IMG/VR virus record: IMGVR_UViG_2737471838_000004
Location: 1 to 55,334 of that record
Length of the DNA: 55,334 bases
Origin: a virus
Taxonomy: Duplodnaviria > Heunggongvirae > Uroviricota > Caudoviricetes
Reading direction: 5' to 3' (one strand)
In this document: in pieces, positions 1 through 55,334 of the stretch
Position numbering within the stretch: the first letter of the stretch is position 1
Layout of the letters: each line of letters opens with the position of its first letter
Notes under the pieces: generated by a model
The model's database searches: none
What the model was told of the DNA's origin: nothing
Seen by the model: the letters and a program-made list of their open reading frames with translations, nothing else
Made by a program: the position numbers and the translations under genes

Positions 1-1446
1 ATGAGTATGTCATCCATACCGTCGTCCTCCCAATCCGGGAAGCTCTATGGCTGGGTCGAAAGAATTGGTAACAAGGTTCCCCATCCTTTTTTGCTCTTTA
101 TCTATTTGATAATCGTACTCATGGTGACGACGGCAATTTTGTCAGCCTTTGGCGTCAGTGCGAAAAACCCGACCGATGGTACGCCGGTGGTGGTGAAAAA
201 CCTGCTCAGTGTGGAAGGATTACACTGGTTTTTACCCAATGTGATTAAAAACTTTAGCGGTTTTGCTCCACTTGGAGCGATCCTGGCGCTGGTTTTAGGT
301 GCCGGCCTAGCGGAGCGCGTCGGCTTACTGCCAGCGCTAATGGTTAAAATGGCATCGCATGTTAATGCCCGCTACGCCAGTTATATGGTGCTGTTTATTG
401 CTTTTTTCAGCCACATTTCTTCCGATGCGGCGTTAGTGATCATGCCACCGATGGGTGCGCTGATTTTTCTGGCGGTGGGCAGGCATCCAGTTGCAGGTTT
501 ACTGGCTGCCATTGCAGGCGTAGGTTGCGGCTTTACGGCTAATTTACTGATTGTCACAACCGACGTGTTGCTGTCGGGGATCAGCACGGAAGCGGCGGCT
601 GCGTTCAATCCGCAAATGCACGTCAGTGTAATTGATAACTGGTATTTTATGGCCAGCTCCGTAGTCGTACTGACGATTGTTGGCGGCCTGATAACCGACA
701 AAATCATCGAGCCACGATTAGGTCAATGGCAGGGAAACAGCGATGAGAAACTGCAGACATTGACCGAAAGTCAGCGTTTTGGTTTACGCATAGCAGGTGT
801 CGTATCGCTACTTTTTATTGCTGCGATCGCGCTGATGGTGATCCCGGAAAACGGGATATTGCGCGATCCGATTAATCACACCGTGATGCCATCACCCTTT
901 ATTAAAGGTATCGTGCCACTGATCATTCTTTTTTTCTTTGTTGTCTCGCTGGCTTATGGCATCGCTACCCGCACAATTCGACGTCAGGCGGATTTACCGC
1001 ATTTAATGATTGAACCGATGAAAGAGATGGCGGGATTTATCGTGATGGTTTTTCCCCTCGCCCAATTTGTCGCCATGTTTAACTGGAGCAACATGGGGAA
1101 ATTCATCGCCGTGGGGCTGACCGATATACTTGAAAGTTCAGGGCTTAGCGGCATCCCGGCGTTTGTCGGTCTGGCGTTGCTTTCCTCTTTCTTATGCATG
1201 TTTATTGCCAGCGGTTCCGCAATCTGGTCGATTCTGGCCCCCATTTTCGTACCAATGTTTATGCTACTTGGCTTTCACCCGGCATTTGCGCAAATCCTCT
1301 TTCGTATTGCCGACTCATCCGTATTGCCTTTAGCGCCGGTATCTCCTTTTGTTCCACTGTTTCTTGGATTCCTGCAACGCTACAAACCAGACGCAAAACT
1401 GGGTACTTACTATTCGTTAGTCTTGCCCTATCCGCTTATCTTTTGA
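1..1446 (+). CDS. abgT: AbgT-family p-aminobenzoyl-glutamate transporter (host gene; 481-aa ORF ending at the prophage edge)
   Basis: ORF track 1..1446; N-terminus MSMSSIPSSSQSGKLYGWVERIGNKVPHPF and a multi-TM hydrophobic profile typical of the AbgT/YdaH family; lies outside the phage module. Confidence 0.8.
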   Translation: MSMSSIPSSSQSGKLYGWVERIGNKVPHPFLLFIYLIIVLMVTTAILSAFGVSAKNPTDGTPVVVKNLLSVEGLHWFLPNVIKNFSGFAPLGAILALVLGAGLAERVGLLPALMVKMASHVNARYASYMVLFIAFFSHISSDAALVIMPPMGALIFLAVGRHPVAGLLAAIAGVGCGFTANLLIVTTDVLLSGISTEAAAAFNPQMHVSVIDNWYFMASSVVVLTIVGGLITDKIIEPRLGQWQGNSDEKLQTLTESQRFGLRIAGVVSLLFIAAIALMVIPENGILRDPINHTVMPSPFIKGIVPLIILFFFVVSLAYGIATRTIRRQADLPHLMIEPMKEMAGFIVMVFPLAQFVAMFNWSNMGKFIAVGLTDILESSGLSGIPAFVGLALLSSFLCMFIASGSAIWSILAPIFVPMFMLLGFHPAFAQILFRIADSSVLPLAPVSPFVPLFLGFLQRYKPDAKLGTYYSLVLPYPLIF

Positions 1447-1534
1447 ATGGGTAGCATGTAGAAAAACTAATTTGTATTCAACGTCTTATGCTTTGTTTTT
1501 GTTTTTGATTTACCAATTTGGTCACTATTTGGTA

Positions 1535-1564
1535 CACAAAAAGAAACGAGGCGTTAGCCTCGTT
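1535..1564 (-). terminator. rho-independent terminator downstream of the tail-fibre gene
   Basis: perfect 8-bp stem AACGAGGC/GCCTCGTT with GTTA loop, followed on the minus strand by TTTCTTTTT; sits between stf stop and abgT stop. Confidence 0.5.
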
Positions 1565-1595
1565 TCGCGCGGCGATGTTCTTCGCACATCACCTC

Positions 1596-4091
1596 TTATT
1601 CTTCGCTTTCGGTCAACTGCCGGACAAGCTCTTCAAGTTTTGTGATCCGTTCATCCATAACGGCAATGTTAGCTCGTAGGCTGGCATTCTCCTCTTCCAG
1701 TTCGGTGACGCGCTTGTCTGTTTCGCGTGCCACCTGGACAAGTAAACCAGTCACCGCAGCGTAGTCAACATTGAGGTAACGCGTTTCCTCGCGTAGCTCG
1801 TTGCCGTCAGTGGTTGGGCCTTGTAACGCTTCACCGTAATGAGTAAACGATCCAACAGCCTCCGGTAGCGCCTCCATAACCTCCTGAGCGATAACGCCAG
1901 CGTAAGGCAGGCCGTTTTCCTTAAGGGTATAGGTGTACCCGTTCATTTTGCGGATTGCTTCAGTTGCATCACCTATAACCTGAATGTTGTCTTTCAGGTC
2001 GCGATCAGATGATTGGTTTACTGCTACGCACGTAACGTTTCCAGACGCTTTAATGTTTGTCACATCAAGTCTGTCGTTTGCGAAACTATATGCAATTGCG
2101 TTACTAACGCTTCCGGCATTATCATAATCGCGCTTCTGAATAAACCAGTTGCCAGCATTAGCAGCGAGAGTATAAGTAGGTGTGTTTGCAGGGCGATCTG
2201 TTTCATCAAATCTTATTGCAGGGGTAACACTATTTATTTGTAAAGGTTTTTCAATCGTTGATTTAAGTATCGCACTGTCAACAAGCAAATTACCTTCTGA
2301 GGTAAGATTTATGTATCTAGTAGTGCTATTTGAACCACCGCATGTAAACCTTATTGTTAGTCGACCTTGCTCATTTGGGTAGGTCTGAACATACATATCA
2401 CCAGCAAGGCGCACAGTGTTATCACTTGCTAACAGTCTAGTATGTAGCATCCCGCTACTAGTGTAGTTGCTAGTAGAATCACTAGTTTTGTCGAGAAACA
2501 TACTATCAAGCTGTGGACTGTTACTTCTACCCAATCCTAGATTAGTCCTGGCATTATCAAGGCTTGTCGTACCAGTGCCGCCTTGCGCTACGCTTAATGG
2601 AACCCATCCAGATCCGTTATGGCAACCCCACAATCCAGATGTTGACACCTGAAGGCGTGGCGCATCTGATAAATATTTCGAATAAACGTAAGTGGTGGAT
2701 TCGCCTTCTTCAACTCTTTCTGTTAATGCTATTTTTTTCCATGCGCTCCAACCTTGCTCGCCATAAGACCTTCTATAAATAATTGCCATATTGTTAAACA
2801 AATAATAGGTCTGTATGCACCCCTCAGAATCTCCTGCGCCAGTTTTTTGCACCAACAATGACCCTGCGATCCGTATAGGGTAATTTAATTCAGGTTTTGC
2901 GTTTGCTGATGATACTTGATGATAAAAGCCTGATGCGCTTCCTTTTAAGTCATCAAGATTCTGGCTATCGCTAAGGGTAGTTTTTGCATCATGCATAACC
3001 ATTAGGTTTTTTCTGGCTTCTGCTGCGTTTCCAGCACCAGTGCCGCCATACATAACGCCTAACTTAATCGCCCCGCCGTTTGAATAAGCACCCCACCCAG
3101 TGTTATTAACGAAGATATAATTTTTCTTTTCTCCGTCCCACAACTGAGTTTCTTTTGCAGTGTTACTAACCTGAAGCAAGCGATCTACTTCATCTTTTCT
3201 TGCGTGTCGTAACCATTGCGGGCCTGTTGATTCACTCCATTTATAAGTGTAAGCACTGCCAGTTATCTTACCTATAAAAAGGCCAGCAAATTCTGGTACG
3301 CCGCCCAAAGTAGGGCAAATAAAGCCAGATAAATAGCGCTCACCTGAAGCAATAGAAGGCCACCCGGTAGCAGCACCTTCCATGATGCGCAGAAAGCCAA
3401 TATAACCTGATGGGTTTCCTGAAATATCTGGGCAATCTCGAGGATTTGTGGAAAGACCTATGTTGGATCCGGTAATGGCCTGAGCCTGGTTGCGATAGTT
3501 TAGCGCATCGGCTGCTGCTTTTGCCGCATTCGTTTCGCTGGTGGCTGCCGCTGTTTTGCTGTTGCTGGATGCTGTTTCGCTGGCTTTTGCTGCATCCTGT
3601 GACGCTTTTGCCGCTGTGGCTGAGTTTGCTGCCGCCGTCTTTGATGCAGCCGCCGCGTTTTTGTCTGATTCTGTTTTTTGAGCGTTGGCGGTTGATTTCG
3701 CCGTTTCTGTGCGAATGTCGGCAAGAAGCTGCTTCATCTGACCATCACCGCCGAACTCATTCCACCATTCAACGGCAGCGGCAATCTCTGTTTCCTTGCC
3801 CTGGTAGTAACGCAGCGTTTCGGCTACGTCCTGAGCAAGCCCATCAACTGAGATCGAGTCAGATAGCAGAATACTAAATTTTGTTCCCGCAGGGATTGCA
3901 GGGTTAGCCGCTGGCGTCACTGACAATTCAGTACCGCTTTTAATTTCTGTAATGGTAAAGATCTGCACCGGATTGCCGATTGCAATAAGCGTGCACCCTA
4001 CACGGATGAGAGAAAGAGGCGCGGAAAAGTTTGTTCCCGTGCCTGTAACTGTGTTGCCATTGATGGCAATTGTTCCAGTTGTGTAAATCAT
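1596..4091 (-). CDS. stf: side tail fibre protein with C-terminal intramolecular-chaperone (peptidase S74-like) domain
   Basis: 831-aa ORF; lambda Stf-like N-terminus, long Ala/Ser/Thr-rich repeat region (AAKAS/TAAA), C-terminal DLKDNIQ...GYTYTLKENG...AQEV block typical of self-cleaving tail-fibre chaperone domains, ending in a coiled coil. Confidence 0.8.
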   Translation of the reverse strand: MIYTTGTIAINGNTVTGTGTNFSAPLSLIRVGCTLIAIGNPVQIFTITEIKSGTELSVTPAANPAIPAGTKFSILLSDSISVDGLAQDVAETLRYYQGKETEIAAAVEWWNEFGGDGQMKQLLADIRTETAKSTANAQKTESDKNAAAASKTAAANSATAAKASQDAAKASETASSNSKTAAATSETNAAKAAADALNYRNQAQAITGSNIGLSTNPRDCPDISGNPSGYIGFLRIMEGAATGWPSIASGERYLSGFICPTLGGVPEFAGLFIGKITGSAYTYKWSESTGPQWLRHARKDEVDRLLQVSNTAKETQLWDGEKKNYIFVNNTGWGAYSNGGAIKLGVMYGGTGAGNAAEARKNLMVMHDAKTTLSDSQNLDDLKGSASGFYHQVSSANAKPELNYPIRIAGSLLVQKTGAGDSEGCIQTYYLFNNMAIIYRRSYGEQGWSAWKKIALTERVEEGESTTYVYSKYLSDAPRLQVSTSGLWGCHNGSGWVPLSVAQGGTGTTSLDNARTNLGLGRSNSPQLDSMFLDKTSDSTSNYTSSGMLHTRLLASDNTVRLAGDMYVQTYPNEQGRLTIRFTCGGSNSTTRYINLTSEGNLLVDSAILKSTIEKPLQINSVTPAIRFDETDRPANTPTYTLAANAGNWFIQKRDYDNAGSVSNAIAYSFANDRLDVTNIKASGNVTCVAVNQSSDRDLKDNIQVIGDATEAIRKMNGYTYTLKENGLPYAGVIAQEVMEALPEAVGSFTHYGEALQGPTTDGNELREETRYLNVDYAAVTGLLVQVARETDKRVTELEEENASLRANIAVMDERITKLEELVRQLTESEE

Positions 4092-4267
4092 CGCAATGAC
4101 TCCATTATGTTAATTAACGGAATAATTCTACCATTTTGTGATCTATGTTGCATTTTATGCTTACACAAAATGTTTTGTTGATTTATATCAATATACAAAA
4201 TGTGGTTTTGTCGGATATTTAAGCCACCGGATAAACCGGATGAACCAACAAGAATGAGGATTCAAAA

Positions 4268-4516
4268 ATGAAAAACATGTTCAAAGTGGTATTATTCGCT
4301 GCGGCTGTTGCTCTTACTGGTTGCGCTGTTGACAAAGATGCTGCATTGCACAACCTGCCAAATAGCGGAGTGATTCCGCAAGAAATTGTCTATGATGCTA
4401 ATGGTCATCTTGTCTATGACACTGAAAAACTTCCGTATACTGGACAATGGTGTCATGAACTCGATCACAACATGCGCCGCATCGGTAGCCCGTCGAATTG
4501 TGTAGCTAACTACTAA
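4268..4516 (+). CDS. small secreted lipoprotein (moron, opposite strand to tail genes)
   Basis: 82 aa; signal peptide MKNMFKVVLFAAAVALTGC with lipobox LTGC; AGGA RBS; own terminator; located between J and stf. Confidence 0.6.
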   Translation: MKNMFKVVLFAAAVALTGCAVDKDAALHNLPNSGVIPQEIVYDANGHLVYDTEKLPYTGQWCHELDHNMRRIGSPSNCVANY

Positions 4517-4520
4517 AAGA

Positions 4521-4550
4521 AAACCCCGCGCGAAGCGGGGTTATTTTTTA
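4521..4550. terminator. bidirectional rho-independent terminator (ends lipoprotein gene on + and J on -)
   Basis: stem CCCCGC/GCGGGG with GCGAA loop, T-tract TTATTTTTT on +, A-run upstream giving T-tract on -; J stop codon lies in the T-tract. Confidence 0.6.
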
Positions 4551-7500
4551 TGACCAAGAACCAGAACTCCTTGTAACAAGCGCAAGTCCAGCCCTTCTTT
4601 CTGTACCTGTACTGGTGTTGGTGTATTCTTCTGTTATTGTTATGGTTACTTTTTGCGCCGTGATCCCTGTGACGCAATGTGATACCGTAAATCCAAATTG
4701 AGGCGTAGATGCCGCCCTCACGACTGAATATGTTTTACTATTTCCATTAATGTTTATTGTCACTTTTATGGTTGTTGACTGAGAATACTGATAGTAAGTC
4801 AGGTGATAAGGAATCATCACAAAAACGGTTTTAGAAAGCGAACTCGAAGACGAATCTGTATAAGTTTTAGTAACAGAACGCGATGCACTGTCCGACTGGT
4901 TAGGGAATGATGCTTGAGGTATAAAGTTAGTTGACGCGACATCGCCTACAAAACTTGTAGCCTCTAGCGACCCTTTAAATTTACCGCTATTTGCATACAC
5001 CGCCCCCCTTACCGTTACGTTGTTAAGCTCCGCGCTACCGTTTTTATTAATCATCCAGCCAGCCGAACCGGCTTTATAGTTGGTTGACTGTATTTGCTGT
5101 GCAATTTTAGCTGTAGTGATTGCTGCATCTGCAATTTTAGCCGTTCCTATTGATGCGTTTTTAATAAACGCTTCGCGCACATACATTGCACCATTTGTAA
5201 CATAGAAAGGTGTCGTATATGTGCCGTTTGCCGCCGTCATTAGCACAAAACGGTCAACAAGGAAAATGCATTGTGATTGTGTGCTACTTCCCGATCCGGT
5301 CATACCTAACGAAATCCCGGACGCATACTTCATGCCGTTATTGTCAGTAGCGATCTTAATGCTCCACGTTGCCGACATATCTGTTTCAATACCGGCAATT
5401 GCGGTTTTGTTTTCCTCGATTGATACCGATTGCCCGTCGATTGAGGCCGTGATACTTTCGATCTGCGTGGCGGTTGATTCCTTGTAAGATGTAAACGCTT
5501 CGCCCCACTCCGTGATCGATGCTTCGTTTGCTTCCAGTGATGCGCTAATCTCCGCAAACTGTGTAGCGTTGGCCTTTTCGTGGGTAGCAAGTGCCGTTTG
5601 CATTTCGGTAATGGCTGCCGACACATCATCATCGATTTGGGCTTGCAATTGCTCCAGTTTCTGCGCGGTCGCCTCCTTCTCTGTAGCAATAACTGAATCA
5701 ATGCGCTCAATTTCTGCTTTCGTTTCCGCTTTCTGGCTCTTATATTGCGCCGTTAACGATGTGCGGGTTCTGGCGTTAGCTAATGAGTTATTCATAAGCG
5801 CAATGGCTGCGTTTTGCAGGCTGGCGCGGGTCTGCATTAGCTCGTTTTCCTGCTCCGTCAATTCTACGCTGATTTCGTTAATCTGGCTTTCGTGCTCCCC
5901 AATTCCGTCCTCATTGTTTTTTATACGTTCTTCCAGATCGGCGGTTGATTCCTTCAGGTCGGTAATAGTCTGGTTCATTTCTTCCACGTCACCCATTAAA
6001 CCTCCTGTTACTTCGTCCATGGAGTCCTTGATCATGTTCTGGAATTGTTCGCTTTCCATAACTTCATTCAGCACGGCATCCGTGATTTCTTCGAAGTTTT
6101 CGGAAGGTTTACCGCTGGCTTCGATAAAGTCAGATACACCGAAAGCGTTTTTTGTGCGCACGTAAACGTAATACGTGTGCCCCGTTGCCATCCCGCCGAA
6201 GGTCCATTGATACCCGCGCCCGGTGAATTGCGCTGATGTGGTTACTTTGGATGGATCTGTGATCTGATTTTCCCCTGAGTAGTAGAACTCGTATGCTGTA
6301 TCAGTGGTTAGGGTTGTTTTGCTGATCGGGTACACCGTTGCCTGAAAAACACCAGGCACCCAATTAACGCCGACGGGGGCCGCTGGCGCACCAATAACCA
6401 GATCCACAATACTTTCTGCGCCCTTCATGCCAGTGTCATTACGACCGCGAATACCAAGCGTGTAGCTGCCTGCGTCGAGGCCATAAAATTCATAGCGGTA
6501 ATTCGTGGTTTCATAACTTGCCACCACGCGACCGTCTGCATTATATACGCGGATTTCAAAGGTAAGACGATGCGTTGTTGTCTGTGTTTCCCATGTTGCG
6601 CGGCATTGAACCGTTTCAGAACCAGCGTTTAACACTTTCAGATTTTCAATGTTAGGTACGCGGAAGTGATTAAGCGTGTCGTTGTTGATTTCGAAGACTG
6701 CGCCTTCATCAACTACGGCCTGTTTGTTAGGGTCGTGCTGTGCGGCTTCGATAGTGTATACGCTGTTATTTTCTGTTTCCGCTACGCTGGTGATCCTACA
6801 TAAAACGGGTTTTGCTGCTTCAGTCGATACAGCAAAAACAGTGCCATTGCGAATCCATGCCGGGGCCGCAGCAAGGGTAATATTGTTTCCGTTAATTCCG
6901 GTGATCTGGTGTTTTTTAAATTTACCATCGTTATCAAGTAATCTGATGGTGTCACCAGCCGCGATATATTCAGAATCAACCTTATCGACCGTTATCACTT
7001 TGCCATTGTTCGCCACGATACGACCGCCCAAACGAGCACCAGCGCGGTTATTGTCGAGGATCTCGATAATATCCCCAGGGGTGAAGTGAATGGCGTCACG
7101 GGCCATTTTAAACGTAAATTTCGACGGCTCGCGTTTTGCTGTTTCGATCAGCCATTTACCAGCGCGGTAAGCCTGTCCGCGAGAAGTACAGCCGAACGCC
7201 TCCAGCGTGGTTTCGTTGTAGCCGTCGCGGGCGATCAGTTCATCGTCAGAGACATACTCTTTTGACTGTTCCCAACCGTTACCCGGATCAGTCCAGGATA
7301 CAATCACGGCGTTGTAGCACTCAGCGCGGGCAAGGCTCGAACGGGTGAATACACCATCTACGACATTTGCGTTCGTGATAGTTGCAATCGGATCTTGTGG
7401 CGCATCAATCATCACTGTAAGACGTTGCCCATCCCATAACGCAATACCACGGAACATGCCAGCTATATTATCAAGTAAGTCGCGGGCGCTCATTTGCTCT

Positions 7501-8504
7501 GTGATGTAAGCGTTAAGCGTCATGCGAGGCTCTTTCCCACCGTAGCCATCATCAACCAACTGATCGCAATATTGTGAAAGCGTGTATAAAGCGCCATCGT
7601 CAACATCAATATAACCAGCCTGTCGAGCAAGGCCGAAACGGTCGTTTTTGATCAGGTAGCGGAACAACCACGCGGGGTTATTGGTGTACGCCTTTTTAAA
7701 GCCACCCAGCCATAAACCGGAATAAGTGCGCTTTTCCGGGTCGTAGTTATCAGGAATATCAACAATCAGTCCGCGAAGGTGATAGGTGCGGGTGGGCGTG
7801 TCAGTGTACTGATCATGATCAATCACCACTCCAGCTACAGCGGTGTGAGGATAAGACAAATTATCGTCGATGATTTCGCTGTAACTGCTCCACCGTGTAT
7901 CATTGCTAAGTAGATCGCTGTTGCTGTCTGCCGTTACTCGGCGAACGCGAATATCAAACGGCTTTTCATCCGGCGCGTTGATAATGTGAGCTTCCAAGTA
8001 TTCACCGCTCTGTTTACCAGGCCCGATGGTAATATCCTTAACCAGCGTCCACGTAGATGATGATGATGGCTTAACATCAACCATTAACATAACTGACGTG
8101 TTGTATTGATTGCCCATATCATCTGACTGAACGAGAGCGTCAACGCCAACATTTAATCTGACGCGGGTCACGTTCGGATCTGATACCGTCCTGACCAGTG
8201 GGGTGTCATGCGTTACTTTTGCGTTGACAATAACGGTTGATTCAATGGCGTTGAAGCCGTTGATTGGTGATTGATCAGCCGTACCATTACGCCATGCCAC
8301 GCTAACACCAGGGACTGATGTGTTTCCGCTTGCGTCAGTGATGGGAGTGTCATTAAGCATCACGCTGTTTAATGGAGCGGTTTGATTGACGCAGCCAAAA
8401 ATTGGACCTTCACTTAGAATATCCAGAACCCGATAAAATTGTTTGTGATACAAATTATCATTAATCAAGGTAGGTGTTTTCGCCTTACCGCCACCACTAG
8501 ACAT
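4548..8504 (-). CDS. J: host specificity / central tail fibre protein J
   Basis: ORF 4548..8543; start moved to the internal ATG (MSSGGGKAKTP) preceded by GGAGG; lambda gpJ-like N-terminal and central regions plus a long coiled-coil segment and divergent C-terminal domain. Confidence 0.85.
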   Translation of the reverse strand: MSSGGGKAKTPTLINDNLYHKQFYRVLDILSEGPIFGCVNQTAPLNSVMLNDTPITDASGNTSVPGVSVAWRNGTADQSPINGFNAIESTVIVNAKVTHDTPLVRTVSDPNVTRVRLNVGVDALVQSDDMGNQYNTSVMLMVDVKPSSSSTWTLVKDITIGPGKQSGEYLEAHIINAPDEKPFDIRVRRVTADSNSDLLSNDTRWSSYSEIIDDNLSYPHTAVAGVVIDHDQYTDTPTRTYHLRGLIVDIPDNYDPEKRTYSGLWLGGFKKAYTNNPAWLFRYLIKNDRFGLARQAGYIDVDDGALYTLSQYCDQLVDDGYGGKEPRMTLNAYITEQMSARDLLDNIAGMFRGIALWDGQRLTVMIDAPQDPIATITNANVVDGVFTRSSLARAECYNAVIVSWTDPGNGWEQSKEYVSDDELIARDGYNETTLEAFGCTSRGQAYRAGKWLIETAKREPSKFTFKMARDAIHFTPGDIIEILDNNRAGARLGGRIVANNGKVITVDKVDSEYIAAGDTIRLLDNDGKFKKHQITGINGNNITLAAAPAWIRNGTVFAVSTEAAKPVLCRITSVAETENNSVYTIEAAQHDPNKQAVVDEGAVFEINNDTLNHFRVPNIENLKVLNAGSETVQCRATWETQTTTHRLTFEIRVYNADGRVVASYETTNYRYEFYGLDAGSYTLGIRGRNDTGMKGAESIVDLVIGAPAAPVGVNWVPGVFQATVYPISKTTLTTDTAYEFYYSGENQITDPSKVTTSAQFTGRGYQWTFGGMATGHTYYVYVRTKNAFGVSDFIEASGKPSENFEEITDAVLNEVMESEQFQNMIKDSMDEVTGGLMGDVEEMNQTITDLKESTADLEERIKNNEDGIGEHESQINEISVELTEQENELMQTRASLQNAAIALMNNSLANARTRTSLTAQYKSQKAETKAEIERIDSVIATEKEATAQKLEQLQAQIDDDVSAAITEMQTALATHEKANATQFAEISASLEANEASITEWGEAFTSYKESTATQIESITASIDGQSVSIEENKTAIAGIETDMSATWSIKIATDNNGMKYASGISLGMTGSGSSTQSQCIFLVDRFVLMTAANGTYTTPFYVTNGAMYVREAFIKNASIGTAKIADAAITTAKIAQQIQSTNYKAGSAGWMINKNGSAELNNVTVRGAVYANSGKFKGSLEATSFVGDVASTNFIPQASFPNQSDSASRSVTKTYTDSSSSSLSKTVFVMIPYHLTYYQYSQSTTIKVTININGNSKTYSVVRAASTPQFGFTVSHCVTGITAQKVTITITEEYTNTSTGTERRAGLALVTRSSGSWS

Positions 8505-9063
8505 ATAGACCTCCAGTTTCGTGTAATTTCGTGTAACCGGCACCAGCTTTGTTTAGCTCTTCAATCATAAACGACCGCCACGCAACGGCGGCGTTAATCG
8601 CCATCTCGAGACCGCCCCACGACATAACGCTAAATGATTTGCTAATTCTTTTAGCGTTATCAGTGGTAATGCGTGCTCTAATAGATCTACCTTCTGCGTG
8701 CCAACACACTCCAAAAGGCAAGCCGTTAAACCTTATTGAACGACCTACAGTCATGTTTCTGGCGTTGCCTTTTTTATCTGTTACGCGTATGTTGTTGAAT
8801 TTATTGTTAAGCCCATTACCATCAATGTGATCTATGATTTCACCGCGTTTTAATTTTCTGCCGCTGCATAATTCGAAAACAATCCGGTGTGCATAATAGC
8901 GGCGGCCCTTCCATGTAATTTTCCAATACTTATTGCCGCTTTTTGCTGCTACTATTTTCCCCGCTGCGTCGCCCGCCCGTGCCGTTCTGCTGTTAGCGGT
9001 GACCTTCCACCTTAAACATGAAGGCGAATCCTCATCATAAACAAACAATTCAGACCAGTTCAC
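8497..9063 (-). CDS. HNH homing-endonuclease-like protein (HNH + AP2-like domain) inserted between tail genes I and J
   Basis: 188 aa; YAHRIVFE...GEIIDHIDGNGLNN...NIR motif pattern of HNH_3/AP2 endonucleases; paralogous to three other ORFs in the window. Confidence 0.7.
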   Translation of the reverse strand: MNWSELFVYDEDSPSCLRWKVTANSRTARAGDAAGKIVAAKSGNKYWKITWKGRRYYAHRIVFELCSGRKLKRGEIIDHIDGNGLNNKFNNIRVTDKKGNARNMTVGRSIRFNGLPFGVCWHAEGRSIRARITTDNAKRISKSFSVMSWGGLEMAINAAVAWRSFMIEELNKAGAGYTKLHETGGLYV

Positions 9064-9076
9064 TTTAACCCTCCTG

Positions 9077-9607
9077 TTAACTTACAACGTCTAGGGCGTC
9101 TTTATTATTGGTTGTGTCAATACCCAAGGAACCAACATTCGAACCTATTTTCATTTCACCCAACAGGATCGGCACTGGTCTACCCTGGCCAACCTTGTTT
9201 TCAACGCTGGTGTATGTGTTGTTAGATATGGTGTTATCTTGTGCGCTTTCTGCTGATGTTTTTATCTTCATATTGCGTGACATGAAGATCGAGAACGCAA
9301 CGCTGACAACCGAAACACCGATCAAAATCCAGCCTACAACGCCAATCCCTGCAATACCGCCTTCCACCACTGGCGCAACAATGACGGTAGTTCCGTCCGG
9401 GTATTTACTGTTAACCGCTGCGGGCGCGGTCTTTTCGTTATAATCTTTTCCGGCAATCCTCAGGCGCAATGGGGTACTTAAAAACGCCTTTTTGAACTCA
9501 TGATTCTGCGCAACCAGTAAGTTAAGCCCTTGCGCTGGCGTATCAACGCTTAAACACACCTTGCCGTAATATCTTCGAAGATTGCCCGTAAATCTAAATT
9601 TGAGCAT
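9077..9607 (-). CDS. I: tail assembly protein I
   Basis: 176 aa; position after K; hydrophobic central segment and C-terminal LLGEMKIGSNV similar to lambda gpI (LYGEMRVGSRV). Confidence 0.7.
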   Translation of the reverse strand: MLKFRFTGNLRRYYGKVCLSVDTPAQGLNLLVAQNHEFKKAFLSTPLRLRIAGKDYNEKTAPAAVNSKYPDGTTVIVAPVVEGGIAGIGVVGWILIGVSVVSVAFSIFMSRNMKIKTSAESAQDNTISNNTYTSVENKVGQGRPVPILLGEMKIGSNVGSLGIDTTNNKDALDVVS

Positions 9608-10281
9608 TTGTCAGATCTCCATATTGAGTTGGTCTGTCGAACATACGCAGGCCGCATTTGCTCGCGGCGGCTTAATAGTCCGGCATTGTCATGATGCAAA
9701 ACAGTATTGTCTCCCAGGTAAATCATCGCGTGACATGGGTCAGCGCCTTTAAACGGCTGGCGGATAATCACATCACCTGGCTGAATGCTTTGCGCGTCAA
9801 CCTGATAAAACCCGTTTAGCGGCAAGTTTTTTAAATACAGGTTTTCCCCACGCAGCCACCACCCATCGTTGCGCTCAAAGTCCGGTAGATCCACGCCACA
9901 AAGGTGATAGGCGTCACGGAAAAGCGAGTAACAATCTGTTTTCCCGTGCTCAAATTTACGGCCCAACAGGTGAGCCACCGGGCGGAATTTTCTAACCATG
10001 CCACCGGAACACAAATACCACGGCAGGCCGGAAATAACCTGCTGTTGTCGATCCCGTGCTGACAATATCAACGAATTGTCAGTATGGGAGTGAAAAACGG
10101 CGGTTATAACGCCTAATTCGTCAGCTTTGATATAATCGTCAGGCGATATTTTAAAGCTGTTGTGCGGCGTTTCAGACACGTTTAAGCACGGGTAAAAATA
10201 ATCGTTATCTATCACCAACCCGCACACTTCCTCGCGCTGGTGGGCTGCCGCATAGCGAATCATTTTATCTTCAAGTGCCAT
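9550..10281 (-). CDS. K: tail assembly protein K (MPN/JAMM + NlpC/P60 domains)
   Basis: ORF 9550..10377 trimmed to the ATG abutting the L stop; JAMM motif HSHTD and NlpC/P60-like Cys (DCYSLF); conserved position between L and I. Confidence 0.75.
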   Translation of the reverse strand: MALEDKMIRYAAAHQREEVCGLVIDNDYFYPCLNVSETPHNSFKISPDDYIKADELGVITAVFHSHTDNSLILSARDRQQQVISGLPWYLCSGGMVRKFRPVAHLLGRKFEHGKTDCYSLFRDAYHLCGVDLPDFERNDGWWLRGENLYLKNLPLNGFYQVDAQSIQPGDVIIRQPFKGADPCHAMIYLGDNTVLHHDNAGLLSRREQMRPAYVRQTNSIWRSDKCSNLDLRAIFEDITARCV

Positions 10282-10283
10282 AA

Positions 10284-10988
10284 TTAACCGACCTTGCTTG
10301 ATCCGGGGAAACATGAAATTGGTAACGGATTGGGGCGCGGGAAACGCAAACGGCAACCGCTCAGGCGGTGGCTGCATTTATCCAGTTTTGGATCGCTGGT
10401 CGATTCGTCTTTATCTGTAGCTACAGGGCCGCCACTGTATCCGCAACCGTCGCCCCGGTATTGCCACTGGCAAACGTCAGCGAGGATTGTGCGCCCAGGG
10501 ATAACTGCCTTGTCGGCATCAATTGGCGTTGAAAGTTCATATTGCACCTGGTCGGCTGTTTCTTCGCTCATCGCCTCAACGACGTAAAAAGATACAGCCT
10601 CGATAGATGGATCTGCATCTGGATTGCCATTGGGGAAGTTGACAGCGTCCAGATATTTTACTTCCACCTGGCGGCGCGTAACCTTCATTCCTCGCAGGTC
10701 GTTGAAATCGTTGTTCATCCCGGTGATTAGCCCGCCAATGTTGGCTACTACCATTTGCGGGCGCGAGTAAACGCCTTCGTTTTTCATTTCGAAGCCAGTA
10801 GCCTCGATTGGGTAGCTGTTGTAAGCCAAGCCCTTCCAGATAACCGGGCCGTAATAGCCATTCGTGCCGGAATGGAAGCGGATAACCTCGCCACCCAGGG
10901 GCGTGAGGTCTAATTCAAACAAGTCAATTACCGCTCCGACCCCTGCATCGACGGAATCAATAATCATTTCTGTAGGTATGCTGCGCAT
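10284..10988 (-). CDS. L: minor tail protein L
   Basis: 234 aa; clear similarity to lambda gpL (FLDAVNF.NGN, RGD.CGYSG, DKCS..LSGC). Confidence 0.85.
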   Translation of the reverse strand: MRSIPTEMIIDSVDAGVGAVIDLFELDLTPLGGEVIRFHSGTNGYYGPVIWKGLAYNSYPIEATGFEMKNEGVYSRPQMVVANIGGLITGMNNDFNDLRGMKVTRRQVEVKYLDAVNFPNGNPDADPSIEAVSFYVVEAMSEETADQVQYELSTPIDADKAVIPGRTILADVCQWQYRGDGCGYSGGPVATDKDESTSDPKLDKCSHRLSGCRLRFPRPNPLPISCFPGSSKVG

Positions 10989-11041
10989 TTTATCACCTTG
11001 TCATTTTGTGATCGCCATCACGCTAAATCATACCAAAACGG

Positions 11042-11070
11042 TTGATAGCGCTTTTTACAATATGTATATT
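11042..11070 (+). promoter_or_regulatory. sigma70-like promoter of moron cassette B (TTGATA-17-TATATT), -10 overlapped by inverted repeat ACAATAT-gt-ATATTGT
   Basis: near-consensus -35/-10 with 17-bp spacer in the L/M intergenic region, upstream of plus-strand ORFs. Confidence 0.4.
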
Positions 11071-11116
11071 GTACTCAAAAGGAAGCATGGTTAACAAAAT
11101 GGCGCGGAGGTGTTAT

Positions 11117-11272
11117 ATGGCTGACAAGGTGTGGAGGTTGACGGTGTTCCTGGCTGATGGCAGGGAAATGACTGTAGCTCTGTATAAAGACGAAGGCGAG
11201 GCACTGACTGACGCGCTTTTACTTGCTGAAGATGACCGCGTTTTGGGGTACAGGATAGAACCTGTCAAATGA
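11117..11272 (+). CDS. hypothetical small protein (moron cassette B)
   Basis: ORF 11042..11272 trimmed to the ATG preceded by GGAGG (MADKVWRLTV...); alternative start at 11087. Confidence 0.4.
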   Translation: MADKVWRLTVFLADGREMTVALYKDEGEALTDALLLAEDDRVLGYRIEPVK

Positions 11273-11284
11273 GAGGTTAACAAA

Positions 11285-11638
11285 ATGCAAAAGTATCGTC
11301 TTGATGTCTGGATGGCTGGTAGTGATGATTGGGAAGGTTACGGCTTGCATGACAGTTACGAAATGGCGGTCGAGGAAGGAGAAAAACTCGTTCGATTCTT
11401 CGGTCGCGCAAGAGAATTCAAAATTACTCCAGTACAAATACCGGATAAGGTGGAAGATATGAACCCGAAAGATATTAACTTTAACGTCAATGTTGAATTT
11501 GCTGATTCTATGGATCAATCTTGCCCTGGCGAAATACACGCAAAAGGTTTCCCGGCTGACGATCCTGAAGCAAAACGTGAATACGAAAAAGCGGCAAAAG
11601 ATTTCTGTATCGACAATTTGTCTGCGTTCAATAAATAG
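11285..11638 (+). CDS. hypothetical protein (moron cassette B)
   Basis: 117-aa ORF, acidic, tightly spaced after previous ORF. Confidence 0.5.
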   Translation: MQKYRLDVWMAGSDDWEGYGLHDSYEMAVEEGEKLVRFFGRAREFKITPVQIPDKVEDMNPKDINFNVNVEFADSMDQSCPGEIHAKGFPADDPEAKREYEKAAKDFCIDNLSAFNK

Positions 11639-11647
11639 GGTGGGAGT

Positions 11648-11896
11648 ATGGCGCGGCGTAATCACGGGGATTATGTGTACACGTTGAAACAGGCCGCCCG
11701 CCTTATCGGTTATCATGAACACGAATTTATTGATTTGCTGATTGAGCGCGGGATACTGTACCAGGTCTGTTTAACACTGTACCCGAAAGCGAAATACCTA
11801 CAGGAAAAGTTATTCATCATCATGACGGATGAAAACCAGGTCAACCATTCATTCGTTACTGATAAGGGCGTTAATTATCTGCGTGATAACTTATAG
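11648..11896 (+). CDS. hypothetical protein, possible HTH (moron cassette B)
   Basis: 82-aa ORF; GGGAG RBS; segment YTLKQAARLIGYHEHEFIDLL resembles a helix-turn-helix. Confidence 0.45.
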   Translation: MARRNHGDYVYTLKQAARLIGYHEHEFIDLLIERGILYQVCLTLYPKAKYLQEKLFIIMTDENQVNHSFVTDKGVNYLRDNL

Positions 11897-12052
11897 GTGA
11901 CAGATTATGAAAAATAGAAGTTTTGGCGCTAATAATAATGGGACTGATAGTATTTGGCGTTCATGCTGCCGATTGGGACTGGGCGGCGATAGCCAATAAT
12001 ATGGCGCACGCACACCCAATGAGTTTGCTGTATATTAACTACTAAAAGAAAA

Positions 12053-12080
12053 CCCCGCACGAAGCGGGGTTGTTTTTATA
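12053..12080. terminator. bidirectional rho-independent terminator, near-identical to the one at 4521..4550
   Basis: stem CCCCGC/GCGGGG, loop ACGAA, T-tract; about 41 bp including the preceding AACTACTAA shared with the 4509..4550 site (2 mismatches). Confidence 0.6.
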
Positions 12081-12276
12081 CACCATCAACCAAAAATAAA
12101 ACCTCCTTGCCTTCCCTGGATCTGCATCCTACATACCCATCACCAACATCATGAAGATACCATGTATCGCCATTGTCAGCCTTTACAGTAAGGTCGTTGA
12201 TCTCGTAGTCGTCAAATAATGTAAAAGCGTCAGTTTTGTCCACTACACAAGTCCCGTACATAACAACCACCCCCAA
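12076..12276 (-). CDS. hypothetical small protein downstream of M
   Basis: 66-aa ORF immediately after M on the same strand. Confidence 0.35.
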   Translation of the reverse strand: MGVVVMYGTCVVDKTDAFTLFDDYEINDLTVKADNGDTWYLHDVGDGYVGCRSREGKEVLFLVDGV

Positions 12277-12630
12277 TTAGCCAACAACTTGCTCAAATGT
12301 TGCGTTTAGCGTGTATACAGGCCCGTCCTTTGTCATACTCCAGCTACGGCAAACAAAAAGCCTTTGCACGCCATCCATAGACGGCGACCAGTAAAAAGCC
12401 TCGACAGCGCCGCGCGCCCTCAAGAATGCTTCTGCCTGGATCGCCACGTTCCCACTATCACCGCATCCTGCGCTACTGCCTTTAAAAACCAGGGTGTAGC
12501 TATCAAGCAACGTGTTAATCCCTTTCGCCTGGCGCTGTTCATAACCATCACCAAGTTTAACGACCGACACATTTGGTTCCCTGGTCACGCTGTAGCTTCT
12601 TTGCGGCGTCCATCTGAAAACTTCCGGCAT
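12277..12630 (-). CDS. M: minor tail protein M
   Basis: 117 aa; lambda gpM-like motifs (FRW.P, GDGYEQR, FEQVV); GGGGGAA RBS. Confidence 0.8.
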   Translation of the reverse strand: MPEVFRWTPQRSYSVTREPNVSVVKLGDGYEQRQAKGINTLLDSYTLVFKGSSAGCGDSGNVAIQAEAFLRARGAVEAFYWSPSMDGVQRLFVCRSWSMTKDGPVYTLNATFEQVVG

Positions 12631-12729
12631 GATTCCCCCTATAAGTTACATATTGCATACATCTTTACGCGCTTCTACGCGAAAAATGATAACTTCGTCA
12701 CAAGAATTATACCCAGTTTACGAAATGGC

Positions 12730-12758
12730 TTCACACAGGACGCAACAAGATGTATACA
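12730..12758 (+). promoter_or_regulatory. candidate promoter of moron cassette C (TTCACA-17-TATACA) with upstream AAATGGC module
   Basis: 17-bp spacer; the 12-mer AAATGGCTTCAC is shared with the cassette D promoter at 15951..15962. Confidence 0.35.
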
Positions 12759-12799
12759 GAAAGCAAGAAGAGAAAGCAGTACCGACAAAGGGGGCCAAT

Positions 12800-12955
12800 A
12801 TGGAACGCTATGTAGTGGTAATGCTAAACAAAGCATTCGAACAGGTGGAAGTTGCGATTGTGAAGGGTTTTGATGATGCATTCAAATACGGTCAATTCAT
12901 GATGAATGCAAAAGAAGATGAATACCGTGATTTCTTCCTGAAAGTGGTCAACTGA
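12800..12955 (+). CDS. hypothetical small protein (moron cassette C)
   Basis: ORF 12629..12955 trimmed to the ATG with AAAGGGGG RBS (MERYVVVMLNK...). Confidence 0.4.
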   Translation: MERYVVVMLNKAFEQVEVAIVKGFDDAFKYGQFMMNAKEDEYRDFFLKVVN

Positions 12956-12975
12956 TTGATTGCGTGGGGTGAGTT

Positions 12976-13230
12976 ATGAAATTGGTGGCGATTGGCAAAA
13001 ACCTGAAAGCACAGAAAAACGCACAGGAACGGATCATCAAAAAAGGCAAGGCTTTATTAAATTCTTTCCTGAAAAAAGAGGCCAACCCCAAAAAATTACG
13101 CGATGGCTACGGCTATAAATTTGACATCAACCCCGATTGGCGGTTATTCAGCGAAGATTTAAAGATGTGGTTAATTATTGACCATCTGGAATACAACCGC
13201 CACTGTGGCGTAAAAGGGGCGCATAAATGA
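12976..13230 (+). CDS. hypothetical basic protein (moron cassette C)
   Basis: 84-aa Lys-rich ORF. Confidence 0.45.
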   Translation: MKLVAIGKNLKAQKNAQERIIKKGKALLNSFLKKEANPKKLRDGYGYKFDINPDWRLFSEDLKMWLIIDHLEYNRHCGVKGAHK

Positions 13231-13533
13231 GGTGAAATATGGATGACGATAAATTCACCTGGCGGGAGATCTGGAACATCTGGCAGGTGATGTTTGCTCG
13301 CAGCTACATAGCAAGAAACGGCAGGTTGTGATTTGCGGAGGAAAATAAAATGAAAAACCCGGCAAATAAAAGCAATGTAAAACGTATGGCATGGGTGCTA
13401 AAATATATGGATAGCAAAGGGGATACATATACATGTCCATTTTTCAGGTATACTGACGCGGTGTTTACAAGAAGTGTACACGGAGGGAAAATTGAGAGAG
13501 GATATACAAGATTTGAGAATAACTAAAAGATAA

Positions 13534-13560
13534 CCCCGGCATTGTACCGGGGTTTTGTTT
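13534..13560. terminator. bidirectional rho-independent terminator (cassette C / tape measure gene)
   Basis: stem CCCCGG/CCGGGG, loop CATTGTA, T-tract TTTTGTTTATTTG; preceded by TAAAAGATAA. Confidence 0.55.
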
Positions 13561-15907
13561 ATTTGCGGCGCGGTTGCAACATTCCTCCCGGTCGTTGCGA
13601 TTCCCTTGCCATCATTTTCATTGCTACGCGCTCCATCGTCTGCTCAAGTCTGCGGCTATCTTCGTCGCTAAATCCGTTTGTGGTCTGAACTGTGATTTGC
13701 ACAGGCATATTGATGCCGCCACCATTGAAGAGATCGCGGCCAGGAATTACCCTACCATTTTCGCCAGGAATCATATACTGACGCCCGTTGCTCGTCTGGA
13801 ATAGCTCAGGTATTCCGTGTTCCCCTACTCGATACAGGCTACCACCATTAACAGAACCACCATTATAACGCCCGCCACCAAAGATTGACGTTGCCAGCGA
13901 CATGATCGCAGAAAGCGCCGCAGCACCAGCCGCCGCCCAGCTACCACCAGTTGACGCAGCCGTAGCCGCCGCTGCCGGGGCCGCCGCCGCTGCAATCTGG
14001 CCTTGTGCCGCTACCGCGCCTGCCGTGGTACTTGCTTGCGTGGCCTTGCTTTGTGTTTCCATCATTAACTGATCTGCTATCCAGTTAGCGGCAATTTCTG
14101 ATAGTTTGTTGCCAACGGTGTTAAGTATGCTACTTCCCAGGTTGGCAAAAACCTCGCTTAATGATTGAGTACCGTTTAACAGTCCTGTAAGGGCATTGCC
14201 CATGCCACCTTTCAGGCCGCTGGCGCAAGCGCCGATCAGTCCGTTTGTTTCGCTTTGCGCCTGCCATTGCTCCCACTTCAGATCCCGGATCTGTTGTTCG
14301 TATTCCAATTGCGCCTGTCTCTGTTGCGCCTCTGTAGCGCCCAGGTCCAATAGCATTTGCTTTCTTACGGCCCATTCATTTTGCGCCTGTTTGATTGGGT
14401 CAATTTCGCCCTTAAGCTGGTCCATTGGGCTAACTATGTGGTCCCATTTGTCGCGTAGCTCATCAACAGGGATTTGCGCCAATTCGTCCTTCAGTTCCTT
14501 GCCTATACCTTTCTGCGCGGCCTTGTACTCAAGGAGGGTTATTTTTCCCTGGGCAAATGCGGCGTCAATGGCCTTGCCGTTCTCCAGTGCTTTACGCATA
14601 GCGGCGGCGTCTTTGTTGTACTGGTCAGAGACTTTTATACCTTCATCACCAAGCCGATCAGCTTCAGATTTCTTGTCTTTTTTGCCCTTTTTACCTTTTT
14701 TCGGTTTACCAACTGGCTGATCGAATCCCGTGATCTTACCATCGTCAGCCTCACCCTGTTTCTCCATGAACTCATCATAGGCGGCAGTTGCGTTTTTAAT
14801 GTCGTTTGCAAACGTCATGACCTTACCAACTGTAGGGCCAAATTTCTTCTCGTTGTTGCTATTTAGCTCTTCCTTGCGCTTGTCAATGATTTCCTTCATC
14901 CATTTGTAGCCATCCATTAGCGCCTTGATTGGCGTTACCATCCTGATAATCTCTTCCGCCACCTCGCCAGCCTTAACAGCAACATCATCAAACATGTCGA
15001 TAAATTCGCTGCCAGCCGTTTTTAGTGTATTGAAACATGTTGCGGCGAATTTTGCGCCTTTACCTAATCCCTCAACGCCACCAGTGATTAAGTCTATTGC
15101 CGACACAACGCCATCTGATATGCCGAAAAGATCGTCTAGCTGTTCGACAAGTCCCATAACCTCAACTTTAAGCTCGTTGAAGGCCATGCCGGATGTGCGC
15201 GGCAACTGTGCGAACTTCTCGTTTGTTTCCTGCGTGGCGGCCTGGATCGCGTTAAGCATCCTTTCAGCAGTGATCTTGCCGTCCAGCATTTCAGCGCGGA
15301 ACTGACCCATTGACAACCCCATCTGTCGGGCCATTTCCTGTATGATTGTTGGGGTGTTGTCACGGATTGAGTTAAATTCTTCAGCCTGCAACACGCCAGC
15401 ATCAATAGCCTGGCGGAACTGGCGCATGGAGTTTGATAGTTGTTCCGCAGACACGCCGCCCAGGTTGCCGAGTTTTTGCAGCGTGCTAACCAGGTTGAGG
15501 ACCTGGCCTTCCGTAGCGGATGTGTTTTTTAGCGATATAGCAAGACCTTGCCACAGATCGCCAGTATCCTTGAGGCTTTGGCCTGTTTCTTTTGATATTT
15601 CTTTCAGTCTATTGAAAACGCGTTCCGTGGCCTCCGCTTCACCTGTAAGCAGTTTGATTTTTACGCGAAGCATTTTTGCCTGCTCCGCCATGTCAATAAA
15701 CTGGCGAACCGCCTCCGCAGCAAGCAACAGATGAATGACCCTGGATAGTGCTTTGATTGAAGTCTTAAGCGTGTTCACCTGGCGGTCAGCGCGTTTTGCG
15801 CCACGCTCGATACTGTCAAAAGCCTGGTCCGCCTGTCGCTGAGCGACTAGAAGTTGACCAGTTTTTGCATCAACTTCGTAATAAATTGTACCTAAACTGG
15901 TGGACAT
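13559..15907 (-). CDS. tail length tape measure protein
   Basis: 782 aa; long alpha-helical protein with Gly/Ala-rich C-terminal part; positioned between tail chaperone and M. Confidence 0.85.
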   Translation of the reverse strand: MSTSLGTIYYEVDAKTGQLLVAQRQADQAFDSIERGAKRADRQVNTLKTSIKALSRVIHLLLAAEAVRQFIDMAEQAKMLRVKIKLLTGEAEATERVFNRLKEISKETGQSLKDTGDLWQGLAISLKNTSATEGQVLNLVSTLQKLGNLGGVSAEQLSNSMRQFRQAIDAGVLQAEEFNSIRDNTPTIIQEMARQMGLSMGQFRAEMLDGKITAERMLNAIQAATQETNEKFAQLPRTSGMAFNELKVEVMGLVEQLDDLFGISDGVVSAIDLITGGVEGLGKGAKFAATCFNTLKTAGSEFIDMFDDVAVKAGEVAEEIIRMVTPIKALMDGYKWMKEIIDKRKEELNSNNEKKFGPTVGKVMTFANDIKNATAAYDEFMEKQGEADDGKITGFDQPVGKPKKGKKGKKDKKSEADRLGDEGIKVSDQYNKDAAAMRKALENGKAIDAAFAQGKITLLEYKAAQKGIGKELKDELAQIPVDELRDKWDHIVSPMDQLKGEIDPIKQAQNEWAVRKQMLLDLGATEAQQRQAQLEYEQQIRDLKWEQWQAQSETNGLIGACASGLKGGMGNALTGLLNGTQSLSEVFANLGSSILNTVGNKLSEIAANWIADQLMMETQSKATQASTTAGAVAAQGQIAAAAAPAAAATAASTGGSWAAAGAAALSAIMSLATSIFGGGRYNGGSVNGGSLYRVGEHGIPELFQTSNGRQYMIPGENGRVIPGRDLFNGGGINMPVQITVQTTNGFSDEDSRRLEQTMERVAMKMMARESQRPGGMLQPRRK

Positions 15908-15940
15908 GATTTAACCTCGTAAAGTGTGATCCTGATCTCT

Positions 15941-15986
15941 ATTTTATACAAAATGGCTTCACTTCAACGAATACATTTTGTATAAA
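15941..15986 (+). promoter_or_regulatory. candidate promoter of moron cassette D (TTCACT-17-TATAAA) bracketed by a perfect 13-bp inverted repeat TTTATACAAAATG / CATTTTGTATAAA
   Basis: inverted repeat arms overlap the -35 upstream region and the -10; located just upstream of plus-strand small ORFs. Confidence 0.4.
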
Positions 15987-16280
15987 GAGGCTAAAGGAAA
16001 GGGATAGAGTAAAGGGATTTAGAAGACCGGATTAACCGGAGGAAGCAAAAGAGGATAAGAAAATGAAAAACTACTACCGACCCAACGAGCATGAGCACTA
16101 TGCCGACTTTATCGAAGAAATGCTGAAAGCACTTAAAAACAAGAAATAAGCTGGGCAGGCAAATGGACACAATCAAAACAGTTATAGATGTATATATTAC
16201 GGCATGGTTAGCATTTAATGTGATGGCTGTGCTAGTGCTGGCAATGACAACCGAAGATAAACGTAATTAGGGGGTGTATC

Positions 16281-16583
16281 ATGGAAATGGTAATTTGCTT
16301 CGTAGGATTCATCGCAACTATGGTTGTGGCTCAGAAAAAACATCTGAATATGCTATTGGCATTCTTTGGTGCGCTGATTTGCTGGCCTGCTGTATTGATT
16401 TACGCACTGTGTGTTAACAAAAAGATGTTTAAACACTACGTCGATGCATTGACTTTCGTTAACATGGAGTACCCAAACGCAACTGACGTACAGAAAACAC
16501 AGGTTGCAACTTACCTATACGATAACGTGTACGATATTCACGACCTGGATGAGGCAAGATGCAGATTTGCAGCATACAAATAA
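16281..16583 (+). CDS. small integral membrane protein (moron cassette D)
   Basis: 100 aa with two hydrophobic helices; preceded by two mini-ORFs (about 16063..16149 and 16164..16271) and followed by a terminator. Confidence 0.5.
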   Translation: MEMVICFVGFIATMVVAQKKHLNMLLAFFGALICWPAVLIYALCVNKKMFKHYVDALTFVNMEYPNATDVQKTQVATYLYDNVYDIHDLDEARCRFAAYK

Positions 16584-16591
16584 AGATAAAG

Positions 16592-16618
16592 GCCCGGTTA
16601 ATTCCGGGCTTTTTCTTG
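16592..16618. terminator. bidirectional rho-independent terminator (cassette D / tail chaperone gene)
   Basis: stem GCCCGG/CCGGGC, loop TTAATT, T-tract TTTTTCTTG; preceded by TAAAGATAAA. Confidence 0.55.
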
Positions 16619-17278
16619 CTCGCGTTTTTTCATCAATTCCAGCACCCTTTTAGCGGCCTCCATTTGCTCATCATAATCACGTTTATTTATCTGAACGTTT
16701 GGCTTACGTTTCTCGTTTCTTTCGTCTGGTGGCGTTTTAGCGCGTACAGCGGCCCTATATCCGGTCATTGTCATACCCCACGCCTCAGACTCAGACAACC
16801 CCAGGTGAGCAACGGCAGAATAAACATACTCAAGGATGTCGAATGTTGGCTTGTACTCACCCTCCTGGTTTGTGACCGTGTCTTCATCTGGTCCGTCACC
16901 AATTAAACCGTGATACATGCAGTGTTGCGCCAGTGTGATAACGTCGCTGGTGGGCATCAATCCAGGTTTTAGTCTTAACTTACCAGAAGGAGTAAAGCTG
17001 CATTCGCCCAATAACGGGCCTATTTCGTCCTCTGAGCAACATTTCAGGACGTGGATGGACGTTTGCACTAACTCACCATAACAACGCGCCAGAATGCGAT
17101 TGCGGAGGTCTGTATCCGTTGGCAAGCGTTGTGGGTATTTGCCACCATGCACCGTTGCGAAATATTCAACCAGTTCCCTGTCACTGCCGATCTTAGCCAT
17201 TGCAGCAAAGCAGGGATTGAATTCGTAACGTCTGCCATCAACCACAACCGCAAACTGTCCTGTTCGAACGTGAATCAT
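16598..17278 (-). CDS. putative tail assembly chaperone
   Basis: ORF 16598..17287; sits between major tail and tape measure genes, acidic with basic C-terminal tail; no obvious G/GT frameshift partner; start probably ATG at 17278 (GGGTGA RBS). Confidence 0.4.
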   Translation of the reverse strand: MIHVRTGQFAVVVDGRRYEFNPCFAAMAKIGSDRELVEYFATVHGGKYPQRLPTDTDLRNRILARCYGELVQTSIHVLKCCSEDEIGPLLGECSFTPSGKLRLKPGLMPTSDVITLAQHCMYHGLIGDGPDEDTVTNQEGEYKPTFDILEYVYSAVAHLGLSESEAWGMTMTGYRAAVRAKTPPDERNEKRKPNVQINKRDYDEQMEAAKRVLELMKKREQEKARN

Positions 17279-17286
17279 AGTTGTCA

Positions 17287-17315
17287 CCCTAAAAATAAAG
17301 GGGCCAAATGGCCCC
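17287..17315 (-). terminator. stem-loop terminator/attenuator after major tail gene
   Basis: GGGGCCATTTGGCCCC hairpin followed by TTTATTTTT on the minus strand. Confidence 0.45.
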
Positions 17316-17326
17316 GATGTTAATAT

Positions 17327-17809
17327 TTACTGTTGCACTGACGGAACGTCACCTACTGTGACCTTGCCAGCGCTTTCGCACTCAATTGACCATGTTGATA
17401 CATCGTCGTGCGGATCTTCTTCTTTAAAGGAGGTGCAAAGGAACGGGCCTTCTGTTACGTCGAGCGGAGAAACGAGTTTAAGCCAGACGTAAGGCTGCGC
17501 ACCAGTTGTTTCGCCAGGGTTAATAACGTGGCGTTTAAGTACTTTCTGGTTGTGGATTTCTTCGGTGCGGGATACGCCGTCACCTGAGAAGGCAACAGAT
17601 TTGTAAGTTACCAGTGATTCTTTGGTGTAGTCTGCTGATTTATCAGCGGTGGCGTCTGCGGTTTCCCATTCTACGGAAAGAGATTTGCCACGCATCATGC
17701 CTAACGCTTTATAAGCGCCTTCTTCAGGTTTCGCATTAGGGCAAGCGATAGCGTAAAATACGGCAACGTCGCGGCCTAAGAACGAACCTTTATCACAAGT
17801 CTGAGACAT
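17327..17809 (-). CDS. major tail (tube) protein
   Basis: 160 aa; position and composition typical of siphovirus major tail subunits; followed by an attenuator hairpin. Confidence 0.7.
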   Translation of the reverse strand: MSQTCDKGSFLGRDVAVFYAIACPNAKPEEGAYKALGMMRGKSLSVEWETADATADKSADYTKESLVTYKSVAFSGDGVSRTEEIHNQKVLKRHVINPGETTGAQPYVWLKLVSPLDVTEGPFLCTSFKEEDPHDDVSTWSIECESAGKVTVGDVPSVQQ

Positions 17810-17822
17810 GTTTAGTTACCTC

Positions 17823-18209
17823 TTATCTAGATATGATGGTTTGGAAAGCTACGGTGAAAATAAAGCGCCCTTCTCTCGTCTGCATTGCAGGAATAGCGCC
17901 AATTGGTTTCATGTGAGTAATTTTATCAGTTTTGTATTCGGTTATCATACTCTGGCGTATTGCGTCGGCGAGGTCTTCCACTTCACTGATATTTGCGTCA
18001 TTGCGTGCTGAAATTACCAGGATGCGGAAATAATCACGGGTTACTGCTTCTTCACCAGCCGCGCCACCGTTTTGCTGTATGACAATGTACCTGTCGTTAT
18101 TCGAATTGGATCGCTCATTCCAGAAACGGGCCTGCAAAATATAACCTTCGTCGTACCCGTGGGACTTAATCCAATCCCTTATTTCGTCATATACTTCGCT
18201 GCGTTTCAT
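17823..18209 (-). CDS. tail completion / head-tail joining protein
   Basis: 128 aa; conserved position in head-tail joining block. Confidence 0.5.
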   Translation of the reverse strand: MKRSEVYDEIRDWIKSHGYDEGYILQARFWNERSNSNNDRYIVIQQNGGAAGEEAVTRDYFRILVISARNDANISEVEDLADAIRQSMITEYKTDKITHMKPIGAIPAMQTREGRFIFTVAFQTIISR

Positions 18210-18679
18210 GATTGTTTCGTCCAGTACCCAAGTTTTATCGTGTTCCAGATTTCATTGAAATTGTCTGGTTCCTCGAACGCCTTGCGCAAAAATTCCGGTT
18301 CAGCGTTAGGATCCCAGTAATAACCTTTCCCAGTACCTCCGCCGAACTCAACTACCTGTTTCGGGCCGAAATCAGAAAGGTTGTTGGTTTTACCAAAATG
18401 CTCGCGAGGCTGCCCCATTAATGTCCCCGGCATGTCATGCACCCATTCAGCATAGCGGGCGGTATATCCAACCCTTAGGCAAAGGCCGTTGCCGTTTTTC
18501 TCGACAGTCTGGTACATGCTGTTAATCAAAAAACCCGTATCAACTGGCGTCATTCCAGATGCAAGGCCGGACGCAACGTTTCCAACAATCCACAGCACTT
18601 CATAAGTCTTTTTGTCTGCTATATTCCTGATTTCTTCCGTCATTTTCATACGGACGCGTCTGACGCCTTTCAGTGGCAT
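18206..18679 (-). CDS. HK97 gp10-like tail component
   Basis: 157 aa; overlapping start/stop with neighbours; composition typical of HK97 gp10 family. Confidence 0.55.
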   Translation of the reverse strand: MPLKGVRRVRMKMTEEIRNIADKKTYEVLWIVGNVASGLASGMTPVDTGFLINSMYQTVEKNGNGLCLRVGYTARYAEWVHDMPGTLMGQPREHFGKTNNLSDFGPKQVVEFGGGTGKGYYWDPNAEPEFLRKAFEEPDNFNEIWNTIKLGYWTKQS

Positions 18680-18681
18680 AA

Positions 18682-19071
18682 TTAACCTCCTGTGACGATC
18701 TTATAATCCGGCGTGTCGTTAAACATACTCATGTCCCATTCAACGATCCCGGTTATAAAATTGGCCCCAGCCGCCAGCGGGTCAGCAATAGCAGTGGTGT
18801 CGCCAGTAGCAATCATCCAACCCTTTTCCGGGCGCTGCACTGGCTGCATCTTGTGAAGCAGTTCGGTATATACGGTTATTGTGTTGCTAACCTCATTCCC
18901 GTTTGCGTCTGTTGCGGTTCCGTCAGTGCGTTCCCATGCACAATCAATAAGATATGGCGTTCCGTATACATCGGAGTTTGTCCAGTCGTCACGCGTCACG
19001 GGGTAAATGGTGGCCAACGCTTTGTAGCTGAATCTCGCGATCTTACTCATAGCCATAGCTCCATTTAACAA
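18682..19071 (-). CDS. head-tail adaptor / head closure protein
   Basis: 129 aa; conserved position. Confidence 0.5.
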   Translation of the reverse strand: MLNGAMAMSKIARFSYKALATIYPVTRDDWTNSDVYGTPYLIDCAWERTDGTATDANGNEVSNTITVYTELLHKMQPVQRPEKGWMIATGDTTAIADPLAAGANFITGIVEWDMSMFNDTPDYKIVTGG

Positions 19072-19258
19072 TTTTCGGATGGGTTTTCGCCACGCGCGGG
19101 CAGAGAATTACCCATTCGCCAGCGTCATTGAGATATGCCGCCACCTGCCGCCCGGTATCAGTCTGCACCCACACGCGGGTGAACAGCTTCGGTAATAGCG
19201 GCTTCGGTAATGTAAGGTCATTCCACATTGCTACATCCTCCCGCTCTTGCCTATCCAC
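19043..19258 (-). CDS. hypothetical small protein
   Basis: 71-aa ORF overlapping neighbours in head-tail block. Confidence 0.3.
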   Translation of the reverse strand: MDRQEREDVAMWNDLTLPKPLLPKLFTRVWVQTDTGRQVAAYLNDAGEWVILCPRVAKTHPKIVKWSYGYE

Positions 19259-19617
19259 AGCCCAGCGTGCGCGGTATTCTGTGGATCTGCCGGAACCAAT
19301 TCAGCGGTGCAGTGATGTTTATCGAGGGAGTAAAGCAACGAATAGGCTGCTTTCCATTTTTGGTTGAAATCGACATATCGGTATGACTGGCTTGCGCCGT
19401 TCGTACCAGTATGCGAGGAAACGTATTTGTTAGCCTGGGTAAGTCCTAACAGGCCAATCAGGTAAAGTTGAATTAATGTTGCAGTGGAGGCCGGATAGTT
19501 GGCATCAAGGCATTCGTTAACGCTGTTTGCCTGCTCCACCAGCAAGGATAAGATAACGTCTGGCAGGTCAATACCCTGGCTTTCAAGATATTCCCGCGCC
19601 TGTTCTGTAGTGACCAT
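19231..19617 (-). CDS. head-tail connector (gp6-like) protein
   Basis: ORF 19231..19632 trimmed to MVTTEQAREY with GGAGAAG RBS; first gene after the capsid terminator. Confidence 0.5.
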   Translation of the reverse strand: MVTTEQAREYLESQGIDLPDVILSLLVEQANSVNECLDANYPASTATLIQLYLIGLLGLTQANKYVSSHTGTNGASQSYRYVDFNQKWKAAYSLLYSLDKHHCTAELVPADPQNTAHAGLWIGKSGRM

Positions 19618-19639
19618 TTGTCTTCTCCACATACAAAAA

Positions 19640-19668
19640 AAATCCCCGGCATCGCGCCGGGGAGTTAC
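19640..19668 (-). terminator. rho-independent terminator after major capsid gene
   Basis: CCCCGGC GCGAT GCCGGGG hairpin followed by TTTTTTTT on the minus strand. Confidence 0.55.
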
Positions 19669-19681
19669 AGGAAATTTATAA

Positions 19682-20734
19682 TTAAGATTGTTTGCCGTAA
19701 ACGACTCCGGAACGGCCCAACATGTCGCAGGTGATTTGTAAACCTTCGGCAGACATGATTTTGAAATTGTAGTTATCGGTAGGCATGGTGCGAGGAACAG
19801 GCACTACGCCAGTAGTCATACCGATCAGCGGGGTGATGACATCACGGCGGCGCTGATAAGCAATGATTTCGTTGCCTTTCAGTGCAAAGCTCTGACGAAT
19901 TTCACCAACAGGTGCGAACGGCATAACAGTTTTGAGCACGCTACCAACAACAGCACCGTTAACGATGTGCGGGCGGGCCAGGTTAGCCATAATTTCAGGT
20001 GACACCCACATGACATCATATTTTGCAACGAAGTTATTGCGGGCCAGAACACCGAATTCACCAATGGTGAAGAAGTTGATCAGTGCGTCAAATTGCGCAG
20101 TGGTCAGGTCAGTGGTCAGGGTCAGTTGTTGGGTGTTTTTGTGGTTTTTAATGCCCATTGCTTTATGACCATCAACAACCATTGCGTCATTACCTTCAAG
20201 GTAGAATTTAACGCGGCGTTTGTTGAATTTTTTCAGTTTCAGGCGCTGACTGTCCAGGGCAAGGTCAATGCCCACAGTGTTTAAGCCATGAGCTAAACGC
20301 CAGTTGACACCGTAACCAGCGGTAAACATCGGGATCGGGTCGCCATCGCTGCCGTATTCTGTGTGATCAAAGCCGTGCGGTGCCTGGCCATCCATAGACA
20401 TCACGACCTCATCGCTAATGTCGCCGGATACGCTGTACATTTTCAGCGTTTTACCGATAGGCAGTACGGTTTGAACACCCATCAGGTCGTTGACGATTTC
20501 GATGCCGATTTCTTCGGTGTTCAGTTCGATGATCTGGTTATCAATTTCTTTCCAGAACTCTTGAGCGAAGCCACCAACAGCGTTGCAGGCCAACATTTCA
20601 GCGGTCATGTTTGCCTTATTTGCAGTAATCATGGCGTCATGTTGAGCGTTAAAGATATTACGTTGCGCCCACAGTTCATTCCAATGGCCCTGCATACGGG
20701 CGTTGGTAGCGAGGTTTTCTTTAGTAAAGTACAT
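19682..20734 (-). CDS. major capsid protein
   Basis: 350 aa; position after decoration/scaffold genes and followed by a strong terminator. Confidence 0.8.
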   Translation of the reverse strand: MYFTKENLATNARMQGHWNELWAQRNIFNAQHDAMITANKANMTAEMLACNAVGGFAQEFWKEIDNQIIELNTEEIGIEIVNDLMGVQTVLPIGKTLKMYSVSGDISDEVVMSMDGQAPHGFDHTEYGSDGDPIPMFTAGYGVNWRLAHGLNTVGIDLALDSQRLKLKKFNKRRVKFYLEGNDAMVVDGHKAMGIKNHKNTQQLTLTTDLTTAQFDALINFFTIGEFGVLARNNFVAKYDVMWVSPEIMANLARPHIVNGAVVGSVLKTVMPFAPVGEIRQSFALKGNEIIAYQRRRDVITPLIGMTTGVVPVPRTMPTDNYNFKIMSAEGLQITCDMLGRSGVVYGKQS

Positions 20735-20751
20735 GTTTTTCCCCTTTTAAA

Positions 20752-21123
20752 TTAAGCTACGCGAACGCGGATGAAGTCTTCAGCTTCCAGTTTCACGTCT
20801 TCCTGGCAGTACGCGACAGTAACTTCGTTTACCTGGATGGCCTGATCTTTGGTGTAAGTACCAAGTGCAACGCGCATTGCGAATTCGCGGCCTGTTTCAA
20901 AGTAGTCAGCAACAACGGTTTCATTCGTTGCGATGGCATCGGCGATGGTTTTGCCTTCATGGAAAGCAGGGTTAACGATATACAAGCGGCCTTCTGCTGT
21001 GGTCGCTTTAACAAATTTACCGCCTTCCAGTTTAACCAGTTCACCAGGTTTTAATTCAGCACCAGCGAGGCGGGTTTCAGTGATGGATTTACCATCAATA
21101 TTTACACGACGAAAACGAAACAT
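20752..21123 (-). CDS. head decoration protein
   Basis: 123 aa; gpD-like size and position directly upstream of capsid gene. Confidence 0.5.
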   Translation of the reverse strand: MFRFRRVNIDGKSITETRLAGAELKPGELVKLEGGKFVKATTAEGRLYIVNPAFHEGKTIADAIATNETVVADYFETGREFAMRVALGTYTKDQAIQVNEVTVAYCQEDVKLEAEDFIRVRVA

Positions 21124-21139
21124 TGTGATCCCCTTTTAA

Positions 21140-22474
21140 TTAGAAATAGGTGTTAAAGTCTGGTACTTCGCCTTTTTTACCTTCGCTTGCTGCGTTGGTA
21201 GCCATCGGCGCGGCTTTGCCCAGGGATTTAAACATTGCATCGAGCGCATCGCCGCTTAATGCGTTAGCAACAATTTCGCCGTGAACTTTTGCTACTGCGG
21301 CGCGTTTTTCTTCGACTTCTTTATCTGCTTTGGCGGCAATTTCTTTTTTAATTGCTTTCTGGTTGGTCTGCAATTCTTCTACGCTTGCCTGTACTGGTTT
21401 TAATGCCTCTGCTACTGCATTAGCGATATTGGCTGCTAAGCCTTCGTTAATTTCTTTTACCAGTTCGGCGCGTTCTTCAGGTGTTAAAGGCATGTCGGTT
21501 TCCTCTTTCTTATTGGCCTGGATTTTTTCTTTCAGGATGAATAAATCGGATAGGTGTTCAGCGAATTGAGTAAACCAGGATTTCGATTCCTCGTTAGTTT
21601 GCAGTTCGCCATCATTGAGAATTATTTTACCAGCCTGTTTTTTGTATGTGCAAACTTGAGCAATTTCACGTTGTTGTGCTTCATGATATACACCATCGAC
21701 CAGGATGCCACCATCATAAGCACAATAAACGTAGCTTACTTGTTCGTCATTGAAGTCATGAATATAAACGTAGTCGGCGTCTTTATGTTTTTCTTGGAGC
21801 GCTGCGTAAAGCATTTTCTCTGTGGCACGATAGCTACCCTCCATCATCGCTTTTTGTGTCAGTGGTCTGGCGGTTGCGGTATTAACCATCAGGCCAACCC
21901 CCTGTTCCGGTGATGCGGCGGGCGGCTCATGCAGTAAAATAGCGTCATGGTCGATCGACATAATTTTAACAACGCTGTCAGCACCCTGGGCTTTCATCTC
22001 TTCCGTAGCTGGCATACGTTGACGATATACGGCGACGGATGACCAGATCGGATCTTTGCTTTCGCCTTTTTCCAGTGCTTCAAGTCGGCTCAATAACTCG
22101 CGGCCCTGTTCTGAATGGCTGGCGGTTTCAACATCAACCCATTTTTCCACATAAACACGATTGCCGCGTAATTCAACATTTCTGTTCCATGCGCCGCAAA
22201 AACCAATATTCAGTCCTTCCGGGCTAAATGCGGAAACGAATTCACCGTTAACCGTAGGATGGCCCAGCGGTGCGAGCGTACCTTCCAGAGATTGATAATT
22301 AGCAATGATTTCAGCTTCCGGGTAATATTCCCGATTCATAACGATATTAAAGGGCAACGTATAAGACGGGACTACAATGTGTTCGCGCCCGTTATATGTT
22401 TCCCGGCGGATGGTATTAGCGGTTAATTTGGTATTAACCTGAATCAGTTCTTTATTCACGGTTTTTACTCCCAA
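21140..22474 (-). CDS. putative scaffolding / prohead maturation protein
   Basis: 444 aa; Ala/Lys/Glu-rich helical C-terminus; located between MuF-like and decoration genes. Confidence 0.45.
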   Translation of the reverse strand: MGVKTVNKELIQVNTKLTANTIRRETYNGREHIVVPSYTLPFNIVMNREYYPEAEIIANYQSLEGTLAPLGHPTVNGEFVSAFSPEGLNIGFCGAWNRNVELRGNRVYVEKWVDVETASHSEQGRELLSRLEALEKGESKDPIWSSVAVYRQRMPATEEMKAQGADSVVKIMSIDHDAILLHEPPAASPEQGVGLMVNTATARPLTQKAMMEGSYRATEKMLYAALQEKHKDADYVYIHDFNDEQVSYVYCAYDGGILVDGVYHEAQQREIAQVCTYKKQAGKIILNDGELQTNEESKSWFTQFAEHLSDLFILKEKIQANKKEETDMPLTPEERAELVKEINEGLAANIANAVAEALKPVQASVEELQTNQKAIKKEIAAKADKEVEEKRAAVAKVHGEIVANALSGDALDAMFKSLGKAAPMATNAASEGKKGEVPDFNTYF

Positions 22475-23361
22475 TCTTCGCCATATTTAGCGTGCGCAAC
22501 CTTATAGTTTTCTTGCGCCCGATCTAATATTCGTTTGTTTAATATATTACCGTATTCGTCAACTAATACGGTAATCGTGCTACATTTGCAGTTAATTGAA
22601 TTAGGGGATTTGCTCCACCATTCGCGCTGCTCTTCTATGGTGTATGTTTTCCCGTGCCGCTGTGCGTGTGACAGCCTGGTAGTCGGTGACAATGCCGAAA
22701 TGTGCATCTGCATAGTGCGCAAGTTAAGCTCTTCAGTAGCCGCTTCTGCCTCATCCATACGCGCTGTGCGCAACGCTGTGCATATTTCAGTACGGGCAAT
22801 ACGTTTGCACCTGTATAGCGGTAATTGCGTTTCCTGCTGCAATGTGCGCGCTATTTCGAGTGGGTTTAAGCCACGGGCCATGCCTTCGGTTAATCGGCGG
22901 GCCATATCCTTCTTGATCTGTGCCGTCAGCCCGCGCATCTCTTCAAATACACGGGTACGGACCAGGGCAAGGCGCGTGCGATAGGTCTGGCTGGTTAATA
23001 CCGCCGACACTTCAGGGTAAGCCCTGGAATATGTGACTGACTGGTTAGCAAGGTTGGCATATTCCTGTGAAGTGCCGCGCTGATATGCCACTTTCACGTA
23101 TTCCTGCCAGAACCAGAAGTTCTCCGGGTCTGTTAACTCGAATATTTCATCAATCATGTCGCTGGCGTCTTCCAGCAAGTCATGTAATTCGTCAATGTAG
23201 ATCTGAAAGGTGTATTTCTTATTAACAGCCAGGCTGTATTGCATTCTGTCCAGTATGGCAATATACGGATCCGCAACTTTCTTCAGGCAGGCTTTAAAAC
23301 GCTTGATAGCGCCCGAACGTAACTTCCCTGTCATGGTCGGGTCTTCGGTGTTAGATGGCAT
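22465..23361 (-). CDS. phage head morphogenesis protein (Mu F / SPP1 gp7-like)
   Basis: ORF 22465..23409; C-terminal region typical of MuF-like minor head proteins; directly downstream of portal. Confidence 0.65.
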   Translation of the reverse strand: MPSNTEDPTMTGKLRSGAIKRFKACLKKVADPYIAILDRMQYSLAVNKKYTFQIYIDELHDLLEDASDMIDEIFELTDPENFWFWQEYVKVAYQRGTSQEYANLANQSVTYSRAYPEVSAVLTSQTYRTRLALVRTRVFEEMRGLTAQIKKDMARRLTEGMARGLNPLEIARTLQQETQLPLYRCKRIARTEICTALRTARMDEAEAATEELNLRTMQMHISALSPTTRLSHAQRHGKTYTIEEQREWWSKSPNSINCKCSTITVLVDEYGNILNKRILDRAQENYKVAHAKYGEDWE

Positions 23362-24742
23362 TATCGCGGCTGGAGGTATTCGCCTGATTATCTTCTTCAC
23401 CTTCATCATCGTTTTCCTCTTCCGTTTCCACTACACTGGCAGGGCCATCGTATCCGGCAGCCTCGCGGATCTCGTCACCGCTAAATATTTCTTCACCAGT
23501 AGCCAAACAAGCCTGATTGATTTGTGCCATTTTGTGTGCCGCTTCCAGTAGTTCGGCTTTGGTCATGGCGTTCAGGTCGTCCCATATCACTGATACGTCA
23601 ATTGGCATACTGATAAGGCGGAGATCTGCCATCTTGCTGAATAGATCCTCAAGTTCACCGCCGATTTCCTCCCTGCGGGTCATACAGCGGCTGTTGAAGT
23701 AGCGGAGGTCTTCGGTTGATGCGCGTTCGCCCTGCTGGTTCCCAACCAGGATGCGAGTCGGAATATCAATACCAGCGGCGGCGGTTTGCAGGTTGACATC
23801 ATAGGTTGCTGACGGGTCAGATACGGCAGTCACCAGCGGGCTAACTGTGGCCCCTTGTAATGCCATCATCACGTCGTTACCCTTATTCATTTCATCCGCT
23901 GCCTCGTTGAATTTTTCTCGAAGCTCTGTGACGTCGCATCCGTATGTGGCTGCCAGTGACCGGAAGTCAATATCCTTGTCGAACGAGATAGCTAACTGGC
24001 GGGCAGCGTTTTTCAGGAATGATTCACCGCTACCCCCTTCCACTTTCTCAAGCGACACAAAGGCGTTATATGACGGCTCAAGGAAGGCTATTGCATCATC
24101 AGAATAGTCACCGAAGATGAATATGCGGTCAGGGTGGATCCTTCTTGCTATGGTCTTACTGTTAATGCGTTCCTTGTACTCCCACCACGTCGGCAGGCCA
24201 TAGTTTTCATTATCCGGGTTTTCTTCGAAGTCCTTCGGCGTCAGAGCACCAGCCCATGCCGGGGTAAATTTGGCAATGCCTACGCCTTTTGTCACAGGCT
24301 GGTCCCACGCCTTACCATCTCTGACATGAATCAACAGGCCAGCATAACGACCGATGAGGCGGCGGCGGTCACATTCGGCAATGACGCGCCAAAATCTGTT
24401 GTCGAACTGTTTCTTGATTTCTCTTTCCCAGGGTGTTTCCTTTTCGGCCTTCTCGTCTTCGGTTCCCTCGATTAGCGTTGGCATGGTTCTCCAGCAGGTA
24501 GTGACAATCTTTTCTACAGCACCATGAGCGATACCACCGCGACGATACAGCTTGTATAGATCGTCATAGGTTATTTCTTCTTTGAATCCGTATTCACTCC
24601 ACGCAGCATCACGTTTGGCATCTATCCCCATAGTGAATGGGTGTGCTGCGGCATAGCGGGCGTAGGCCGCCTGGCGTTGAGACAAGGCAGCATTAACCGC
24701 CAATTCTAAATTGGATGGCATAATGTTTACTCCTGAATACAT
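23351..24742 (-). CDS. portal protein
   Basis: 463 aa; acidic C-terminus, position after TerL; start may be ATG at 24721 (AGGAG RBS) rather than 24742. Confidence 0.75.
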   Translation of the reverse strand: MYSGVNIMPSNLELAVNAALSQRQAAYARYAAAHPFTMGIDAKRDAAWSEYGFKEEITYDDLYKLYRRGGIAHGAVEKIVTTCWRTMPTLIEGTEDEKAEKETPWEREIKKQFDNRFWRVIAECDRRRLIGRYAGLLIHVRDGKAWDQPVTKGVGIAKFTPAWAGALTPKDFEENPDNENYGLPTWWEYKERINSKTIARRIHPDRIFIFGDYSDDAIAFLEPSYNAFVSLEKVEGGSGESFLKNAARQLAISFDKDIDFRSLAATYGCDVTELREKFNEAADEMNKGNDVMMALQGATVSPLVTAVSDPSATYDVNLQTAAAGIDIPTRILVGNQQGERASTEDLRYFNSRCMTRREEIGGELEDLFSKMADLRLISMPIDVSVIWDDLNAMTKAELLEAAHKMAQINQACLATGEEIFSGDEIREAAGYDGPASVVETEEENDDEGEEDNQANTSSRDNAI

Positions 24743-24799
24743 GTTTACGCGTTGCTACGCGAAAAATAGAAAAACTTGTTGGTAGTTGTGAGGCAGATT

Positions 24800-26284
24800 T
24801 TAAAATCCGCGCAGGCGCTTCGGTAACATGAGGCCCATCGCCTGTGGCTGGCTCAGTTCGGTAATGCCCCATACCATTGCGTCCATACGGTCAGGGGATT
24901 TTTTGGCGGTAGCTGGCACGTATTCCATCATTTGATTTTCCAGCGTGTACAGTTCACCAGTGTGGGCCACCCTTCCTTGTGCATACAGTGCAGATATTGG
25001 TTCGGCGCGGGCGAATTTACCCTTGCTTGCGTGTACCTTAACAATGCGGCCTTTGAATCCTGCATTGCGTAGCGTGGCCTCTGCCATTTCACCGCCCTGG
25101 TTGGTTTCGATAACCATCGCGTCAGCCTCATGAATGTCGTATGCGCTCATTGCTGCTTGCGCCCAGGCATTAGGGGACATGCGGCCTGAGTAGTCACCAT
25201 CAACAGAATACTGAGCATTTTTACCGCCACCGTAAGCGGAACATGCAACGATCCCCGTTTCGTCCGATTCTTCCGATGATGTTGTAGCCGGGTCGATAGC
25301 TATTACCGTGCGGATCTTGTCCTGCGTTATCTGCATCCGGTGCGCTGCGGTTATCATGGCTTCAGTCCACAATGCACCCTCTTCGTCGAATTTACGCGGG
25401 CGCTGCATGTACTGGGCCTCAAATGACCGCCTGTGTGCTTTCAGTCCAGCTTCATGATCGTCATTATGTTTCCTGGGCCACAGCCAGCCATCAGGCAGGT
25501 TGTGAGCAATAGGGATGGCGAACTCGTTTTCAGGGTACAAATCCCAATAGTCAACGCTGTTGTCGATCTTCACTGGCAGGTTCAGGTGATACCACTTTTC
25601 CCCGCTCCCACCGCGTAACAGGTAGCCGGACAAATCATCGTAATGGATGCGCTGCATAATGACGATAACAGGCGTCGTTTGCACTGCCAGACGTGACGCA
25701 AGCGTGTCGTTATAGTTGGTGTTTACCTGCTTTCTCACTACGTCAGAATAAGCGTCAGCAGGTTTCAATGGGTCGTCGATGATTAACGCGCCGTTAAATC
25801 CTGGTTCCATATACCCGGCACGGAACCCAGTTACCTGGCCAAGCGATGAGGTCGCGTACACGCCGCCACCGTATTCTGTCCACCACATAGATTTACTGTT
25901 GGCATCATTGCGGATCTTCATGGGCCACATTGCCTGATATTCAGGCGTGCAGATCATGTTTCTTACAGTCGAGGAATTTAGTAATGCCAGGTTGTTGGAA
26001 TAGGAAACGTGAAGGAATCGTGTGCGGGGATTTATTGCGAGGGACCGCGCCATCATGTTGATAGTTGCGATCATGGTTTTGCCGTACCCTGGAGGGATGT
26101 TAATGATGAGTCGGGTTATCTCACCATTGACAACGCGTTGCAGTGCGTCGCGGATAGCTAAATGATGGCCTGAGATTAACATCTTCGTTCCGTTCGCTTG
26201 CTTGTAAAAGTAGCGATTGAAAAACAGGCCATCGTTTTCACATTTGGACTGAATTACTCGTTCTCTGATTGTCAGCATAATCAC
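24800..26284 (-). CDS. terminase large subunit
   Basis: 494 aa; Walker A-like PPGYGKT, ATPase and nuclease regions typical of TerL. Confidence 0.9.
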   Translation of the reverse strand: MIMLTIRERVIQSKCENDGLFFNRYFYKQANGTKMLISGHHLAIRDALQRVVNGEITRLIINIPPGYGKTMIATINMMARSLAINPRTRFLHVSYSNNLALLNSSTVRNMICTPEYQAMWPMKIRNDANSKSMWWTEYGGGVYATSSLGQVTGFRAGYMEPGFNGALIIDDPLKPADAYSDVVRKQVNTNYNDTLASRLAVQTTPVIVIMQRIHYDDLSGYLLRGGSGEKWYHLNLPVKIDNSVDYWDLYPENEFAIPIAHNLPDGWLWPRKHNDDHEAGLKAHRRSFEAQYMQRPRKFDEEGALWTEAMITAAHRMQITQDKIRTVIAIDPATTSSEESDETGIVACSAYGGGKNAQYSVDGDYSGRMSPNAWAQAAMSAYDIHEADAMVIETNQGGEMAEATLRNAGFKGRIVKVHASKGKFARAEPISALYAQGRVAHTGELYTLENQMMEYVPATAKKSPDRMDAMVWGITELSQPQAMGLMLPKRLRGF

Positions 26285-26766
26285 ACCTCGTCTTCTACTT
26301 CCTGGACGATGCGGGCGATCTCTTCTTTCGTGACTTCCACCTGGACGGGCGCTTCTTCCTTGTTGCCTACGATCTCCTGTGTGACGCGCTCGCCATACTT
26401 ACGCGGTTGCAGTTTTGCTAATAGCCATTTACGAGTTTCAATCATCAAATGGTGTCTGTTCAGTTCTTCCTTTTTGATGTTCTCTGGCGCGTCAGCAAGG
26501 TCGATGATCTCATCAGCTAACACCTCGAAGCCGATCTCCTTCGCGCGCATATACATGTCCGAAAACTCCGGCACATCTCTGAACCACTTGAGGATTGTTG
26601 AACGTGCAGGCATACCAGGCATCTTCGAAATCTTGTTAATACTTTCGCCGTCCGACACAAGCTCGCAGATCTCCAATGCCTTTTCTTCTGAATAGCCATG
26701 TGGACGGCCCACCTTTTTGGCTGCTGGCTTTTTATCGTCAGCATTTGCCTTTTTAGTGCGGGCCAT
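26281..26766 (-). CDS. terminase small subunit
   Basis: 161 aa; N-terminal basic region plus HTH (ICELVSDGESINKISK), overlaps TerL start. Confidence 0.8.
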   Translation of the reverse strand: MARTKKANADDKKPAAKKVGRPHGYSEEKALEICELVSDGESINKISKMPGMPARSTILKWFRDVPEFSDMYMRAKEIGFEVLADEIIDLADAPENIKKEELNRHHLMIETRKWLLAKLQPRKYGERVTQEIVGNKEEAPVQVEVTKEEIARIVQEVEDEV

Positions 26767-26776
26767 ATTTCACCTC

Positions 26777-26860
26777 TCAATATTTATTGATGATATATAC
26801 GCAAGCAACAAAACTTGCACAGTATGTTAATACTTCCAACCAGTCGAATAGCTCTTTCAT
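26777..26860 (-). CDS. mini-protein, single hydrophobic helix (27 aa, MKELFDWLEVLTYCASFVACVYIINKY)
   Basis: hand-translated; ATGA overlap with preceding mini-gene; directly upstream of terS. Confidence 0.35.
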   Translation of the reverse strand: MKELFDWLEVLTYCASFVACVYIINKY

Positions 26861-27000
26861 TGTTTACCCTTGAATCTCTGTTTTGATTCTCTGTAAATAA
26901 GCCCGGTAATCATTACGATCACGTATACGCATAACATTAACGCGATAATAAGCACGCCAGAGCAAACTAAGAACATTAACAGATCGATAAACTCAAACAT
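26857..27000 (-). CDS. mini-protein, single hydrophobic helix (47 aa, MFEFIDLLMFLVCSGVLIIALMLCVYVIVMITGLIYRESKQRFKGKQ)
   Basis: hand-translated; AAGAGG RBS. Confidence 0.4.
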   Translation of the reverse strand: MFEFIDLLMFLVCSGVLIIALMLCVYVIVMITGLIYRESKQRFKGKQ

Positions 27001-27010
27001 GATTGCCTCT

Positions 27011-27082
27011 TTACATAATCGTAAACGCCCAGGTAATAAGGACGATAGCTAAAACCATGTATATAAAATCTGACTCTCTCAT
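27011..27082 (-). CDS. mini-protein, single hydrophobic helix (23 aa, MRESDFIYMVLAIVLITWAFTIM)
   Basis: hand-translated; AAGGTGG RBS. Confidence 0.35.
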   Translation of the reverse strand: MRESDFIYMVLAIVLITWAFTIM

Positions 27083-27097
27083 ATTGTTCCACCTTGT

Positions 27098-27142
27098 TTA
27101 CGCGAAGAAAACAATAACAACTAACAGCGTGCATATAGCCAT
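27098..27142 (-). CDS. possible micro-ORF (14 aa, MAICTLLVVIVFFA)
   Basis: hand-translated; weak RBS; may be non-coding spacer. Confidence 0.15.
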   Translation of the reverse strand: MAICTLLVVIVFFA

Positions 27143-27158
27143 GATTAAGAAATCACCG

Positions 27159-27233
27159 TCAGACATTTATAATAAACCCCACAATAACAACCGCCGCGAT
27201 ACATACGAATAATACAGCTTCGATAGTTTCCAT
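27159..27233 (-). CDS. mini-protein, single hydrophobic helix (24 aa, METIEAVLFVCIAAVVIVGFIINV)
   Basis: hand-translated; AGGTGA RBS. Confidence 0.35.
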   Translation of the reverse strand: METIEAVLFVCIAAVVIVGFIINV

Positions 27234-27241
27234 ATATTCAC

Positions 27242-27310
27242 CTATTGAGTCAGCGCGGTCATGGTAAGAACAATCGCAACGATCAGGAAAAAGAAATCAA
27301 GCCATTTCAT
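27242..27310 (-). CDS. mini-protein, single hydrophobic helix (22 aa, MKWLDFFFLIVAIVLTMTALTQ)
   Basis: hand-translated; GGGAG RBS; ATGA overlap with upstream mini-gene. Confidence 0.35.
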   Translation of the reverse strand: MKWLDFFFLIVAIVLTMTALTQ

Positions 27311-27387
27311 TTTTTAAACTCCCGGTATACGTCCACGGCAATAACTACAACTACAGCCACCAGCAATAGCATTTCATATGCGTTCAT
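27307..27387 (-). CDS. mini-protein, single hydrophobic helix (26 aa, MNAYEMLLLVAVVVVIAVDVYREFKK)
   Basis: C-terminal part of ORF-track entry 27307..27492; AGGTGA RBS before internal ATG. Confidence 0.4.
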   Translation of the reverse strand: MNAYEMLLLVAVVVVIAVDVYREFKK

Positions 27388-27395
27388 GCTTTCAC

Positions 27396-27470
27396 CTATA
27401 CAACGTTCTTCCACCAGAAATAGATAATGACGGCGACCAACGACCACCAGATGAGATCGTAAATATTCAT
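27396..27470 (-). CDS. mini-protein, single hydrophobic helix (24 aa, MNIYDLIWWSLVAVIIYFWWKNVV)
   Basis: hand-translated; GAAGG RBS. Confidence 0.35.
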   Translation of the reverse strand: MNIYDLIWWSLVAVIIYFWWKNVV

Positions 27471-27481
27471 GGTGAATACCT

Positions 27482-27568
27482 TCAGCTTTCAATGAATATC
27501 ATGATCGCCAGCCATACAGCGACGCAGGCAGAAAGGATAATGAGCGGGTCAATCATATTGTCACCCAT
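27482..27568 (-). CDS. mini-protein, single hydrophobic helix (28 aa, MGDNMIDPLIILSACVAVWLAIMIFIES)
   Basis: hand-translated; abuts previous mini-gene. Confidence 0.35.
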   Translation of the reverse strand: MGDNMIDPLIILSACVAVWLAIMIFIES

Positions 27569-27664
27569 CTAATATTTGCTCTTTACGGTTATCAGCACGG
27601 CAATAACAAAGCCAACCAGAAATACAGATATACCCATCAATCCGGCAATGGTGCTCTCGTCCAT
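27569..27664 (-). CDS. mini-protein, single hydrophobic helix (31 aa, MDESTIAGLMGISVFLVGFVIAVLITVKSKY)
   Basis: hand-translated; GGGGGTGA RBS; start 2 nt after stop of the HExxH gene. Confidence 0.4.
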   Translation of the reverse strand: MDESTIAGLMGISVFLVGFVIAVLITVKSKY

Positions 27665-27666
27665 AA

Positions 27667-28209
27667 TCACCCCCGCTTAAAGCTCATAACACGCGGTACA
27701 AGCGCTTCTTTTGCTTTAGCCTTGCGTTTCCCTTTCTTCGCTGTTTTTTCTTCTTCCTTCGGCTGTTCTGCCTGTTCTAATGCCTGCTCAACGACTTCAG
27801 CCGCCTGCATTGCCGCTACCTGTGCTTCGTTTGATTCTGCCAGGATCGGGAAGAATGCATCAAAGATGCGGCCCACCATGTAAGCGTAAGTCTCATTCGC
27901 CGGATGAGATGGATCAGTGGTAGCCACGACGCCTACATCGCTTAAAACGTGAAATGTAGTGTGCGCCGCTTCATGGACCAGTGTTCCTAACTCATTGTCG
28001 AATACTGCGATCACGTAGAAGTTACCGCCTTTCTCGCCAGTGCAAGTAAGCGTCAATCCTCCTGCCAGTTCGAAATCAGGTTCGATCGGAATTCCTGCCT
28101 TTTCGCAAAATTCATAAAACATCTCGCGGGTCGGGCAAAAGAAAACGGTTGTATGCTCAAAGAGCGGTACTTTGAATTGAGGCAATTTAATGCCTTTAGC
28201 CTTAGCCAT
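27667..28209 (-). CDS. HExxH-motif protein (putative zinc metallopeptidase-like) with Lys-rich C-terminal tail
   Basis: 180-aa ORF with AGGAGA RBS; motif LVHEAAHTTFH; C-terminus KEEEKTAKKGKRKAKAKE. Confidence 0.5.
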   Translation of the reverse strand: MAKAKGIKLPQFKVPLFEHTTVFFCPTREMFYEFCEKAGIPIEPDFELAGGLTLTCTGEKGGNFYVIAVFDNELGTLVHEAAHTTFHVLSDVGVVATTDPSHPANETYAYMVGRIFDAFFPILAESNEAQVAAMQAAEVVEQALEQAEQPKEEEKTAKKGKRKAKAKEALVPRVMSFKRG

Positions 28210-28487
28210 CAGAATAATCTCCTATTCTGAAAAATATAACCCCCGCAAAACTCGACACCGCAGGGAGTGAAAACAGCTATAAAACACTGAAAACGGCGCT
28301 TCATCAGTACCGTTTCCAGAATTTTATAAAATTGGTGAATGGCGCTTTCTTCTACCCAGGTAGCGCCATACCTGTTAATGAGGTTGTTTACCCGGTATTA
28401 CGTGTTTTTGAATTTCCGCCGTCGCTCGCGGGAAGGATTGGCCCGGTTATGGCTGGCTGACAGAAACGGCGACACGTCAACGCGCTG

Positions 28488-28976
28488 TTATTCTTTGCGT
28501 AAGCACTGCGTTTTGATGTATCCCTGAAGCGCGGTTATCTTCGCATCCTTCTCTTTCAGTTGTTCTCTGAGGGATAGATAAGCCGATTCAGCGTCGGGAG
28601 TGAGTCTACAGGCGGCTCCATCAATGGCGCTGGCGGATCCGGTGGAGTCGGACACTCGCACAGGTGTTGCGTTGACGCGCAACCGGATAGAACCGTTATC
28701 AATGCCAGTGCGCAGATCGGCAATGTCAGATCTGATAGCTTTAATTTCATCGTGATACCTCTTATCAAGTTTTGACAGTTCGGCGTTTAGCTCCTTCATC
28801 TGCTGAATAGTGTTACTTGCTGTTTTCAGTGCGCCTTGCGTGGTCGTTAATTCTTCCTGTAACCTTGTCGCCTCACTCTGGTAATAGCATGTTACGGCGG
28901 TAAGGCTGGCAATGATGCAAACAACAGCGGCGATGATTAACGCCTTCACCTTGTCCACGTTTCCCCCCATTCGCAA
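28488..28976 (-). CDS. Rz: i-spanin (Rz-like)
   Basis: 162 aa; N-terminal TM helix, coiled-coil periplasmic domain; embedded +1-frame lipoprotein ORF. Confidence 0.8.
28556..28750 (-). CDS. Rz1: o-spanin (Rz1-like lipoprotein) embedded in Rz
   Basis: ORF 28556..28768 trimmed to MKLKLSDL; lipobox LSGC, Pro-rich ([14 protein letters not shown]); entirely within Rz in another frame. Confidence 0.7.
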   Translation of the reverse strand: MKLKLSDLTLPICALALITVLSGCASTQHLCECPTPPDPPAPLMEPPVDSLPTLNRLIYPSENN

Positions 28977-29437
28977 ACGGCATATTCAACCTCGCGGCGG
29001 TTTACCAGGCCTTGCCACTTCTTACCGCCAGCGTATACCCAGCGCTTAAGCTGTGCGCACGCCTCTGATTTCTTGCCGTCATTGAGCAGTTTTAATAAGG
29101 TTGATGTTTTGAAGTTGGTCGCGCCTACGTTATAGGCGAATGAATAAAGTGCAGCGCGGGTGAAATCTGATATTTCGACTTTGATATATGGGTCAATCGC
29201 TTTTGCGGTCTTGTGTAGATCTTTATTTAACAAAGCATCGCATTCTGATTGCGTGTAAGTCTTGCCAAGCATGATGTCTTTTCCGACGTGTCCATAACAT
29301 ATCGTGTAAACACCGATGACATCTCTGTATGGCTTATACTCAACGCCTTCAAGGTCTTTTATCATCACCCCCGCAATAGCGATCGCCCCACCAGCCGCCG
29401 CCGCAACAATCTTGTTTTTCAGCGATTGGCTAATCAT
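28946..29437 (-). CDS. SAR endolysin (T4-lysozyme-like glycoside hydrolase)
   Basis: ORF 28946..29518 trimmed to [25 protein letters not shown] (signal-anchor-release segment), then lysozyme-like region; follows holin by 1 nt. Confidence 0.8.
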
Positions 29438-29438
29438 G

Positions 29439-29639
29439 TTACTTATTCCCCATTCGTGCGTCGTGTTCCTCTTGCGCCCGCTTATTCTCCTGTGATTTGA
29501 AGTAATAATTAACGGCAAATGTGCCTATGGTTGATAAGATACCCACAAAGACGGCAATGTCATTGATGGTTATCGCGCCGAAAAAAGCAGTTACGGCCCC
29601 GGTCACATACGCACACGCCTCCCGTATTCTGTCGAACAT
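29439..29639 (-). CDS. holin
   Basis: 66 aa; two hydrophobic helices and charged C-terminus; GGAGG RBS; first gene of lysis cassette. Confidence 0.7.
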
Positions 29640-29655
29640 AGATTTACCTCCAACA

Positions 29656-29682
29656 AAGCAAAAACCCGGCGCGGGGCCGGGT
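29656..29682 (-). terminator. terminator hairpin immediately upstream of holin (tR'-like)
   Basis: CCCGGC CCCGC GCCGGG hairpin followed by TTTTTGCTTTG on the minus strand. Confidence 0.5.
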
Positions 29683-29710
29683 AGTTACAGTTTCGCATTG
29701 TTAGGTAATA

Positions 29711-29739
29711 TTTTAATCTGTTTGTTTTCGACCCACAAA
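29711..29739 (-). promoter_or_regulatory. candidate late promoter (PR'-like; TTGTGG-17-TAAAAT)
   Basis: good -35/-10 with 17-bp spacer about 25 nt upstream of the terminator and about 70 nt upstream of the holin start. Confidence 0.4.
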
Positions 29740-29806
29740 TACGGCTTTACTGCTTTCTGTATATCAGGCCATTATCAAGTAGCATTTGCATGTGCCAACG
29801 ATCCAT

Positions 29807-29923
29807 CATACTTGATTCCCAGCATAGTTTTTCTGGATCCTGAATCATCACCTTGTCACCCTTAACCAGATAAGCGATGTTAAATAACATGTGCAAATAG
29901 ATGCCGTCTTCGATCTCGTTCAT
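29807..29923 (-). CDS. hypothetical small protein (38 aa), tandem paralog of next ORF
   Basis: hand-translated MNEIEDGIYLHMLFNIAYLVKGDKVMIQDPEKLCWNQV; ATGA overlap with upstream ORF. Confidence 0.3.
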
Positions 29924-30102
29924 AGCTCGCCAACCTTAAATAGTATGCCTTTATCAACGCTTAGCTTAATATCTTCCCTTGTTGTTTTGAAGAATGGCTC
30001 TGCGTATTCCTCACCATCTACGCTGATTGTTACGGTATCGCCGTCAACCATGTAAAAAACGTTTTCCATCTGGTTTACACCATAGATTCCGTCTTCAATC
30101 AT
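29920..30102 (-). CDS. hypothetical small protein
   Basis: 60-aa ORF (MIEDGIYGVNQ...) in tightly packed minus-strand array. Confidence 0.4.
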   Translation of the reverse strand: MIEDGIYGVNQMENVFYMVDGDTVTISVDGEEYAEPFFKTTREDIKLSVDKGILFKVGEL

Positions 30103-30299
30103 TTCTTGCGCTCCTTAATGGCTCGTTTGATCTGCGCCACCGTTGCAGCGAAGAAAGCGATGAAAACCAATACAGGCCAGAAAGGTATCTCAAATCCGCA
30201 ACGGTCGGCCTCGCTAACCTTAATAAAACATGACATCAGGATCGCGCCAGCGATATAAAGCAAAACAATCACAGCAATAAGGCATTCAATCATCTTCAC
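30099..30299 (-). CDS. small membrane protein
   Basis: 66 aa, two hydrophobic helices, basic C-terminus. Confidence 0.45.
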   Translation of the reverse strand: MKMIECLIAVIVLLYIAGAILMSCFIKVSEADRCGFEIPFWPVLVFIAFFAATVAQIKRAIKERKK

Positions 30300-30418
30300 C
30301 CCCCAAGATCGTGATAAATATCGTTAGGGTCTTCTCCATGTTCCTCGCAAAAACGATCAAATAGCGCCCAATTTTCAGAAAGAAACATGATTAATAAATT
30401 TTTATACCACTCTTCCAT

Positions 30419-30673
30419 TTAATCATCCTCATCGTCTTCATGTTCAGCAAGGAACTCATCAACCACGCGATAAGTTACTGGCGGGATGTATTCGAAATCA
30501 TCAGAATCGAGATCAAGCGTCCGGCGGTCGCCGTCATCATCCAGCGTATTCATCCCTAATTCACCGAAAGGGCCGTACCCCATACGGCCCAAGTATTCGC
30601 AACCAATCGTAAACCCAGGATATTCGCCTTTACACCTGATTTTGTATAGCTTACTTGATGCGCTCAATATCAA
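30419..30673 (-). CDS. hypothetical acidic protein
   Basis: 84-aa ORF, acidic C-terminus EHEDDEDD. Confidence 0.4.
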   Translation of the reverse strand: MILSASSKLYKIRCKGEYPGFTIGCEYLGRMGYGPFGELGMNTLDDDGDRRTLDLDSDDFEYIPPVTYRVVDEFLAEHEDDEDD

Positions 30674-30974
30674 TTCCCCCTGTCACACCTTCAGTCATTT
30701 TGTATTCAGCCACCAGTTCAGATCCAATCAATTCCACATCAACATCAGGGCAAGGATTAAGCACCACAGATGCAAAAACAAAATGCTTAACGTGATTTGT
30801 ATCATCAAGGTGTTTCACGTCAAAAGGCGGTTCAGGTACGTGAAAGCATTTAACGTGCGCATCGTCTTCAGTAGCTACACGGAAACATGCGCCAGGTTGC
30901 CCGGCGTACTGTCCCAATCTTTCTTCGTTCGGTAAAGTACCACGAAAAACTTTAACACTGGCAAATTTAGACAT
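30651..30974 (-). CDS. hypothetical protein
   Basis: 107-aa ORF in array. Confidence 0.4.
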   Translation of the reverse strand: MSKFASVKVFRGTLPNEERLGQYAGQPGACFRVATEDDAHVKCFHVPEPPFDVKHLDDTNHVKHFVFASVVLNPCPDVDVELIGSELVAEYKMTEGVTGGIDIERIK

Positions 30975-30997
30975 TTGTTATTCTCCTTCGTAAGAAA

Positions 30998-31297
30998 TTA
31001 AAATTCAGCACCAGGTAAGCTACGCGCTTTATTCACCGCATCGTGTTTTAACGATAAACCAGCGCGATAATTCATAATACCCATATTGCCAACAGGTATT
31101 TCATTATTTTCTGCCTTTATTCTGAACAACTGGTTTTTAGTGAAGATCCTGTCACCATCAGTGATGTATAACCAGTCTCCACGCTTACCAACAACGACAT
31201 GAGATCGGCCTAAACTGTCTTTAAATTCATAATTGCAGAAAACATCATCGTTAGGCACTTCAACAAAACAGCACGCTATGAACTTATCGCTTTTCAT
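30998..31297 (-). CDS. hypothetical protein
   Basis: 99-aa ORF in array. Confidence 0.4.
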   Translation of the reverse strand: MKSDKFIACCFVEVPNDDVFCNYEFKDSLGRSHVVVGKRGDWLYITDGDRIFTKNQLFRIKAENNEIPVGNMGIMNYRAGLSLKHDAVNKARSLPGAEF

Positions 31298-31593
31298 GAT
31301 TCAACCCTTCTGGTTTGATGGGCCATCCGGCCAGTGTTTTATTTTTCTTCGTCTCATTTAAATCCTAAACACTCAGCGTATTCGTCAATGCTTAATGCTT
31401 CTTCACCTGGTGCCAGCAATTCAAAGTAGCGGGCGTATAGTTCAAAAACCCATGCTGGATATTTAGCGTTAGCGTTCATTTTCTTGTCTCCCCTTCCGTC
31501 TTCTTTGACTTATATATAACAAAACGGCACTGCCGAAACAATGCCATTCTGTATACTTTGCGAGGTAGATCACATTTATTGATGCGAACAACA

Positions 31594-31809
31594 TTACCAC
31601 TTAACAAAACGCGCGATCGGTTCCTCGCCGAACTGGCTGGCAACGTGTCCACGCGCGTAACAATCCCAATAGCGCCAAGCGTCGCCGTGATCGTCTTTAA
31701 TGTATTGCGTGTTAAGTTCATCACCAGTAAGGTGACCTACTGTATATATTCCGCCGACCTCAAAGCATGATGTTTTTGATTCAGTGCATCTGACATACAT
31801 GATATTCAT
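31594..31809 (-). CDS. hypothetical protein
   Basis: 71-aa ORF in array. Confidence 0.35.
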   Translation of the reverse strand: MNIMYVRCTESKTSCFEVGGIYTVGHLTGDELNTQYIKDDHGDAWRYWDCYARGHVASQFGEEPIARFVKW

Positions 31810-31822
31810 TCCCTATTTGGAT

Positions 31823-32029
31823 TTATAAATAGCGCAACTGGCACACCATTACCGCCAGCGCCATCAACGAATCCGCTACCATCAAGATCGCTATAAAAAA
31901 CCACGGATCGCCGTCTTCATCATAAATGTACTGAATATCGTTAGTTCTGCTTATTAGCGTTTCTATGTCGTAAATCTCATCAACTACAAAAAGATCAGGG
32001 AAACGAGACTTTATACATTTTACAAACAT
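31823..32029 (-). CDS. hypothetical protein
   Basis: 68-aa ORF in array. Confidence 0.35.
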   Translation of the reverse strand: MFVKCIKSRFPDLFVVDEIYDIETLISRTNDIQYIYDEDGDPWFFIAILMVADSLMALAVMVCQLRYL

Positions 32030-32280
32030 CAGAAAACCCCTTTATAATCGACCGTGTATTTTGCTATCAGCTTCCATTCACAATAGCTTTCCATGTCGCG
32101 CGGTTGCCATCCTTTCATGCCTGCCGCACTTCGCGCAGCGTGACGGCGACAATTGTCGTTAAGGTCTACAACACACCACGGCTGAAGCACAAACATGTAA
32201 TTGGCCTCGTTGACCAGGATCGCCATCTGCTTTCCTGTTGCCTTATCTTTCGCCCGGAAATAGCTTACCCTTATTTTCAT
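32029..32280 (-). CDS. hypothetical protein
   Basis: 83-aa ORF in array. Confidence 0.4.
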   Translation of the reverse strand: MKIRVSYFRAKDKATGKQMAILVNEANYMFVLQPWCVVDLNDNCRRHAARSAAGMKGWQPRDMESYCEWKLIAKYTVDYKGVF

Positions 32281-32491
32281 TTTGATATACCTCGATCAAC
32301 ATTTCTTCCTCAAGGTTGGCAGGACGTTTACGGAATACCCCGGCAAAAACCAGATCGTCGAGTAGGTCTTCACGCTTAAATAACCACTCTTTCATTATCA
32401 CCCCGTCGTCACTGCGATATACGACGCCGTTTTTCAGAAAATAAAAAGTGTTGATGTCTGTCTGGAGGTATAGATCTTCGTAAACGTCCAT
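32243..32491 (-). CDS. hypothetical protein
   Basis: ORF 32243..32617 trimmed to MDVYEDLY start. Confidence 0.35.
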   Translation of the reverse strand: MDVYEDLYLQTDINTFYFLKNGVVYRSDDGVIMKEWLFKREDLLDDLVFAGVFRKRPANLEEEMLIEVYQNENKGKLFPGER

Positions 32492-32495
32492 AATG

Positions 32496-32723
32496 TTAAC
32501 TCTCGACCACTTCCAGCCCGCGCCCCTTGTCGCCAACGAAGTCGCCCAAGCTGAACGTATACGACCACGCCGGATTAATGTAGTGATCATCAGCGCCAGC
32601 GGCAATGAGGTCAGCACCGTTAATCATGCAAGTGACATTATCACTATGAACGACGTCAACCACCTTACCAACAACCTGTTTCAATGACGGATAACCGTGA
32701 TCGTGCAAGAATTTTACTTTCAT
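32496..32723 (-). CDS. hypothetical protein
   Basis: 75-aa ORF in array. Confidence 0.4.
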   Translation of the reverse strand: MKVKFLHDHGYPSLKQVVGKVVDVVHSDNVTCMINGADLIAAGADDHYINPAWSYTFSLGDFVGDKGRGLEVVES

Positions 32724-32725
32724 CT

Positions 32726-33004
32726 TTACCCCTTATAAGTAACAGCATCAGAAAGCAACAATACCGCCAACATCTCACCGTCATGTAACGGATCTGGAAT
32801 ACCAAAAAATATATCGCTTTTACTGTCAGGTACTACTACGCGCATATTGCCTTGTTTATCTTCATGTACGAACCACGGCTTTTCGTGTGGCTCAAACATG
32901 CCGAAAAGCAATTTAAGATCTATTTCTTCTCCCTTCGTGAATAACGATACATCCGTTGTTGCGATAACTAACGCTTTCTGATCTGCTGCTTTCTTTGCTT
33001 TCAT
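32726..33004 (-). CDS. hypothetical protein
   Basis: 92-aa ORF in array. Confidence 0.4.
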   Translation of the reverse strand: MKAKKAADQKALVIATTDVSLFTKGEEIDLKLLFGMFEPHEKPWFVHEDKQGNMRVVVPDSKSDIFFGIPDPLHDGEMLAVLLLSDAVTYKG

Positions 33005-33234
33005 TCCTCTGCCTCCCAGCGGTCAATGCTGATTAGAAAATCGCGGATAGCGTGGCGCTCGTCGCGCGTTGGTTTCCGCTTCCGGTAAATTTTGAAATCG
33101 AACCATTCTTTTTCTTGTTCGAAGTCCAGATCGTAAGCAAGCGCCTCAATATATCCGCAGTCGTGATACTGGTACGCCACGCCAGCACGAACAAAAAAGC
33201 GGGTTTTATCCCGCTTGTGCTCATAGATACGCAT
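33001..33234 (-). CDS. hypothetical protein
   Basis: 77-aa ORF, overlapping stop/start with neighbours. Confidence 0.4.
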   Translation of the reverse strand: MRIYEHKRDKTRFFVRAGVAYQYHDCGYIEALAYDLDFEQEKEWFDFKIYRKRKPTRDERHAIRDFLISIDRWEAEE

Positions 33235-33244
33235 ATTTCCCCCG

Positions 33245-33475
33245 CTATGCAGTTGTGTAGCTGTCTACCAGCTTTTCATCCTTCATTCTGGCAAGCTGTG
33301 CGATGTTCATCGTGTAGCCGCCATCAGAGAAAAGCCACTCCGCAGCCTTGCGACGAAAAGCGATATCATCATGGTTACGCGTCCATGTAGCGATCACCAC
33401 GCGCTTTCCGTCAGTGGCGAACATAGATAATTCGTTATCAACTACGTCGATAGCCTGCCAGATTTTTAGCTCCAT
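33245..33475 (-). CDS. hypothetical protein
   Basis: 76-aa ORF in array. Confidence 0.4.
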   Translation of the reverse strand: MELKIWQAIDVVDNELSMFATDGKRVVIATWTRNHDDIAFRRKAAEWLFSDGGYTMNIAQLARMKDEKLVDSYTTA

Positions 33476-33831
33476 GATTTATCCCCGTAAATTTTGAATA
33501 ATTCCCGTGCTTCCTGATCTTCGAATAACTTCATATGCAGATCATGCAGTCGGCGCATTGTGCGGAAGCGTGGTCTAAACTCCTGGTTTCTTTTAATGAA
33601 CTTACCACCAATTGAATAAATATGACCGTATGAATACCATCTATTCCCTACCCAAATTAGATAAATTTCACCCTCATAATTAAATTTGATTGTAAGCTCG
33701 TCAACATCCATTATTAATCCTTTGTCGAGGATGTCGTTTAGCATATCATCCCATTCTTTGAGAAACTGCTGTTGATACATGCCAAAAATTGTATTTGCAG
33801 CATGGCAAAGATAATCAATGATTATTTGCAT
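33466..33831 (-). CDS. hypothetical protein
   Basis: 121-aa ORF in array. Confidence 0.4.
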   Translation of the reverse strand: MQIIIDYLCHAANTIFGMYQQQFLKEWDDMLNDILDKGLIMDVDELTIKFNYEGEIYLIWVGNRWYSYGHIYSIGGKFIKRNQEFRPRFRTMRRLHDLHMKLFEDQEARELFKIYGDKSWS

Positions 33832-33835
33832 ATTA

Positions 33836-34048
33836 TCACCACATCATATAGTAAACGTTATCATCAGCTAATAAGTCGGCGTCATCCTGCGTCATGTGTC
33901 TGGCCTCAAGGAAAAAATCCTCATCATGCCACTCACTAACAAGCATTCGCGCCCATTTACGGCGCTGGCGTTTATTGTGTCGCAGATCATCAAAAGCCTT
34001 TAATGCTTTGTCGTATGCCCTTACAAGGCGCTTGCGGTTACTTTTCAT
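33836..34048 (-). CDS. hypothetical protein
   Basis: 70-aa ORF in array. Confidence 0.4.
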   Translation of the reverse strand: MKSNRKRLVRAYDKALKAFDDLRHNKRQRRKWARMLVSEWHDEDFFLEARHMTQDDADLLADDNVYYMMW

Positions 34049-34319
34049 CGCTATGATCCTGTAAACAGTCGTTATAGCCTTCGATGTATCCGGTTAATCC
34101 GGTATTACTTACTGACCAATCAGCAGAACGGCGTTTGATGGCCTTATCCATAGTCATTTCGTCGCCTGGTCCGCCCGACTCAATGTATTTTCTTAAATCC
34201 CTTGCTATCCACGCCCTCAATTGTTGTGTATCACGGCACAACCTCGCTGATAATGTCAGGTCATTAACCAGCTTTGCAAATAGATGTTCTTTTAATTTAG
34301 GCTTCATCATCGTCACCAC
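34038..34319 (-). CDS. hypothetical protein
   Basis: 93-aa ORF in array. Confidence 0.4.
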   Translation of the reverse strand: MVTMMKPKLKEHLFAKLVNDLTLSARLCRDTQQLRAWIARDLRKYIESGGPGDEMTMDKAIKRRSADWSVSNTGLTGYIEGYNDCLQDHSDEK

Positions 34320-34500
34320 GCTTGTAAATTTTGACAGGCTTAATAGGGATGGCAGGCAATTCGCCTTCGTTTAACGCGCTTGCCATGCCCAATATTAAAC
34401 GCGCTTCCGCACCAGTTACTTTCTTACACCATGCACCGCCTGTTTTATCTTCGAACAAGATAACGGCAAATTGATCGTTTATTTCCAGCTTATCCATCAC
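34297..34500 (-). CDS. hypothetical protein
   Basis: 67-aa ORF, ATGA overlap with the Q-like gene stop. Confidence 0.4.
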   Translation of the reverse strand: MMDKLEINDQFAVILFEDKTGGAWCKKVTGAEARLILGMASALNEGELPAIPIKPVKIYKRGDDDEA

Positions 34501-35219
34501 TCACCCCGCGTCACTCGTTTAATTTCGTTATCCGCCCGCGCCTCTTCTTTGAACAATTCAGCAATGGCGTCTTCATAGAAAGCGCGGTATTTCTTCCACC
34601 ACGTTGATCGGCTTACCGGGAAAACAAGCTGATTAACCTCCTGCCGGACAAGATCTACAGGGAAACGCGAGTACCCGCGCCCGCCGCAGTGCTGGCACGT
34701 TTTGAAAACTGGCATTTCCGCCGCTTCACTGGCTGCTTTATCCGGTACTTCGCCACGTCCCTTGCATTGTTTACAATGATTGCGAACTGTCCCATGCCCC
34801 TTGCATTTTTTGCAAAGGTGTTTTTCCCCGTATTCGTCAAACGTAAATTTATATCCGCCGCACTCCATACAAGTTTTTTCCGTCGCGGCACTCTGGCAAT
34901 AATCACGAAACGCGAAAACGGCAACAAGAATAATGAGATCATTGCGTTGTGCCTCGTCCAGTTCCATAACGTATTTATAGTCTTTTGCCATAGCTCTTAA
35001 ACGCTCTGTAAGCAAAACTACGGCCTTATGTTTTTCGGCTTGTGATAGTTCCATCTTCCCTAAAAAAGCGCTATAACCAAGCTCTACGCGCGATTGCGCC
35101 ATACCCGCAGCGGTTAGCGCATCCGTTGTATTAAGCACATCCGGGGACGTGCCCCGGCTTTCGTCTGATAATCGCGGTGATTTGGGAAAGTGGAATTTTA
35201 GAATTGATTCTAAATTCAT
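34497..35219 (-). CDS. Q: putative late-gene antiterminator Q (zinc-finger type)
   Basis: 240 aa; Cys cluster CMECGG...CKKCKGHG...CKQCKGRG...CQHCGGRG; located downstream of rusA/ninG as in lambdoid phages. Confidence 0.5.
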   Translation of the reverse strand: MNLESILKFHFPKSPRLSDESRGTSPDVLNTTDALTAAGMAQSRVELGYSAFLGKMELSQAEKHKAVVLLTERLRAMAKDYKYVMELDEAQRNDLIILVAVFAFRDYCQSAATEKTCMECGGYKFTFDEYGEKHLCKKCKGHGTVRNHCKQCKGRGEVPDKAASEAAEMPVFKTCQHCGGRGYSRFPVDLVRQEVNQLVFPVSRSTWWKKYRAFYEDAIAELFKEEARADNEIKRVTRGE

Positions 35220-35401
35220 TATTTGCCCCCGTAACGCGCTGCCAGTCGTTTACGATCAGAAATAGCTTGGACTAACTTTCTCTCAAGCTCTTTCAGTGCT
35301 AGCAATTCGCGCATGTGAAAAGCCTGGATTTGTCGTACCGTTTCTAAATCATGCTCATCACGCTGAATATCAATTTGCAGATCTTTAATTTCGTTTTTCA
35401 T
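35219..35401 (-). CDS. hypothetical small coiled-coil protein
   Basis: ORF 35219..35434 trimmed to MKNEIKDLQ. Confidence 0.3.
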   Translation of the reverse strand: MKNEIKDLQIDIQRDEHDLETVRQIQAFHMRELLALKELERKLVQAISDRKRLAARYGGK

Positions 35402-35804
35402 TGTCACCCCACATATTAGTCGCGTATTCGTCAATATCCGGTAGTAGGTCGCCGCGTTCGCGGATCTTAATAAACAATCGCCCGCCTTTTACCTTCCGGC
35501 AGCGAACAATTTTTATAGAATCGATTTGTCCGTCATCAGTCCAGAATCCGGCGTATGTAAGGCTATCAAAAAGGCATTTAGGGATATTATCCAGATCTCT
35601 GGTTCGGTTATCCGGCGGCGCGGCATGAATGGTAATTGCCAGTCGGCAAGATAGGTTAATATTTAAATTTAATAGCTCGATGATGTTTCTTACCTGTTCC
35701 CGGTATTCTTTCCCCACTTTACTGATATAATGAAAACCTCGTGAATGCCGGTAATACCTATTATTCGATGGCGGGTAAGGCAGGCTAAAAGAATATTCAT
35801 TCAT
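35385..35804 (-). CDS. rusA: Holliday junction resolvase RusA
   Basis: 139 aa; motifs PPSNNRYY, RDLDN, GFW.DD typical of RusA. Confidence 0.85.
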   Translation of the reverse strand: MNEYSFSLPYPPSNNRYYRHSRGFHYISKVGKEYREQVRNIIELLNLNINLSCRLAITIHAAPPDNRTRDLDNIPKCLFDSLTYAGFWTDDGQIDSIKIVRCRKVKGGRLFIKIRERGDLLPDIDEYATNMWGDNEKRN

Positions 35805-36289
35805 GGAGGATTTCTCATTTCATATTTGTGAAAACCGTATTTTATTTCAGCGTCACGTCTAGCGCGTATTGCGTCTTCTATATCTTTAAACCTCCCTAAA
35901 TAGATTGTTTTGCCGTTTACATGTATAAAAGCGTCATAAGCGTTTTTATGGAAGTAGACCCCGGTTATTCCTAGTTTATTATTTTTCTGCACGTTCCTAT
36001 TTTGTTGGTTTTGCTGTGGAGTAACAAGAAACAGGTTTTCTATATTATTATTTAGTCGGTTTCTATCAAAATGATCTATTTGATACCCTTCCGGGATCGG
36101 GCCGTTGTGCATCTCCCAAATAATATGATGTGCCAAATACATGTTTTGTTTGTATTTTATTAATCTGTAAGACGTTGTGCTACTCACACAACCAGCAAGA
36201 TCACCGACACAAATTTTTCCGTGTTTTGGTTTTATTTTCCAGTAAAGATCGCCATTTCTATATTCAAATATATCACCCCAATTATGCAC
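35801..36289 (-). CDS. HNH homing-endonuclease-like protein (HNH + AP2-like)
   Basis: 162 aa; IWEMHNGPIPEGYQIDHFDRNRLNN...NLFLVT; paralog of 49570..50073 and 52979..53437. Confidence 0.75.
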   Translation of the reverse strand: MHNWGDIFEYRNGDLYWKIKPKHGKICVGDLAGCVSSTTSYRLIKYKQNMYLAHHIIWEMHNGPIPEGYQIDHFDRNRLNNNIENLFLVTPQQNQQNRNVQKNNKLGITGVYFHKNAYDAFIHVNGKTIYLGRFKDIEDAIRARRDAEIKYGFHKYEMRNPP

Positions 36290-36890
36290 ACTTACCTCTC
36301 CTTAAATCATCTAATTTTTTTTGATAGTATTGAATAAGCTCTTTACACTCCTGAATGGTCCATTTATGAGTCTCGTTATTATTTTCTAATGCCTCCACCC
36401 GTTTTAAGCCAATGCGCTTAATCAAATTAATTCTGTATAGTTTGATATTCCCGTCTAATACCTGATTGCAGTGCTTACATTGACGATGAATATTGTCCTC
36501 ATTAAAACGAAGATGCCCGGCGGCGGCTACACTTCTCATATGCCCCGCGTCCCAACCGCATTGATCGCCGTAGTAAGTGCCACACGAAATACAGGGTAAA
36601 TTTGCGTCGCGCTCTCTTATATACGCATTACATACCGCCTGGCACTGTTTCAACCAATAACTACGCGGATTTAACTGTTTCCGCTTACGGTTGCGTTCTT
36701 CCCGCTGGCTATCACGGCGTTTCTTCCGTTCCATCGCCTTCATAGCCTTCTCACGGTCGCGGCATAACTGGTCAAACTTCAGTTCTTCCAGACATTCATC
36801 GCTGCACCACGTTTGATTGTGATATTTAGGCTCAAAAAAAACGCCGCAGCATTTGCAACGGCGTCGTATGGGTTTTTTAGGGTTTTGCAT
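36282..36890 (-). CDS. ninG: NinG (Rap) recombination-associated protein
   Basis: ORF 36282..37019 trimmed to MQNPKKPIRRRCKCCG with GGGGTGG RBS; Cys-rich N-terminus and LPCISCG...DAGH...RFNE..NIH.QC..CN motifs of the NinG family. Confidence 0.75.
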   Translation of the reverse strand: MQNPKKPIRRRCKCCGVFFEPKYHNQTWCSDECLEELKFDQLCRDREKAMKAMERKKRRDSQREERNRKRKQLNPRSYWLKQCQAVCNAYIRERDANLPCISCGTYYGDQCGWDAGHMRSVAAAGHLRFNEDNIHRQCKHCNQVLDGNIKLYRINLIKRIGLKRVEALENNNETHKWTIQECKELIQYYQKKLDDLRRGKCA

Positions 36891-36904
36891 AAAAACCACC
36901 CCGA

Positions 36905-37081
36905 TTATTTTTGATTCTCTGTTTCGTTCAGCCTTTCGGCGTGTCCGGCCCTTAGCCAATGATCTAAACATTCGTTGCACTCGTTGCAGTCTCCTTTCTT
37001 CGTGCTGCATACATTGCACATTGCACGCATGACGCTTTCTCGTTCATAGTCGTCATGCCATTGGTAATTATCAAAAGGCAT
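36905..37081 (-). CDS. small Cys-rich (zinc-ribbon-like) protein
   Basis: hand-translated 58 aa MPFDNYQWHDDYERESVMRAMCNVCSTKKGDCNECNECLDHW...; AAGGAGA RBS. Confidence 0.4.
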   Translation of the reverse strand: MPFDNYQWHDDYERESVMRAMCNVCSTKKGDCNECNECLDHWLRAGHAERLNETENQK

Positions 37082-37240
37082 AATGCTCTCTCCTTTTCAG
37101 GTGATTTCTACGCATTTCAGCGCTGCCGGATTTTTAAAGAGCATTTCGTTTGCTTGAAGTATACAAAATGGATACACCATAACAAGACAAAAAGCGCCAT
37201 TATGTGATCCGCATCACGCAATGACGCCATTTTGTAAATT

Positions 37241-38023
37241 TCAGTCCGGTAAAACGCGGTTAAGCGTAGTACGATTGATGGCACGGTCGTTAGCAAGGAA
37301 TACAGCACGGGCAAAGCCACGCGGCGTTAGTGAGCGGATCATCTTTGTTCGTTTCGTCCTGCCTCCGGTTTTCGCCCACCCAGGGTTATCACCAGAGTTA
37401 AGATCTACAGGTCTAAAAAGCGGCTGTTTAAATCCGTTACCGCACCATATGCAAGTTTTCTTTGTATATGCGTCGCGCGGCGGGTAAACATCCGGGAAAG
37501 CAGGATGTTTGTCATCTTCCGGCAGGTAGCCACCGTAAGCGCAAGGATTGAAGATAAAATCAGGCTTACGCCATAACGTTGACAGTGCGCCCACCGGATT
37601 TTCCACCATCCACGGCACGTTGTACATATTTGCCAGTTTTTCCACCAGTTTTGCGCTATTCGCCGCCTTCACCTGGAAGCCTGGATCTTTTTTTCGCTTG
37701 TCAGCGAACCAGCGAGCGCCAGACACGGCGAGATCGTCGCATGGCGGAAAACCCATGATAATATCAGGCTCCGGGTAAACTGATAATTCAGGCGAGAACA
37801 TCACCAGGAAATGGCTATCAATCCATACGTTAACGTATTCAATATTTGGATGAATTATTTTAACGCCTTCATAATCGCCGTGATTTGCGCCGTCATAGTT
37901 GAAGCAATAGCACTTATATCCCGCTTCAGCCCAATCTTTAACTGCGTACCCGCTGCCGTCGTACAGCGACCACACAACCCAACTTCTTAGCCAGTTATTT
38001 AACCAGTGTTTAGCCTTTCTCAT
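37241..38023 (-). CDS. divergent DNA cytosine-C5 methyltransferase-like protein
   Basis: 260 aa; motif I-like LYDGSGYA, motif IV-like GFPPCDDLAVSG (PCD rather than PCQ), motif VI-like MVENPVG. Confidence 0.5.
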   Translation of the reverse strand: MRKAKHWLNNWLRSWVVWSLYDGSGYAVKDWAEAGYKCYCFNYDGANHGDYEGVKIIHPNIEYVNVWIDSHFLVMFSPELSVYPEPDIIMGFPPCDDLAVSGARWFADKRKKDPGFQVKAANSAKLVEKLANMYNVPWMVENPVGALSTLWRKPDFIFNPCAYGGYLPEDDKHPAFPDVYPPRDAYTKKTCIWCGNGFKQPLFRPVDLNSGDNPGWAKTGGRTKRTKMIRSLTPRGFARAVFLANDRAINRTTLNRVLPD

Positions 38024-38565
38024 TTTATGCCCTCAAACGTGAAATAGCGGCGCATGATGATAGTGATCACCGTTACCGCTGCCATTTTTGAGATGAATTG
38101 CATTGCTGATATTTCAGGCATAAACGCCATGAATGATAGCGTAGGAAAAATCAACGCATCGCCAATGGCTGACGCTATATTTGCAGGCCAGCGCTTAGAA
38201 TCGAAATCACCAGGCAAAACCCGGTAAACGCCGCCAGAAATAAGCGCACCGGAAACAACCGCAACGAATGACGCTATCGCCACCATTCCGGCGTCGTAAT
38301 TTATCAGCACAGTAATTGCGCCAGCGGCGGCGCATGTAGTAGCTGACCATTTCAGGCCGCCGTCATATAACAGAAAGTCACGGATCATCATATTGACATA
38401 CACAGCGGCTACCGTGGTGATCGGAATTACCCACGGGCCACAGTGGTTAACAATAAGGTTGATGATCACGAAAACGGCGACATAAACGCAGGCTAATAAC
38501 CTGTTAATTGTCACCCTTTCCATTTTTATGATACCCCGCCGCGCGTAATAGCGATTCGTTGTCAA
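38020..38565 (-). CDS. multi-pass integral membrane protein
   Basis: 181-aa ORF with 4-5 predicted hydrophobic helices; start may be the internal MERVTINR. Confidence 0.5.
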   Translation of the reverse strand: MTTNRYYARRGIIKMERVTINRLLACVYVAVFVIINLIVNHCGPWVIPITTVAAVYVNMMIRDFLLYDGGLKWSATTCAAAGAITVLINYDAGMVAIASFVAVVSGALISGGVYRVLPGDFDSKRWPANIASAIGDALIFPTLSFMAFMPEISAMQFISKMAAVTVITIIMRRYFTFEGIK

Positions 38566-39016
38566 ACTTCACATCAAGCCGATTAGTAATCTTACCACCG
38601 TTAAACATCACAGGTGGGATTGTCCCCAGTACAATAGATGGTTCTGGTCCAGCAGGATCAGCAAAAGTTTTCTTCAATCCACCGATAGGGAGATCAAAAA
38701 CGCCCTGTTTCTTTCTTTGTTCTTCCTCCCGCTCCGTTAATATTTGCTCCGCTTTTAGCGCGTTATAAGCAATAAGGTCTATAAGAGTATCGAGCGGGTC
38801 GCTACCATTGCTTAAAACGGCCTCTAATCGCGCCTCCTTGAGACAAATTAGCAGATCCCATACATCAAGCGGGGTTAAATTTGTCCCCTTCTTAGCGTTG
38901 TAAATATTTGCTATTTTTGGCGCTGATTTTTCTTCTTTTCGATCGTATCCGTTTTGTTCCCCTCTTGCCTCAATAGTTTCAGCCGCAAGTCTTAGCAATT
39001 CAGCCGCTTTACTCAT
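38504..39016 (-). CDS. hypothetical protein
   Basis: ORF 38504..39034 trimmed to MSKAAELL; function unknown. Confidence 0.45.
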   Translation of the reverse strand: MSKAAELLRLAAETIEARGEQNGYDRKEEKSAPKIANIYNAKKGTNLTPLDVWDLLICLKEARLEAVLSNGSDPLDTLIDLIAYNALKAEQILTEREEEQRKKQGVFDLPIGGLKKTFADPAGPEPSIVLGTIPPVMFNGGKITNRLDVKFDNESLLRAAGYHKNGKGDN

Positions 39017-39548
39017 TTTCTGCACCTCTTGCATATAGCTCTTTACGTGTTATCTGCGTGAAAATACATTCATGTCTGCATCGTGGATGCCAGATCAAGA
39101 ACAAACTCCCTTTATTGTTTCCGCTTGCTGGTTTACCCGTCGCAGCATTGATAAACGCCAGCCGCCCTCGCGTAATTAATCGGCATTCGTTTGCCGTCTC
39201 CACGCCGTTCATAAACCAGTTAACAGAGATGTCGGCGGGCAACAACATTACACAGCCAATATGATTTCGGTGATGTTCCGTTGCTGCCTTATCAACGAAT
39301 GGCCCCGGATTAGAATATGGTGGATTAAGCCAGACATACTCACCAGGCATTGCCACCGCTCCCCACGGATAATGCAACGTGTCCATTTCTTCTGTTATAT
39401 ATCGCGGGATTAATGCGTTTGCCTTGTTTGCCGCCACGTCAGCGACGAATTCGAATTCACGATCCATTCCTCTAAAAACTGGTTTTGGCGTTTGCCATAA
39501 GTCCTTTATTTCTTTTGGCGTATGGCTTCCGCCGTAATCATTTTTCAT
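39009..39548 (-). CDS. dam: DNA N6-adenine methyltransferase (phage Dam-like)
   Basis: 179 aa; catalytic NPPY motif in WLNPPYSNPGPFV. Confidence 0.8.
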   Translation of the reverse strand: MKNDYGGSHTPKEIKDLWQTPKPVFRGMDREFEFVADVAANKANALIPRYITEEMDTLHYPWGAVAMPGEYVWLNPPYSNPGPFVDKAATEHHRNHIGCVMLLPADISVNWFMNGVETANECRLITRGRLAFINAATGKPASGNNKGSLFLIWHPRCRHECIFTQITRKELYARGAENE

Positions 39549-39557
39549 TACGCCCCC

Positions 39558-39791
39558 TTAGAAATAATCCTGATCAGTCCCCCAGCGGTTATTTAGATAC
39601 CCCACCAACCACACAAAACGCTCAATGCTAATTAGCGGGGCGACCTTGCGATAATGCTTGTCGAGTATCAGCCGCGTGGCTTTATCGCTGTATCCGTTCT
39701 TTTCTACCTCCGCTTTGCAGGCAGAAAGCGCCGCGCGTGCGGCAGTTTTTACGGCGTTGAATTGCGGCTCTGACAGGTTGAATAAAGCCAT
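39558..39791 (-). CDS. hypothetical protein
   Basis: 77-aa ORF in early-left operon. Confidence 0.4.
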   Translation of the reverse strand: MALFNLSEPQFNAVKTAARAALSACKAEVEKNGYSDKATRLILDKHYRKVAPLISIERFVWLVGYLNNRWGTDQDYF

Positions 39792-39793
39792 AA

Positions 39794-40045
39794 TTAAAAA
39801 GGATCATCCCAATCTGGCGCGGCAGTCCAGCAAAACCCGATAAATGCACTAACCGTTAATAAAGCGCGCCCTGCGGCAAGGATCTCGCCTATTTCGTTAA
39901 ATTCAGGCAGTGACCACGTAATAAACATTGCCCCCAGCATAATAACAACGATAACAGCCATGAACGCCAGGAAAACAAAAAGCGTAGCTAAAAGCCACGC
40001 TCCCAACCAGTTTAAAAAGCTCTTAACCATTTTAAACGTCCTCAA
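39794..40045 (-). CDS. small membrane protein
   Basis: 83 aa with two hydrophobic helices. Confidence 0.4.
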   Translation of the reverse strand: MRTFKMVKSFLNWLGAWLLATLFVFLAFMAVIVVIMLGAMFITWSLPEFNEIGEILAAGRALLTVSAFIGFCWTAAPDWDDPF

Positions 40046-40235
40046 TCACCCCGTCTTTTACACGCTCTTTAATATCCCAAACGTGAGGCTTGCATATTTC
40101 CTGATAATAGTGATCTGGCCTGCTGCCAAAATACCATTTGCCATCCATATAAAAATAAACGCCAGAAAAATTTCCTGGCGCTGCCTTTGTTGCTGATTCT
40201 GGAATTTTCCATTCTTTATAGTGTTTAAACTTCAT
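40032..40235 (-). CDS. hypothetical protein
   Basis: 67-aa ORF. Confidence 0.35.
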   Translation of the reverse strand: MKFKHYKEWKIPESATKAAPGNFSGVYFYMDGKWYFGSRPDHYYQEICKPHVWDIKERVKDGVIEDV

Positions 40236-40419
40236 GAGCTTTTAAATAACCTCTTCTGAATGCTTTGATGTAAAGTCCTAGCCTTCTTATATGCTGAACG
40301 CCATCAATGATGCGCACTAAATAAATCGCCCCGTTTGCGTCAGATACAAAACGACAACCAAAACCAATGCCGACTAACTTCAGGTTTTCAGGTATTCTAT
40401 AATCAGTTTCCTGTTCCAT
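40225..40419 (-). CDS. hypothetical protein
   Basis: 64-aa ORF. Confidence 0.35.
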   Translation of the reverse strand: MEQETDYRIPENLKLVGIGFGCRFVSDANGAIYLVRIIDGVQHIRRLGLYIKAFRRGYLKAHEV

Positions 40420-40517
40420 GCCTCACCTCATATGGTATTCAATAAACCACCTGATAAACAGGCATAAGGCAATAAAACCCCAGCAAATGCACATAAATAA
40501 CAATGTGTCGTCCATAG

Positions 40518-40736
40518 TTAAGCCTCAATTAATCCGTAGTCGAATTTACCCAAATATCTTTCAAGGCTAACGACTTCAATACCATCTACACATCTCTTCC
40601 ACACAGACACCTGGCTTTCATTTTCCCTGAAGTGCATATTAGAAAGCACTTCATCGGCTGGATAGCTTTTCCCGGCGACGTAGGCATCATGACCTACGCC
40701 ACCTTCTACGCAATAAAGCATGAATTCGCGTTCCAT
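40518..40736 (-). CDS. hypothetical protein
   Basis: 72-aa ORF. Confidence 0.4.
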   Translation of the reverse strand: MEREFMLYCVEGGVGHDAYVAGKSYPADEVLSNMHFRENESQVSVWKRCVDGIEVVSLERYLGKFDYGLIEA

Positions 40737-40835
40737 TTTGGCTTCCTCCGCACCGTAAACCTTTTGATTTCGGCTTACAAAACGGATATGCGATCACAAT
40801 ACAAAATGTATATTTATGTGATCTGAATCACTCGG

Positions 40836-41456
40836 TTAATGCAGTACACGTTTTCCCTGTTCAGGCATCGGCTGTGCGTTTTTCCGTGCATCATTAAGCA
40901 CAGCGATAGCCGCCTGTACACCGAAATCATTTGCGCGCATATCATTGCCAACCATTTCACCGTAAAACAGCGGCATAAACGCTTTTACTTCTTCTTCTTT
41001 ATGGCCTTCCTCAATGCATTTCTGTAACATCTTAACTTCAAAGATGTTTTTCATCAGTCCGCGCATAGAATGCAGTGAAACACTACCAAGCTGATCCTTG
41101 TTCAACGGGAAAATAACAGCACTTCCGAACGCGAGCGGATCAACCTCTTCCGGCACTGGTACGCGTCCGAATTCTTCCTCCATGCGCTTCACAAAAGTAA
41201 GAGAGAATACATAACGCGCTACCGATGTTTTTTCTTCCATACTTAAAGACACGTAATCGCGGATTGACGCACCCATCACAATATCAACAACCTGTAGCGC
41301 CAGATTTAAATCAGCGTCATACGCGCCAGCTTCCATATCTTTCAATACTTCGTGATAATCCTTCGTTTCCACTTCATGAAAACTTGCGTCTTCAGTGTAG
41401 CGAGTGATTAACATGCCATCGCTGCCGAGTGAATAAGCTGTTTTGATGTCGTTCAT
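40836..41456 (-). CDS. hypothetical protein
   Basis: 206-aa ORF. Confidence 0.5.
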   Translation of the reverse strand: MNDIKTAYSLGSDGMLITRYTEDASFHEVETKDYHEVLKDMEAGAYDADLNLALQVVDIVMGASIRDYVSLSMEEKTSVARYVFSLTFVKRMEEEFGRVPVPEEVDPLAFGSAVIFPLNKDQLGSVSLHSMRGLMKNIFEVKMLQKCIEEGHKEEEVKAFMPLFYGEMVGNDMRANDFGVQAAIAVLNDARKNAQPMPEQGKRVLH

Positions 41457-41469
41457 GATGTTTAGCCTT

Positions 41470-41802
41470 TTATAGTGGGTGATGCCATTTCATTTCAGTT
41501 TCTGGATTAAACGGGTTTCCTTCTCTTGAAAGGAATAAATCACGCTCCCGTTTCAGTTCTTCCGGACTTATTTCTATTTCATCAATCTGACCGAACGATC
41601 CTGGCATCATTCGTTTTAAATCAGATAGCGGACGCATAAGGCCGCAACCGCGTAACAGCATATCGACCGCGAATTGCCGCCGCCCGCCAGCGTCATTGAA
41701 GCGCCGCGCCCAGGACACAACCACGATCCGGCGTTCGAACTCAATAAATAGTGATAGCTTGTTTGATTCTGCATCATATGCTTTATGGAATTTAATTTTC
41801 AT
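41470..41802 (-). CDS. hypothetical protein
   Basis: 110-aa ORF. Confidence 0.45.
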   Translation of the reverse strand: MKIKFHKAYDAESNKLSLFIEFERRIVVVSWARRFNDAGGRRQFAVDMLLRGCGLMRPLSDLKRMMPGSFGQIDEIEISPEELKRERDLFLSREGNPFNPETEMKWHHPL

Positions 41803-41983
41803 TTAACACCTCGACGTATTGCTCAAGATGCCATTGACCCACCTCGTCGTAATCTTCATCGAATATTGTTACTTGACCGCCTGGCCCGAAATAAAAGGCA
41901 GTAGCAATAAATTCATACCCGAACCACGCGCGGAGTTTTTCACCACCGTTCAGGTGTTTAACCTTCACTAATTTTATAGCCAT
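41792..41983 (-). CDS. hypothetical protein
   Basis: 63-aa ORF. Confidence 0.35.
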   Translation of the reverse strand: MAIKLVKVKHLNGGEKLRAWFGYEFIATAFYFGPGGQVTIFDEDYDEVGQWHLEQYVEVLNEN

Positions 41984-42246
41984 ACGCCGAACATCCCATT
42001 CAGACCAGCGAACAACCGCCGCCAGTGGTTTTCAACATAAGCCCGGAACGGCTTAACGCGAACATTGCGGGCCTTCAGTTCAATCTTGTCGAAGAAACGC
42101 GGCTCTATAATTGTTCCATCCAGATATTTAACCAGGATCGGGCGCTCAAGATCGTTATATGTCTTGTTCAGCACGACCAGCCCAGGGTCACTACGATATG
42201 CTGGCAAAACAACGAGATCACCAGCTTTTGCATTCCACGGAGTCAT
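41974..42246 (-). CDS. hypothetical protein
   Basis: 90-aa ORF. Confidence 0.4.
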   Translation of the reverse strand: MTPWNAKAGDLVVLPAYRSDPGLVVLNKTYNDLERPILVKYLDGTIIEPRFFDKIELKARNVRVKPFRAYVENHWRRLFAGLNGMFGVWL

Positions 42247-42483
42247 AACATCACCCCTTTACCAATAAGGCCAATCACCGCAGCCAGTGCGCCACAAAAG
42301 ACAACCGTAAACAGGAAGCAAATAACGCAAAACGCGACCGTTACAATATCATTACTGACTTTCATAATTAGCCTCACATATTAGTAATCAGTTTTATGAT
42401 CGCCACCGTAATATAAAGCGATACGCTGAGATACAGCACCGCCACCGCTACCGCCGCAAGCAATGCGGCAATTTTTGCAAGAT

Positions 42484-42735
42484 TCATTTCCCGCCCTCCG
42501 CAATGAATTTATCAAGCCATTTGTTATTCGCCAGTCGTTCGGCATCTTCGCCAAATGATTTACGTTCGCTTAATTCCTGTAGAGTAGGGAAAGGCCATTT
42601 GTCGTGCCACCCTGCCGACGCTTCGAACTCATAGTTTCCGCCGCCGAACTCGATAAACACATCGCTATCATCAATGTTTTCCTGGTTTCTCTGAAAACAT
42701 CTGCCGTTATTTTCGCTTAATGTTGTGGCTGTCAT
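42484..42735 (-). CDS. hypothetical protein
   Basis: ORF 42484..42963 trimmed to MTATTLSENN to avoid overlap with upstream gene. Confidence 0.35.
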   Translation of the reverse strand: MTATTLSENNGRCFQRNQENIDDSDVFIEFGGGNYEFEASAGWHDKWPFPTLQELSERKSFGEDAERLANNKWLDKFIAEGGK

Positions 42736-42748
42736 GATTAACACCTCA

Positions 42749-43054
42749 TTAATCGTTAATAACCTGGCCCATACGACCGCGATATTTGCGCATACGTGGA
42801 TCGACATATTCAGGCCAGTGCATATCCGGTTTTCTTTGCAGTGGGTAAAAACTTGCTTGCCAGTTGTCGAACCATATTTGCTTTGCGTACAGGTCACTAA
42901 ATCTTTTTGCCATCCGTTCCGCTGCCGTGCCGCATAAAAAAAGCCCATGATCGATTTGATCACGGGCTTCTTTTAATACTTGCTCTTTTGTTCGCGGAAT
43001 CGGTGGCGCATTAAGATAATGCGTAGATTCTGCTTTTGCCATACTGTAAACCAA
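42749..43054 (-). CDS. hypothetical protein
   Basis: 101-aa ORF directly downstream of ssb; start uncertain. Confidence 0.4.
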   Translation of the reverse strand: MVYSMAKAESTHYLNAPPIPRTKEQVLKEARDQIDHGLFLCGTAAERMAKRFSDLYAKQIWFDNWQASFYPLQRKPDMHWPEYVDPRMRKYRGRMGQVIND

Positions 43055-43478
43055 TAGGACTGAATGGAATATCGTCGTCGAAGTCCATCGGCGGCGGATT
43101 ATTCCCGTTATTATTCTGCTGCTGCGGCGGCGCTTTCTGCTGCTGGCCTTGCTGCTGGCCTTGTTGGTTGACGTTCATGAATTCGAACTCATTAACCGCC
43201 ACTTCGACCGCCGTCCCCTTCGTGCCATCGTTCCGGTCAAACTGCCGAACATCCAGGCGACCGCTTACCACTATCTTTCCACCCTTGCGGATATGCGGCG
43301 CTAATTTTTCCGCACGCTCACCAAATACCAGACAAGTGATCCACATTACCCGCTTATTATCGCCGTAGCCATTCGTTACAGCTAACGGAAAACTACCAAT
43401 AGCTTTCCCGTTTTGCGTGTAGCGCACTTCCATATCATTACCGATATTCCCGCCCAGCGTGATTGAATTTAAACTCAT
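43011..43478 (-). CDS. ssb: single-stranded DNA-binding protein
   Basis: 155 aa; OB-fold region, Gln/Gly-rich linker and acidic C-terminal tail DFDDDIPF. Confidence 0.85.
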   Translation of the reverse strand: MSLNSITLGGNIGNDMEVRYTQNGKAIGSFPLAVTNGYGDNKRVMWITCLVFGERAEKLAPHIRKGGKIVVSGRLDVRQFDRNDGTKGTAVEVAVNEFEFMNVNQQGQQQGQQQKAPPQQQNNNGNNPPPMDFDDDIPFSPIGLQYGKSRIYALS

Positions 43479-44113
43479 TAATTGATCTCCCCGTTAAGCT
43501 CTTTTAAGCGAATGTCATAAACGTCTTTCGCTTTCTGTTGTTGTTCTGAATCCTTAGGCAATAGCTTCCAGCACTTGCCGAAGATCTCGCGTAACTTGTT
43601 AGCGTCAGGCGCTTTTGCTGCTGCATCACAGAAACGTGCTAATACTTCATCAGGATTTGGCGGCGCTTTCTGCTGCTGTTGTTTTGGCGGGTTTTTCTGC
43701 TGTCGCGGCTGTTGATTTGTCTGTTTCGCGTAAGCATCAGTATCAGGATCTTTTGCGTCATCAATGCAGAATAAGCCGTTCAAAGCATATTTTCGCGCGT
43801 AACTTGATGTCGCTCCTGTTAGCTGGCTTGCATCCATACCCTTCTTGCTTTCTTCCTCCCTGGCGTAAGCAGTTACCGCTATTACGTCTTCACCGTCGCT
43901 TAATGTTGCAGTTGCTTTCACATAATAGCGATTGCCGATCAGGACAATTTCATCACTTACAGTCAGCGTGATATTTTGAAGCAGTGGTTTAACCGCCTCT
44001 AGAATATCCTCCGCCGACCTGTAATTATACCCGCCAAAATTATTACGCTGATTTTTCGGCGCGTTCAGCGTTTGCTGAATCGTCCACAGCTTTTTGTGTA
44101 ACTCTGTTTTCAC
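43478..44113 (-). CDS. erf: Erf-family single-strand annealing protein
   Basis: 211 aa; N-terminal region with YNYRSAEDI typical of ERF recombinases; GTG start with AAGGAGA RBS; adjacent to ssb. Confidence 0.65.
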   Translation of the reverse strand: MKTELHKKLWTIQQTLNAPKNQRNNFGGYNYRSAEDILEAVKPLLQNITLTVSDEIVLIGNRYYVKATATLSDGEDVIAVTAYAREEESKKGMDASQLTGATSSYARKYALNGLFCIDDAKDPDTDAYAKQTNQQPRQQKNPPKQQQQKAPPNPDEVLARFCDAAAKAPDANKLREIFGKCWKLLPKDSEQQQKAKDVYDIRLKELNGEIN

Positions 44114-44262
44114 TATTTAATCTCCTTCGCTGTTAACACTACGTATAAGGCTTTATTCGCGGCGCTCCACATTTCGGCATCGTGAAGCATTTCCGCTACA
44201 GCCAGTTTGAATTGAAGCGCCTCGATAACCATAATGTCACCTCCTGCTGTTTACATTTTGTA

Positions 44263-44553
44263 TTAATGGTAGCGGACTTTATCCAGGGGTTTTTCCCCTA
44301 GTTGGCGTGGTTGCGTTGCGTGGTAGTAGTTGCCGCTTTCATTCTCCGTATACCATTTTACTGATCCTTTGCGACGTTCTTTAATGCTATTTGATTTGCA
44401 TCTTTCCTCGTTTGCAAAGCGAATAGCTTTATCCACATTGTCTGTTTTATTAATTGCAGGTGATGATTTTCTTTCGTTTTCTCTTTTTATTCTTCTGCGT
44501 TCCCTGGCATTCATTTTGCTATCACATTTGCCATACATAATTGTAACGGTCAT
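44263..44553 (-). CDS. N: N-like transcription antiterminator (arginine-rich motif)
   Basis: 96 aa; N-terminus MTVTIMYGK...NARERRRIKRENERK resembles the P22 N-type arginine-rich boxB-binding motif; AAGGAGA RBS; first gene downstream of pL-like promoter and nutL-like site. Confidence 0.55.
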   Translation of the reverse strand: MTVTIMYGKCDSKMNARERRRIKRENERKSSPAINKTDNVDKAIRFANEERCKSNSIKERRKGSVKWYTENESGNYYHATQPRQLGEKPLDKVRYH

Positions 44554-44608
44554 AATCTGATCTCCTTATATCCTTGATGATACTTAATAAAAATCATCTT
44601 CGTTAATT

Positions 44609-44646
44609 GCCGCACTTCCAGCGGCTGACCAGATTGTTAAAGAGCG
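44609..44646 (-). promoter_or_regulatory. nutL-like site: boxA (CGCTCTTTAACAA) + 8-nt spacer + boxB-like hairpin (GCCGC TGGAAGT GCGGC)
   Basis: read on minus strand in the leader between pL-like promoter and N; boxA matches the CGCTCTTTAACAA consensus. Confidence 0.45.
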
Positions 44647-44903
44647 GCTTAACATCTTTCAACTAATCCCGCAATCATCGCCGTTTCCGGTGTGACCCTG
44701 CTCACTCCAAGCAAGCTGACTCGTCGCCTTGCGTGCGGTTTCGTGGGGGATGTGACGCTTTAGACACCCCATGCGCCTTGTTATCAGTGCCGCTTTCGGT
44801 CCCCCAGCGGGGAGTTACTCCACGGTTGACAAGGTGTTAAGCCTGATTTTTTAAAGTGCCTGGAAGGTGCTTTTTTGTTTCCTGCCTCCTTCCTTTGATT
44901 CGC

Positions 44904-44932
44904 AATATACGCCCTGTGATATGTCGAGTCAA
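44904..44932 (-). promoter_or_regulatory. pL-like early-left promoter (TTGACT-17-TATATT)
   Basis: near-consensus sigma70 promoter downstream of the cI terminator, reading toward N; preceded by TATACAAAATGG. Confidence 0.5.
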
Positions 44933-45024
44933 TCCATTTTGTATACTTTTTTTAAAATATCTTCTATCTCATTGATTTTTAAATGATAAAAACCGTTTTT
45001 GGTTTACGTTTTGGTGCTTTCCGG

Positions 45025-45050
45025 GCAAAGAAAAGCCGCCATCCGGCGGC
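45025..45050 (-). terminator. rho-independent terminator after repressor gene
   Basis: GCCGCCGGATGGCGGC hairpin followed by TTTTCTTTG on the minus strand. Confidence 0.55.
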
Positions 45051-45056
45051 TAATGT

Positions 45057-45704
45057 TTATGGCAGGTTCACGATCTTCGCATCCACTACCACGCCTATGA
45101 TTTTAGATTCTGGATTCATAGGGATTGGCGGATACAGAGGATTGAGAGAACGTAAAAGCCTTTGACCTCCATCAATAACAAGCTGTTTAAACGTAGGCGT
45201 TTGCCCTTCCTCCAGTTGGGCTATAACCAGTTTTCCGTCAATAGCTGGCGCGTGCGGATCGACAAGTATCATCGTCCCCGCTGGTATACTCAATCCTTGC
45301 GGCGCGTTCATTGATTCGCCTTTAGCTACCAGCCAATAACTATCATCTGAACAAATAACGCTAGTCGTAACGTGTGGTAATGTTGATCGCCTTGTGTCTT
45401 CCATATTGTTTACTGCGTCCTTCCAGTCAACAACCGGGTAACTGCCTAAATCACGCGGCGGCGCACCCGGCAACGTGTTAGAAACAGAATCATCAATGAC
45501 CATTCCGTCATGAGTAACAGTGAATTGCCGACGACCAAGCGCCCGCATAATCCGCGCAATGTCTTCAAGATTTGGCTCACGGCGACCATTCAGCCAGTGT
45601 GATAAGCCGCCTTTCGTGATCCCCATGAGATCCGCCAATGAATCCTGGCTCATGCCTTGCGCACGCATAAGCTGCTTTGCTAAGTCATACCATTTTGTTT
45701 TCAT
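45057..45704 (-). CDS. cI: CI-like immunity repressor (HTH + S24 LexA-like autopeptidase domain)
   Basis: 215 aa; N-terminal HTH (QDSLADLMGITKGGLSHWLNGRR), C-terminal S24 motifs GESM and FKQL. Confidence 0.85.
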   Translation of the reverse strand: MKTKWYDLAKQLMRAQGMSQDSLADLMGITKGGLSHWLNGRREPNLEDIARIMRALGRRQFTVTHDGMVIDDSVSNTLPGAPPRDLGSYPVVDWKDAVNNMEDTRRSTLPHVTTSVICSDDSYWLVAKGESMNAPQGLSIPAGTMILVDPHAPAIDGKLVIAQLEEGQTPTFKQLVIDGGQRLLRSLNPLYPPIPMNPESKIIGVVVDAKIVNLP

Positions 45705-45870
45705 GTCGCTACCCTATAACCTCAAAAAGTTTGACGCAAGTCACAAAACGTATTTTTCAAGCCTTGATCTTAAAGCTCCATTCTGTAAACTTTCAGACAA
45801 GGTAAGACCATACTTGCAAGGATGCAAGAAAAAAGATAATGGAAAGCACAAAAAGGCACATACCTTAAAA

Positions 45871-45902
45871 GCTCTTTAAAAACCAGGTGTCGCTGCGAAG
45901 CG
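45871..45902 (+). promoter_or_regulatory. nutR-like site: boxA-like (GCTCTTTAAAAA) + 8-nt spacer + small GNRA-type hairpin
   Basis: in the cI/right-operon intergenic region upstream of the first plus-strand gene; weaker match than nutL. Confidence 0.3.
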
Positions 45903-46009
45903 AAAAACAAATATCACGCAACGGCGGGATCTGTTGAGCGGTCAGTCACTGCTATCTAATGCTAATGGGATACCCGCCCGCGCGTTCACTCTAATCATAG
46001 GAGAAAAAT

Positions 46010-46255
46010 ATGTATTACGTGCGCAAGGCTTTTGATATTCGCCTGAATAACAATGATCCGGCGCAAAAACTCATCTTAATTGCACTGGCAACAAAGGCCG
46101 GATGCAACGGTAAAAGCGAAGTAACGCCGGAAGAGATCGCTGAAATGTGCGAAATTTCGTTACGAGATACTATCTCTGCACTTCATCAACTGAAAAGAAG
46201 CGGCCTGATCAGCCAGCTGCCAGGTTTCTTCTGTGTTTATCAGTTGATGTTCTAG
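46010..46255 (+). CDS. small HTH protein, first gene of rightward operon (possible Cro-like / initiator-N-domain paralog)
   Basis: 81 aa; AGGAG RBS; resembles N-terminal HTH domain of the following O-like protein. Confidence 0.45.
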   Translation: MYYVRKAFDIRLNNNDPAQKLILIALATKAGCNGKSEVTPEEIAEMCEISLRDTISALHQLKRSGLISQLPGFFCVYQLMF

Positions 46256-46276
46256 TTTATCAGGAGGCCAATATTT

Positions 46277-47305
46277 ATGAGTATGCGGCTAATGGTCGAG
46301 GTATTCCATACTGAGGTCGGGAACCCAATGCACAAACTAGTGCTGTTGAAGTTAGCTGATAACGCTAATGATAACGGCGAGTGTTACCCTTCTTACCATC
46401 ACATAGCAAAGGAATGCGAGATCAGTAAGAGTACAGCAATGAGGGCTGTCGACGCACTTTGTGAAAAAGGTCTATTGATTAAACAACCAAGATACTTAAT
46501 CGGAGGAAAGGAGCAAACGAGTAACTTCTATGTGATAGTTCTGCCATCATTGCAGGGTAGTGTCACAGTGACACCGGGGGTAGTGTCAGAGAGACACCAG
46601 GGTAGTGTCACAGTGACACCGGGGGTAGTGTCAGAGAGACACCAGGGTAGTGTCACAGTGACACCGGGGGTAGTGTCAGAGAGACACCCTAATCAGTCAT
46701 ATATAACCAGTAAAGAGAACATTAAGAACAATACACTTCGTGTATTGGAAAAAGACGAGTCTATCAGCGAAGAAGATCGGGTGGCTGATTTGGCAGCGTC
46801 GCGCGTACTCGATCACTATAACAACAAGTTTAATAGCAAGCATAAGGAGAAAAAATACTTTGTTAACCTACTGAAGAAGACAAAAACACGAGGCGCATAT
46901 ACTGAAGAAGATTTGATCATGGTTATCGACTGGATAGCGGAAACATGGTCGTTTAAACCGGAACCGATAAAGATCGCCAGGGTAAGCCGCTTTGATGAAT
47001 ACCGGGCAAAGGCTGAACAATGGCGAAGAGTTACAGCTACTGTAAACGCTGCCGATGTGGTGGAAGAGTTTAACATCACGTTTGATGGACTGTTGCCACC
47101 TGCCGAACTTGATCGTGATCTTGAACGCAAGATCTATGCGTTCACTGACTACCTGAAAGACAAAAGCATTAACGGCTTTATCGCCTACTTTGAAGCGTTC
47201 AAAAACACGGCTTCAGATTTTTACTTCGGCAATGGCTTCACTGCGACACTTGATTTCCTGCTTAAACCAAAAACGCTACGTGATACACGCGCTGGCGCTC
47301 TTTGA
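46277..47305 (+). CDS. replication initiation protein (lambda O-like) containing internal iteron array
   Basis: 342 aa; N-terminal HTH domain, linker encoded by 3 x 45-bp direct repeats (QGSVTVTPGVVSERH x3), C-terminal domain. Confidence 0.7.
   Translation: MSMRLMVEVFHTEVGNPMHKLVLLKLADNANDNGECYPSYHHIAKECEISKSTAMRAVDALCEKGLLIKQPRYLIGGKEQTSNFYVIVLPSLQGSVTVTPGVVSERHQGSVTVTPGVVSERHQGSVTVTPGVVSERHPNQSYITSKENIKNNTLRVLEKDESISEEDRVADLAASRVLDHYNNKFNSKHKEKKYFVNLLKKTKTRGAYTEEDLIMVIDWIAETWSFKPEPIKIARVSRFDEYRAKAEQWRRVTATVNAADVVEEFNITFDGLLPPAELDRDLERKIYAFTDYLKDKSINGFIAYFEAFKNTASDFYFGNGFTATLDFLLKPKTLRDTRAGAL
46553..46687 (+). repeat. origin iterons: 3 tandem 45-bp repeats, each two about 22-bp sub-iterons with internal dyad GTGTCAC..GTGACAC / GTGTC..GACAC
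   Basis: perfect tandem copies of CAGGGTAGTGTCACAGTGACACCGGGGGTAGTGTCAGAGAGACAC inside the O-like gene, followed by an AT-rich stretch. Confidence 0.8.
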
Positions 47306-47438
47306 CCAACCACGATACACAAAAACCCAAAATAACCAACCAAGCAAGCTCACCAGCGAGCTAAATTGCATTGGGTGCTACACTTGCATACCTTTAGATG
47401 TTTATCTCGTTAGAGAGCGTTTTAGAGAGGATTTTAAA

Positions 47439-47540
47439 ATGGACGGTAAACACATTTTCGCCCTGGCTTTTGCCATCGCTGCTGCAATCGCTGTTAACGT
47501 AGCGTTGTTCGGCGGTTTGTTCCTTCTTGTCAATCCATAA
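47439..47540 (+). CDS. possible small membrane peptide (33 aa)
   Basis: hand-identified MDGKHIFALAFAIAAAIAVNVALFGGLFLLVNP with GAGAGG RBS. Confidence 0.3.
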   Translation: MDGKHIFALAFAIAAAIAVNVALFGGLFLLVNP

Positions 47541-47672
47541 CCTTCATACCAGTCTGTAAGTCAAAAATTAGCCACCTGAAAGCGCCTCTGACGCAATAAG
47601 ACACTGCAACCTGTGCAATCGGGTTACGCGGTGGGATTTTTGCGTTGTAGCGCGTTTTACGGAGAAATTACA

Positions 47673-48416
47673 ATGTCTGAGTTGATGAGTTTTAATTTTG
47701 ATAACAATAAAATCACTGCTGTAATTTATGACGGTAAACCTGCTTTCGTTGCAATGGATGTGGCGCGGGCGTTAGGGTACGCAACTCCGCAAAAAGCAAT
47801 TAGTGACCACTGTAAGTCATTGATAAAAATAAAATGTTCTGAAATGGAACATTTGGGATTCACTCCAATCCCGCAAGGAGTAACGCTAATCCATGAATCA
47901 GATGTTTACCGTCTGGTGATGCGTTCAAAAATAGAATCGGCTGAGCGCTTCCAGGATTGGGTGTGTGAGGAGGTTCTCCCTGCTTTGCGTGAAAATGGAC
48001 ATTACGGTTTTAAACCAGCTTTGCCGGATTTCACTGACCCAGTCGCTGCGGCTCGCGCATGGGCGGATGAGGTGGAGAAAAAACGATTAGCACAGAAAGA
48101 AGTTGATCGTCTGGCGCTGGAAAACAAGGAATTAGCGCCAAAAGCGGCTGTCTGTGATGCGATTGTAAAAAATAAACAGCATCGCAATGCTACACAGGTT
48201 GCCAAGCCTTTGGGTATGACTGCTACGCAACTCAACAAAAAACTTGAACAGGTTGACGTGTACGATACTCGAATTAAGCGCGGCGGGCGTATGTTCAAAC
48301 AGTGGTTCGTAGATGAAGGCTATGGAGTGGTAAAATGTTCGGCTGATGGTTACGTCCAATCACTATTTACTGCTAAGGGCCAGATTTGGGTATCTGAACT
48401 TTTTGCTTGTAAGTAG
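47673..48416 (+). CDS. Bro-N domain antirepressor-like protein
   Basis: ORF 47613..48416 trimmed to MSELMSFNF with GGAGAAA RBS; N-terminal Bro-N-like region (FNFDNNKITAV...AMDVARALGY). Confidence 0.65.
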   Translation: MSELMSFNFDNNKITAVIYDGKPAFVAMDVARALGYATPQKAISDHCKSLIKIKCSEMEHLGFTPIPQGVTLIHESDVYRLVMRSKIESAERFQDWVCEEVLPALRENGHYGFKPALPDFTDPVAAARAWADEVEKKRLAQKEVDRLALENKELAPKAAVCDAIVKNKQHRNATQVAKPLGMTATQLNKKLEQVDVYDTRIKRGGRMFKQWFVDEGYGVVKCSADGYVQSLFTAKGQIWVSELFACK

Positions 48417-48449
48417 GTATACATTTTGTTAACTGGAGGAATTAACATT

Positions 48450-49580
48450 ATGTCGCAAAGAAAAATCAGCGATGAACAATTGATCGCTGAATACAACAAC
48501 GGTTTAACGTACAAACAGATCGCTGAAAAGTACGGCATGTCTAAACGCAATGTCGAACGCCTGGGCGCAAAACTGGCAAAACGCGGTTTAATATCAACAC
48601 GCCGCGCGCCTGGTTTTAGCGTTACTGGCGAGTCAGTGCTTGTTGACAATAACGGGAATACAGTCATGCGCTGGATTAAAACAGCCCGTGACCGCGACGA
48701 AATGGAAATGCTAATGGAAGCTGCACGCGACGCTTTCACGGATGAAATACCACGCGCGGAGGCCGTGCCAGTTCCGGAAATTGATTTTCAAAAAAGCCTG
48801 GCTCTTTATCCGGTATTTGATCTGCATATCGGGGCGCTTGCTCATAAAGCTGAATGCGGCGAGAGCTACGACACTGGGATCGCTGAGCGCGTGTTGAATG
48901 ACTTCTTTGACTACGCCGTTGGCGCTGCGCCGATGTCTGAAAAAGCTGTATTGCTTCTCGGTGGCGATCTGCTTCACTCTGACGGTATGGTCCCGGTGAC
49001 GCCAACAAGCGGGCACATTCTTGATCAAGATAGTCGCTACGCAAAACTTGTTTATGTGGCGATCCGGTCTGTCCGTCGTGCGGTAGGGAAGATGTTGCTA
49101 AATCATAAGGATGTGGAAATCCAGGTGTTATCAGGGAATCATGACCAGTCTGGTATGATTTGGCTACGTGCGGCGCTGGCGGCTTTTTACGAAGATGAAC
49201 CGCGCGTGACGGTTGATGTGTCCCCTGCCATCGTCCACCACACACAGTACGGAAAAACGTTCCTTGCTTACCACCACGGGCACACTATCAAAAAGCCTGA
49301 AAATTTATTGTCTGCTTGCGTCTCTGACTGGCGGGAAGACTTTGGCAAGTCAAAATATGTTTACGTACATGTGGGCCATTTGCACCATAAATCAGTGACA
49401 GAATCATCTATAGGCATAGTTGAACATCATGGCACGTTAGCGGGAAAAGACGCTTATTCAACTAATGGAGGATGGAGATCGCAACGTTGCGCTGCGGTTA
49501 TCATTTACAGTCCTGACTATGGCGAAATTGGTCGCTTTGTATATAGGCCTGAAATGGTGGAGTGTCATAATGTGGGATGA
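48450..49580 (+). CDS. HTH-domain protein fused to calcineurin-like metallophosphoesterase domain
   Basis: ORF 48426..49580 trimmed to MSQRKISDE (GGAGG RBS); N-terminal HTH (LTYKQIAEKYGMSKRNVERL); phosphoesterase motifs DLHIG, GGDLLHSD, GNHD, GHLHH. Confidence 0.55.
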   Translation: MSQRKISDEQLIAEYNNGLTYKQIAEKYGMSKRNVERLGAKLAKRGLISTRRAPGFSVTGESVLVDNNGNTVMRWIKTARDRDEMEMLMEAARDAFTDEIPRAEAVPVPEIDFQKSLALYPVFDLHIGALAHKAECGESYDTGIAERVLNDFFDYAVGAAPMSEKAVLLLGGDLLHSDGMVPVTPTSGHILDQDSRYAKLVYVAIRSVRRAVGKMLLNHKDVEIQVLSGNHDQSGMIWLRAALAAFYEDEPRVTVDVSPAIVHHTQYGKTFLAYHHGHTIKKPENLLSACVSDWREDFGKSKYVYVHVGHLHHKSVTESSIGIVEHHGTLAGKDAYSTNGGWRSQRCAAVIIYSPDYGEIGRFVYRPEMVECHNVG

Positions 49581-50073
49581 TTTATTTACCTATAGTGACG
49601 GCGTTCTATATTGGTCTTGTAATCGTGCAAACAACAAAATAAAAGCAGGTAGCGTGGCTGGATGTAAACATTATCGCGGATATTGGACTGTACGCGTTAA
49701 TGGTATTTGTTGCACATGGCGTCACCGCATTATCTGGGAAATGTTTAACGGCCCTATTCCTGATGGAATGGAAATAGATCACATAAATCATGTACCTGGT
49801 GATGATAGAATCGAAAACTTAAGGATGGTGACAAGGAAGGAGAATAACAGAAACAAAACAATGCCATCAAGTAACACTAGCGGATGCGTTGGCGTTACGT
49901 GGAACAAGAAAACCAATAAATGGCGTGCGCAAATAGGTATAAGGGGGTCTGATGGGAAAAAGAAAACAATATACGTTTATTACGGTGACTCATTTGATGA
50001 TGCCGTAAAAGCAAGAAAAGAAGCTGAAAGAATGTATAACTTTCATAGCAATCACGGCATTTCTTTACCATGA
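49570..50073 (+). CDS. HNH homing-endonuclease-like protein (HNH + AP2-like)
   Basis: ORF 49465..50073 trimmed to MWDDLFTYSDGVLYW; IIWEMFNGPIPDGMEIDHINH...NLRMVT. Confidence 0.75.
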   Translation: MWDDLFTYSDGVLYWSCNRANNKIKAGSVAGCKHYRGYWTVRVNGICCTWRHRIIWEMFNGPIPDGMEIDHINHVPGDDRIENLRMVTRKENNRNKTMPSSNTSGCVGVTWNKKTNKWRAQIGIRGSDGKKKTIYVYYGDSFDDAVKARKEAERMYNFHSNHGISLP

Positions 50074-50107
50074 ATATTCCATTTTGTAAACCGGAGGCAA
50101 TAACATA

Positions 50108-51523
50108 ATGGTAACTGAGCAAATAAACTCGCTACGGCAGGAACGTGAGGCGTCAGTTATCGGCGGGCTACTGTTAGGTGGCCTTACTCCTAACGCGCAA
50201 GATGTTCTCGCCACACTTGATCCTGAAGTGTTCACGATCCCGCTTTATAAACGTGCGTTTGAAGTTATCCGGGCACAAGCCAGAAACAGGAATCTCATCG
50301 ATGCATTGCTGGTCGGTGATGAGATTGGTAATGAAAATTTCGTACCGCTGATGCAAACGGCGCGATCGTGCCCTTCTGCTGCCAACCTGAAGGGATACGC
50401 ACAGTTACTACGTGAAGAGCACCAGCGGCGGCAGATGTTGGAACTTATCGACGATATACGCTACAAGCTGGAGACGGGGACGCTAGAGGTCGTCAAAGAG
50501 ACGATGAAAGATTTTGATTCCCGGTATTCAAAATTAAAGGTAACGAAAGACAAGATTATCCCCGTTCTGTTGCGCGATGCGGTCCAGGAGTACACAGAAG
50601 TTTTAAGTAAGCGCATGGAATGCGGTGTCAATTCTGACAACATCAAAACAGGGATAGAACCACTCGACGAAATGTTAGGCGGCATTAACGCTACTGATTT
50701 AGTGCTTCTCGCCGGACGCCCTGGGTCTGGTAAATCTGCGTTGGCGCTGACAATTGCACGCGCTGCTGCTGAACGCCCTTACCCTGGAAGCAAGGATCAG
50801 CGGGTTGGCGTTTTGTTCTTCACGCTTGAAATGTCACTCGATCAGATGACTGAACGCGCTATCGCTGGCGCTGGCAATTTATCAACTGACTGCCTGCGCA
50901 ATCCGGTAAAACTTGATGATGAGGGGTGGGCGCATGTAGGCCAGGGGATGAGCGCACTTGCTAACCTTGAGGTGTGGATCGTTGACGCATCGCAGTTAAC
51001 GGTTGAGGAAATACGCGCAACAACGGAACGCATGAAGCAGGATCACCCGAACTTGGGTATGGTAATGATTGATTATATCGGTTTAATGCAGCTTGCTAAG
51101 GCAGAACGTCACGATCTCGCCGTGGGGCAATTATCGTGGTCGTTAAAGATGATGGCGAAAGAATTGCGTGTACCAGTGTTGGCGCTGGCGCAACTGTCAC
51201 GCCGCGTTGAGGAACGACCGAACAAGCGCCCTAACAATTCTGATCTTCGTGATTCTGGCAACCTTGAGCAAGATGCCGACAGGATCATCATGGTTTACCG
51301 CGATGGGTATTACGACGAGCAGTCTGTTGCCCGCGAATACATGGAAATCATTGTGTCAAAAAACCGTCATGGTAAGTCTGGAACTGTTTACCAGCGGTTT
51401 GATGACAACGGTAATATCTTGCCATGCGACCAGGCGCGCGCAGCCGCAGCGTGTATTCAGTCAATGAATCATCGCACAAGCCGTTTTAACCAACGAAACA
51501 ATCAGAATAACACATCTTTTTAA
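50108..51523 (+). CDS. dnaB: replicative DNA helicase (DnaB-like)
   Basis: 471 aa; DnaB N-terminal domain, Walker A GRPGSGKSA, RecA-like C-terminal domain. Confidence 0.85.
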   Translation: MVTEQINSLRQEREASVIGGLLLGGLTPNAQDVLATLDPEVFTIPLYKRAFEVIRAQARNRNLIDALLVGDEIGNENFVPLMQTARSCPSAANLKGYAQLLREEHQRRQMLELIDDIRYKLETGTLEVVKETMKDFDSRYSKLKVTKDKIIPVLLRDAVQEYTEVLSKRMECGVNSDNIKTGIEPLDEMLGGINATDLVLLAGRPGSGKSALALTIARAAAERPYPGSKDQRVGVLFFTLEMSLDQMTERAIAGAGNLSTDCLRNPVKLDDEGWAHVGQGMSALANLEVWIVDASQLTVEEIRATTERMKQDHPNLGMVMIDYIGLMQLAKAERHDLAVGQLSWSLKMMAKELRVPVLALAQLSRRVEERPNKRPNNSDLRDSGNLEQDADRIIMVYRDGYYDEQSVAREYMEIIVSKNRHGKSGTVYQRFDDNGNILPCDQARAAAACIQSMNHRTSRFNQRNNQNNTSF

Positions 51524-51602
51524 TCAATATGAGCAAACGGCTTACCGGAAAGTTTACCGCTTTCTGGTGGCTGTTATCGCGTTTTAAATGAGGCTAAAAA
51601 CA

Positions 51603-52160
51603 ATGAGCGCTGAACTTGAAACAAAAGTTATCAATATCCTTGAACTTGATGGCATCGCAACAATGCACCAGTTACGCAATAAAACGGGGTTATTGGCTGG
51701 ATATGACAAAAACGGGTTACTTCCTGAGGCAATTAAACACTTAATAAAAAACGGTATCGTCGAGCGCGTATATACATGTTTTGGACGCCGCCGCCGTCTG
51801 CTGGGCTATCGTATTAAACAGTTATATGCTGAACGTCGTGAGAGTGTTGCGTCGTTATTTAGTGACTACAGCGTTAAAAAGCGTATGCGCGACATTAGCG
51901 CTGAAACGGGAATACCGTGGAATTATCTATCTCGTACTCTGCGTTTAATGGTTATTGATGAAACGCTTTGCGTTGACCCTAACCGACACGGGGTAAATTT
52001 TTACTCATTGTTTAAACCTGGGCGCTTCGGTCACGCTAATGATTTGGCGTTTGACTTTGACAGCCGCCTGAACGAATACCGGAAAAATAACGGCCTGCTA
52101 CCGGATAAACCAGTATTTGAGATTGAAAAACTTAACGGTGAAACGGGGTTGGAATTATGA
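51603..52160 (+). CDS. hypothetical protein
   Basis: ORF 51588..52160 trimmed to MSAELETKV. Confidence 0.45.
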   Translation: MSAELETKVINILELDGIATMHQLRNKTGLLAGYDKNGLLPEAIKHLIKNGIVERVYTCFGRRRRLLGYRIKQLYAERRESVASLFSDYSVKKRMRDISAETGIPWNYLSRTLRLMVIDETLCVDPNRHGVNFYSLFKPGRFGHANDLAFDFDSRLNEYRKNNGLLPDKPVFEIEKLNGETGLEL

Positions 52161-52363
52161 GACGTGTAATTTTTTATTCAGTTGAAACATTCATTGACGA
52201 ATCTCACTTTAAATTTCCATGCAATTCTTGCGGCGCGATGGTTTATACACCTCCACTAATGCGCAAGTACAGGCACGTAAAATTTAACCGGGCTTTTGTG
52301 CCGATTCGTTACGCTTTGCAGGCGTTGCGCGGTGAATTACGGAACACAATGCGGATTGTGTAA
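52157..52363 (+). CDS. hypothetical small protein
   Basis: 68-aa ORF overlapping stop of previous gene. Confidence 0.4.
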   Translation: MRRVIFYSVETFIDESHFKFPCNSCGAMVYTPPLMRKYRHVKFNRAFVPIRYALQALRGELRNTMRIV

Positions 52364-52372
52364 GGTGAGATC

Positions 52373-52570
52373 ATGAATAAAGAGTTAGATTTAACAGTTG
52401 AAGACTTGAGCACGATTGCGGAATACATGCGAGGTGACGATCCTGATAAGCCTGTTGTTGTTGATATGAGGTACTTAAAAAGCGCTTTTATGACAAGCTC
52501 GCGCCTAATTTCTTTGCGGGCGATCATGTATGCGCGGGCGCAGTGGAAAAATAGTAACGGTGTATCATGA
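52373..52570 (+). CDS. hypothetical small protein
   Basis: 65-aa ORF. Confidence 0.4.
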   Translation: MNKELDLTVEDLSTIAEYMRGDDPDKPVVVDMRYLKSAFMTSSRLISLRAIMYARAQWKNSNGVS

Positions 52571-52986
52571 GGCAAATTAGATTTGAGATAGTAAACGACG
52601 CCGTGAAAGAAAATGCTGTCAGGCAGATAAGAGAGATCCAGCCTGATAGCAAAAGCCCGCTGATAATTACCATCCAGGAGAAAACCCGCTCGCTAAGTCA
52701 AAATGCGAGACTGCACGCCATGCTATCTGATATAGCAAGGCAAGCTGAGTATTTAGGCAAAAAAAGAACCATTGATTTTTGGAAGGGTTTATTTGTTTCT
52801 GGATGGATGATTGCTACTGGGTATAAAGCTGAAATAATTCCAGGGCTTGAAGGTGAGTTTATCAATATAAGGGTAAGCACTACAACTTTAAGCAAACGAG
52901 ATTTAAACGAATTAATGGAATATATCGAAGCATGGTGCGTCGCCAATGGTGTAAGATTATCAACGTGGAGAGTATATAATGGTTGA
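52567..52986 (+). CDS. ninB: NinB (Orf) recombination mediator
   Basis: 139 aa; NinB-family signature (ITIQEKTRSLSQNARLHAMLSDIARQ). Confidence 0.8.
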   Translation: MRQIRFEIVNDAVKENAVRQIREIQPDSKSPLIITIQEKTRSLSQNARLHAMLSDIARQAEYLGKKRTIDFWKGLFVSGWMIATGYKAEIIPGLEGEFINIRVSTTTLSKRDLNELMEYIEAWCVANGVRLSTWRVYNG

Positions 52987-53437
52987 TTGGCATTATTACT
53001 TTGAATATAGGGAAGGATTTTTGTATTGGAAGGTGAATCCTTCATGCAAAATAAAGGCTGGAGCATTGGCTGGAAGTTTCAGCCATCGCGGATACATGAA
53101 GGTAAGCATAAATAAAAGGCGTTATTATGTTCATCGGATTGTTTGGGAAATGCACAACGGCCCAATCCCTGTTGGGTATGAGGTGGATCATATAGATAGG
53201 AATCCATCCAATAATTTAATTCAGAATTTACGCCTTGTTACTCATAGGGTTAATATGAGGAACCAACCTCCTAAGACTAATAGCGGATGCATGGGTGTAT
53301 CATGGTATAAAGCATATAATAAATGGCAGGTTAGAATTAAAGTTGATGGTGTTACTTTATTTATAGGGTATTTTGAAAAATTAAGTGACGCAATAAATGC
53401 GAGAAAGGAAGCTGAATCTAAGTATTGGGGGCAATAA
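52979..53437 (+). CDS. HNH homing-endonuclease-like protein (HNH + AP2-like)
   Basis: 152 aa; YVHRIVWEMHNGPIPVGYEVDHIDRNPSNN...NLRLVT. Confidence 0.75.
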   Translation: MVDWHYYFEYREGFLYWKVNPSCKIKAGALAGSFSHRGYMKVSINKRRYYVHRIVWEMHNGPIPVGYEVDHIDRNPSNNLIQNLRLVTHRVNMRNQPPKTNSGCMGVSWYKAYNKWQVRIKVDGVTLFIGYFEKLSDAINARKEAESKYWGQ

Positions 53438-53613
53438 TGGTTAGTTACTACATGGCTAAACCTACTGGAATTTTGTATAAGATTGATGGCGAATACGTTT
53501 ACTATTTTCACAACCAGGCGCGCGAGTGGCGATTGTGTCACGCGCACTTTCAACACGAAATAGAAAACCATCCTGAATACTTTATCAAAGTTGACAATGT
53601 AACGGTGGCGTAA
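53437..53613 (+). CDS. hypothetical small protein
   Basis: ORF 53425..53613 trimmed to ATG overlapping HNH stop (TAATG). Confidence 0.35.
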   Translation: MVSYYMAKPTGILYKIDGEYVYYFHNQAREWRLCHAHFQHEIENHPEYFIKVDNVTVA

Positions 53614-53614
53614 C

Positions 53615-54265
53615 ATGGCAATTAAAACACCTCATGCGATAGGCAAAATGATCCACAGATTCCGCGCTGATATTCCGTCTTTCGAAGTGGCAACGTTTTT
53701 AAGTTATTACGATTTTGGTATGGAGTATTACGCAGGATCTAAGGTTGGCGGCGAATCTTATACATTGATGGCTAATACGTGGCGCTTTATACGTTTCTCT
53801 GAAAAGGATGATGACGGTATGAATAAAGAAAGTGAAGTTATTGATGAATTAATCGAAGATGAACGCTGCGACTGCGAAACGCAACCAGAAAAAACGGAAT
53901 GGAAGCAAGGAGAAAAGCCGCCATGCGGCGTGTGGTTGGAGTGTTATTATCCTGATGGTTATCTAGTTGGGATTGTAATGTTTAAATTTGTCGGTGATAA
54001 ATTCGGCGTGTACACTGAAAAAGGCAGTAAACAGCAAGAACATACCATTGATTGGGGTTTTTGTAATTATTTTTTATACGTTGATCCTAAAGAAAAAGCA
54101 CTTGCTGAAATCGCGTTTGCGCTGGCTACTAAGGTGATTGGTGAAGACGCGGCAAAAGAGATTGACTTTAACCATGACAATGATTTTTCGTGCGATTATC
54201 GCAATATGGCGCAAGCTATTATTGATGGATGTATCGGACACGTTGAATACACGGGGAAAAGATAA
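53615..54265 (+). CDS. hypothetical protein
   Basis: 216-aa ORF. Confidence 0.45.
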   Translation: MAIKTPHAIGKMIHRFRADIPSFEVATFLSYYDFGMEYYAGSKVGGESYTLMANTWRFIRFSEKDDDGMNKESEVIDELIEDERCDCETQPEKTEWKQGEKPPCGVWLECYYPDGYLVGIVMFKFVGDKFGVYTEKGSKQQEHTIDWGFCNYFLYVDPKEKALAEIAFALATKVIGEDAAKEIDFNHDNDFSCDYRNMAQAIIDGCIGHVEYTGKR

Positions 54266-54483
54266 TGGATAAGATCGGCACAATACTTATTAATCGCGAG
54301 CAAGTGCAAAAAATGTTAGGCGGGCTTAGTAAGTCCGCCTTTTTTAAGCTCGTTAAAAAATGGAAAGATGCGGGAACTCCTTTCCCTGAACCTGTTAAGG
54401 GGATGCCAGCATTAAAGCGCGGCGGATCTCTTTACCGTTATCAGGATGTTATTTCATTTTGTAAATCAATGGGCTTCATGTAG
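54265..54483 (+). CDS. putative excisionase / AlpA-like HTH regulator
   Basis: 72 aa; small HTH protein convergent with and overlapping the integrase 3' end. Confidence 0.45.
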   Translation: MDKIGTILINREQVQKMLGGLSKSAFFKLVKKWKDAGTPFPEPVKGMPALKRGGSLYRYQDVISFCKSMGFM

Positions 54484-55334
54484 TAATCAGCCAGTTTATT
54501 CATCGCCTCTATTTGCTCCTTCACGTAATCATACTGATCATATATAGCCATCATTCCCGCCAGTTTATGACCTAAAACCTTTTCTGCTACGTGCGGCGCA
54601 ATGCCAAGCGCTGAAAGGTTTGTCCTTACAGTGCGGCGCAAGTCGTGACACGACCACGGCTCGCCGCCCATCCTTAGCATCAAATCCCTTGCGGCTGTTT
54701 TCGGCACGCTCCTGTCTACCGCTTCATCCCTTCCAGAAAGCACGGGAACGAAGATAAAATTAAAGCCGTGCAAATCCATAGCTTCACGCAATAAATCAAC
54801 GCTAACGTCGGATAAACCGCGCTTAAACTCATTTCTGTTCTTACTCAATGCACCCGGCACGGTCCACACGCAGTTATCAAGATCGAAATGTTCGCGCCTT
54901 GCGTTTGTTAGTTCGCTTGTTCTGCATCCGGTGAATATAATCAGCTTCATCAATATCTGATTTAGCCGCGCCATTTTTGAACTGTCTATAATGCTGATTA
55001 GATGGTGAATCTCTTGTATTGATAAGACGCGTTTCCTTTGCGCCGGGTTTTTGCCTACGTCTTTCACGCGTAGCAATGATATGTCGTCACGCTCCACGCG
55101 GCGGCGGCGCATGGCATATTTTATAACCGCCTTCATCCTGTTTAAGACTATCCCGGCCTGAACGGGCGCGCCACCATTAGCTACCTTTCTAAAAATTCCC
55201 TCCCACATCATAGCGTCCATATCATCGACTATATAGCCACCGTATGGTTTTATGACGTGCTTATCTAGCATGGCCTCAACCTGCTTATAATTGACCATGT
55301 TCCTTGCCTGCGGCGATTCCATGTACTCACTCAC
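54441..55334 (-). CDS. int: tyrosine integrase (C-terminal 297 aa; N-terminus beyond window end)
   Basis: catalytic region HDLRRT...LGHK...Y at C-terminus; ORF runs off the right edge. Confidence 0.85.
   Translation of the reverse strand: MSEYMESPQARNMVNYKQVEAMLDKHVIKPYGGYIVDDMDAMMWEGIFRKVANGGAPVQAGIVLNRMKAVIKYAMRRRRVERDDISLLRVKDVGKNPAQRKRVLSIQEIHHLISIIDSSKMARLNQILMKLIIFTGCRTSELTNARREHFDLDNCVWTVPGALSKNRNEFKRGLSDVSVDLLREAMDLHGFNFIFVPVLSGRDEAVDRSVPKTAARDLMLRMGGEPWSCHDLRRTVRTNLSALGIAPHVAEKVLGHKLAGMMAIYDQYDYVKEQIEAMNKLADYYMKPIDLQNEITS

Follow-up and report, generated by a model that had tools for sequence, protein, structure and literature searches.

Late transcription in phages lambda and P22 is among the closest described counterparts of the locus studied here. 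A lambda-type Q protein is loaded at qut, close to the promoter, and does not depend on a signal at every terminator downstream, and in lambda the late leader is 194 nt long. Intrinsic terminators behind the major capsid gene are also a known class in the late operons of tailed phages. Annotations in the P22 record include the late promoter, qut, the 5′ end of the transcript and tR′, the latter beginning ~30 nt past the late transcript start, so that a very short leader has precedent. The window analyzed here, i.e. the whole 55,334-nt stretch of the IMG/VR virus record, is a mEp021-like (mEpimmI) temperate coliphage of E. coli. The one substantive paper on this phage group in the literature searched (PMC11893012) discusses neither a late promoter nor the two terminators described below; a figure legend in it names terminators t1, t2 and t5 of mEp021 as experimentally demonstrated, and from that legend t5 could not be mapped to either of the two. 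The literature searched contained no transcript, termination or Q data for this phage, and the likeness between its two terminators is not mentioned there.

On the minus strand of the window, a strong Rho-independent terminator directly follows the same 8-nt word at two places, here called site 1 (after a head gene) and site 2 (before the holin gene; Table 1). The sequences CTGTAACTCCCCGGC (19670..19656) and CTGTAACTACCCGGC (29690..29676) are identical at 14 of 15 bases, and the window contains exactly two copies of the 15-mer CTGTAACTNCCCGGC, the next-best matches carrying three mismatches. The motif reported in the preliminary description is thus real, and both sites have the anatomy of intrinsic terminators of the late minus-strand unit, one following the probable major head gene and the other ahead of the holin gene. 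The motif had been described as preceding the hairpins, which holds for the 8-nt flank but not for CCCGGC; this is the 5′ arm of each hairpin, and the independent similarity therefore consists of the 8-nt flank and a 6-nt stem arm.

The site 1 hairpin, T-CCCCGGC-GCGAT-GCCGGGG-A (19663..19643), consists of 8 base pairs and a 5-nt loop, with a fold energy of -17.5 kcal/mol, and the site 2 hairpin, A-CCCGGC-CCCGC-GCCGGG-T (29682..29664), which is followed by TTTTTGCTTTG, of 7 base pairs and a loop also of 5 nt, at -17.2 kcal/mol. In a terminator scan, the two ranked best within 15–34 kb. Both are already annotated as terminators in related phages, site 1 in mEp021 (TERM_7), mEp554, mEp044, mEp010, mEp515 and mEp013, and site 2 in mEp021 (TERM_5) and four other relatives. 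The terminators of the six named phages (ARNold-predicted in the latter five) are homologous to those of the window and found at the same genome positions, with 89–99% identity across the surrounding 84–106 nt. In all, annotations of these features exist in seven related phages. The gene product preceding site 1 belongs to Pfam DUF6260 and PHROG 771 ('virion structural protein', head and packaging) and weakly matches a major head protein family; the DUF7370 gene on the other side is annotated in relatives in a 128-aa form. Site 1 resembles the post-capsid terminators of other tailed phages in placing a strong hairpin and U tract after the most expressed structural gene, followed by the next ribosome-binding site.

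Table 1 Features of the two terminator sites and of the proposed late control region (positions in the window).
Feature	Position	Strand	Details
DUF7370 gene downstream of site 1	19231..19617	-	likely start ATG 19617, preceded by GGAG
Site 1 intrinsic terminator	19663..19635	-	stem 19663..19656 / 19650..19643, loop GCGAT, eight T at 19642..19635
Site 1 flank word CTGTAACT	19670..19663	-	last T is the outermost hairpin base
Probable major head protein gene	19682..20734	-	stop codon precedes the site 1 word by 12 nt
Holin gene, first downstream of site 2	29439..29639	-	Pfam Phage_holin_2_3; annotated as holin in mEp021 and MagusPhagus
Site 2 intrinsic terminator	29682..29659	-	stem 29682..29676 / 29670..29664, loop CCCGC, T-rich tail; proposed lambda tR′ equivalent
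Site 2 flank word CTGTAACT	29690..29683	-	would occupy +13..+20 in the late leader proposed here
Proposed late promoter and pause element	29738..29697	-	-35 TTGTGG 29738..29733, -10 TAAAAT 29715..29710, AACAAT 29702..29697
Lambda-type late antiterminator Q gene	34497..35219	-	Pfam PF03589, E = 1e-28

The pair was also recovered unaided by a repeat finder (family D2), with 29 of 38 bases identical (76%) in a gapless alignment. An alignment that begins 12 nt ahead of the word and runs as far as the following start codon has 38 identical columns out of 69; loop length and the distance from hairpin to ATG are equal at the two sites. Outside the word, stem, T tract and GGAG, the intergenic regions are unlike. 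The word is missing from the other eight minus-strand terminators of the window. Across the whole window CTGTAACT is present in five copies against 0.95 expected, an excess that we treated as uninformative since the remaining three copies (4043+, 7879+ and 47029-) are within coding sequence and have no hairpin.

The similarity was scored by local alignment of terminator 5′ halves (the stem arm with 12 nt of flanking sequence) and compared with 16,997 pairs of terminator-like sites drawn from unrelated contigs totalling ~0.72 Mb, a control set corrected for homologous contigs and for the two strands of single bidirectional hairpins. The site 1/site 2 pair scored 13. All control pairs reaching at least 13 came from homologous contigs, and the top non-homologous pairs scored 12, mostly via poly-A matches; likewise, none of 495 comparisons between window and unrelated terminators reached the observed score. 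This corresponds to a per-pair probability below ~2e-4, or ~0.01–0.02 when allowing for the 45–105 terminator pairs in the window. The similarity of the two sites exceeds chance and reaches past the GC stem, and the reservation in the preliminary description, that the likeness might be limited to the GC stem and fortuitous, therefore does not apply.

Comparison with relatives revealed how far the match is a property of the phage family. The site 1 flank read CTGTAACT in 35 of 45 related contigs, CTGTAGCT in 8, and CTGAAACT and CTGTGACT in one each. At site 2, 46 related contigs were compared and carried TTGTAATT (23), CTGTAACT (18), TTGTATTC (2) or one of the rare alleles TTGTATCC, CTATAACT and GTGTAACT (1 each). 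The alleles of the two sites assort independently, and only 12 of the 43 related contigs holding both sites have the identical 8-mer at each; exact 8/8 identity is thus a state of this lineage and not of the phage family. In mEp021, mEp515 and MagusPhagus the exact match between sites is missing because the site 2 flank is TTGTAATT instead of the CTGTAACT of the window. The stem arms, on the other hand, are identical at both sites throughout the 45–46 related contigs and seven phages, while the loops vary, with at least four alleles at site 1 and at least nine at site 2. As compensatory changes are absent, the maintenance of the stems represents conservation and not covariation. The combination of invariant stems and hypervariable loops suggests that the hairpins are under selection, and the flank, which varies and has independently assorting alleles, appears to be under weaker constraint than the stems.

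These comparisons also bear on whether two GC-rich terminators of independent origin could have arrived at a common stem and 8-nt flank by coincidence in one lineage. The rarity of the exact match among relatives speaks for this, as do flanks matching at no more than six of eight bases in most of them (the TTGTAATT, TTGTATTC and CTGTAGCT alleles); furthermore, CCCGGC is a common sort of stem arm and the match was picked out post hoc from a large number of terminator pairs. Nevertheless, no non-homologous pair among the ~17,000 controls equalled the observed score, a rough calculation for the least similar major alleles (6/8 flank and identical stem arm) still gives a corrected value of ~0.01, and coincidence would have to account for the equal loop lengths and distances to the next start codon as well. 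We therefore regard a chance origin as unlikely.

The distribution of the sequence was narrow. A scan of IMG/VR with the 15-mer gave at least 120 matches in at least 119 stretches; among the matches listed, all 44 followed by a terminator were sites 1 or 2 of the mEp021-like family, one more was the same site cut at a contig end, and the rest were chance occurrences in coding sequence. Searching one genome per bacterial species for TGTAAYT-N-CCCGGC-N5-GCCGGG yielded 12 hits scattered over unrelated taxa, none of them a related cassette, and when 50,697 phage records were queried with each site by BLAST, only the seven mEpimmI phages matched, in one place each. Among the matches listed from these three collections, the cassette was found only in the mEp021-like phage family. 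In Rfam neither site had a match at the gathering score, and the sub-threshold matches were to generic small-RNA terminator hairpins.

A 107-nt block containing site 2 aligns to the late promoter, sigma-dependent pause element and tR′ of lambda and P22. In a MAFFT alignment, the proposed -35, -10 and -10-like elements align with their counterparts in Salmonella phage S149, P22 and lambda, and AACAAT (taken as +1..+6) aligns with AACGAT of lambda and P22 and AACAGT of S149. AACAAT is invariant in 37 distinct relatives, in which the block 29726..29640 is near-invariant and the flanking genes vary; this is the only conserved non-coding block between the Q and holin genes. The window Q shares 34% identity with lambda Q over the full length (BLASTP, E = 2e-47), and its counterpart in mEp021 is annotated as putative late gene regulator Q. 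In common with the late regions of lambda and P22, the window has a lambda-type Q, an AACNNT -10-like element 6–7 nt past the proposed -10, and an intrinsic terminator before the lysis genes, with the elements aligning column for column. It differs from them in several respects. The Q gene, directly upstream of the promoter in lambda and P22, is here 4.8 kb upstream (34497 vs ~29738), separated by an interval of ~20 small ORFs; the proposed leader is ~45 nt compared to ~60 nt in P22; the -35 is weak or absent; and the predicted holin ribosome-binding site comes straight after the terminator.

From this alignment and conservation we infer a late promoter and pause element at site 2. TTGTGG-17-TAAAAT matches the consensus at just 8 of 12 positions, which explains its absence from the promoter-scan output, and about one third of the relatives, including MagusPhagus, have no recognizable -35. 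A better consensus match, TTGGCA-16-GATAAT (29798..29771), is located inside a poorly conserved ORF and is missing from relatives with a different upstream gene.

The preliminary description had offered two interpretations of the shared sequence, a duplicated terminator module or a recognition element for antitermination. The latter found no support: the word is polymorphic at both sites, with independent alleles and eight terminators doing without it, and the phage encodes a lambda-type Q, a family that needs no signal per terminator. A conserved recognition sequence of nut or put type was not found at each terminator, nor did Rfam give a match. Readings of the word as a LexA box, a boxA or an IHF-type site were dropped after by-eye comparison with consensus sequences.

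More broadly, the word or its TGTA(A) core could be a functional cis signal 5′ of the hairpin, serving as a pause or Q-engagement, RNase-processing or protein-binding site that tunes termination or read-through. TGTA is near-invariant at both sites, and the site 2 word is placed by alignment where lambda-type Q engages the paused polymerase. Conservation at site 1 starts only 4 nt upstream of the word, beside a hypervariable spacer, a limit that would also fit some constraint on the word itself. In a longer site 2 fold the word forms an 8-nt bulge between two helices, a structure with too little variation across relatives to weigh; at site 1 the word does not pair with downstream sequence. Against such a signal, conservation within the otherwise near-invariant site 2 block is lowest at word positions 1 and 7, and the alleles of the two sites show no co-variation with each other. 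They did not track the Q allele either in the one comparison made, with mEp021, whose Q is 96% identical to that of the window and whose site 2 nonetheless reads TTGTAATT. Site 1 has no promoter or pause context, only the variable spacer upstream, and the absence of the word from the other minus-strand terminators, its confinement to one phage family and the lack of an Rfam match also count against a signal, which we consider improbable. A bolder version likewise seems to us improbable: the TGTAA-centred word would be a working late-operon signal, for example a pause for Q-loaded or sigma-bound polymerase, or a place where RNA is processed or bound. The terminator behind the capsid gene would then have arisen by copying part of the late leader, from +13 onward, and would reuse this signal mid-operon; separately, the phage family would run a lambda-type Q switch with 4.8 kb between Q gene and promoter and a leader of ~45 nt.

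The shared sequence could also be a linker at boundaries of gene-module exchange, kept as a marker of mosaic junctions. At both sites, the conserved block is preceded by highly variable sequence, and the downstream side is near-invariant; head-gene alleles with 75–95% amino-acid identity and the hypervariable spacer adjoin site 1, and entirely different genes are found upstream of site 2. However, the site 2 junction lies ~35 nt upstream of the word (near 29727) and not at it, 15 bases are too short for efficient homologous exchange, and recombination between direct copies within a genome would cost the phage its lysis, packaging and head genes. This explanation is judged very unlikely.

We thus favor the view, with a probability of roughly 0.6, that the two sites are genuine terminators descended from one duplicated terminator-plus-ribosome-site cassette, with Q-type late control at site 2; the shared leading sequence most likely reflects one terminator being an old copy of the other rather than a control signal. 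The duplicated module of the preliminary description is favored by a flank-plus-stem similarity above chance, although the intergenic regions are otherwise unlike. A second family of three related terminators in the window (4522-4542, 12051-12071 and 13532-13554; repeat family D7) indicates that terminator cassettes do get duplicated in this genome. Fifteen shared bases cannot prove a duplication, and whether C or T is ancestral at positions 1 and 7 of site 2 cannot be rooted. The ancestral cassette would have spanned ~40–55 nt, comprising the word, the stem, a 5-nt loop, the T tract and a GGAG ~25 nt before a start codon. After duplication, the stems would have been maintained by selection, with a few transitions accumulating in the flank by drift.

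In this view, site 2 would be the first terminator after the promoter in a compact lambda/P22-type late control cassette, in which the -10 TAAAAT is followed by a putative sigma70-dependent pause element AACAAT (+1..+6), CTGTAACT (+13..+20), the hairpin from +21 and, 10 nt past the T tract, the predicted holin ribosome-binding site. The lambda-type Q would modify RNA polymerase at the site 2 promoter, and the modified polymerase would read through site 2 and all later terminators. Site 1 would stop unmodified polymerase behind the major head gene and probably protect the 3′ end of the head-gene mRNA.

Once relatives are compared, a striking short match within one genome may turn out to be mostly a lineage-specific state, as was the case here. 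The result matters little beyond annotation, where it pins down the main pair of late-operon terminators in this phage. For the mEpimmI group it suggests a likely, so far undescribed late promoter/pause/tR′ cassette, and thereby a 107-nt target for studies of Q-dependent late control.

Two minus-strand intrinsic terminators, one following the probable major head gene (DUF6260; site 1) and one preceding the holin gene, transcriptionally 10 kb further upstream (site 2), share the 15-mer CTGTAACTNCCCGGC. This 15-mer is found at exactly these two places in the window, the next-best matches having three mismatches, and the pair was also returned unprompted by a repeat finder (family D2, 76% identity over 38 nt). 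The shared flanking motif of the preliminary description is thus real, but its CCCGGC part is the 5' arm of the hairpin and not flank. The two hairpins have comparable predicted fold energies (-17.5 and -17.2 kcal/mol for sites 1 and 2, respectively) and were the top two in a terminator scan of the 15–34 kb region. The 11.5 kb around both sites is 87–94% identical to seven phages of the mEpimmI group (mEp554, mEp044, mEp010, mEp515, mEp013, mEp021 and MagusPhagus), which are Nus-dependent temperate coliphages (PMC11893012). Both terminators have been annotated before, as TERM_5 and TERM_7 in mEp021 and as ARNold predictions in other relatives. The minus-strand gene order is Q, about 20 small ORFs, holin, endolysin, spanin, terminase, portal, head genes and tail genes.

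Coordinates of the terminator cassettes, neighboring features and other repeats in the window
Feature	Position	Strand	Details
Head-gene ORF	19682..20734	minus	stop TAA at 19684..19682
Site 1 8-mer CTGTAACT	19670..19663	minus	12 bases after head-gene TAA
Site 1 hairpin	19663..19643	minus	T-CCCCGGC / GCGAT / GCCGGGG-A, then eight T
ATG of gene after site 1	19617	minus	preceded by GGAG, 3' of the T tract
58-aa ORF upstream of site 2	29747..29923	minus	ends at 29747
Site 2 8-mer CTGTAACT	29690..29683	minus	56 non-coding bases after end of 58-aa ORF
Site 2 hairpin	29682..29664	minus	A-CCCGGC / CCCGC / GCCGGG-T, then TTTTTGCTTTG
Holin ATG	29639	minus	preceded by GGAGG, 3' of TTTTTGCTTTG
Gap before holin	29640-29746	minus	107 nt
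Candidate rival promoter	29798..29771	minus	TTGGCA-16-GATAAT
Q gene	34497..35219	minus	PF03589, E = 1e-28; 34% identity to lambda Q
Second terminator family (D7)	4522-4542, 12051-12071, 13532-13554	both	bidirectional; AACCCCG...CGGGGTT
Early direct repeat	37149-37217 vs 40763-40831		69 nt, 71% identity
Tandem array	46553-46688		three perfect copies of 45-nt unit CAGGGTAGTGTCACAGTGACACCGGGGGTAGTGTCAGAGAGACACC
ORF containing the array	46277..47305	plus	
Collinear repeat segments	49722-50037 vs 53131-53425	plus	three segments, 70-75% identity, about 3.4 kb apart

A longer fold is predicted around site 2 (minus strand 29630-29730; -29.5 kcal/mol, z = -3.9), in which GCGAAA and AACAA upstream of the 8-mer pair with UUUUGC and UUGUU on its 3' side, beyond the hairpin, CCU pairs with part of the holin Shine-Dalgarno sequence, and CUGUAACU is left as an 8-nt bulge. 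Site 1 has no counterpart of this fold.

To gauge the likelihood of a chance match, 185 distinct terminator-like sites were taken from 0.72 Mb of unrelated contigs of viruses and bacteria, and all pairs were aligned locally over their 5' halves, each comprising the stem arm and 12 nt of flank; the 3' arm was omitted because it depends on the 5' arm. Two sources of inflated control scores were corrected for, namely homologous contigs and within-contig pairs representing the two strands of one bidirectional hairpin. The site 1/site 2 pair scored 13, which was reached by three of 16,997 control pairs, all from homologous contigs, while the best non-homologous pairs, most of them matching in poly-A runs, scored 12. 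As no non-homologous control pair reaches 13, the chance probability per pair is below about 2e-4, or roughly 0.01–0.02 when all terminator pairs of the window are allowed for. Chance is therefore unlikely to account for the similarity, keeping some room because the similarity was noticed post hoc. The observation is real and non-random; it concerns a minor trait of a pair of ordinary terminators that had been annotated before.

Among the matches listed in an exact 15-mer scan of IMG/VR, the terminator form was confined to the two homologous sites in this family, the other listed matches lying within coding sequence. BLAST searches of 50,697 phage records with each site gave matches only in the seven family members, and the 12 matches in bacterial genomes, scanned at one per species, were all unrelated. 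None of the eight other strict minus-strand terminators of the window carries the 8-mer, and no specific match was found in Rfam.

Relatives were fetched without reference to the motif, starting from the head protein (homologues at 48 loci) and the holin (homologues at 52 loci). The stem of site 1 is the same in every related contig, and its loop has four alleles (GCGAT, GCAAT, ATCGC and ATCAC). Across 45 contigs the 8-mer at site 1 reads CTGTAACT in 35, CTGTAGCT in eight, and CTGAAACT and CTGTGACT in one each. A hypervariable spacer with indels separates the head-gene stop from TTTC-CTGTAACT; the sequence that runs from 19674 into the gene downstream is nearly invariant. Site 2 likewise has an invariant stem, with at least nine alleles of the 5-nt loop in 46 contigs (loci L175–L220), and here the 8-mer reads TTGTAATT in 23, CTGTAACT in 18, TTGTATTC in two, and TTGTATCC, CTATAACT and GTGTAACT in one each. 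Within the nearly invariant block 29726..29640, the least conserved positions are the loop and positions 1 and 7 of the 8-mer. Of the 43 contigs holding both sites, only 12 carry identical 8-mers there, and the alleles combine freely, with CTGTAACT at site 1 and TTGTAATT at site 2 in 15 contigs, and CTGTAGCT at site 1 and CTGTAACT at site 2 in five. The Q protein of mEp021 is 96% identical to that of the window, yet mEp021 carries TTGTAATT at site 2. Invariant stems together with a variable 8-mer indicate that the hairpins are under strong purifying selection and the full 8-mer is not, only its TGTA core being nearly fixed. At both sites the loops evolve fast and the stems are frozen. Two of the site 1 loops, GCGAT and ATCGC, are reverse complements (site 1 homologues L138 and L001), suggesting loop inversion at a perfectly palindromic stem.

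From the 8-mer to the next start codon, the two cassettes have in common the 8-mer itself, the stem arm, a 5-nt loop, a T tract and the ribosome-binding site GGAG, with a hairpin-to-ATG distance of 24–25 nt in both. A second, unrelated terminator family, with three near-identical copies, shares AACCCCG...CGGGGTT and flanks (TAACTACTAAAAGAA on the plus strand), with 85% identity over 60 nt between the copies at 4507-4566 and 12036-12095. It borders moron-like plus-strand ORFs that are inserted among the minus-strand tail genes. Copying of terminator cassettes evidently happens in this lineage, as a second family of three related copies is present in the same genome. The duplication of a terminator module proposed in the preliminary description is made plausible by the shared cassette features and this second copied family, but the match is short and does not amount to proof. 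Common descent followed by drift of an unconstrained flank is plausible and fits all data, although the match is short and the ancestral state at site 2 unrooted.

Three further repeats were observed. Each 45-nt unit of the tandem array contains an internal GTGTCAC.GTGACAC-type inverted repeat, and the array resembles the iterons of a replication origin embedded in an initiator gene, the arrangement known from lambda O. The collinear segments suggest a pair of paralogous genes close to the window's right end. In mEp021-like phages, similar nut sites or operator regions have been reported, to which the 69-nt repeat of the early region could correspond.

Between Q and the lysis genes, the gap before the holin is the only non-coding stretch that is conserved; what look like gaps near 31.3 and 30.3 kb are occupied by short ORFs. 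Its conservation is stronger than that of the genes on both sides. The window Q belongs to the lambda family of Q proteins but has an extra zinc-finger-like insertion compared to lambda Q, and its nearest homologues outside the phage family, among them those of Salmonella phages SF10 and S149, share at most 39% identity. The 107-nt block aligns with the late promoter, -10-like pause element and tR' of lambda, P22 and S149. When it was aligned by MAFFT, unguided, with the regions downstream of Q from these three phages, the -35 (TTGTGG in the window, TTGCAA in S149, TTGACT in lambda/P22), the -10 (TAAAAT, TATCAT and TAAATT, respectively) and the -10-like pause element (AACAAT, AACAGT and AACGAT) fall in shared columns. 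The P22 record places the probable late-RNA 5' end at the first A of AACGAT and a Q-antiterminated late terminator ~30 nt downstream. By analogy, the late transcript of the window would start at 29702 and, with the hairpin beginning at +21, terminate after about 45 nt. CTGTAACT would occupy +13..+20, the zone in which Q engages lambda polymerase paused at +16/+17.

We consider this late-promoter reading of the site 2 block probable (about 60–65%). Its weak points are a proposed promoter matching 8 of 12 consensus positions, a -35 that is absent in a third of the relatives, which have a different upstream gene, a better-scoring site elsewhere, and the distance of Q, which lies 4.8 kb upstream of the proposed promoter behind the small ORFs, whereas in lambdoid phages it is adjacent. 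The better-scoring site, TTGGCA-16-GATAAT, is the best sigma70 consensus match near the holin (10/12) and hence a candidate location for the late promoter in this genome; it lies inside the 58-aa ORF and is unconserved in relatives.

Under the late-promoter reading of site 2, unmodified polymerase from the late promoter or from upstream would stop at site 2. Accumulated Q would render polymerase terminator-resistant at the promoter-proximal pause, so that it would read through site 2, across the lysis and head genes to site 1, and on past the terminators of the tail region. Site 1 would mainly serve to stop unmodified polymerase and may also provide a protective 3' hairpin for head-gene mRNA. 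Since Q would modify polymerase at the promoter, nothing would need to be recognized at each terminator, and this is the main mechanistic argument against the earlier suggestion of a recognition element for antitermination, which is not supported. The most useful by-product of the comparison is a probable late promoter, pause site and tR' cassette, of a well-known kind, for the mEpimmI phages.

What the first reader, a model, noticed from the sequence alone, without database searches (positions are those of the whole stretch)
26777..27664. Tandem array of about ten translationally coupled mini-genes, each encoding one hydrophobic helix, between the lysis cassette and terS
Hand translation of the minus strand gives 9-10 consecutive ORFs of 22-47 aa. 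Each has its own Shine-Dalgarno-like site, and stops and starts abut or overlap (ATGA). All share one design: a short acidic or polar N-terminus (MxE/D..D/E) followed by about 18-20 hydrophobic residues, which makes them look like paralogs of a single-pass membrane peptide. The block fills the space between an HExxH protein and the small terminase subunit, where lambdoid phages usually have little or nothing. None of these appear in the 60-aa-minimum ORF track except as the C-terminal end of one longer entry. Possible roles are holin/antiholin modulators, superinfection exclusion, or toxin-like membrane peptides.
Basis: seen in the sequence. Interest (0 to 1): 0.8.

Follow-up and report, generated by a model that had tools for sequence, protein, structure and literature searches.

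The report
Array of ten one-helix membrane mini-genes
An E. coli temperate phage carries, just upstream of its DNA-packaging genes, ten tightly packed genes that each encode a single membrane-spanning helix of 22-47 residues; they are conserved, almost entirely missing from annotation, and their function is unknown.

Summary
On the minus strand, 27664-26777 holds ten consecutive ATG-initiated ORFs of 22-47 aa. Each encodes one uniformly hydrophobic helix, and they cover 94% of the block. Dinucleotide shuffles give about 1 such ORF and 14% coverage.

The window is an mEpimmI-type coliphage (mEp021 group, MagusPhagus). All 49 related loci examined have the same sense-strand array, with 3-13 genes from about 21 peptide families in strictly collinear order and 38 architectures.

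Every family testable (18) shows purifying selection: pN/pS is 0.08-0.42 and third-codon positions vary most. Hydrophobic-to-hydrophobic replacements occur at only about 0.2 of the synonymous rate. Indels are whole-gene cassettes with breakpoints at gene junctions. The antisense ORFs are not conserved. These are real genes.

No Pfam, PHROG, NCBIfam, PADLOC or Rfam family matches. Eight of the ten peptides are absent from a 15-billion-protein collection, and homologues occur only in this phage lineage.

The array sits in the Q-dependent late operon, after a class II holin, a SAR-like lysozyme, Rz/Rz1 and an HExxH protein. It abuts terS.

Function is inferred only. These are probably N-out/C-in inner-membrane helices acting through specific helix-helix contacts. 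My best guess is modulation of lysis timing. Exclusion or anti-defence roles remain open.

The parts
27569..27664 (-). Mini-gene 1 (family A1), 31 aa: MDESTIAGLMGISVFLVGFVIAVLITVKSKY. It starts 2 nt after the HExxH gene's stop codon.
   Evidence: The family is present in 44/50 loci. Family A as clustered has pN/pS 0.33, computed on its modal 75-nt members, i.e. the A2 slot.
27482..27556 (-). Mini-gene 2 (family A2), 24 aa: MIDPLIILSACVAVWLAIMIFIES. An alternative upstream ATG at 27568 would give 28 aa.
   Evidence: GGGTGA lies 4 nt upstream of 27556, and several relatives (e.g. L002, L003, L036) start at MIDPL. Present in 46/50 loci.
27396..27470 (-). Mini-gene 3 (family G), 24 aa: MNIYDLIWWSLVAVIIYFWWKNVV.
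   Evidence: Present in 31/50 loci; pN/pS 0.28. One frameshifted copy and one start-loss copy occur in relatives.
27307..27387 (-). Mini-gene 4 (family B), 26 aa: MNAYEMLLLVAVVVVIAVDVYREFKK. Its stop overlaps the next gene's start (ATGA).
   Evidence: Present in 48/50 loci; pN/pS 0.24. This is the only short peptide of the ten found, once, in the 15-billion-protein collection.
27242..27310 (-). Mini-gene 5 (family D), 22 aa: MKWLDFFFLIVAIVLTMTALTQ.
   Evidence: Present in 46/50 loci; pN/pS 0.13.
27159..27233 (-). Mini-gene 6 (family E), 24 aa: METIEAVLFVCIAAVVIVGFIINV. It overlaps the next gene by 8 nt.
   Evidence: Present in 38/50 loci; pN/pS 0.38. Several discrete alleles exist at 65-99% nt identity. 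Its presence is linked to family F (r = 0.82).
27098..27166 (-). Mini-gene 7 (family F), 22 aa: MSDGDFLIMAICTLLVVIVFFA.
   Evidence: Present in 34/50 loci; pN/pS 0.30. One sub-lineage of relatives has lost the start codon (ATG>ACG).
27011..27082 (-). Mini-gene 8 (family H2), 23 aa: MRESDFIYMVLAIVLITWAFTIM.
   Evidence: Present in 17/50 loci. It is related to H1 and D (M[RK]xxDF...). It is lost together with K between GTAAACAA direct repeats.
26857..27000 (-). Mini-gene 9 (family K), 47 aa: MFEFIDLLMFLVCSGVLIIALMLCVYVIVMITGLIYRESKQRFKGKQ. It has a long 30-residue core and a basic tail. Its stop overlaps the next gene's start (ATGA).
   Evidence: Present in 12/50 loci; pN/pS 0.26. Databases hold it only as 'hypothetical protein'. 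A family profile finds only 2 clusters among 1.84 billion representatives.
26777..26860 (-). Mini-gene 10 (family C), 27 aa: MKELFDWLEVLTYCASFVACVYIINKY. It ends 10 nt before the terS start. Every array has this gene or its R allele.
   Evidence: It has the lowest pN/pS (0.08), and 34 of 48 copies are identical in amino-acid sequence despite pS of 0.26.
27667..28209 (-). Upstream flank: 180-aa HExxH (HEAAH) protein of unknown function, phrog_1365.
   Evidence: Homologues in P22-like phages (ST64T Orf129, epsilon34 gp70) lie in the same Rz-to-terS slot without any array.
26281..26766 (-). Downstream flank: small terminase subunit (Sf6-type). terL follows at 26284-24800.
   Evidence: PF20901, E = 3e-36; ORF list.
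28488..29639 (-). Lysis cassette upstream of the array. It comprises a class II holin (29639-29439), a lysozyme with an Ala/Gly-rich SAR-like N-terminus (29437-28946), and Rz (28976-28488) with an embedded Rz1 lipoprotein ORF (28768-28556).
   Evidence: Pfam PF16080, PF00959 and PF03245; ORFs; mEp021 record annotation.
29664..29682 (-). GC-rich hairpin followed by a T-run (terminator-like) immediately upstream of the holin. A Q-type antiterminator gene lies further upstream at 35219-34497 (minus strand). Together these place the array in a Q-dependent late transcription unit (inference).
   Evidence: The mEp021 record annotates a score-100 terminator at the equivalent place.

Best explanation
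WHAT IT IS. This part is well supported.
- The block is a lineage-specific array of ten separate protein-coding genes. It lies in the late, Q-antiterminated operon of an mEpimmI-type E. coli phage.
- Each gene has its own ATG, and most have a Shine-Dalgarno-like site. They are packed -8 to +15 nt apart, so ribosomes can pass from the HExxH gene through all ten into terS.
- Each product is essentially a bare transmembrane helix. It has a 3-9-residue, mostly acidic N-tail (often D/E at residue 5), a 13-30-residue uncharged core, and a C-tail that is absent, neutral or basic. By the positive-inside rule this predicts N-out/C-in insertion into the cytoplasmic membrane.
- Across the lineage the array has a near-universal core (A1, A2, B, D, C) plus optional cassettes. 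These are gained or lost as whole genes at fixed slots, by recombination at the gene junctions.

HOW IT WORKS. This part is inferred.
- The peptides accumulate in the inner membrane late in infection. They act through residue-specific helix-helix contacts rather than through bulk hydrophobicity.
- The most likely partner is the phage's own membrane machinery for lysis: a two-TMD class II holin with weak similarity to the P21 pinholin family, and a SAR-type endolysin, both of which depend on membrane potential. Under this reading the peptides would behave as antiholin-like or lysis-timing modulators.

My probabilities for the sub-claims:
- real, translated genes: about 0.9
- membrane-inserted single helices: about 0.85
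- action through specific intramembrane contacts: about 0.6
- target is the lysis switch: about 0.3

The overall confidence of 0.4 is for the statement as a whole, including the inferred mechanism.
For: Coding status:
- The array is present on the sense strand in all 50 loci, with 3-13 genes, against 0-2 comparable ORFs on the antisense strand.
- pN/pS is 0.08-0.42 in all 18 testable families. Variable columns fall 121/74/218 at codon positions 1/2/3, even though the genes use all three frames. The flanking genes give pN/pS of 0.10 and 0.18.
- Indels are whole genes, with breakpoints at gene junctions.
- Only about 6 disrupted copies plus one truncated remnant were found, against 466 intact ones.
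- SD-like sites are enriched before called starts, 79% against 17-27% at control ATGs.
- Shuffle and window-background controls confirm the density is not chance.

Specific contacts:
- Hydrophobic-to-hydrophobic replacements occur at only 0.20-0.23 of the synonymous rate, and radical ones at 0.10-0.12.
- Peptide C has an identical amino-acid sequence in 34 of 48 copies, with pS of 0.26.

Membrane helix and topology:
- Seven of the ten peptides have a negative best 17-residue insertion energy (Hessa scale recalled from memory), and the hydrophobic moment is 0.03-0.17.
- The charge layout fits N-out/C-in.

Late operon and lysis context:
- A Q antiterminator, a strong hairpin terminator, and then the holin, SAR-like lysozyme and Rz lie upstream. 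The scan found no more terminator-like sites than shuffles give; one weak site lies inside the array.
- Phages that carry several cooperating small holin-like membrane proteins alongside a SAR endolysin are known: P1 LydA-D (PMC9025707) and the Mu releasin (PMC9239132).
Against: - There is no direct evidence of translation. No Ribo-seq or proteomic data were available; the mEpimmI paper analysed virion proteins only (PMC11893012).
- No homology to any holin, antiholin or other family was found.
- The array is separated from the lysis genes by about 270 bp and by the HExxH gene. mEp021 has a predicted terminator in that gap. The array physically abuts terS, not the endolysin.
- Ten to thirteen different helices seem excessive for timing one holin.
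- The lab phage mEp021 plaques with only five of these genes, and one metagenomic relative has three. Most cassettes are therefore dispensable.
- pN/pS was computed from non-independent pairwise comparisons of closely related sequences.
Confidence: 0.4

Rival explanations
1. The peptides are accessory (moron-like) membrane proteins used in conflict. Each helix would bind a different inner-membrane protein. Candidate targets are DNA-entry factors used by rival phages (superinfection exclusion) or transmembrane effectors of host abortive-infection or defence systems.
For: - The array shows presence/absence polymorphism: 38 architectures in 50 loci with a mosaic of discrete alleles. That pattern is typical of conflict-related accessory loci.
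- From my own knowledge, the Rz-to-terS slot is a known accessory-gene site in temperate phages.
- The residue-specific constraint fits specific binding partners.
- From my own knowledge, single-pass phage exclusion proteins exist (HK97 gp15). The mEpimmI group already uses membrane lipoproteins for exclusion (PMC11893012).
Against: - The promoter and terminator scans found no more sites than shuffles give. The genes are embedded in and coupled to the late operon, so expression from the prophage is doubtful. Late expression is also poorly timed for anti-defence.
- There is no sign of diversifying selection; pN/pS is below 0.45 in every family.
- No PADLOC hit was found.
- Five of the genes are near-universal rather than accessory.
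Confidence: 0.25
2. The helices assemble with each other into a hetero-oligomeric membrane structure, or dock onto one host complex. The role would be unrelated to lysis timing, for example a membrane site for terminase or procapsid assembly. The model here is operons of one-helix subunits in large membrane complexes.
For: - The order is fixed and tight coupling would favour roughly equimolar synthesis.
- There is a near-universal core of five genes, and E and F are strongly linked in occurrence (r = 0.82).
- The array sits immediately upstream of, and coupled to, terS/terL.
- Constraint is strong and residue-specific.
Against: - Many members are optional and vary freely between closely related phages, which is unlike an obligate complex.
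- None of the searches here recovered a membrane-anchoring requirement for this type of terminase.
Confidence: 0.1
3. The peptides are toxin-like membrane-damaging agents, comparable to type I toxins such as Ibs or TisB or to auxiliary holins. They would depolarise the membrane and thereby help trigger or accelerate lysis or shut off the host.
For:
- They are expressed in the late operon next to a lysis system that depends on membrane potential.
Against: - No match was found to NCBIfam or Pfam, which should include the type I toxin models. No antisense sRNA family was found.
- The genes are packed in an operon, not arranged as stand-alone toxin/antisense units.
- The cores are uniformly hydrophobic, without the charged or amphipathic faces of pore-forming toxins such as TisB (muH 0.37) or the amphipathic PSM peptides (0.59); the array peptides have muH of 0.17 or less.
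- Residue-level conservation argues for specific partners.
Confidence: 0.12
4. The act of translation matters, not the peptides. The mini-ORFs would serve as a coupled spacer that delivers or throttles ribosomes onto terS and prevents Rho termination. Alternatively, co-translational insertion would tether the late mRNA to the membrane.
For: - The chain of junctions of 15 nt or less is unbroken from the HExxH gene into terS.
- Every peptide is a membrane anchor, so ten insertion events would hold the transcript at the membrane.
Against: - A pure spacer or tether would need only open frames or generic hydrophobicity. Instead, conservative hydrophobic replacements are selected against four- to five-fold relative to synonymous changes, and pN/pS is as low as in terS.
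- Array length varies from 3 to 13 genes, so no fixed spacer length is required.
Confidence: 0.05
5. The block is not a set of genes. It could be a chance product of T-rich DNA, the shadow of real antisense genes, or the broken remains of one multi-pass membrane protein.
For: - The region has low GC (0.37-0.43) and is T-rich on the sense strand.
- The antisense strand carries ORFs of 60-69 aa, and PGAP even annotated a 129-aa antisense ORF in E. coli LSU61.
Against: - Shuffles give about 1 ORF, not 10.
- The codon-position pattern and pN/pS fit the sense frames in all three phases.
- The antisense ORFs are collinear in only 0-6 of 49 relatives and vary erratically in length.
- The concatenated peptides match no Pfam family.
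- Each unit has its own start and SD-like site and is gained or lost as a unit.
Confidence: 0.02

Closest known systems
Multiple small holin-like or lysis-control membrane proteins in phages with SAR endolysins: P1 LydA/LydB/LydC/LydD (PMC9025707), the Mu gp25 releasin (PMC9239132), and S21 pinholin/antiholin
   Same: These are phage-encoded, late-expressed small inner-membrane proteins found in genomes that pair a class II holin with a SAR-type endolysin. Several can cooperate in one phage.
   Different: The known proteins number one to four per phage and mostly have 70-150 aa, with one to three TMDs plus soluble parts. They belong to recognisable families. Here there are 10 (up to 13) bare single helices of 22-47 aa with no family match. 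They sit next to terS rather than inside the lysis cassette, and they vary as cassettes.
Type I toxin peptides of E. coli: Ibs, Ldr, TisB, DinQ, ShoB (PMC2887945, PMC3567139)
   Same: They are 18-35-aa single-helix hydrophobic inner-membrane peptides. They are sometimes present in tandem copies and are often missed by annotation.
   Different: Each toxin is a stand-alone unit controlled by an antisense sRNA, and tandem copies are near-identical repeats. The array is a co-directional operon of ten different peptides. It has no sRNA family hit, no toxin family hit, and no long DNA repeat.
Small single-pass regulators of bacterial membrane proteins: AcrZ, MgtS, MgrB, KdpF, CydX (reviewed in PMC12648545)
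   Same: They are of similar size, have one helix, and act through intramembrane helix-helix contacts with a larger membrane protein. This is the mode of action I infer here.
   Different: They are chromosomal, encoded singly, and each has a known partner. No sequence similarity to them was detected, and no partner is known for the array peptides.
Operons of one-helix subunits and tandem peptide operons: psbE-F-L-J of photosystem II and the PSM-alpha1-4 operon of Staphylococcus aureus (both from my own knowledge)
   Same: Several consecutive mini-genes, each with its own start, encode peptides of 20-40 aa in one transcript.
   Different: The psb products are obligate subunits of one conserved complex. 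Neither shows cassette-wise presence/absence variation.
De novo membrane micro-proteins arising from thymine-rich sequence (PMC7005711)
   Same: The families are orphans and lineage-restricted, consisting of one TM helix encoded by T-rich, low-GC sequence.
   Different: That work concerns yeast proto-genes under weak selection. Here the genes are already under purifying selection as strong as in neighbouring core genes. A de novo origin was not tested.

Membership tests
Type I toxin-antitoxin toxins (Ibs/Ldr/TisB/Hok/ShoB/DinQ) | Small hydrophobic single-helix inner-membrane peptide | tested here: met
   The peptides are 22-47 aa with one uncharged core of 13-30 residues.
Type I toxin-antitoxin toxins (Ibs/Ldr/TisB/Hok/ShoB/DinQ) | Sequence membership in a described toxin family | tested here: not met
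   No NCBIfam or Pfam match at E<=1 apart from sub-threshold matches to unrelated families; none is a toxin family.
Type I toxin-antitoxin toxins (Ibs/Ldr/TisB/Hok/ShoB/DinQ) | Cognate antisense or overlapping sRNA antitoxin, in a stand-alone transcription unit | tested here: not met
   No Rfam sRNA was found. Promoter-like sites are no more frequent than in shuffles. The genes abut or overlap in one co-directional operon. An undescribed sRNA cannot be excluded.
Holins / antiholins / pinholins | Match to a holin family model | tested here: not met
   No Pfam or PHROG holin family matches any of the ten peptides. The phage's real holin at 29639-29439 does match PF16080.
Holins / antiholins / pinholins | Gene located within or adjacent to the endolysin/spanin cassette | tested here: inconclusive
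   The array is in the same inferred late operon and downstream of Rz. It is separated from Rz by about 270 bp plus the 543-bp HExxH gene, and it directly abuts terS.
Holins / antiholins / pinholins | Controls the timing of membrane permeabilisation or endolysin release | not testable with these tools
   This needs lysis-curve experiments with deletion and expression constructs.
Amphipathic secreted peptides (phenol-soluble modulins, leaderless bacteriocins) | Amphipathic, usually cationic helix | tested here: not met
The N-tails are acidic.
Morons (autonomously expressed accessory genes of temperate phages) | Own promoter and terminator flanking the insert | tested here: inconclusive
   The consensus scan found no enrichment and no convincing sites bracketing the array. 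A weak predicted terminator lies upstream of the HExxH gene in mEp021. Promoters can be missed by consensus scans.
Known anti-phage defence or exclusion proteins | Match to a model of a described defence or exclusion protein | tested here: not met
   No PADLOC hit at E<=1.
mEpimmI phage group (host genome of the array) | Nucleotide and protein similarity and synteny with mEp021-type phages | tested here: met
   Megablast gives 90-95% identity to mEp010/013/021/044/515/554 and MagusPhagus. The order holin-lysozyme-Rz-HExxH-array-terS-terL-portal is the same.

The most novel reading that the evidence does not exclude
The array is a natural, cassette-exchanging library of bare transmembrane helices. 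Each would be a sequence-specific intramembrane ligand for a different host, rival-phage or phage membrane protein, or a set of them would co-assemble into a multi-helix membrane device. New members would arise in place from T-rich sequence or by duplication, and be swapped between phages at the gene junctions. If so, this would be a previously undescribed way for a virus to manipulate the cell membrane, using micro-proteins that standard gene callers do not see.
Probability: 0.3. Interest if true: 0.85.

Novelty: new variant of a known kind. Interest (0 to 1): 0.7.

Why it matters
Small single-helix membrane proteins are a recognised but under-annotated class. They are normally found one at a time.

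Here a common gut coliphage lineage keeps five to thirteen different ones in a single coupled array, under selection as strong as on its terminase. Almost none is in protein databases. Eight of the ten are absent from 15 billion sequences, the GenBank record of the archetype mEp021 leaves the interval blank, and PGAP sometimes calls a spurious antisense gene there.

The finding matters for three reasons:
- It is a clean test case for micro-protein discovery in phages.
- It offers about 21 naturally selected TM helices whose binding partners can be sought.
- It is experimentally tractable, because mEp phages and MagusPhagus grow on E. coli (the mEp phages on K-12).

If the helices turn out to be specific intramembrane ligands, or parts of a new lysis or exclusion device, that would be a new principle of phage-host interaction. 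If they only fine-tune lysis, the array would still be the largest set of lysis-associated membrane peptides that I am aware of.

Tried and rejected
Family and homology searches that found nothing:
- Family searches of all ten peptides and further pan-array families: Pfam, PHROGs, NCBIfam, PADLOC. Nothing reached a threshold.
- Rfam search of 25.5-30.5 kb: nothing relevant.
- Concatenated peptides treated as one pseudo-protein against Pfam: no hit. I reject the reading that this is a fragmented multi-pass protein.
- The same concatenate by tblastn against 50,697 phage records: only the 7 mEp and MagusPhagus records match.
- K-family word search and exhaustive profile search of 1.84 billion representatives: no remote homologues.
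- Degenerate DNA pattern for gene C: 0 hits in the species-representative genomes. In IMG/VR, hits fall almost entirely on contigs already fetched, plus one short fragment.

Tests of linkage to the flanking genes:
- HExxH protein: its homologues in P22-like phages have no array, so the link is rejected.
- The AlphaFold2 model of the HExxH protein had pLDDT 47 and was unusable. The PDB profile search returned only chance-level hits.
- terL relative in Providencia rettgeri: it has a different terS and no array.

Other checks:
- DNA-level tandem repeat or duplication within the window: only short matches of 21 nt or less. The ten genes are not recent duplicates.
- Antisense-gene reading: rejected.
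- Literature searches for a described array of this kind: none found. The mEpimmI paper and a 2024 review of phage small proteins do not mention it.


Full report
1. THE OBSERVATION

Reading the minus strand of 26500-28000 and listing all ORFs of at least 20 aa confirms ten consecutive ATG-initiated ORFs between 27664 and 26777:
- A1: MDESTIAGLMGISVFLVGFVIAVLITVKSKY
- A2: (MGDN)MIDPLIILSACVAVWLAIMIFIES
- G: MNIYDLIWWSLVAVIIYFWWKNVV
- B: MNAYEMLLLVAVVVVIAVDVYREFKK
- D: MKWLDFFFLIVAIVLTMTALTQ
- E: METIEAVLFVCIAAVVIVGFIINV
- F: MSDGDFLIMAICTLLVVIVFFA
- H2: MRESDFIYMVLAIVLITWAFTIM
- K: MFEFIDLLMFLVCSGVLIIALMLCVYVIVMITGLIYRESKQRFKGKQ
- C: MKELFDWLEVLTYCASFVACVYIINKY

The junctions are -8 to +15 nt, with overlaps at B/D (ATGA), E/F (-8) and K/C (ATGA). 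The first gene starts 2 nt after the stop of the 180-aa HExxH protein gene. The last ends 10 nt before terS. The second gene most likely starts at 27556 (MIDPL), where a GGGTGA site is correctly spaced and where several relatives (e.g. L002, L003, L036) start.

2. IS IT MORE THAN CHANCE?

- Dinucleotide-preserving shuffles of the 888 bp give a mean of 1.06 ATG-ORFs of at least 20 aa with a TM-like segment (maximum 5 in 1000 shuffles) and 14% coverage. The observed values are 10 ORFs and 94% coverage.
- The rest of the window contains 43 such ORFs on both strands in about 110 kb.
- The region has lower GC (0.37-0.43 against about 0.50) and is T-rich on the sense strand. That is expected for codons with T at position 2.

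3. WHERE THE WINDOW COMES FROM

- Megablast places the block in the mEp021 group of E. coli temperate phages (mEp010, 013, 021, 044, 515, 554) and in phage MagusPhagus. It also matches 35 of 5,426 complete E. coli genomes, always on the chromosome.
- These phages are the 'Nus-dependent non-lambdoid' mEpimmI group (PMC11893012). That paper does not mention the array.
- Annotation of the block is poor. PHANOTATE- or Pharokka-style records call some of the ORFs as 'hypothetical protein'. The archetype mEp021 record leaves the 486-bp interval empty, although it holds five of these genes. PGAP annotates nothing, or a 129-aa antisense ORF.

4. COMPARATIVE EVIDENCE THAT THESE ARE GENES

Using the HExxH protein as an anchor, I fetched 46 IMG/VR loci and three annotated records.

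Array content and order:
- In all 50 loci the interval from the HExxH gene to terS is 322-1158 bp.
- Each interval carries 3-13 TM mini-ORFs on the sense strand, against 0-2 on the antisense strand.
- The 466 peptides fall into about 21 families.
- Each family occupies a fixed slot. The order is strictly collinear, apart from one conflict traced to a labelling artefact: I/L/N/T/Q, A1, (O/M), A2, G/P, (S), J, B, H1, D, E, F, H2, K, C/R.
- There are 38 architectures in 50 loci.
- A1, A2, B, D and C are present in 44-48 loci each, and every array ends in C or its allele R. The others are optional.

Selection:
- All 18 families with at least two distinct sequences have pN/pS of 0.08-0.42.
- Variable alignment columns fall 121/74/218 on codon positions 1/2/3, although neighbouring genes use different frames.
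- The flanking genes give pN/pS of 0.10 (HExxH) and 0.18 (terS).
- Replacements between hydrophobic residues occur at only 0.20-0.23 of the synonymous rate, and radical replacements at 0.10-0.12. Selection therefore acts on residue identity, not merely on hydrophobicity.

Cassette structure:
- A multiple DNA alignment shows that length differences are whole genes, with breakpoints in the junctions. Loss of H2+K, for example, occurs between GTAAACAA repeats.
- Per-cassette identities to the window form a patchwork of discrete alleles that is uncorrelated between neighbouring cassettes. The array is thus a recombination mosaic.

Disrupted copies are few:
- one frameshifted G
- one G with ATG>ATA
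- F with ATG>ACG in one four-member sub-lineage
- one truncated F remnant

Antisense ORFs:
- Antisense ORF lengths vary erratically, from none of 40 aa or more up to 87 aa.

Translation signals:
- SD-like motifs precede 79% of called starts, against 17% of antisense ATGs and 27% of other sense ATGs.

5. PEPTIDE DESIGN

Among 22 family representatives:
- The N-tail is net negative in 17.
- D/E occupies residue 5 in 11.
- The uncharged core is 13-30 residues.
- The C-tail is absent, neutral or basic in 19 of 22 (net negative in A2, O and T).

The cores are uniformly hydrophobic, with muH of 0.03-0.17.

By the positive-inside rule this predicts N-out/C-in single-pass insertion. That is an inference.

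The ten window genes share no DNA repeat longer than 21 nt, so they are not recent duplicates. Across the pan-array some families clearly share segments:
- M combines the start of B with the body of G.
- P shares the C-terminus of G.
- D, H1 and H2 share M[RK]xxDF.
- I, N and L share GMAAAVIL-like cores.
- C and R are alleles.

6. DISTRIBUTION AND RELATION TO KNOWN FAMILIES

- No peptide matches Pfam, PHROGs, NCBIfam or PADLOC at meaningful scores. Rfam finds nothing relevant.
- Eight of the ten exact sequences are absent from a collection of 15 billion proteins. K is present only as 'hypothetical protein'.
- K has 22 clusters, all at least 70% identical. A K-family profile finds only two representatives among 1.84 billion.
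- The concatenated peptides hit only the seven mEp and MagusPhagus records among 50,697 phage records, and no Pfam family.
- A degenerate pattern for gene C has no hit in 100,044 species-representative genomes. In IMG/VR it hits almost only contigs already fetched, plus one short fragment.
- A Providencia prophage with a 67%-identical terL has a different terS and no array.
- The HExxH protein (phrog_1365; one database source labels a 62% relative a 'PolyVal metallopeptidase') has homologues in P22-like phages in the same Rz-to-terS slot. There it is followed by a decoration-protein gene, not by mini-genes.
- A 62%-identical HExxH relative still carries nearly identical peptides.
- The array is therefore specific to this lineage and is not functionally tied to the HExxH protein.

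7. GENOMIC CONTEXT

Reading along the minus strand, in order:
- a Q-type antiterminator (35219-34497, PF03589)
- about 4.8 kb of small unknown genes
- a GC-rich hairpin terminator (29682-29664)
- a two-TMD class II holin (29639-29439, PF16080, with weak similarity to P21 S)
- a lysozyme whose N-terminus ([20 protein letters not shown]) looks like a SAR domain (29437-28946)
- Rz with embedded Rz1
- about 270 bp without a convincing gene
- the HExxH gene
- the array
- terS, terL and portal

The terminator- and promoter-like scans found no more sites than shuffles give; one weak terminator-like site lies inside the array. I infer that the array is transcribed as part of the late operon and translated in a coupled chain.

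8. MECHANISM

Shown by this analysis:
- The units are real, selected coding units.
- Each has a single hydrophobic helix.
- They are packed as an operon.
- They evolve by cassette gain and loss.

Inferred:
- membrane insertion and topology
- late expression
- action through specific helix-helix contacts (from and the near-invariance of C)

The partner is unknown. I rank the phage's own membrane-potential-sensitive holin/SAR-endolysin switch first, at about 0.3. Such systems are known to use several cooperating small membrane proteins: P1 LydA-D (PMC9025707) and the Mu releasin (PMC9239132).

Against this ranking:
- The array abuts terS rather than the endolysin.
- Ten helices are many for one holin.
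- Most cassettes are dispensable. mEp021 plaques with five of them, and one relative has three.

The rivals are:
- conflict functions, meaning exclusion or anti-defence (0.25)
- a hetero-oligomeric membrane assembly with some other role (0.1)
- toxin-like depolarisers (0.12)
- a translation-only or mRNA-tethering role (0.05, disfavoured)
- artefact, antisense genes or a pseudogene (0.02)

9. NOVELTY AND VERDICT

Small single-pass phage membrane proteins are a known kind. I could not find any described array of 10-13 different ones, coupled in one operon and varying as cassettes, in annotation, family libraries or the literature searched.

I classify the array as a new variant of a known kind, with orphan families. 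It is of clear interest to the small-protein and phage-lysis fields, and it is directly testable because the phages grow on E. coli (the mEp phages on K-12).

Noticed in passing
window 42487-42243 (minus strand): Two further consecutive small TM ORFs lie in the early region: a 37-aa ORF (MNLAKIAALLAAVAVAVLYLSVSLYITVAIIKLITNM, 42487-42374) and a 40-44-aa ORF (MKVSNDIVTVAFCVICFLFTVVFCGALAAVIGLIGKGVML, 42365/42377-42243). They abut each other and the flanking ORFs. They may be a second, smaller cluster of membrane micro-proteins.
   Followed up: partly
window 40515-40423 (minus strand): A 30-aa ORF, MDDTLLFMCICWGFIALCLFIRWFIEYHMR, has the same design as the array peptides: acidic N-tail, one hydrophobic core, basic C-tail. 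I did not check whether it is conserved.
   Followed up: no
window 30299-30099 (minus strand): A 66-aa ORF with two hydrophobic segments (MKMIECLIAVIVLLYIAGAILMSCFIKVSEADRCGFEIPFWPVLVFIAFFAATVAQIKRAIKERKK) lies upstream of the late terminator and holin. It has no Pfam match.
   Followed up: partly
window 29639-28488 (minus strand): The lysis cassette looks like a pinholin/SAR-endolysin system. It has a two-TMD class II holin (PF16080, weak PF04971) and a lysozyme with an Ala/Gly-rich N-terminal segment ([20 protein letters not shown]). Rz carries an embedded lipoprotein ORF with an LSGC lipobox at 28768-28556.
   Followed up: partly
L003 2571-2960 (E. coli O157:H7 LSU61, WP_171877280.1); L055 2910-3396 (mEp021): PGAP annotates a 129-aa 'hypothetical protein' antisense to the array in LSU61. 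This is probably a shadow ORF. The mEp021 GenBank record leaves its 5-gene array (A2-B-H1-D-R) completely unannotated.
   Followed up: yes
window 28209-27667; L051 2501-2890 (ST64T Orf129); L052 2501-2890 (epsilon34 gp70): The HExxH protein has 35-47%-identical homologues in P22-like phages. ST64T, L and epsilon34 carry theirs in the same Rz-to-terS slot; hkcC of HK620 and P22 lies elsewhere. No Pfam family matches. One source calls a relative a 'PolyVal metallopeptidase'. The AlphaFold2 model was too poor to use (pLDDT 47).
   Followed up: partly
window 27096-27089 and 26870-26863 (minus strand); alignment: The H2+K cassette pair is bounded by the short direct repeat GTAAACAA. Relatives lacking H2 and K join exactly there, which suggests microhomology-mediated cassette loss or gain.
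   Followed up: partly
window 28317-28280 (minus strand); L055 2216-2248: The mEp021 record annotates a predicted terminator (TERM_6, score 81) between Rz and the HExxH gene. The corresponding sequence is present in the window but did not pass the terminator scan. If it is functional, it would partly insulate the HExxH gene and the array from the lysis genes unless Q reads through it.
   Followed up: partly
L028 ~4356-4429; L022 ~4354-4430; L037/L039/L042 ~4745-4811 and L040 ~2510-2576; L019 ~4222-4259: Occasional decay of accessory cassettes is seen: a 1-nt deletion in G (L028), G start ATG>ATA (L022), F start ATG>ACG in four related loci, and a 3' remnant of F in the 3-gene array of L019.
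   Followed up: yes
L050 2752-3273: One relative carries an HNH-domain ORF (PF13392, 173 aa) inserted between the lysozyme and Rz genes. This insertion is absent from the window.
   Followed up: no

Follow-up and report, generated by a model that had tools for sequence, protein, structure and literature searches.

What might a protein with the HExxH signature of metalloproteases be doing in a phage genome whose lysis and packaging genes lie on either side of it? The question is posed by an ORF in a 55,334-nt stretch of viral DNA (IMG/VR record IMGVR_UViG_2737471838_000004), hereafter the window, which represents an mEp021-like temperate Escherichia coli phage of the 'mEpimmI' group, a group described in PMC11893012. 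An initial annotation had suggested that the product could be a repressor-cleaving protease, a host-targeting protease or an accessory lysis factor, and had pointed to the features that make the ORF conspicuous: a length of 180 aa, a strong ribosome-binding site, the motif LVHEAAHTTFH, a Lys-rich C-terminus and an array of mini-genes directly downstream. All of these are indeed present. The ORF lies on the minus strand, the motif corresponds to H79-E80-A-A-H83, the last 25 residues (TAKKGKRKAKAKEALVPRVMSFKRG) comprise 7 K, 3 R and 1 E, and the ATG of the first tiny ORF is found 2 nt past the TGA stop. Along the minus strand the order is Q-like antiterminator gene, small genes, holin, endolysin, Rz/Rz1, a 278-bp spacer, the ORF, the tiny ORFs, small terminase, large terminase and portal, and no tRNA gene or Rfam match was found in the whole window. 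The relevant features, in the direction of transcription, are as follows.

34500-35219, minus strand: Q-like antiterminator gene, on the same strand as the ORF
29439-29639, minus strand: holin gene, followed by the endolysin gene
28488-28976, minus strand: Rz gene, with Rz1 embedded at 28556-28768
28320-28367, 28279-28316 and 28230-28269, minus strand: three terminator-like hairpins, each with a U-run
28219-28223, minus strand: ribosome-binding site AGGAG, 9 nt 5' of the ATG
27667-28209, minus strand: the zincin-like ORF as given by the ORF listing, 180 aa plus TGA stop, ATG start
27835-28209, minus strand: putative catalytic core, aa 1-125, the portion common to the stand-alone homologs of about 120 aa
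27961-27975, minus strand: H79-E80-A-A-H83, inside predicted helix 74-91, invariant in 114 of 114 homologs
27880-27897, minus strand: N105-E106-T-Y-A-Y110, candidate start of the 'glutamate helix'
27736-27834, minus strand: predicted acidic helical spacer, aa 126-158, E/A/Q-rich with 8 E in 33 residues
27670-27735, minus strand: basic tail, aa 159-180 (KGKRKAKAKEALVPRVMSFKRG), of low model confidence
26281-26766, minus strand: small terminase gene, after the array of tiny ORFs

The ORF is a real gene under purifying selection. DNA matches and the annotation of relatives identify it as the ortholog of mEp021_49 and of MagusPhagus CDS0060; the 3 kb around it are 91-93% identical in phages MagusPhagus, mEp554, mEp010, mEp044, mEp013, mEp021 and mEp515, and pairwise dN/dS among close orthologs amounts to 0.04-0.10 for core residues 1-125 and to 0.04-0.12 for the tail. 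Some 120 proteins, from near-identical down to 62% identical, occur in E. coli prophages and gut metagenomes, and the gene itself is carried by 26 of 5,426 complete E. coli genomes, always under the label 'hypothetical protein'.

Is the HExxH motif then anything other than a chance run of residues? An HMMER scan of 1.84 billion cluster representatives with residues 1-132 as the query returned 154 relatives at E<=1e-3, nearly all of them stand-alone proteins 110-140 aa long. Across an alignment of 114 of these, whose mean column identity is 17%, the only invariant columns are G51, H79, E80, H83 and E106, the last of which (114/114) is situated 23 residues beyond H83; T76 and Y110 are conserved in more than 90% of the homologs (Y110 in 109 of 114), the third position after E106 is occupied by C, A or T in 111 of 114, and H87 is not conserved. 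Given that the window's ORFs of 100 aa or more, taken in all six frames (22,376 aa), contain HExxH exactly once, and that the motif is invariant in all 114 homologs, it is to be seen as a conserved functional site and not as a coincidence. Repeating the search with the 114-sequence alignment brought little that was new, since near-identical E. coli proteins filled most of the list. The core of about 120 aa is a family in its own right: many proteobacterial phages and prophages encode it as a stand-alone protein, and it corresponds to phrog_1365 (E=4.2e-30; aa 1-131 aligned with profile positions 3-124 out of 127), labelled 'unknown function' in PHROGs. Gluzincins are defined by an HExxH helix and a Glu on the next helix within the motif (E,H)xx(A,F,T,S,G) (PMC7213743), and this is the arrangement found here: HExxH on a predicted helix, the Glu on the following one, and a small residue at E+3.

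The predicted order of secondary-structure elements agrees with this assignment. An AF2 model computed from the 114-sequence alignment reached a pLDDT of 90.4 (prediction from the single sequence, at pLDDT 47, was unusable) and comprises strands at 11-13, 21-25, 51-57 and 63-69 and helices at 28-38, 44-48 (short), 74-91 and 104-148. Helix 74-91 carries HExxH and helix 104-148 has N105-E106 at its start, such that the putative metal site is laid out on consecutive helices after a beta-alpha-beta-beta unit; the acidic spacer is modelled as a continuation of helix 104-148, and residues 150-180 are of low confidence. Support from structural superposition is weak: a Foldseek search of the model against the PDB gave no match at E<0.001. 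The structure search of BFVD, by comparison, gave 27 significant matches, all of them small and mostly unnamed phage proteins, the few named ones being called 'SprT-like' or 'metalloprotease'. At the level of profiles, 13 of the 15 matches of the family to PDB sequences are HExxH metalloproteases (zincins) with E of 0.015-1.2, among them thermolysin, which was aligned across its HExxH-to-E166 region. Mainly on account of the invariant catalytic set and the predicted topology, the ORF product is probably a zincin-type metallohydrolase, and the term 'zincin-like' used in the initial annotation is supported at the level of sequence and secondary structure, namely by the invariant HExxH...E, by its placement on consecutive helices and by the weak profile matches to named families, every one of which is to a zincin.

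How would such a site work? H79 and H83 on one helix, together with E106 on the next, would hold the catalytic metal ion, E80 would serve as the general base that activates water, and Y110, a candidate transition-state Tyr, may stabilise the intermediate. A zincin-like fold could also have been adopted for a non-proteolytic use, either as a non-peptide hydrolase or as a metal site with a purely structural or regulatory role; non-peptide substrates are used by some HExxH families, and the domain is very small (about 120 aa) and has no convincing match to solved peptidases. Yet a structural site could do without E80, which is invariant like the rest of the full catalytic set, and wherever a named family was weakly matched it was one of peptidases. 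A non-proteolytic use is improbable. The balance leans instead towards an accessory zincin protease.

When in the infectious cycle would this protease be made? Rz and the ORF had been described as separated by a 280-bp non-coding region; the gap (28210-28487) measures 278 bp and is effectively non-coding, but it is not featureless, for it contains the three conserved terminator-like hairpins, the middle one of which (28279-28316) is the annotated TERM_6 of mEp021. Among relatives this spacer is 86-100% identical, including those in which identity of the zincin core drops to 50-70%, and its folding is stronger than that of shuffled sequence (z=-3.2); the hairpin stems are kept, one of them through a compensatory GGCAC/GUGCC change in L013, the locus of a divergent homolog, and one loop is variable. 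The spacer is also more conserved than the genes surrounding it. MagusPhagus has two tiny CDS annotated in the spacer, of which the 31-aa one (window 28209-28304) is probably not coding, because its ATG is lost in L013 and in a further related locus, L014. No sigma-70-like promoter was found on the same strand of the spacer. This, the terminator-like hairpins, and the need of the terminase and head genes for the same transcript suggest that the ORF, about 6 kb downstream of Q, is a late gene read by Q-modified, terminator-resistant RNA polymerase. The product is most likely a small cytoplasmic metal-dependent endopeptidase made late, from a Q-antiterminated operon.

Two late functions were considered and rejected. 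A prohead protease is excluded by the position of the gene outside the portal-to-capsid block, by the fact that P22, to our knowledge, assembles without a head protease, and by the dispensability of the P22 region (immI) that contains the homolog hkcC. A virion or ejection protein would be expected among the structural proteins, and mEp021_49 is absent from the virion proteins identified by MS and annotated in the GenBank record (PMC11893012).

What do the relatives reveal about the company that this gene keeps? Homologs were found by tblastn in 83 of 50,697 phage records. Those of the Orf-129 type (ST64T Orf-129, ST104 ORF47, epsilon34 gp70, g341c gp66 and the protein of phage L) are about 45% identical over the core, ST64T Orf-129 being matched at E of about 1e-24; in ST64T its neighbours are a DUF2560 gene and Orf-134, with lysis gene 15 on one side of this group and terminase gene 3 on the other. 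Those of the HkcC type, i.e. the paralog of P22 and HK620 (E=1e-11 for HK620 hkcC), are about 35% identical over the core and reside in the ant/immI moron in late-operon orientation; hkcC has been called a gene of unknown function (PMC2629481). Both paralogs are present in several P22-like genomes. In the T7-like Ralstonia phage RSB3, a 109-aa member directly follows endolysin and Rz, and prophages of Yersinia aldovae and Citrobacter have the order Rz, small gene, zincin, small terminase, which, as in ST64T, places the homolog 1-2 genes past Rz. In two Ralstonia-type prophages the gene comes after ParB-like, AAA and thioredoxin genes, and the large terminase is found four genes further downstream; a Rodentibacter prophage has it near Bro/Rha/ParE genes, and a Burkholderia element after a primase-helicase gene. 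At the remaining loci its surroundings are early or middle genes, or else a structural region of the crAss-like type. A search of viral contigs with homolog P0122 as the query retrieved no related loci. Because these contexts differ among lineages, the phrog_1365 gene is a mobile accessory gene that is not tied to lysis genes, with the slot between Rz and terminase preferred in lambdoid-style phages. The claim that such a protein is not part of the canonical lysis or packaging modules was right, yet the gene is no peculiarity of this phage: homologs share this very slot in ST64T-like phages and in the Citrobacter and Yersinia prophages.

Some further observations concern the annotation of these loci. 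The P22 RefSeq record (NC_002371.2) has no CDS for the hkcC ORF (L004 2501-2866, equal to 13861-14226 of the record), which shares sequence with the annotated sieA promoter and directly adjoins the mnt terminator; the ORF is annotated in HK620 and UAB_Phi20. ST64T Orf-134 (L003 2890-3294), the gene after the zincin homolog, matches a 'head decoration protein' PHROG at E=9e-59, and its C-terminal 40 residues match many tail-fibre PHROGs. In L013, the Mu_F-like head morphogenesis protein encoded at 10491-12398 has 635 aa and an Intein_splicing Pfam match, its counterpart in L014 having 313 aa.

Could the protease nevertheless serve lysis, acting together with holin, endolysin or spanin, or on small hydrophobic peptides, and so tune its timing? 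The gene directly follows Rz in mEp021-like phages and RSB3 and is 1-2 genes removed from it in ST64T, Yersinia and Citrobacter; moreover, it appears translationally coupled to the first of the tiny ORFs. Ten of these are arranged head to tail at 26777-27664 on the minus strand, each encoding 22-47 aa that begin with Met and 3-6 polar or acidic residues and continue with one hydrophobic stretch of 16-20 residues (e.g. MDESTIAGLMGISVFLVGFVIAVLITVKSKY and METIEAVLFVCIAAVVIVGFIINV); TRF detected no DNA tandem repeat in this region, and none of the tiny ORFs matched PHROGs better than E=0.01. The zincin itself, however, has no signal peptide or TM segment by sequence reading, three terminator-like hairpins intervene between its gene and the lysis cassette, and many homologs (hkcC of P22 and HK620, and those of Burkholderia, Rodentibacter, crAss-like and other elements) are located away from lysis genes. 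Nor is the array a constant companion: it accompanies the zincin in mEp021-like phages, but it is absent next to all homologs outside this group, and its copy number varies (mEp021, L013 and L014 lack two blocks) while the zincin stays. An accessory lysis factor is therefore decidedly improbable. It is an equally long shot that the zincin and the array form one module, in which a cytoplasmic, tail-anchored protease would process or control membrane-active mini-peptides; if so, these peptides may affect lysis timing, superinfection exclusion or host defence.

The late position of the gene also bears on the idea that the product is an antirepressor protease of the ImmA/IrrE type, which would cleave a prophage repressor or another transcription factor. 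The idea draws on the location of the P22/HK620 paralog in the immI/ant moron (PMC2629481) and on homolog P0118, which weakly matches Peptidase_M78 (PF06114; E=0.099). That family, however, is matched neither by the query nor by the family at large, the window has no HTH gene adjacent to the ORF, and the related loci have no consistent HTH partner. At some 6 kb past Q in the late operon, the gene would be expressed only after the lysis decision, and the mEpimmI phages are mostly not UV-inducible (PMC11893012). A repressor-cleaving protease, although among the roles first suggested, is hence barely credible.

What, then, is the accessory protease likely to cut? We would propose that it is a dispensable enzyme that cleaves a host protein late in infection, most likely in the service of counter-defence or take-over, and a host-targeting protease is our best guess among the three roles of the initial annotation. 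Counter-defence, as the more specific assignment, is put forward only tentatively. A modest hint at it, by guilt by association, comes from a Ralstonia pickettii prophage, where a Tad2-like Thoeris anti-defence gene (L028 4739-4999; PF11195, E=1e-25) is immediately upstream of the zincin gene. The genes in the same position in the Yersinia and Citrobacter prophages (L029 4524-4793; L030 4702-4989) correspond to the N-terminal half of phrog_872, whose C-terminal half is a Tad2-like domain; an anti-defence neighbourhood is thus seen directly in one lineage only. Late expression, on the other hand, is unusual for functions of the anti-restriction type and counts against counter-defence. PADLOC models showed no match at E<=1 to the query or to three distant homologs. 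In a milder form of the module idea, the family may represent a new class of late counter-defence proteases that travel with Tad2-like genes. A survey of the literature on hkcC and on phage SprT-like or zincin counter-defence found no functional data for the phrog_1365 family, and the gene is not mentioned in the mEpimmI paper or its supplements (PMC11893012).

A further part of the protein is the C-terminal extension. The acidic spacer and the Lys/Arg-rich tail, with a net charge of about +9 over 25 residues, could serve to anchor the enzyme on some polyanion (DNA, RNA or a membrane) or on a partner protein. The extension is limited to the mEp021-like clade, i.e. the query, its E. coli relatives, P0118 and P0121, and within it the acidic spacer varies in length, mEp021 having 14 extra residues. 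Most phrog_1365 members in the 114-sequence alignment have neither the acidic spacer nor the basic tail; a mechanism based on the tail therefore cannot be general, and by this comparison the basic tail is a lineage-specific add-on. Variant P0113 (108 member sequences) diverges from about residue 126 and has a different tail, with an HNH endonuclease gene following directly; we infer that an HNH insertion remodelled the 3' end of this variant. In L014 an HNH gene (6563-7000) directly follows the zincin gene, where the C-terminal tail is replaced, and it is the second one of that locus, for HNH endonuclease genes are also inserted between endolysin and Rz in L013 (4752-5273) and L014 (4739-5263). 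Neither HNH insertion is present in the window. In the divergent homolog of L013, the last 25 residues are almost identical to those of the query. Protein-level constraint was considered as the cause and rejected, since the flanking DNA is equally conserved, and the likeness looks for the same reason like the mark of a mosaic recombination boundary.

Does the protein nonetheless belong to one of the named families of small zincins? The query itself matched nothing in Pfam (no match at E<=10), NCBIfam or PDB sequences. The Pfam family weakly matched by most members is SprT-like (26 of 114, best E=0.009, below the gathering score), the next commonest weak matches among the 114 being to other putative metallopeptidase families. 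It would accordingly be attractive to regard the protein as a DNA-tethered protease like SprT, Wss1 or Spartan, whose basic tail binds phage DNA and which clears covalently or tightly bound proteins from concatemers shortly before packaging. In keeping with this, named BFVD neighbours are called SprT-like, hhalign aligns the family collinearly with E. coli SprT over aa 13-96 (P=0.007), the tail is strongly basic, as described above, and the gene lies just upstream of terminase genes in several lineages. But the third metal ligand of Spartan is a His (PMC7213743), a place taken in this family by the invariant E106, while H87 varies; a zinc-ribbon or other Zn-binding DNA subdomain is missing, Zn_ribbon_SprT being present in E. 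coli SprT and absent from the ORF product; most family members lack the basic tail; and all the SprT-like matches fall far below the Pfam gathering score. A packaging-related protease of this kind is thus unlikely.

The other candidate is ArdC. Aligned by hhalign with R388 ArdC (sequence from NC_028464), the family shows a local likeness around '...F...G..TLxHExxH' (aa 56-85, P=0.0015), and with a profile of the ArdC protease domain, built from nine sequences among plasmid matches, P becomes 2.7e-4 at a probability of 42%; the Glu helices remain unaligned, the EEL.AE helix of the ArdC profile not being superimposed on the NExxxY of the family. A 62%-identical homolog goes under the name 'PolyVal Metallopeptidase' in one database source. 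The corresponding Pfam model, MPTase-PolyVal (PF18818), is not matched by the query and is not among the 25 Pfam families matched by most members, whereas ArdC itself matches it at 1e-48.

What is the significance of a small zincin in this position? A zincin on a mobile element is of a known kind, and the phrog_1365 family had already been catalogued, although without a Pfam model of its own. Every annotation calls it 'hypothetical', and yet it has a complete and invariant metalloprotease active-site signature. Its homologs occur in the well-studied model phages P22, HK620, ST64T, L and epsilon34, in which clean genetics are easy, so that its function is directly testable. If the protein does prove to be a protease acting on a host protein, it would be the second example, after ArdC, of a minimal gluzincin used by a mobile element against its host, and the accessory slot that recurs between lysis and packaging genes would gain a function. 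Should loss of the gene be without phenotype, it would count as a further accessory gene of phages.

How does the ORF product compare with the proteins it resembles? Its phrog_1365 relatives, such as ST64T Orf-129, ST104 ORF47, epsilon34 gp70 and HkcC of P22 and HK620, are true homologs that share the invariant HExxH...E; the Orf-129 and HkcC proteins, however, consist of the core alone (about 120-130 aa), whereas the ORF product also has the acidic helix and basic tail. In minigluzincins, the elements follow one another as strand, backing helix, two strands, active-site helix and glutamate helix, and both this order and the size class are the same as those predicted for the ORF product. Two of them, proabylysin and projannalysin, are presented as soluble minimal gluzincins of about 105-110 aa (Lopez-Pelegrin 2013, as cited in PMC4559962). 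Proteins of the SprT-like/Spartan/Wss1 type (PF10263) also have a minimal zincin core of similar size, but they combine a third His with a Zn-ribbon or Zn-binding subdomain, where the ORF product has an invariant Glu and no Zn-ribbon. The C-terminal domain of ArdC (PF18818) is, like the ORF product, a small gluzincin with HExxH and a Glu on the next helix, and ArdC offers a precedent for a gluzincin of a mobile element that acts against host defence (PMC7213743); PolyVal proteins, however, have their own Pfam model and an HWTGH...EEL.AE signature, both of which are missing from the ORF product. Since the ORF product thus lacks the defining features of the SprT-like and the PolyVal families alike, phrog_1365 is, judged by its sequences, most aptly seen as a small zincin family of its own.

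Follow-up and report, generated by a model that had tools for sequence, protein, structure and literature searches.

An inverted repeat between the lysis and packaging genes of an mEp021-like coliphage is probably a helix of a conserved structured RNA that ends in a terminator

Introduction

The DNA examined here is a stretch of 55,334 nucleotides, referred to below in its entirety as the window, and belongs to an mEp021-like (mEpimmI) coliphage, one of a group of phages of gut E. coli. Phages of the mEpimmI type have been reported to be as common as lambdoid phages in human gut samples (PMC11893012). The same article describes the mEp021 group as Nus-dependent and non-lambdoid, and its N-like antiterminator, Gp17, as acting on three nut sites (PMC11893012).

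All late genes in the window, including those that flank the locus of interest, are carried by the minus strand. For the gene string holin-endolysin-Rz-HExxH-terS-terL, minus is therefore the sense strand. This string comprises genes for a holin (29439-29639), an endolysin (28946-29518), Rz with an embedded Rz1 inside (28488-28976), a 180-amino-acid HExxH protein (27667-28209), an Sf6-like TerS (26281-26766; PF20901, E = 3e-36) and a TerL with a Terminase_6C domain (24800-26284). The phage also encodes a Q-type antiterminator (PF03589), and a promoter-terminator pair resembling pR'/tR' is located upstream of the holin gene. To our knowledge, late-gene control in mEpimmI phages has not been described.

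Between the stop codon of Rz and the ATG of the HExxH protein lies a non-coding gap. An earlier note on this DNA gave the length of the gap as 280 bp, which by measurement is 278 bp (28210-28487). The same note called the gap otherwise unexplained, which is a fair description, since the GenBank records of related phages annotate nothing there except a predicted terminator and several tiny open reading frames (ORFs) that are broken by indels. Within this gap, a perfect 8-bp inverted repeat was pointed out and was proposed to be a protein-binding site, a packaging-related site or an RNA hairpin. The question raised by the locus is therefore what this repeat represents, if it represents anything at all.

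Results

The inverted repeat and its expected frequency

The repeat is exact and lies where the note placed it. Segments ATGGCGCT (28339-28346) and AGCGCCAT (28362-28369) are perfect reverse complements separated by a 15-nt spacer, and the same dyad was recovered independently, as I4, in a second inverted-repeat listing. Perfect 8-bp inverted repeats with spacers of 3-20 nt number 42 in the whole window, compared with 16.6 +/- 6.1 in dinucleotide shuffles, and a shuffled 278-bp gap carries at least one such repeat in 8% of trials (P about 0.08). Taken alone, the dyad is no more than what chance would supply.

Relatives of the gap sequence

Gap sequences were gathered from IMG/VR, metagenomes, E. 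coli genomes and assemblies, which yielded 129 loci, 60 of them distinct. Seven mEp021 / mEpimmI phages match the region at 89-95% identity. Of 5,426 complete E. coli genomes, 35 carry it in prophages at the same level of identity, and a plasmid collection searched with the region gave no matches. The phage collection held these seven close relatives and none beyond them. Likewise, a protein search returned E. coli-associated relatives only, all with at least 62% identity, and two scans of genome contigs, with Rz and with the HExxH protein, recovered no more distant homologues. The relatives are close (89-99% identity), so the comparisons below draw on few independent substitution events.

Conservation of the dyad core

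Among the 60 distinct relatives, conservation of the 8-bp dyad is confined to its inner 6 bp, and the outer pairs are particular to the lineage of this phage. On the minus strand, the 5' arm GGCGCU (28362-28367), which is the core of AGCGCCAT, pairs with the 3' arm AGCGCC (28341-28346), and these six pairs are formed in 99.7% of cells. The outermost pair of the dyad is A-T in 4 of the 60 sequences, and the next pair is T-A in 2. The A-U dinucleotide with which the stem of this phage reaches 8 bp (28368-28369, minus strand) corresponds in relatives to a variable linker of 1-3 nt, with the variants C, CA, CG, CC, AU, AG, AC, CU and CCG, and would be loop 1 of the pseudoknot proposed below.

Substitutions within the inner stem are rare and mostly preserve pairing in RNA. 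One pair is G-C in 57 sequences, G.U in one (L120) and A-U in two (L053 and L123), and another is G-C in 58 and G.U in the one shared by mEp021/mEp515. The loop-proximal pair is C.A in one sequence. The G.U states of the dyad can pair on the minus strand only.

The 27-nt core GGCGCUACCUGGGUAGAAGAAAGCGCC, which includes the spacer, has a nucleotide diversity of 0.005, compared with 0.04-0.25 elsewhere in the gap. Directly 5' of it are 1-3 nt that change freely, and just 3' of it is where indels measuring 7, 8 and 58/59 nt begin. The 3' arm AGCGCC is intact despite deletions of 7 and 8 nt that start right behind it (L022 and L126). Sequence L126, the most divergent copy recovered, has an unchanged junction and dyad core while the arms of helices P1, P2 and T1 (see below) are rewritten. 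We consider it probable that the dyad is a helix of a structured sense-strand RNA.

Pairing of the dyad spacer with upstream sequence

An RNAalifold consensus fold of 46 sequences places much of the dyad spacer in two other helices. In helix Hb, which was also listed as inverted repeat I7, the 5' arm CAGGU (28370-28374) pairs with ACCUG (28357-28361) in the spacer. In helix Ha, which has support from covariation in addition to the consensus fold, the 5' arm UACC (28394-28397) pairs with GGUA (28353-28356), also in the spacer. An invariant A-rich segment, GAAGAA (28347-28352), follows the 3' arm of Ha. All of these segments are on the minus strand, and their order in the core region is CAGGU, 1-3 variable nucleotides, GGCGCU, ACCUG, GGUAGAAGAA and AGCGCC. 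Nine of the 15 spacer nucleotides thus pair with upstream sequence, and the dyad therefore crosses both Ha and Hb. The RNA hairpin suggested in the earlier note is supported by the G-C/G.U/A-U series and the sense-strand bias, but the hairpin is not an isolated one, and the suggestion was too narrow in scope.

Substitutions in these helices are few. Hb is invariant except for one change from G-C to G.U (L123), although two of the retrieval patterns fixed its arms (CATTAACAGGT and ACCTGGGTAGAAGAA), so the invariance is partly by construction in those sets; two further sets were free of this constraint. One pair of Ha is A-U in 55 sequences, G.U in three (including L004 and L038) and G-C in two (L080 and L120). 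In the G-C lineage, the otherwise invariant core GGGUAG has become GGGCAG exactly where the partner base has also changed. For the junction alone, 99.2% of cells are paired and three pairs covary.

The dyad, Ha and Hb may be combined either as an H-type pseudoknot on a three-way junction or as two alternating folds. The nested alternatives (dyad versus Ha plus Hb) differ by less than 2 kcal/mol. Loop 1 is free in sequence and in length (1-3 nt) between two flanking arms that are fixed, which is what the linker of a pseudoknot would show. The arrangement also resembles a classical H-type pseudoknot: a 5-bp stem 1 is followed by a free loop 1 of 1-3 nt and a 6-bp stem 2 (the dyad), loop 2 is absent, and loop 3 is A-rich and 10 nt long. 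It differs from the classical form in that four loop 3 bases (GGUA) also pair with the upstream UACC and covary with it, so the predicted fold would be either more complex than an H-type pseudoknot or a two-state switch. Judged by these alignments, a true pseudoknot is a tentative proposal.

A 208-nucleotide module

The dyad lies within a larger conserved non-coding module of 208 nt (28279-28486, minus strand), which begins just after the upstream stop codon and extends to the end of a terminator hairpin, T1. Its boundaries were taken from alignments in which the upstream neighbour and the downstream segment differ. The module occurs once in the window, and its layout, read 5' to 3' on the minus strand, consists of a P1-P2 domain, the junction or pseudoknot, an AU-rich linker and T1. 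Nine helices have comparative support.

The 5' domain (28400-28477, minus strand) is formed by P1 (28472-28477 with 28400-28405), which has compensatory changes in 3 of its 6 pairs, and P2 (28459-28465 with 28414-28420), which has them in 3 of 7. The two helices enclose an almost invariant, C-rich segment of 40 nt (28419-28458). Between the 5' arms of Ha and Hb is a mini-hairpin, P5 (GGGU-AAACA-ACCU; 28381-28393, minus strand), whose loop varies in length. Its pairs vary as A-U in 47 sequences, G-C in 12 and G.U in 1; as G-C in 47 and G.U in 11; and as U.G in 34 and U-A in 22. The AU-rich tract next to the terminator hairpin holds a perfect 14-bp palindrome. Three segments are invariant and unpaired, namely the 40-nt C-rich stretch, CAUUAA and GAAGAA.

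For a set of 21 sequences picked to show variation, the 59 proposed pairs are formed in 98.5% of cells, compared with 40-50% when the 3' partners are slid. In the same chosen set, 11 pairs are changed on both sides, compared with 3.6 +/- 1.3 in shuffles, none of which reached 11 in 500 trials; of these 11 compensatory pairs, 5 are contributed by the single sequence L126. This sequence alters four P1/P2 pairs and one T1 pair, with pairing kept in all. When all 60 distinct sequences are used, the paired share of cells is 98.8% for the sense strand, compared with 92.3% for its complement.

Thirteen of the 60 sequences carry an optional insert of 58/59 nt between the core and T1. The insert folds as two further hairpins with compensatory U-A/U.G/C-G changes, and this adds to the case for the region as a structured RNA. 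The surroundings of the module are less constant. Its upstream neighbour is Rz, a 100-amino-acid ORF (RM9245, L130/131) or a 200-amino-acid ORF (L125), and at least two unrelated leader versions are found downstream of T1, where one locus (L129) has an inserted HNH gene. The module keeps its identity next to differing neighbours on either side, and its end is always at T1.

No known RNA class was recognized. A search with 4227 Rfam models, including riboswitches, ribozymes and phage and antitermination RNAs, gave no match to the gap at E <= 10 in the window, and the same library gave no match at E <= 5 in three relatives, one of which bears the insert. ARAGORN reported neither a tRNA nor a tmRNA. 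Small ORFs in the gap were also considered as genes and rejected, because they are broken by indels of 1, 7, 8 and 58/59 nt and their start codons are not conserved; an ATG at 28339 (plus strand) and a TTG at 28480 (minus strand) are missing from most relatives. Several GenBank records call small ORFs in the gap, and these calls are in all probability spurious.

Several features of the sample bear on how firmly these structures can be put forward. The relatives are close, L126 provides 5 of the 11 compensatory pairs, the set of 21 sequences was picked for variation, two retrieval patterns fixed the arms of Hb, and covariation amounts to one pair in the dyad, one pair in Ha and a single G.U in Hb. 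For these reasons, we rate the structured RNA as probable and no higher, and keep the pseudoknot somewhat short of even.

Terminator T1

T1 (28279-28327, minus strand), also found as inverted repeat I1, is a long hairpin of 7 + 10 + 3 bp with a 5-nt loop and a U-rich 3' side. It is annotated as a predicted terminator in mEp021 (TERM_6) and mEp013 (T11), although a simple terminator scan of our own did not call it. It is conserved, its stem shows compensatory G-C/G.U/A-U and A-U/G-C changes, and its loop is hypervariable, with nine variants.

The dyad itself was evaluated as an intrinsic terminator and rejected. Its stem is followed by AUUCACCAAUUUUAU, with the first U run beginning 9 nt beyond the stem, and there is no adjoining U-tract; the terminator scan was also silent at this position. 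The terminator is the next hairpin, T1. We likewise examined a possible antiterminator pairing between CCGUUUCC in the 5' arm of P2 and GGAAACGG in the 5' arm of T1. Most sequences have this complementarity without a mismatch. However, it does not covary with the variable position of T1, and L126 has lost it, so the pairing was rejected.

Discussion

A proposed cis-acting RNA at the junction of lysis and morphogenesis

The best overall explanation, about which we are evenly divided, is that the dyad is a helix in a cis-acting RNA that works with T1 at the junction between the lysis and morphogenesis genes. The amount of transcription or mRNA that crosses from the lysis cassette to the packaging and head genes would be set by the module and T1 together. 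A cis-acting RNA that acts with T1 at a distance fits the observations that the module always ends at T1, lies between lysis and packaging genes, has invariant unpaired segments and tolerates an insert of 59 nt.

By analogy with the RNAs of processive antitermination, the folded core might target RNA polymerase during elongation, or a factor that the polymerase carries, and so permit read-through of T1. The 58/59-nt insert between core and T1 would be allowed by a polymerase-directed mechanism that tolerates distance. We regard such control of read-through as possible, though on the doubtful side. The Q-type antiterminator and the pR'/tR'-like pair could make a second read-through device unnecessary, since they may be enough to take polymerase past T1. 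A bolder version, which we consider unlikely, is that the module represents a new class of phage RNA controlling polymerase read-through, either as a factor-independent pseudoknotted antiterminator, similar to put or EAR (see below) without kinship in sequence, or as a two-state sensor (dyad versus Ha/Hb) that would gate expression of the packaging and head genes in a widespread group of temperate gut coliphages.

Alternative explanations

The strongest competing explanation concerns the fate of the RNA, or its action in trans. The module with T1 could form a stable 3' terminus for the lysis mRNA, serve as a processing site at which the lysis and morphogenesis messages are uncoupled, or be released as an RNA of about 200 nt that acts in trans. 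A discrete module with a stop codon directly before it and its own terminator at its end is in keeping with such roles, as is the AU-rich tract that adjoins the terminator hairpin, and the invariant unpaired segments could be recognition or seed sequences. In addition, the T1 stem runs through the U-tract only when transcription reads on, and for processing, the extended 20-bp T1 hairpin would be the nuclease target. A stem extended on read-through has a parallel in the sib/tI retroregulation of phage lambda. However, a search for sigma-70-like promoters found none within the gap or in the sequence immediately before the module, and relatives differ in what precedes it, so a released RNA would need to be made by processing. 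Moreover, simple protection of a 3' end needs no domain of 160 nt with invariant loops. We infer that control of read-through is to be favoured over a 3'-end, processing or trans-acting RNA, which we judge rather unlikely.

A second alternative is a fourth nut site, in which CUCAUUAACA would serve as boxA and the dyad as a boxB-like hairpin, with Gp17 and Nus factors loaded onto polymerase just before T1. The boxA-like sequence (28373-28382, minus strand) matches CTCWTTAAMA, as do the boxA elements of nutR2 (37132-37141), nutR1 (44635-44644) and nutL (45872-45881); nut boundaries were taken from the sequence and from PMC11893012. This pattern has five matches in the window versus 0.63 expected, of which three are the known nut sites and a fourth is the candidate on the transcribed strand. 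The candidate resembles the mEp021 nut sites, whose activity depends on Gp17 (PMC11893012, citing Valencia-Toxqui et al. 2023), in lying immediately before an intrinsic terminator on the transcribed strand. Behind its boxA-like CUCAUUAACA comes a GC-rich stem that has CGCU at the end of its 5' arm, a sequence common to the dyad and all three boxB 5' arms. The boxA-like element precedes the strongest downstream hairpin (-17 kcal/mol) by 3-5 nt, and the candidate lies about 8.7 kb downstream of nutR2, a distance similar to the 7.5 kb between nutR1 and nutR2. In mEp021, where nutR1 has been studied experimentally, CGCTCATTAACAA...GGTCAGCCGCT of nutR1 can be compared with CATTAACA-GGTCAGGCGCT of the gap, a marginal likeness whose score is reached by 10 of 500 shuffles. 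The mEpimmI group is also reported to have three nut sites in use, not two (PMC11893012).

Closer comparison is unfavourable to this proposal. The boxA consensus is of the GCUCUUUAACAA type (CUC[A/U]UUAA[C/A]A in this group), and the window has CUCAUUAACA, but about 50 of the 60 relatives read CCCAUUAACA in its place. The two bases before CAUUAACA, which are the first two of the boxA-like sequence, vary and pair in P5; the 5' half of boxA, the part in common with lambda boxA, is variable and inside a covarying helix. The real boxB elements are GCCGC-UGGAAGU-GCGGC, (G)CGC-UGAAAU-GCG(U) and UCGCU-GCGA-AGCGA, with A-rich loops of 4-7 nt that start with G after CGCU, whereas the dyad 'loop' has 15 nt, starts with A and is paired elsewhere. 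BoxA and stem are 3-5 nt apart, compared with a spacing of 8-9 nt for the genuine nut sites. When the window gap is aligned locally to its own nutR1, nutR2 and nutL, the scores are at chance level (matched by 302-358 of 500 shuffles), and the number of 6-8-mers in common does not exceed background. In contrast to the established nut sites, the candidate is in the late region, downstream of the Q-type antiterminator gene. A fourth nut site is weakly supported at best, and we consider it improbable. A separate likeness, between ATGGCGCT..ATTCACC and a terminator upstream of nutR2 in mEp021, was set aside because it is not conserved in the window and occurs at chance frequency.

The dyad might instead be a DNA site, as the first of the three proposals in the earlier note would have it, with the half-sites GGCGCT and AGCGCC bound by a dimeric phage or host protein. 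The centres of these half-sites are 21 bp apart, or two helical turns; the 15-bp spacer is fixed, conservation is strong over 27 bp including the spacer, and the double change from G-C to A-T keeps the DNA symmetry too. However, the single changes AGCGTC and AGTGCC destroy the symmetry of the DNA but leave the sense-strand RNA paired, and covariation links the spacer to a base 50 nt upstream, which a half-site model does not predict. The motif is also single-copy in the genome and has no adjacent regulator gene. The sense-strand-specific G.U pattern and the nested RNA helices thus disfavour a protein-binding DNA site, to which we assign very little likelihood.

It is also hard to sustain the view that the dyad is a chance palindrome in a region that seems conserved through the close kinship of the phages. 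The 8% probability of such a dyad in a gap of this size, the lack of conservation of the outer 2 bp and the high overall identity among relatives would be expected in that case. Against this, variability in the core is 10-50 times below that of the flanking sequence, one pair is compensated and two G.U intermediates are present, and the dyad is intact in L126 despite the rewritten neighbouring helices. We therefore view chance as highly improbable.

A packaging signal (cos or pac) is the least credible proposal and can hardly be correct. In its favour, the interval from the lysis genes to terS, in which the dyad is found, is the place of cos in lambda, and the sequence is GC-rich with nested symmetry (CTACCTGGGTAG). 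However, TerS is Sf6-like (PF20901) and TerL carries Terminase_6C, and phages of the P22/Sf6 type package by the headful mechanism from a pac site in terS. The dyad lies 1.6 kb upstream of that gene, with the 180-amino-acid gene and several small ORFs in between, and none of the seven deposited relatives starts its record here.

Significance

The analysis turns a minor palindrome into a defined RNA module with exact boundaries, absent from Rfam, directly before a conserved terminator. On one side of the module are the genes that kill the cell, and on the other are those that build the virion. If control of read-through is confirmed, the module would be a new entry on a very short list of cis-acting antitermination RNAs, and mutations in the dyad, Ha and Hb would offer a handle on the timing of morphogenesis relative to lysis. 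If the module is only a 3'-end or processing structure, the finding would be an ordinary one. In either case the annotation of this region is corrected, because the small ORFs in the gap are very probably spurious.

Comparison with known systems

T1 bears some likeness to TerR of plasmid pLS20, in that T1 can be extended to about 20 bp and TerR has a stem of 15 bp, whereas the average stem of intrinsic terminators is quoted as 7-9 bp (PMC10325885). The two differ in that much of the T1 stem is A-U pairing between an A-tract and the U-tract, and resistance to antitermination has been demonstrated only for the conAn system of B. subtilis (PMC10325885). A kinship of T1 to long-stem terminators that resist antitermination is, by this analogy, only a lead.

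The put RNAs of phage HK022 (putL and putR) bring about processive antitermination without a protein; they are about 70 nt long, form two stem-loops and bind the zinc-binding domain of the beta' subunit (PMC9378689). As is proposed for the module, they are cis-acting, folded nascent phage RNAs located upstream of terminators (PMC9378689). They also have non-helical features critical for function and tolerate changes in distance to the terminator (PMC9378689), two properties that we propose, by analogy, for the module. However, put sites are found just downstream of early promoters, whereas the module is intercistronic, lies in the late region and has 208 nt and nine helices; no relationship in sequence was detected. 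Classification of the module as a put RNA was rejected, since size, architecture and position all differ.

A further parallel is the EAR (eps-associated RNA) of Bacillales, which is said to have been described by Irnov and Winkler in 2010 as an intercistronic antitermination RNA. EAR belongs to another phylum and another type of operon, and the module has no Rfam match. The likeness is one of layout: as with EAR, a structured RNA with a pseudoknot, which for the module is a candidate, would be situated between genes of a long operon with intrinsic terminators after it.

Small ORFs in the gap and the AT palindrome beside T1

Two small ORFs lie in the gap between the Rz and HExxH genes (28388-28480 on the minus strand and 28339-28527 on the plus strand), and both overlap the structured RNA module. 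The same is true of the small coding sequences listed in GenBank for the gap in relatives (MagusPhagus CDS0061/0062, mEp554_71, mEp010_77, mEp044_71 and mEp515_63). Among relatives, the frames of these ORFs are disrupted by frameshifting indels and start codons are lost. On this comparison of sequences, it is therefore very probable that the small ORFs annotated in GenBank for the gap are not genes.

Between the dyad (28339-28346 and 28362-28369) and the GC-rich part of the predicted intrinsic terminator T1 lies a perfect 14-bp palindrome consisting only of A and T, AATTTTATAAAATT (28320-28333). When the T1 stem is extended, the 3' half of this palindrome makes up its foot; the palindrome core, TTTATAAAA, is kept in relatives.

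Variable and conserved segments flanking the RNA module

An optional insertion of 58 or 59 nucleotides, which the window lacks, is located directly 3' of the dyad in mEp021 (L001 3560-3625) and at equivalent positions, in total in 13 of the 60 distinct relatives. This insertion forms two hairpins with compensatory changes (U-A/U.G/C-G), and its 3' part contains AGATGTTAAGC, which also occurs immediately upstream of nutR1. Downstream of T1 there is another GC-rich hairpin, also with a U-rich tail (28240-28267, minus strand), but in many relatives an unrelated segment takes its place. Immediately before the ATG of the HExxH gene, a conserved hairpin of 8 bp (28210-28229, minus strand) extends up to the start codon and carries the gene's Shine-Dalgarno sequence in its loop; the hairpin is maintained in relatives through a G.U change.

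The HExxH protein itself (27667-28209, minus strand) is assigned to PHROG 1365, whose function is unknown, and yields no Pfam match. For a distant relative with 62% identity (P0118), the nr entry bears the name 'PolyVal metallopeptidase superfamily domain'. Every relative recovered is E. coli-associated.

HNH_3 endonuclease genes are present in five relatives (L123 1252-1773; L124 3750-4253; L129 613-1185; L132 1697-2200; mEp013, L002 2348-2833). Their positions vary among the endolysin/Rz interval, the site after terS, the stretch that separates the RNA module from the HExxH gene, and the site after the HExxH gene, which suggests that a mobile HNH gene has inserted here repeatedly and independently.

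Antitermination elements

The phage has three nut sites, with boxA cores at 37132-37141 (nutR2, minus strand), 44635-44644 (nutR1, minus strand) and 45872-45881 (nutL, plus strand); a short boxB stem of the CGCU type comes after each core. The homologue of the N-like antiterminator Gp17 (44263-44553, minus strand) belongs to phrog_271 and gives a weak PF25694 match. The boxA pattern CTCWTTAAMA has a fifth exact match in the window, CTCATTAAAA (36498-36507, plus strand), which is antisense to the NinG gene (36282-37019, minus strand); no CGCU-type hairpin follows it, and it probably occurs by chance.

Directly before the holin gene is a strong GC-rich terminator (29682-29664, minus strand), ~90 nucleotides downstream of a promoter-like site, TTGGCA-16-GATAAT (29798-29771, minus strand; 10 of 12 matches). 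The corresponding leader upstream of the mEp021 holin gene is spanned by a weak match to the Rfam rnk_pseudo leader (L001 4951-5042, minus strand, equivalent to approximately 29660-29750 in the window), which scores 26.5 bits (E = 0.71) where the gathering score is 55; this sub-threshold match probably reflects the terminator hairpin only. A Q-type antiterminator gene (34497-35219, minus strand; PF03589) is located 4.7 kb upstream of the promoter-terminator pair. This arrangement of a promoter-like site and a terminator ahead of the holin gene resembles the pR'/tR' pair of phage lambda.
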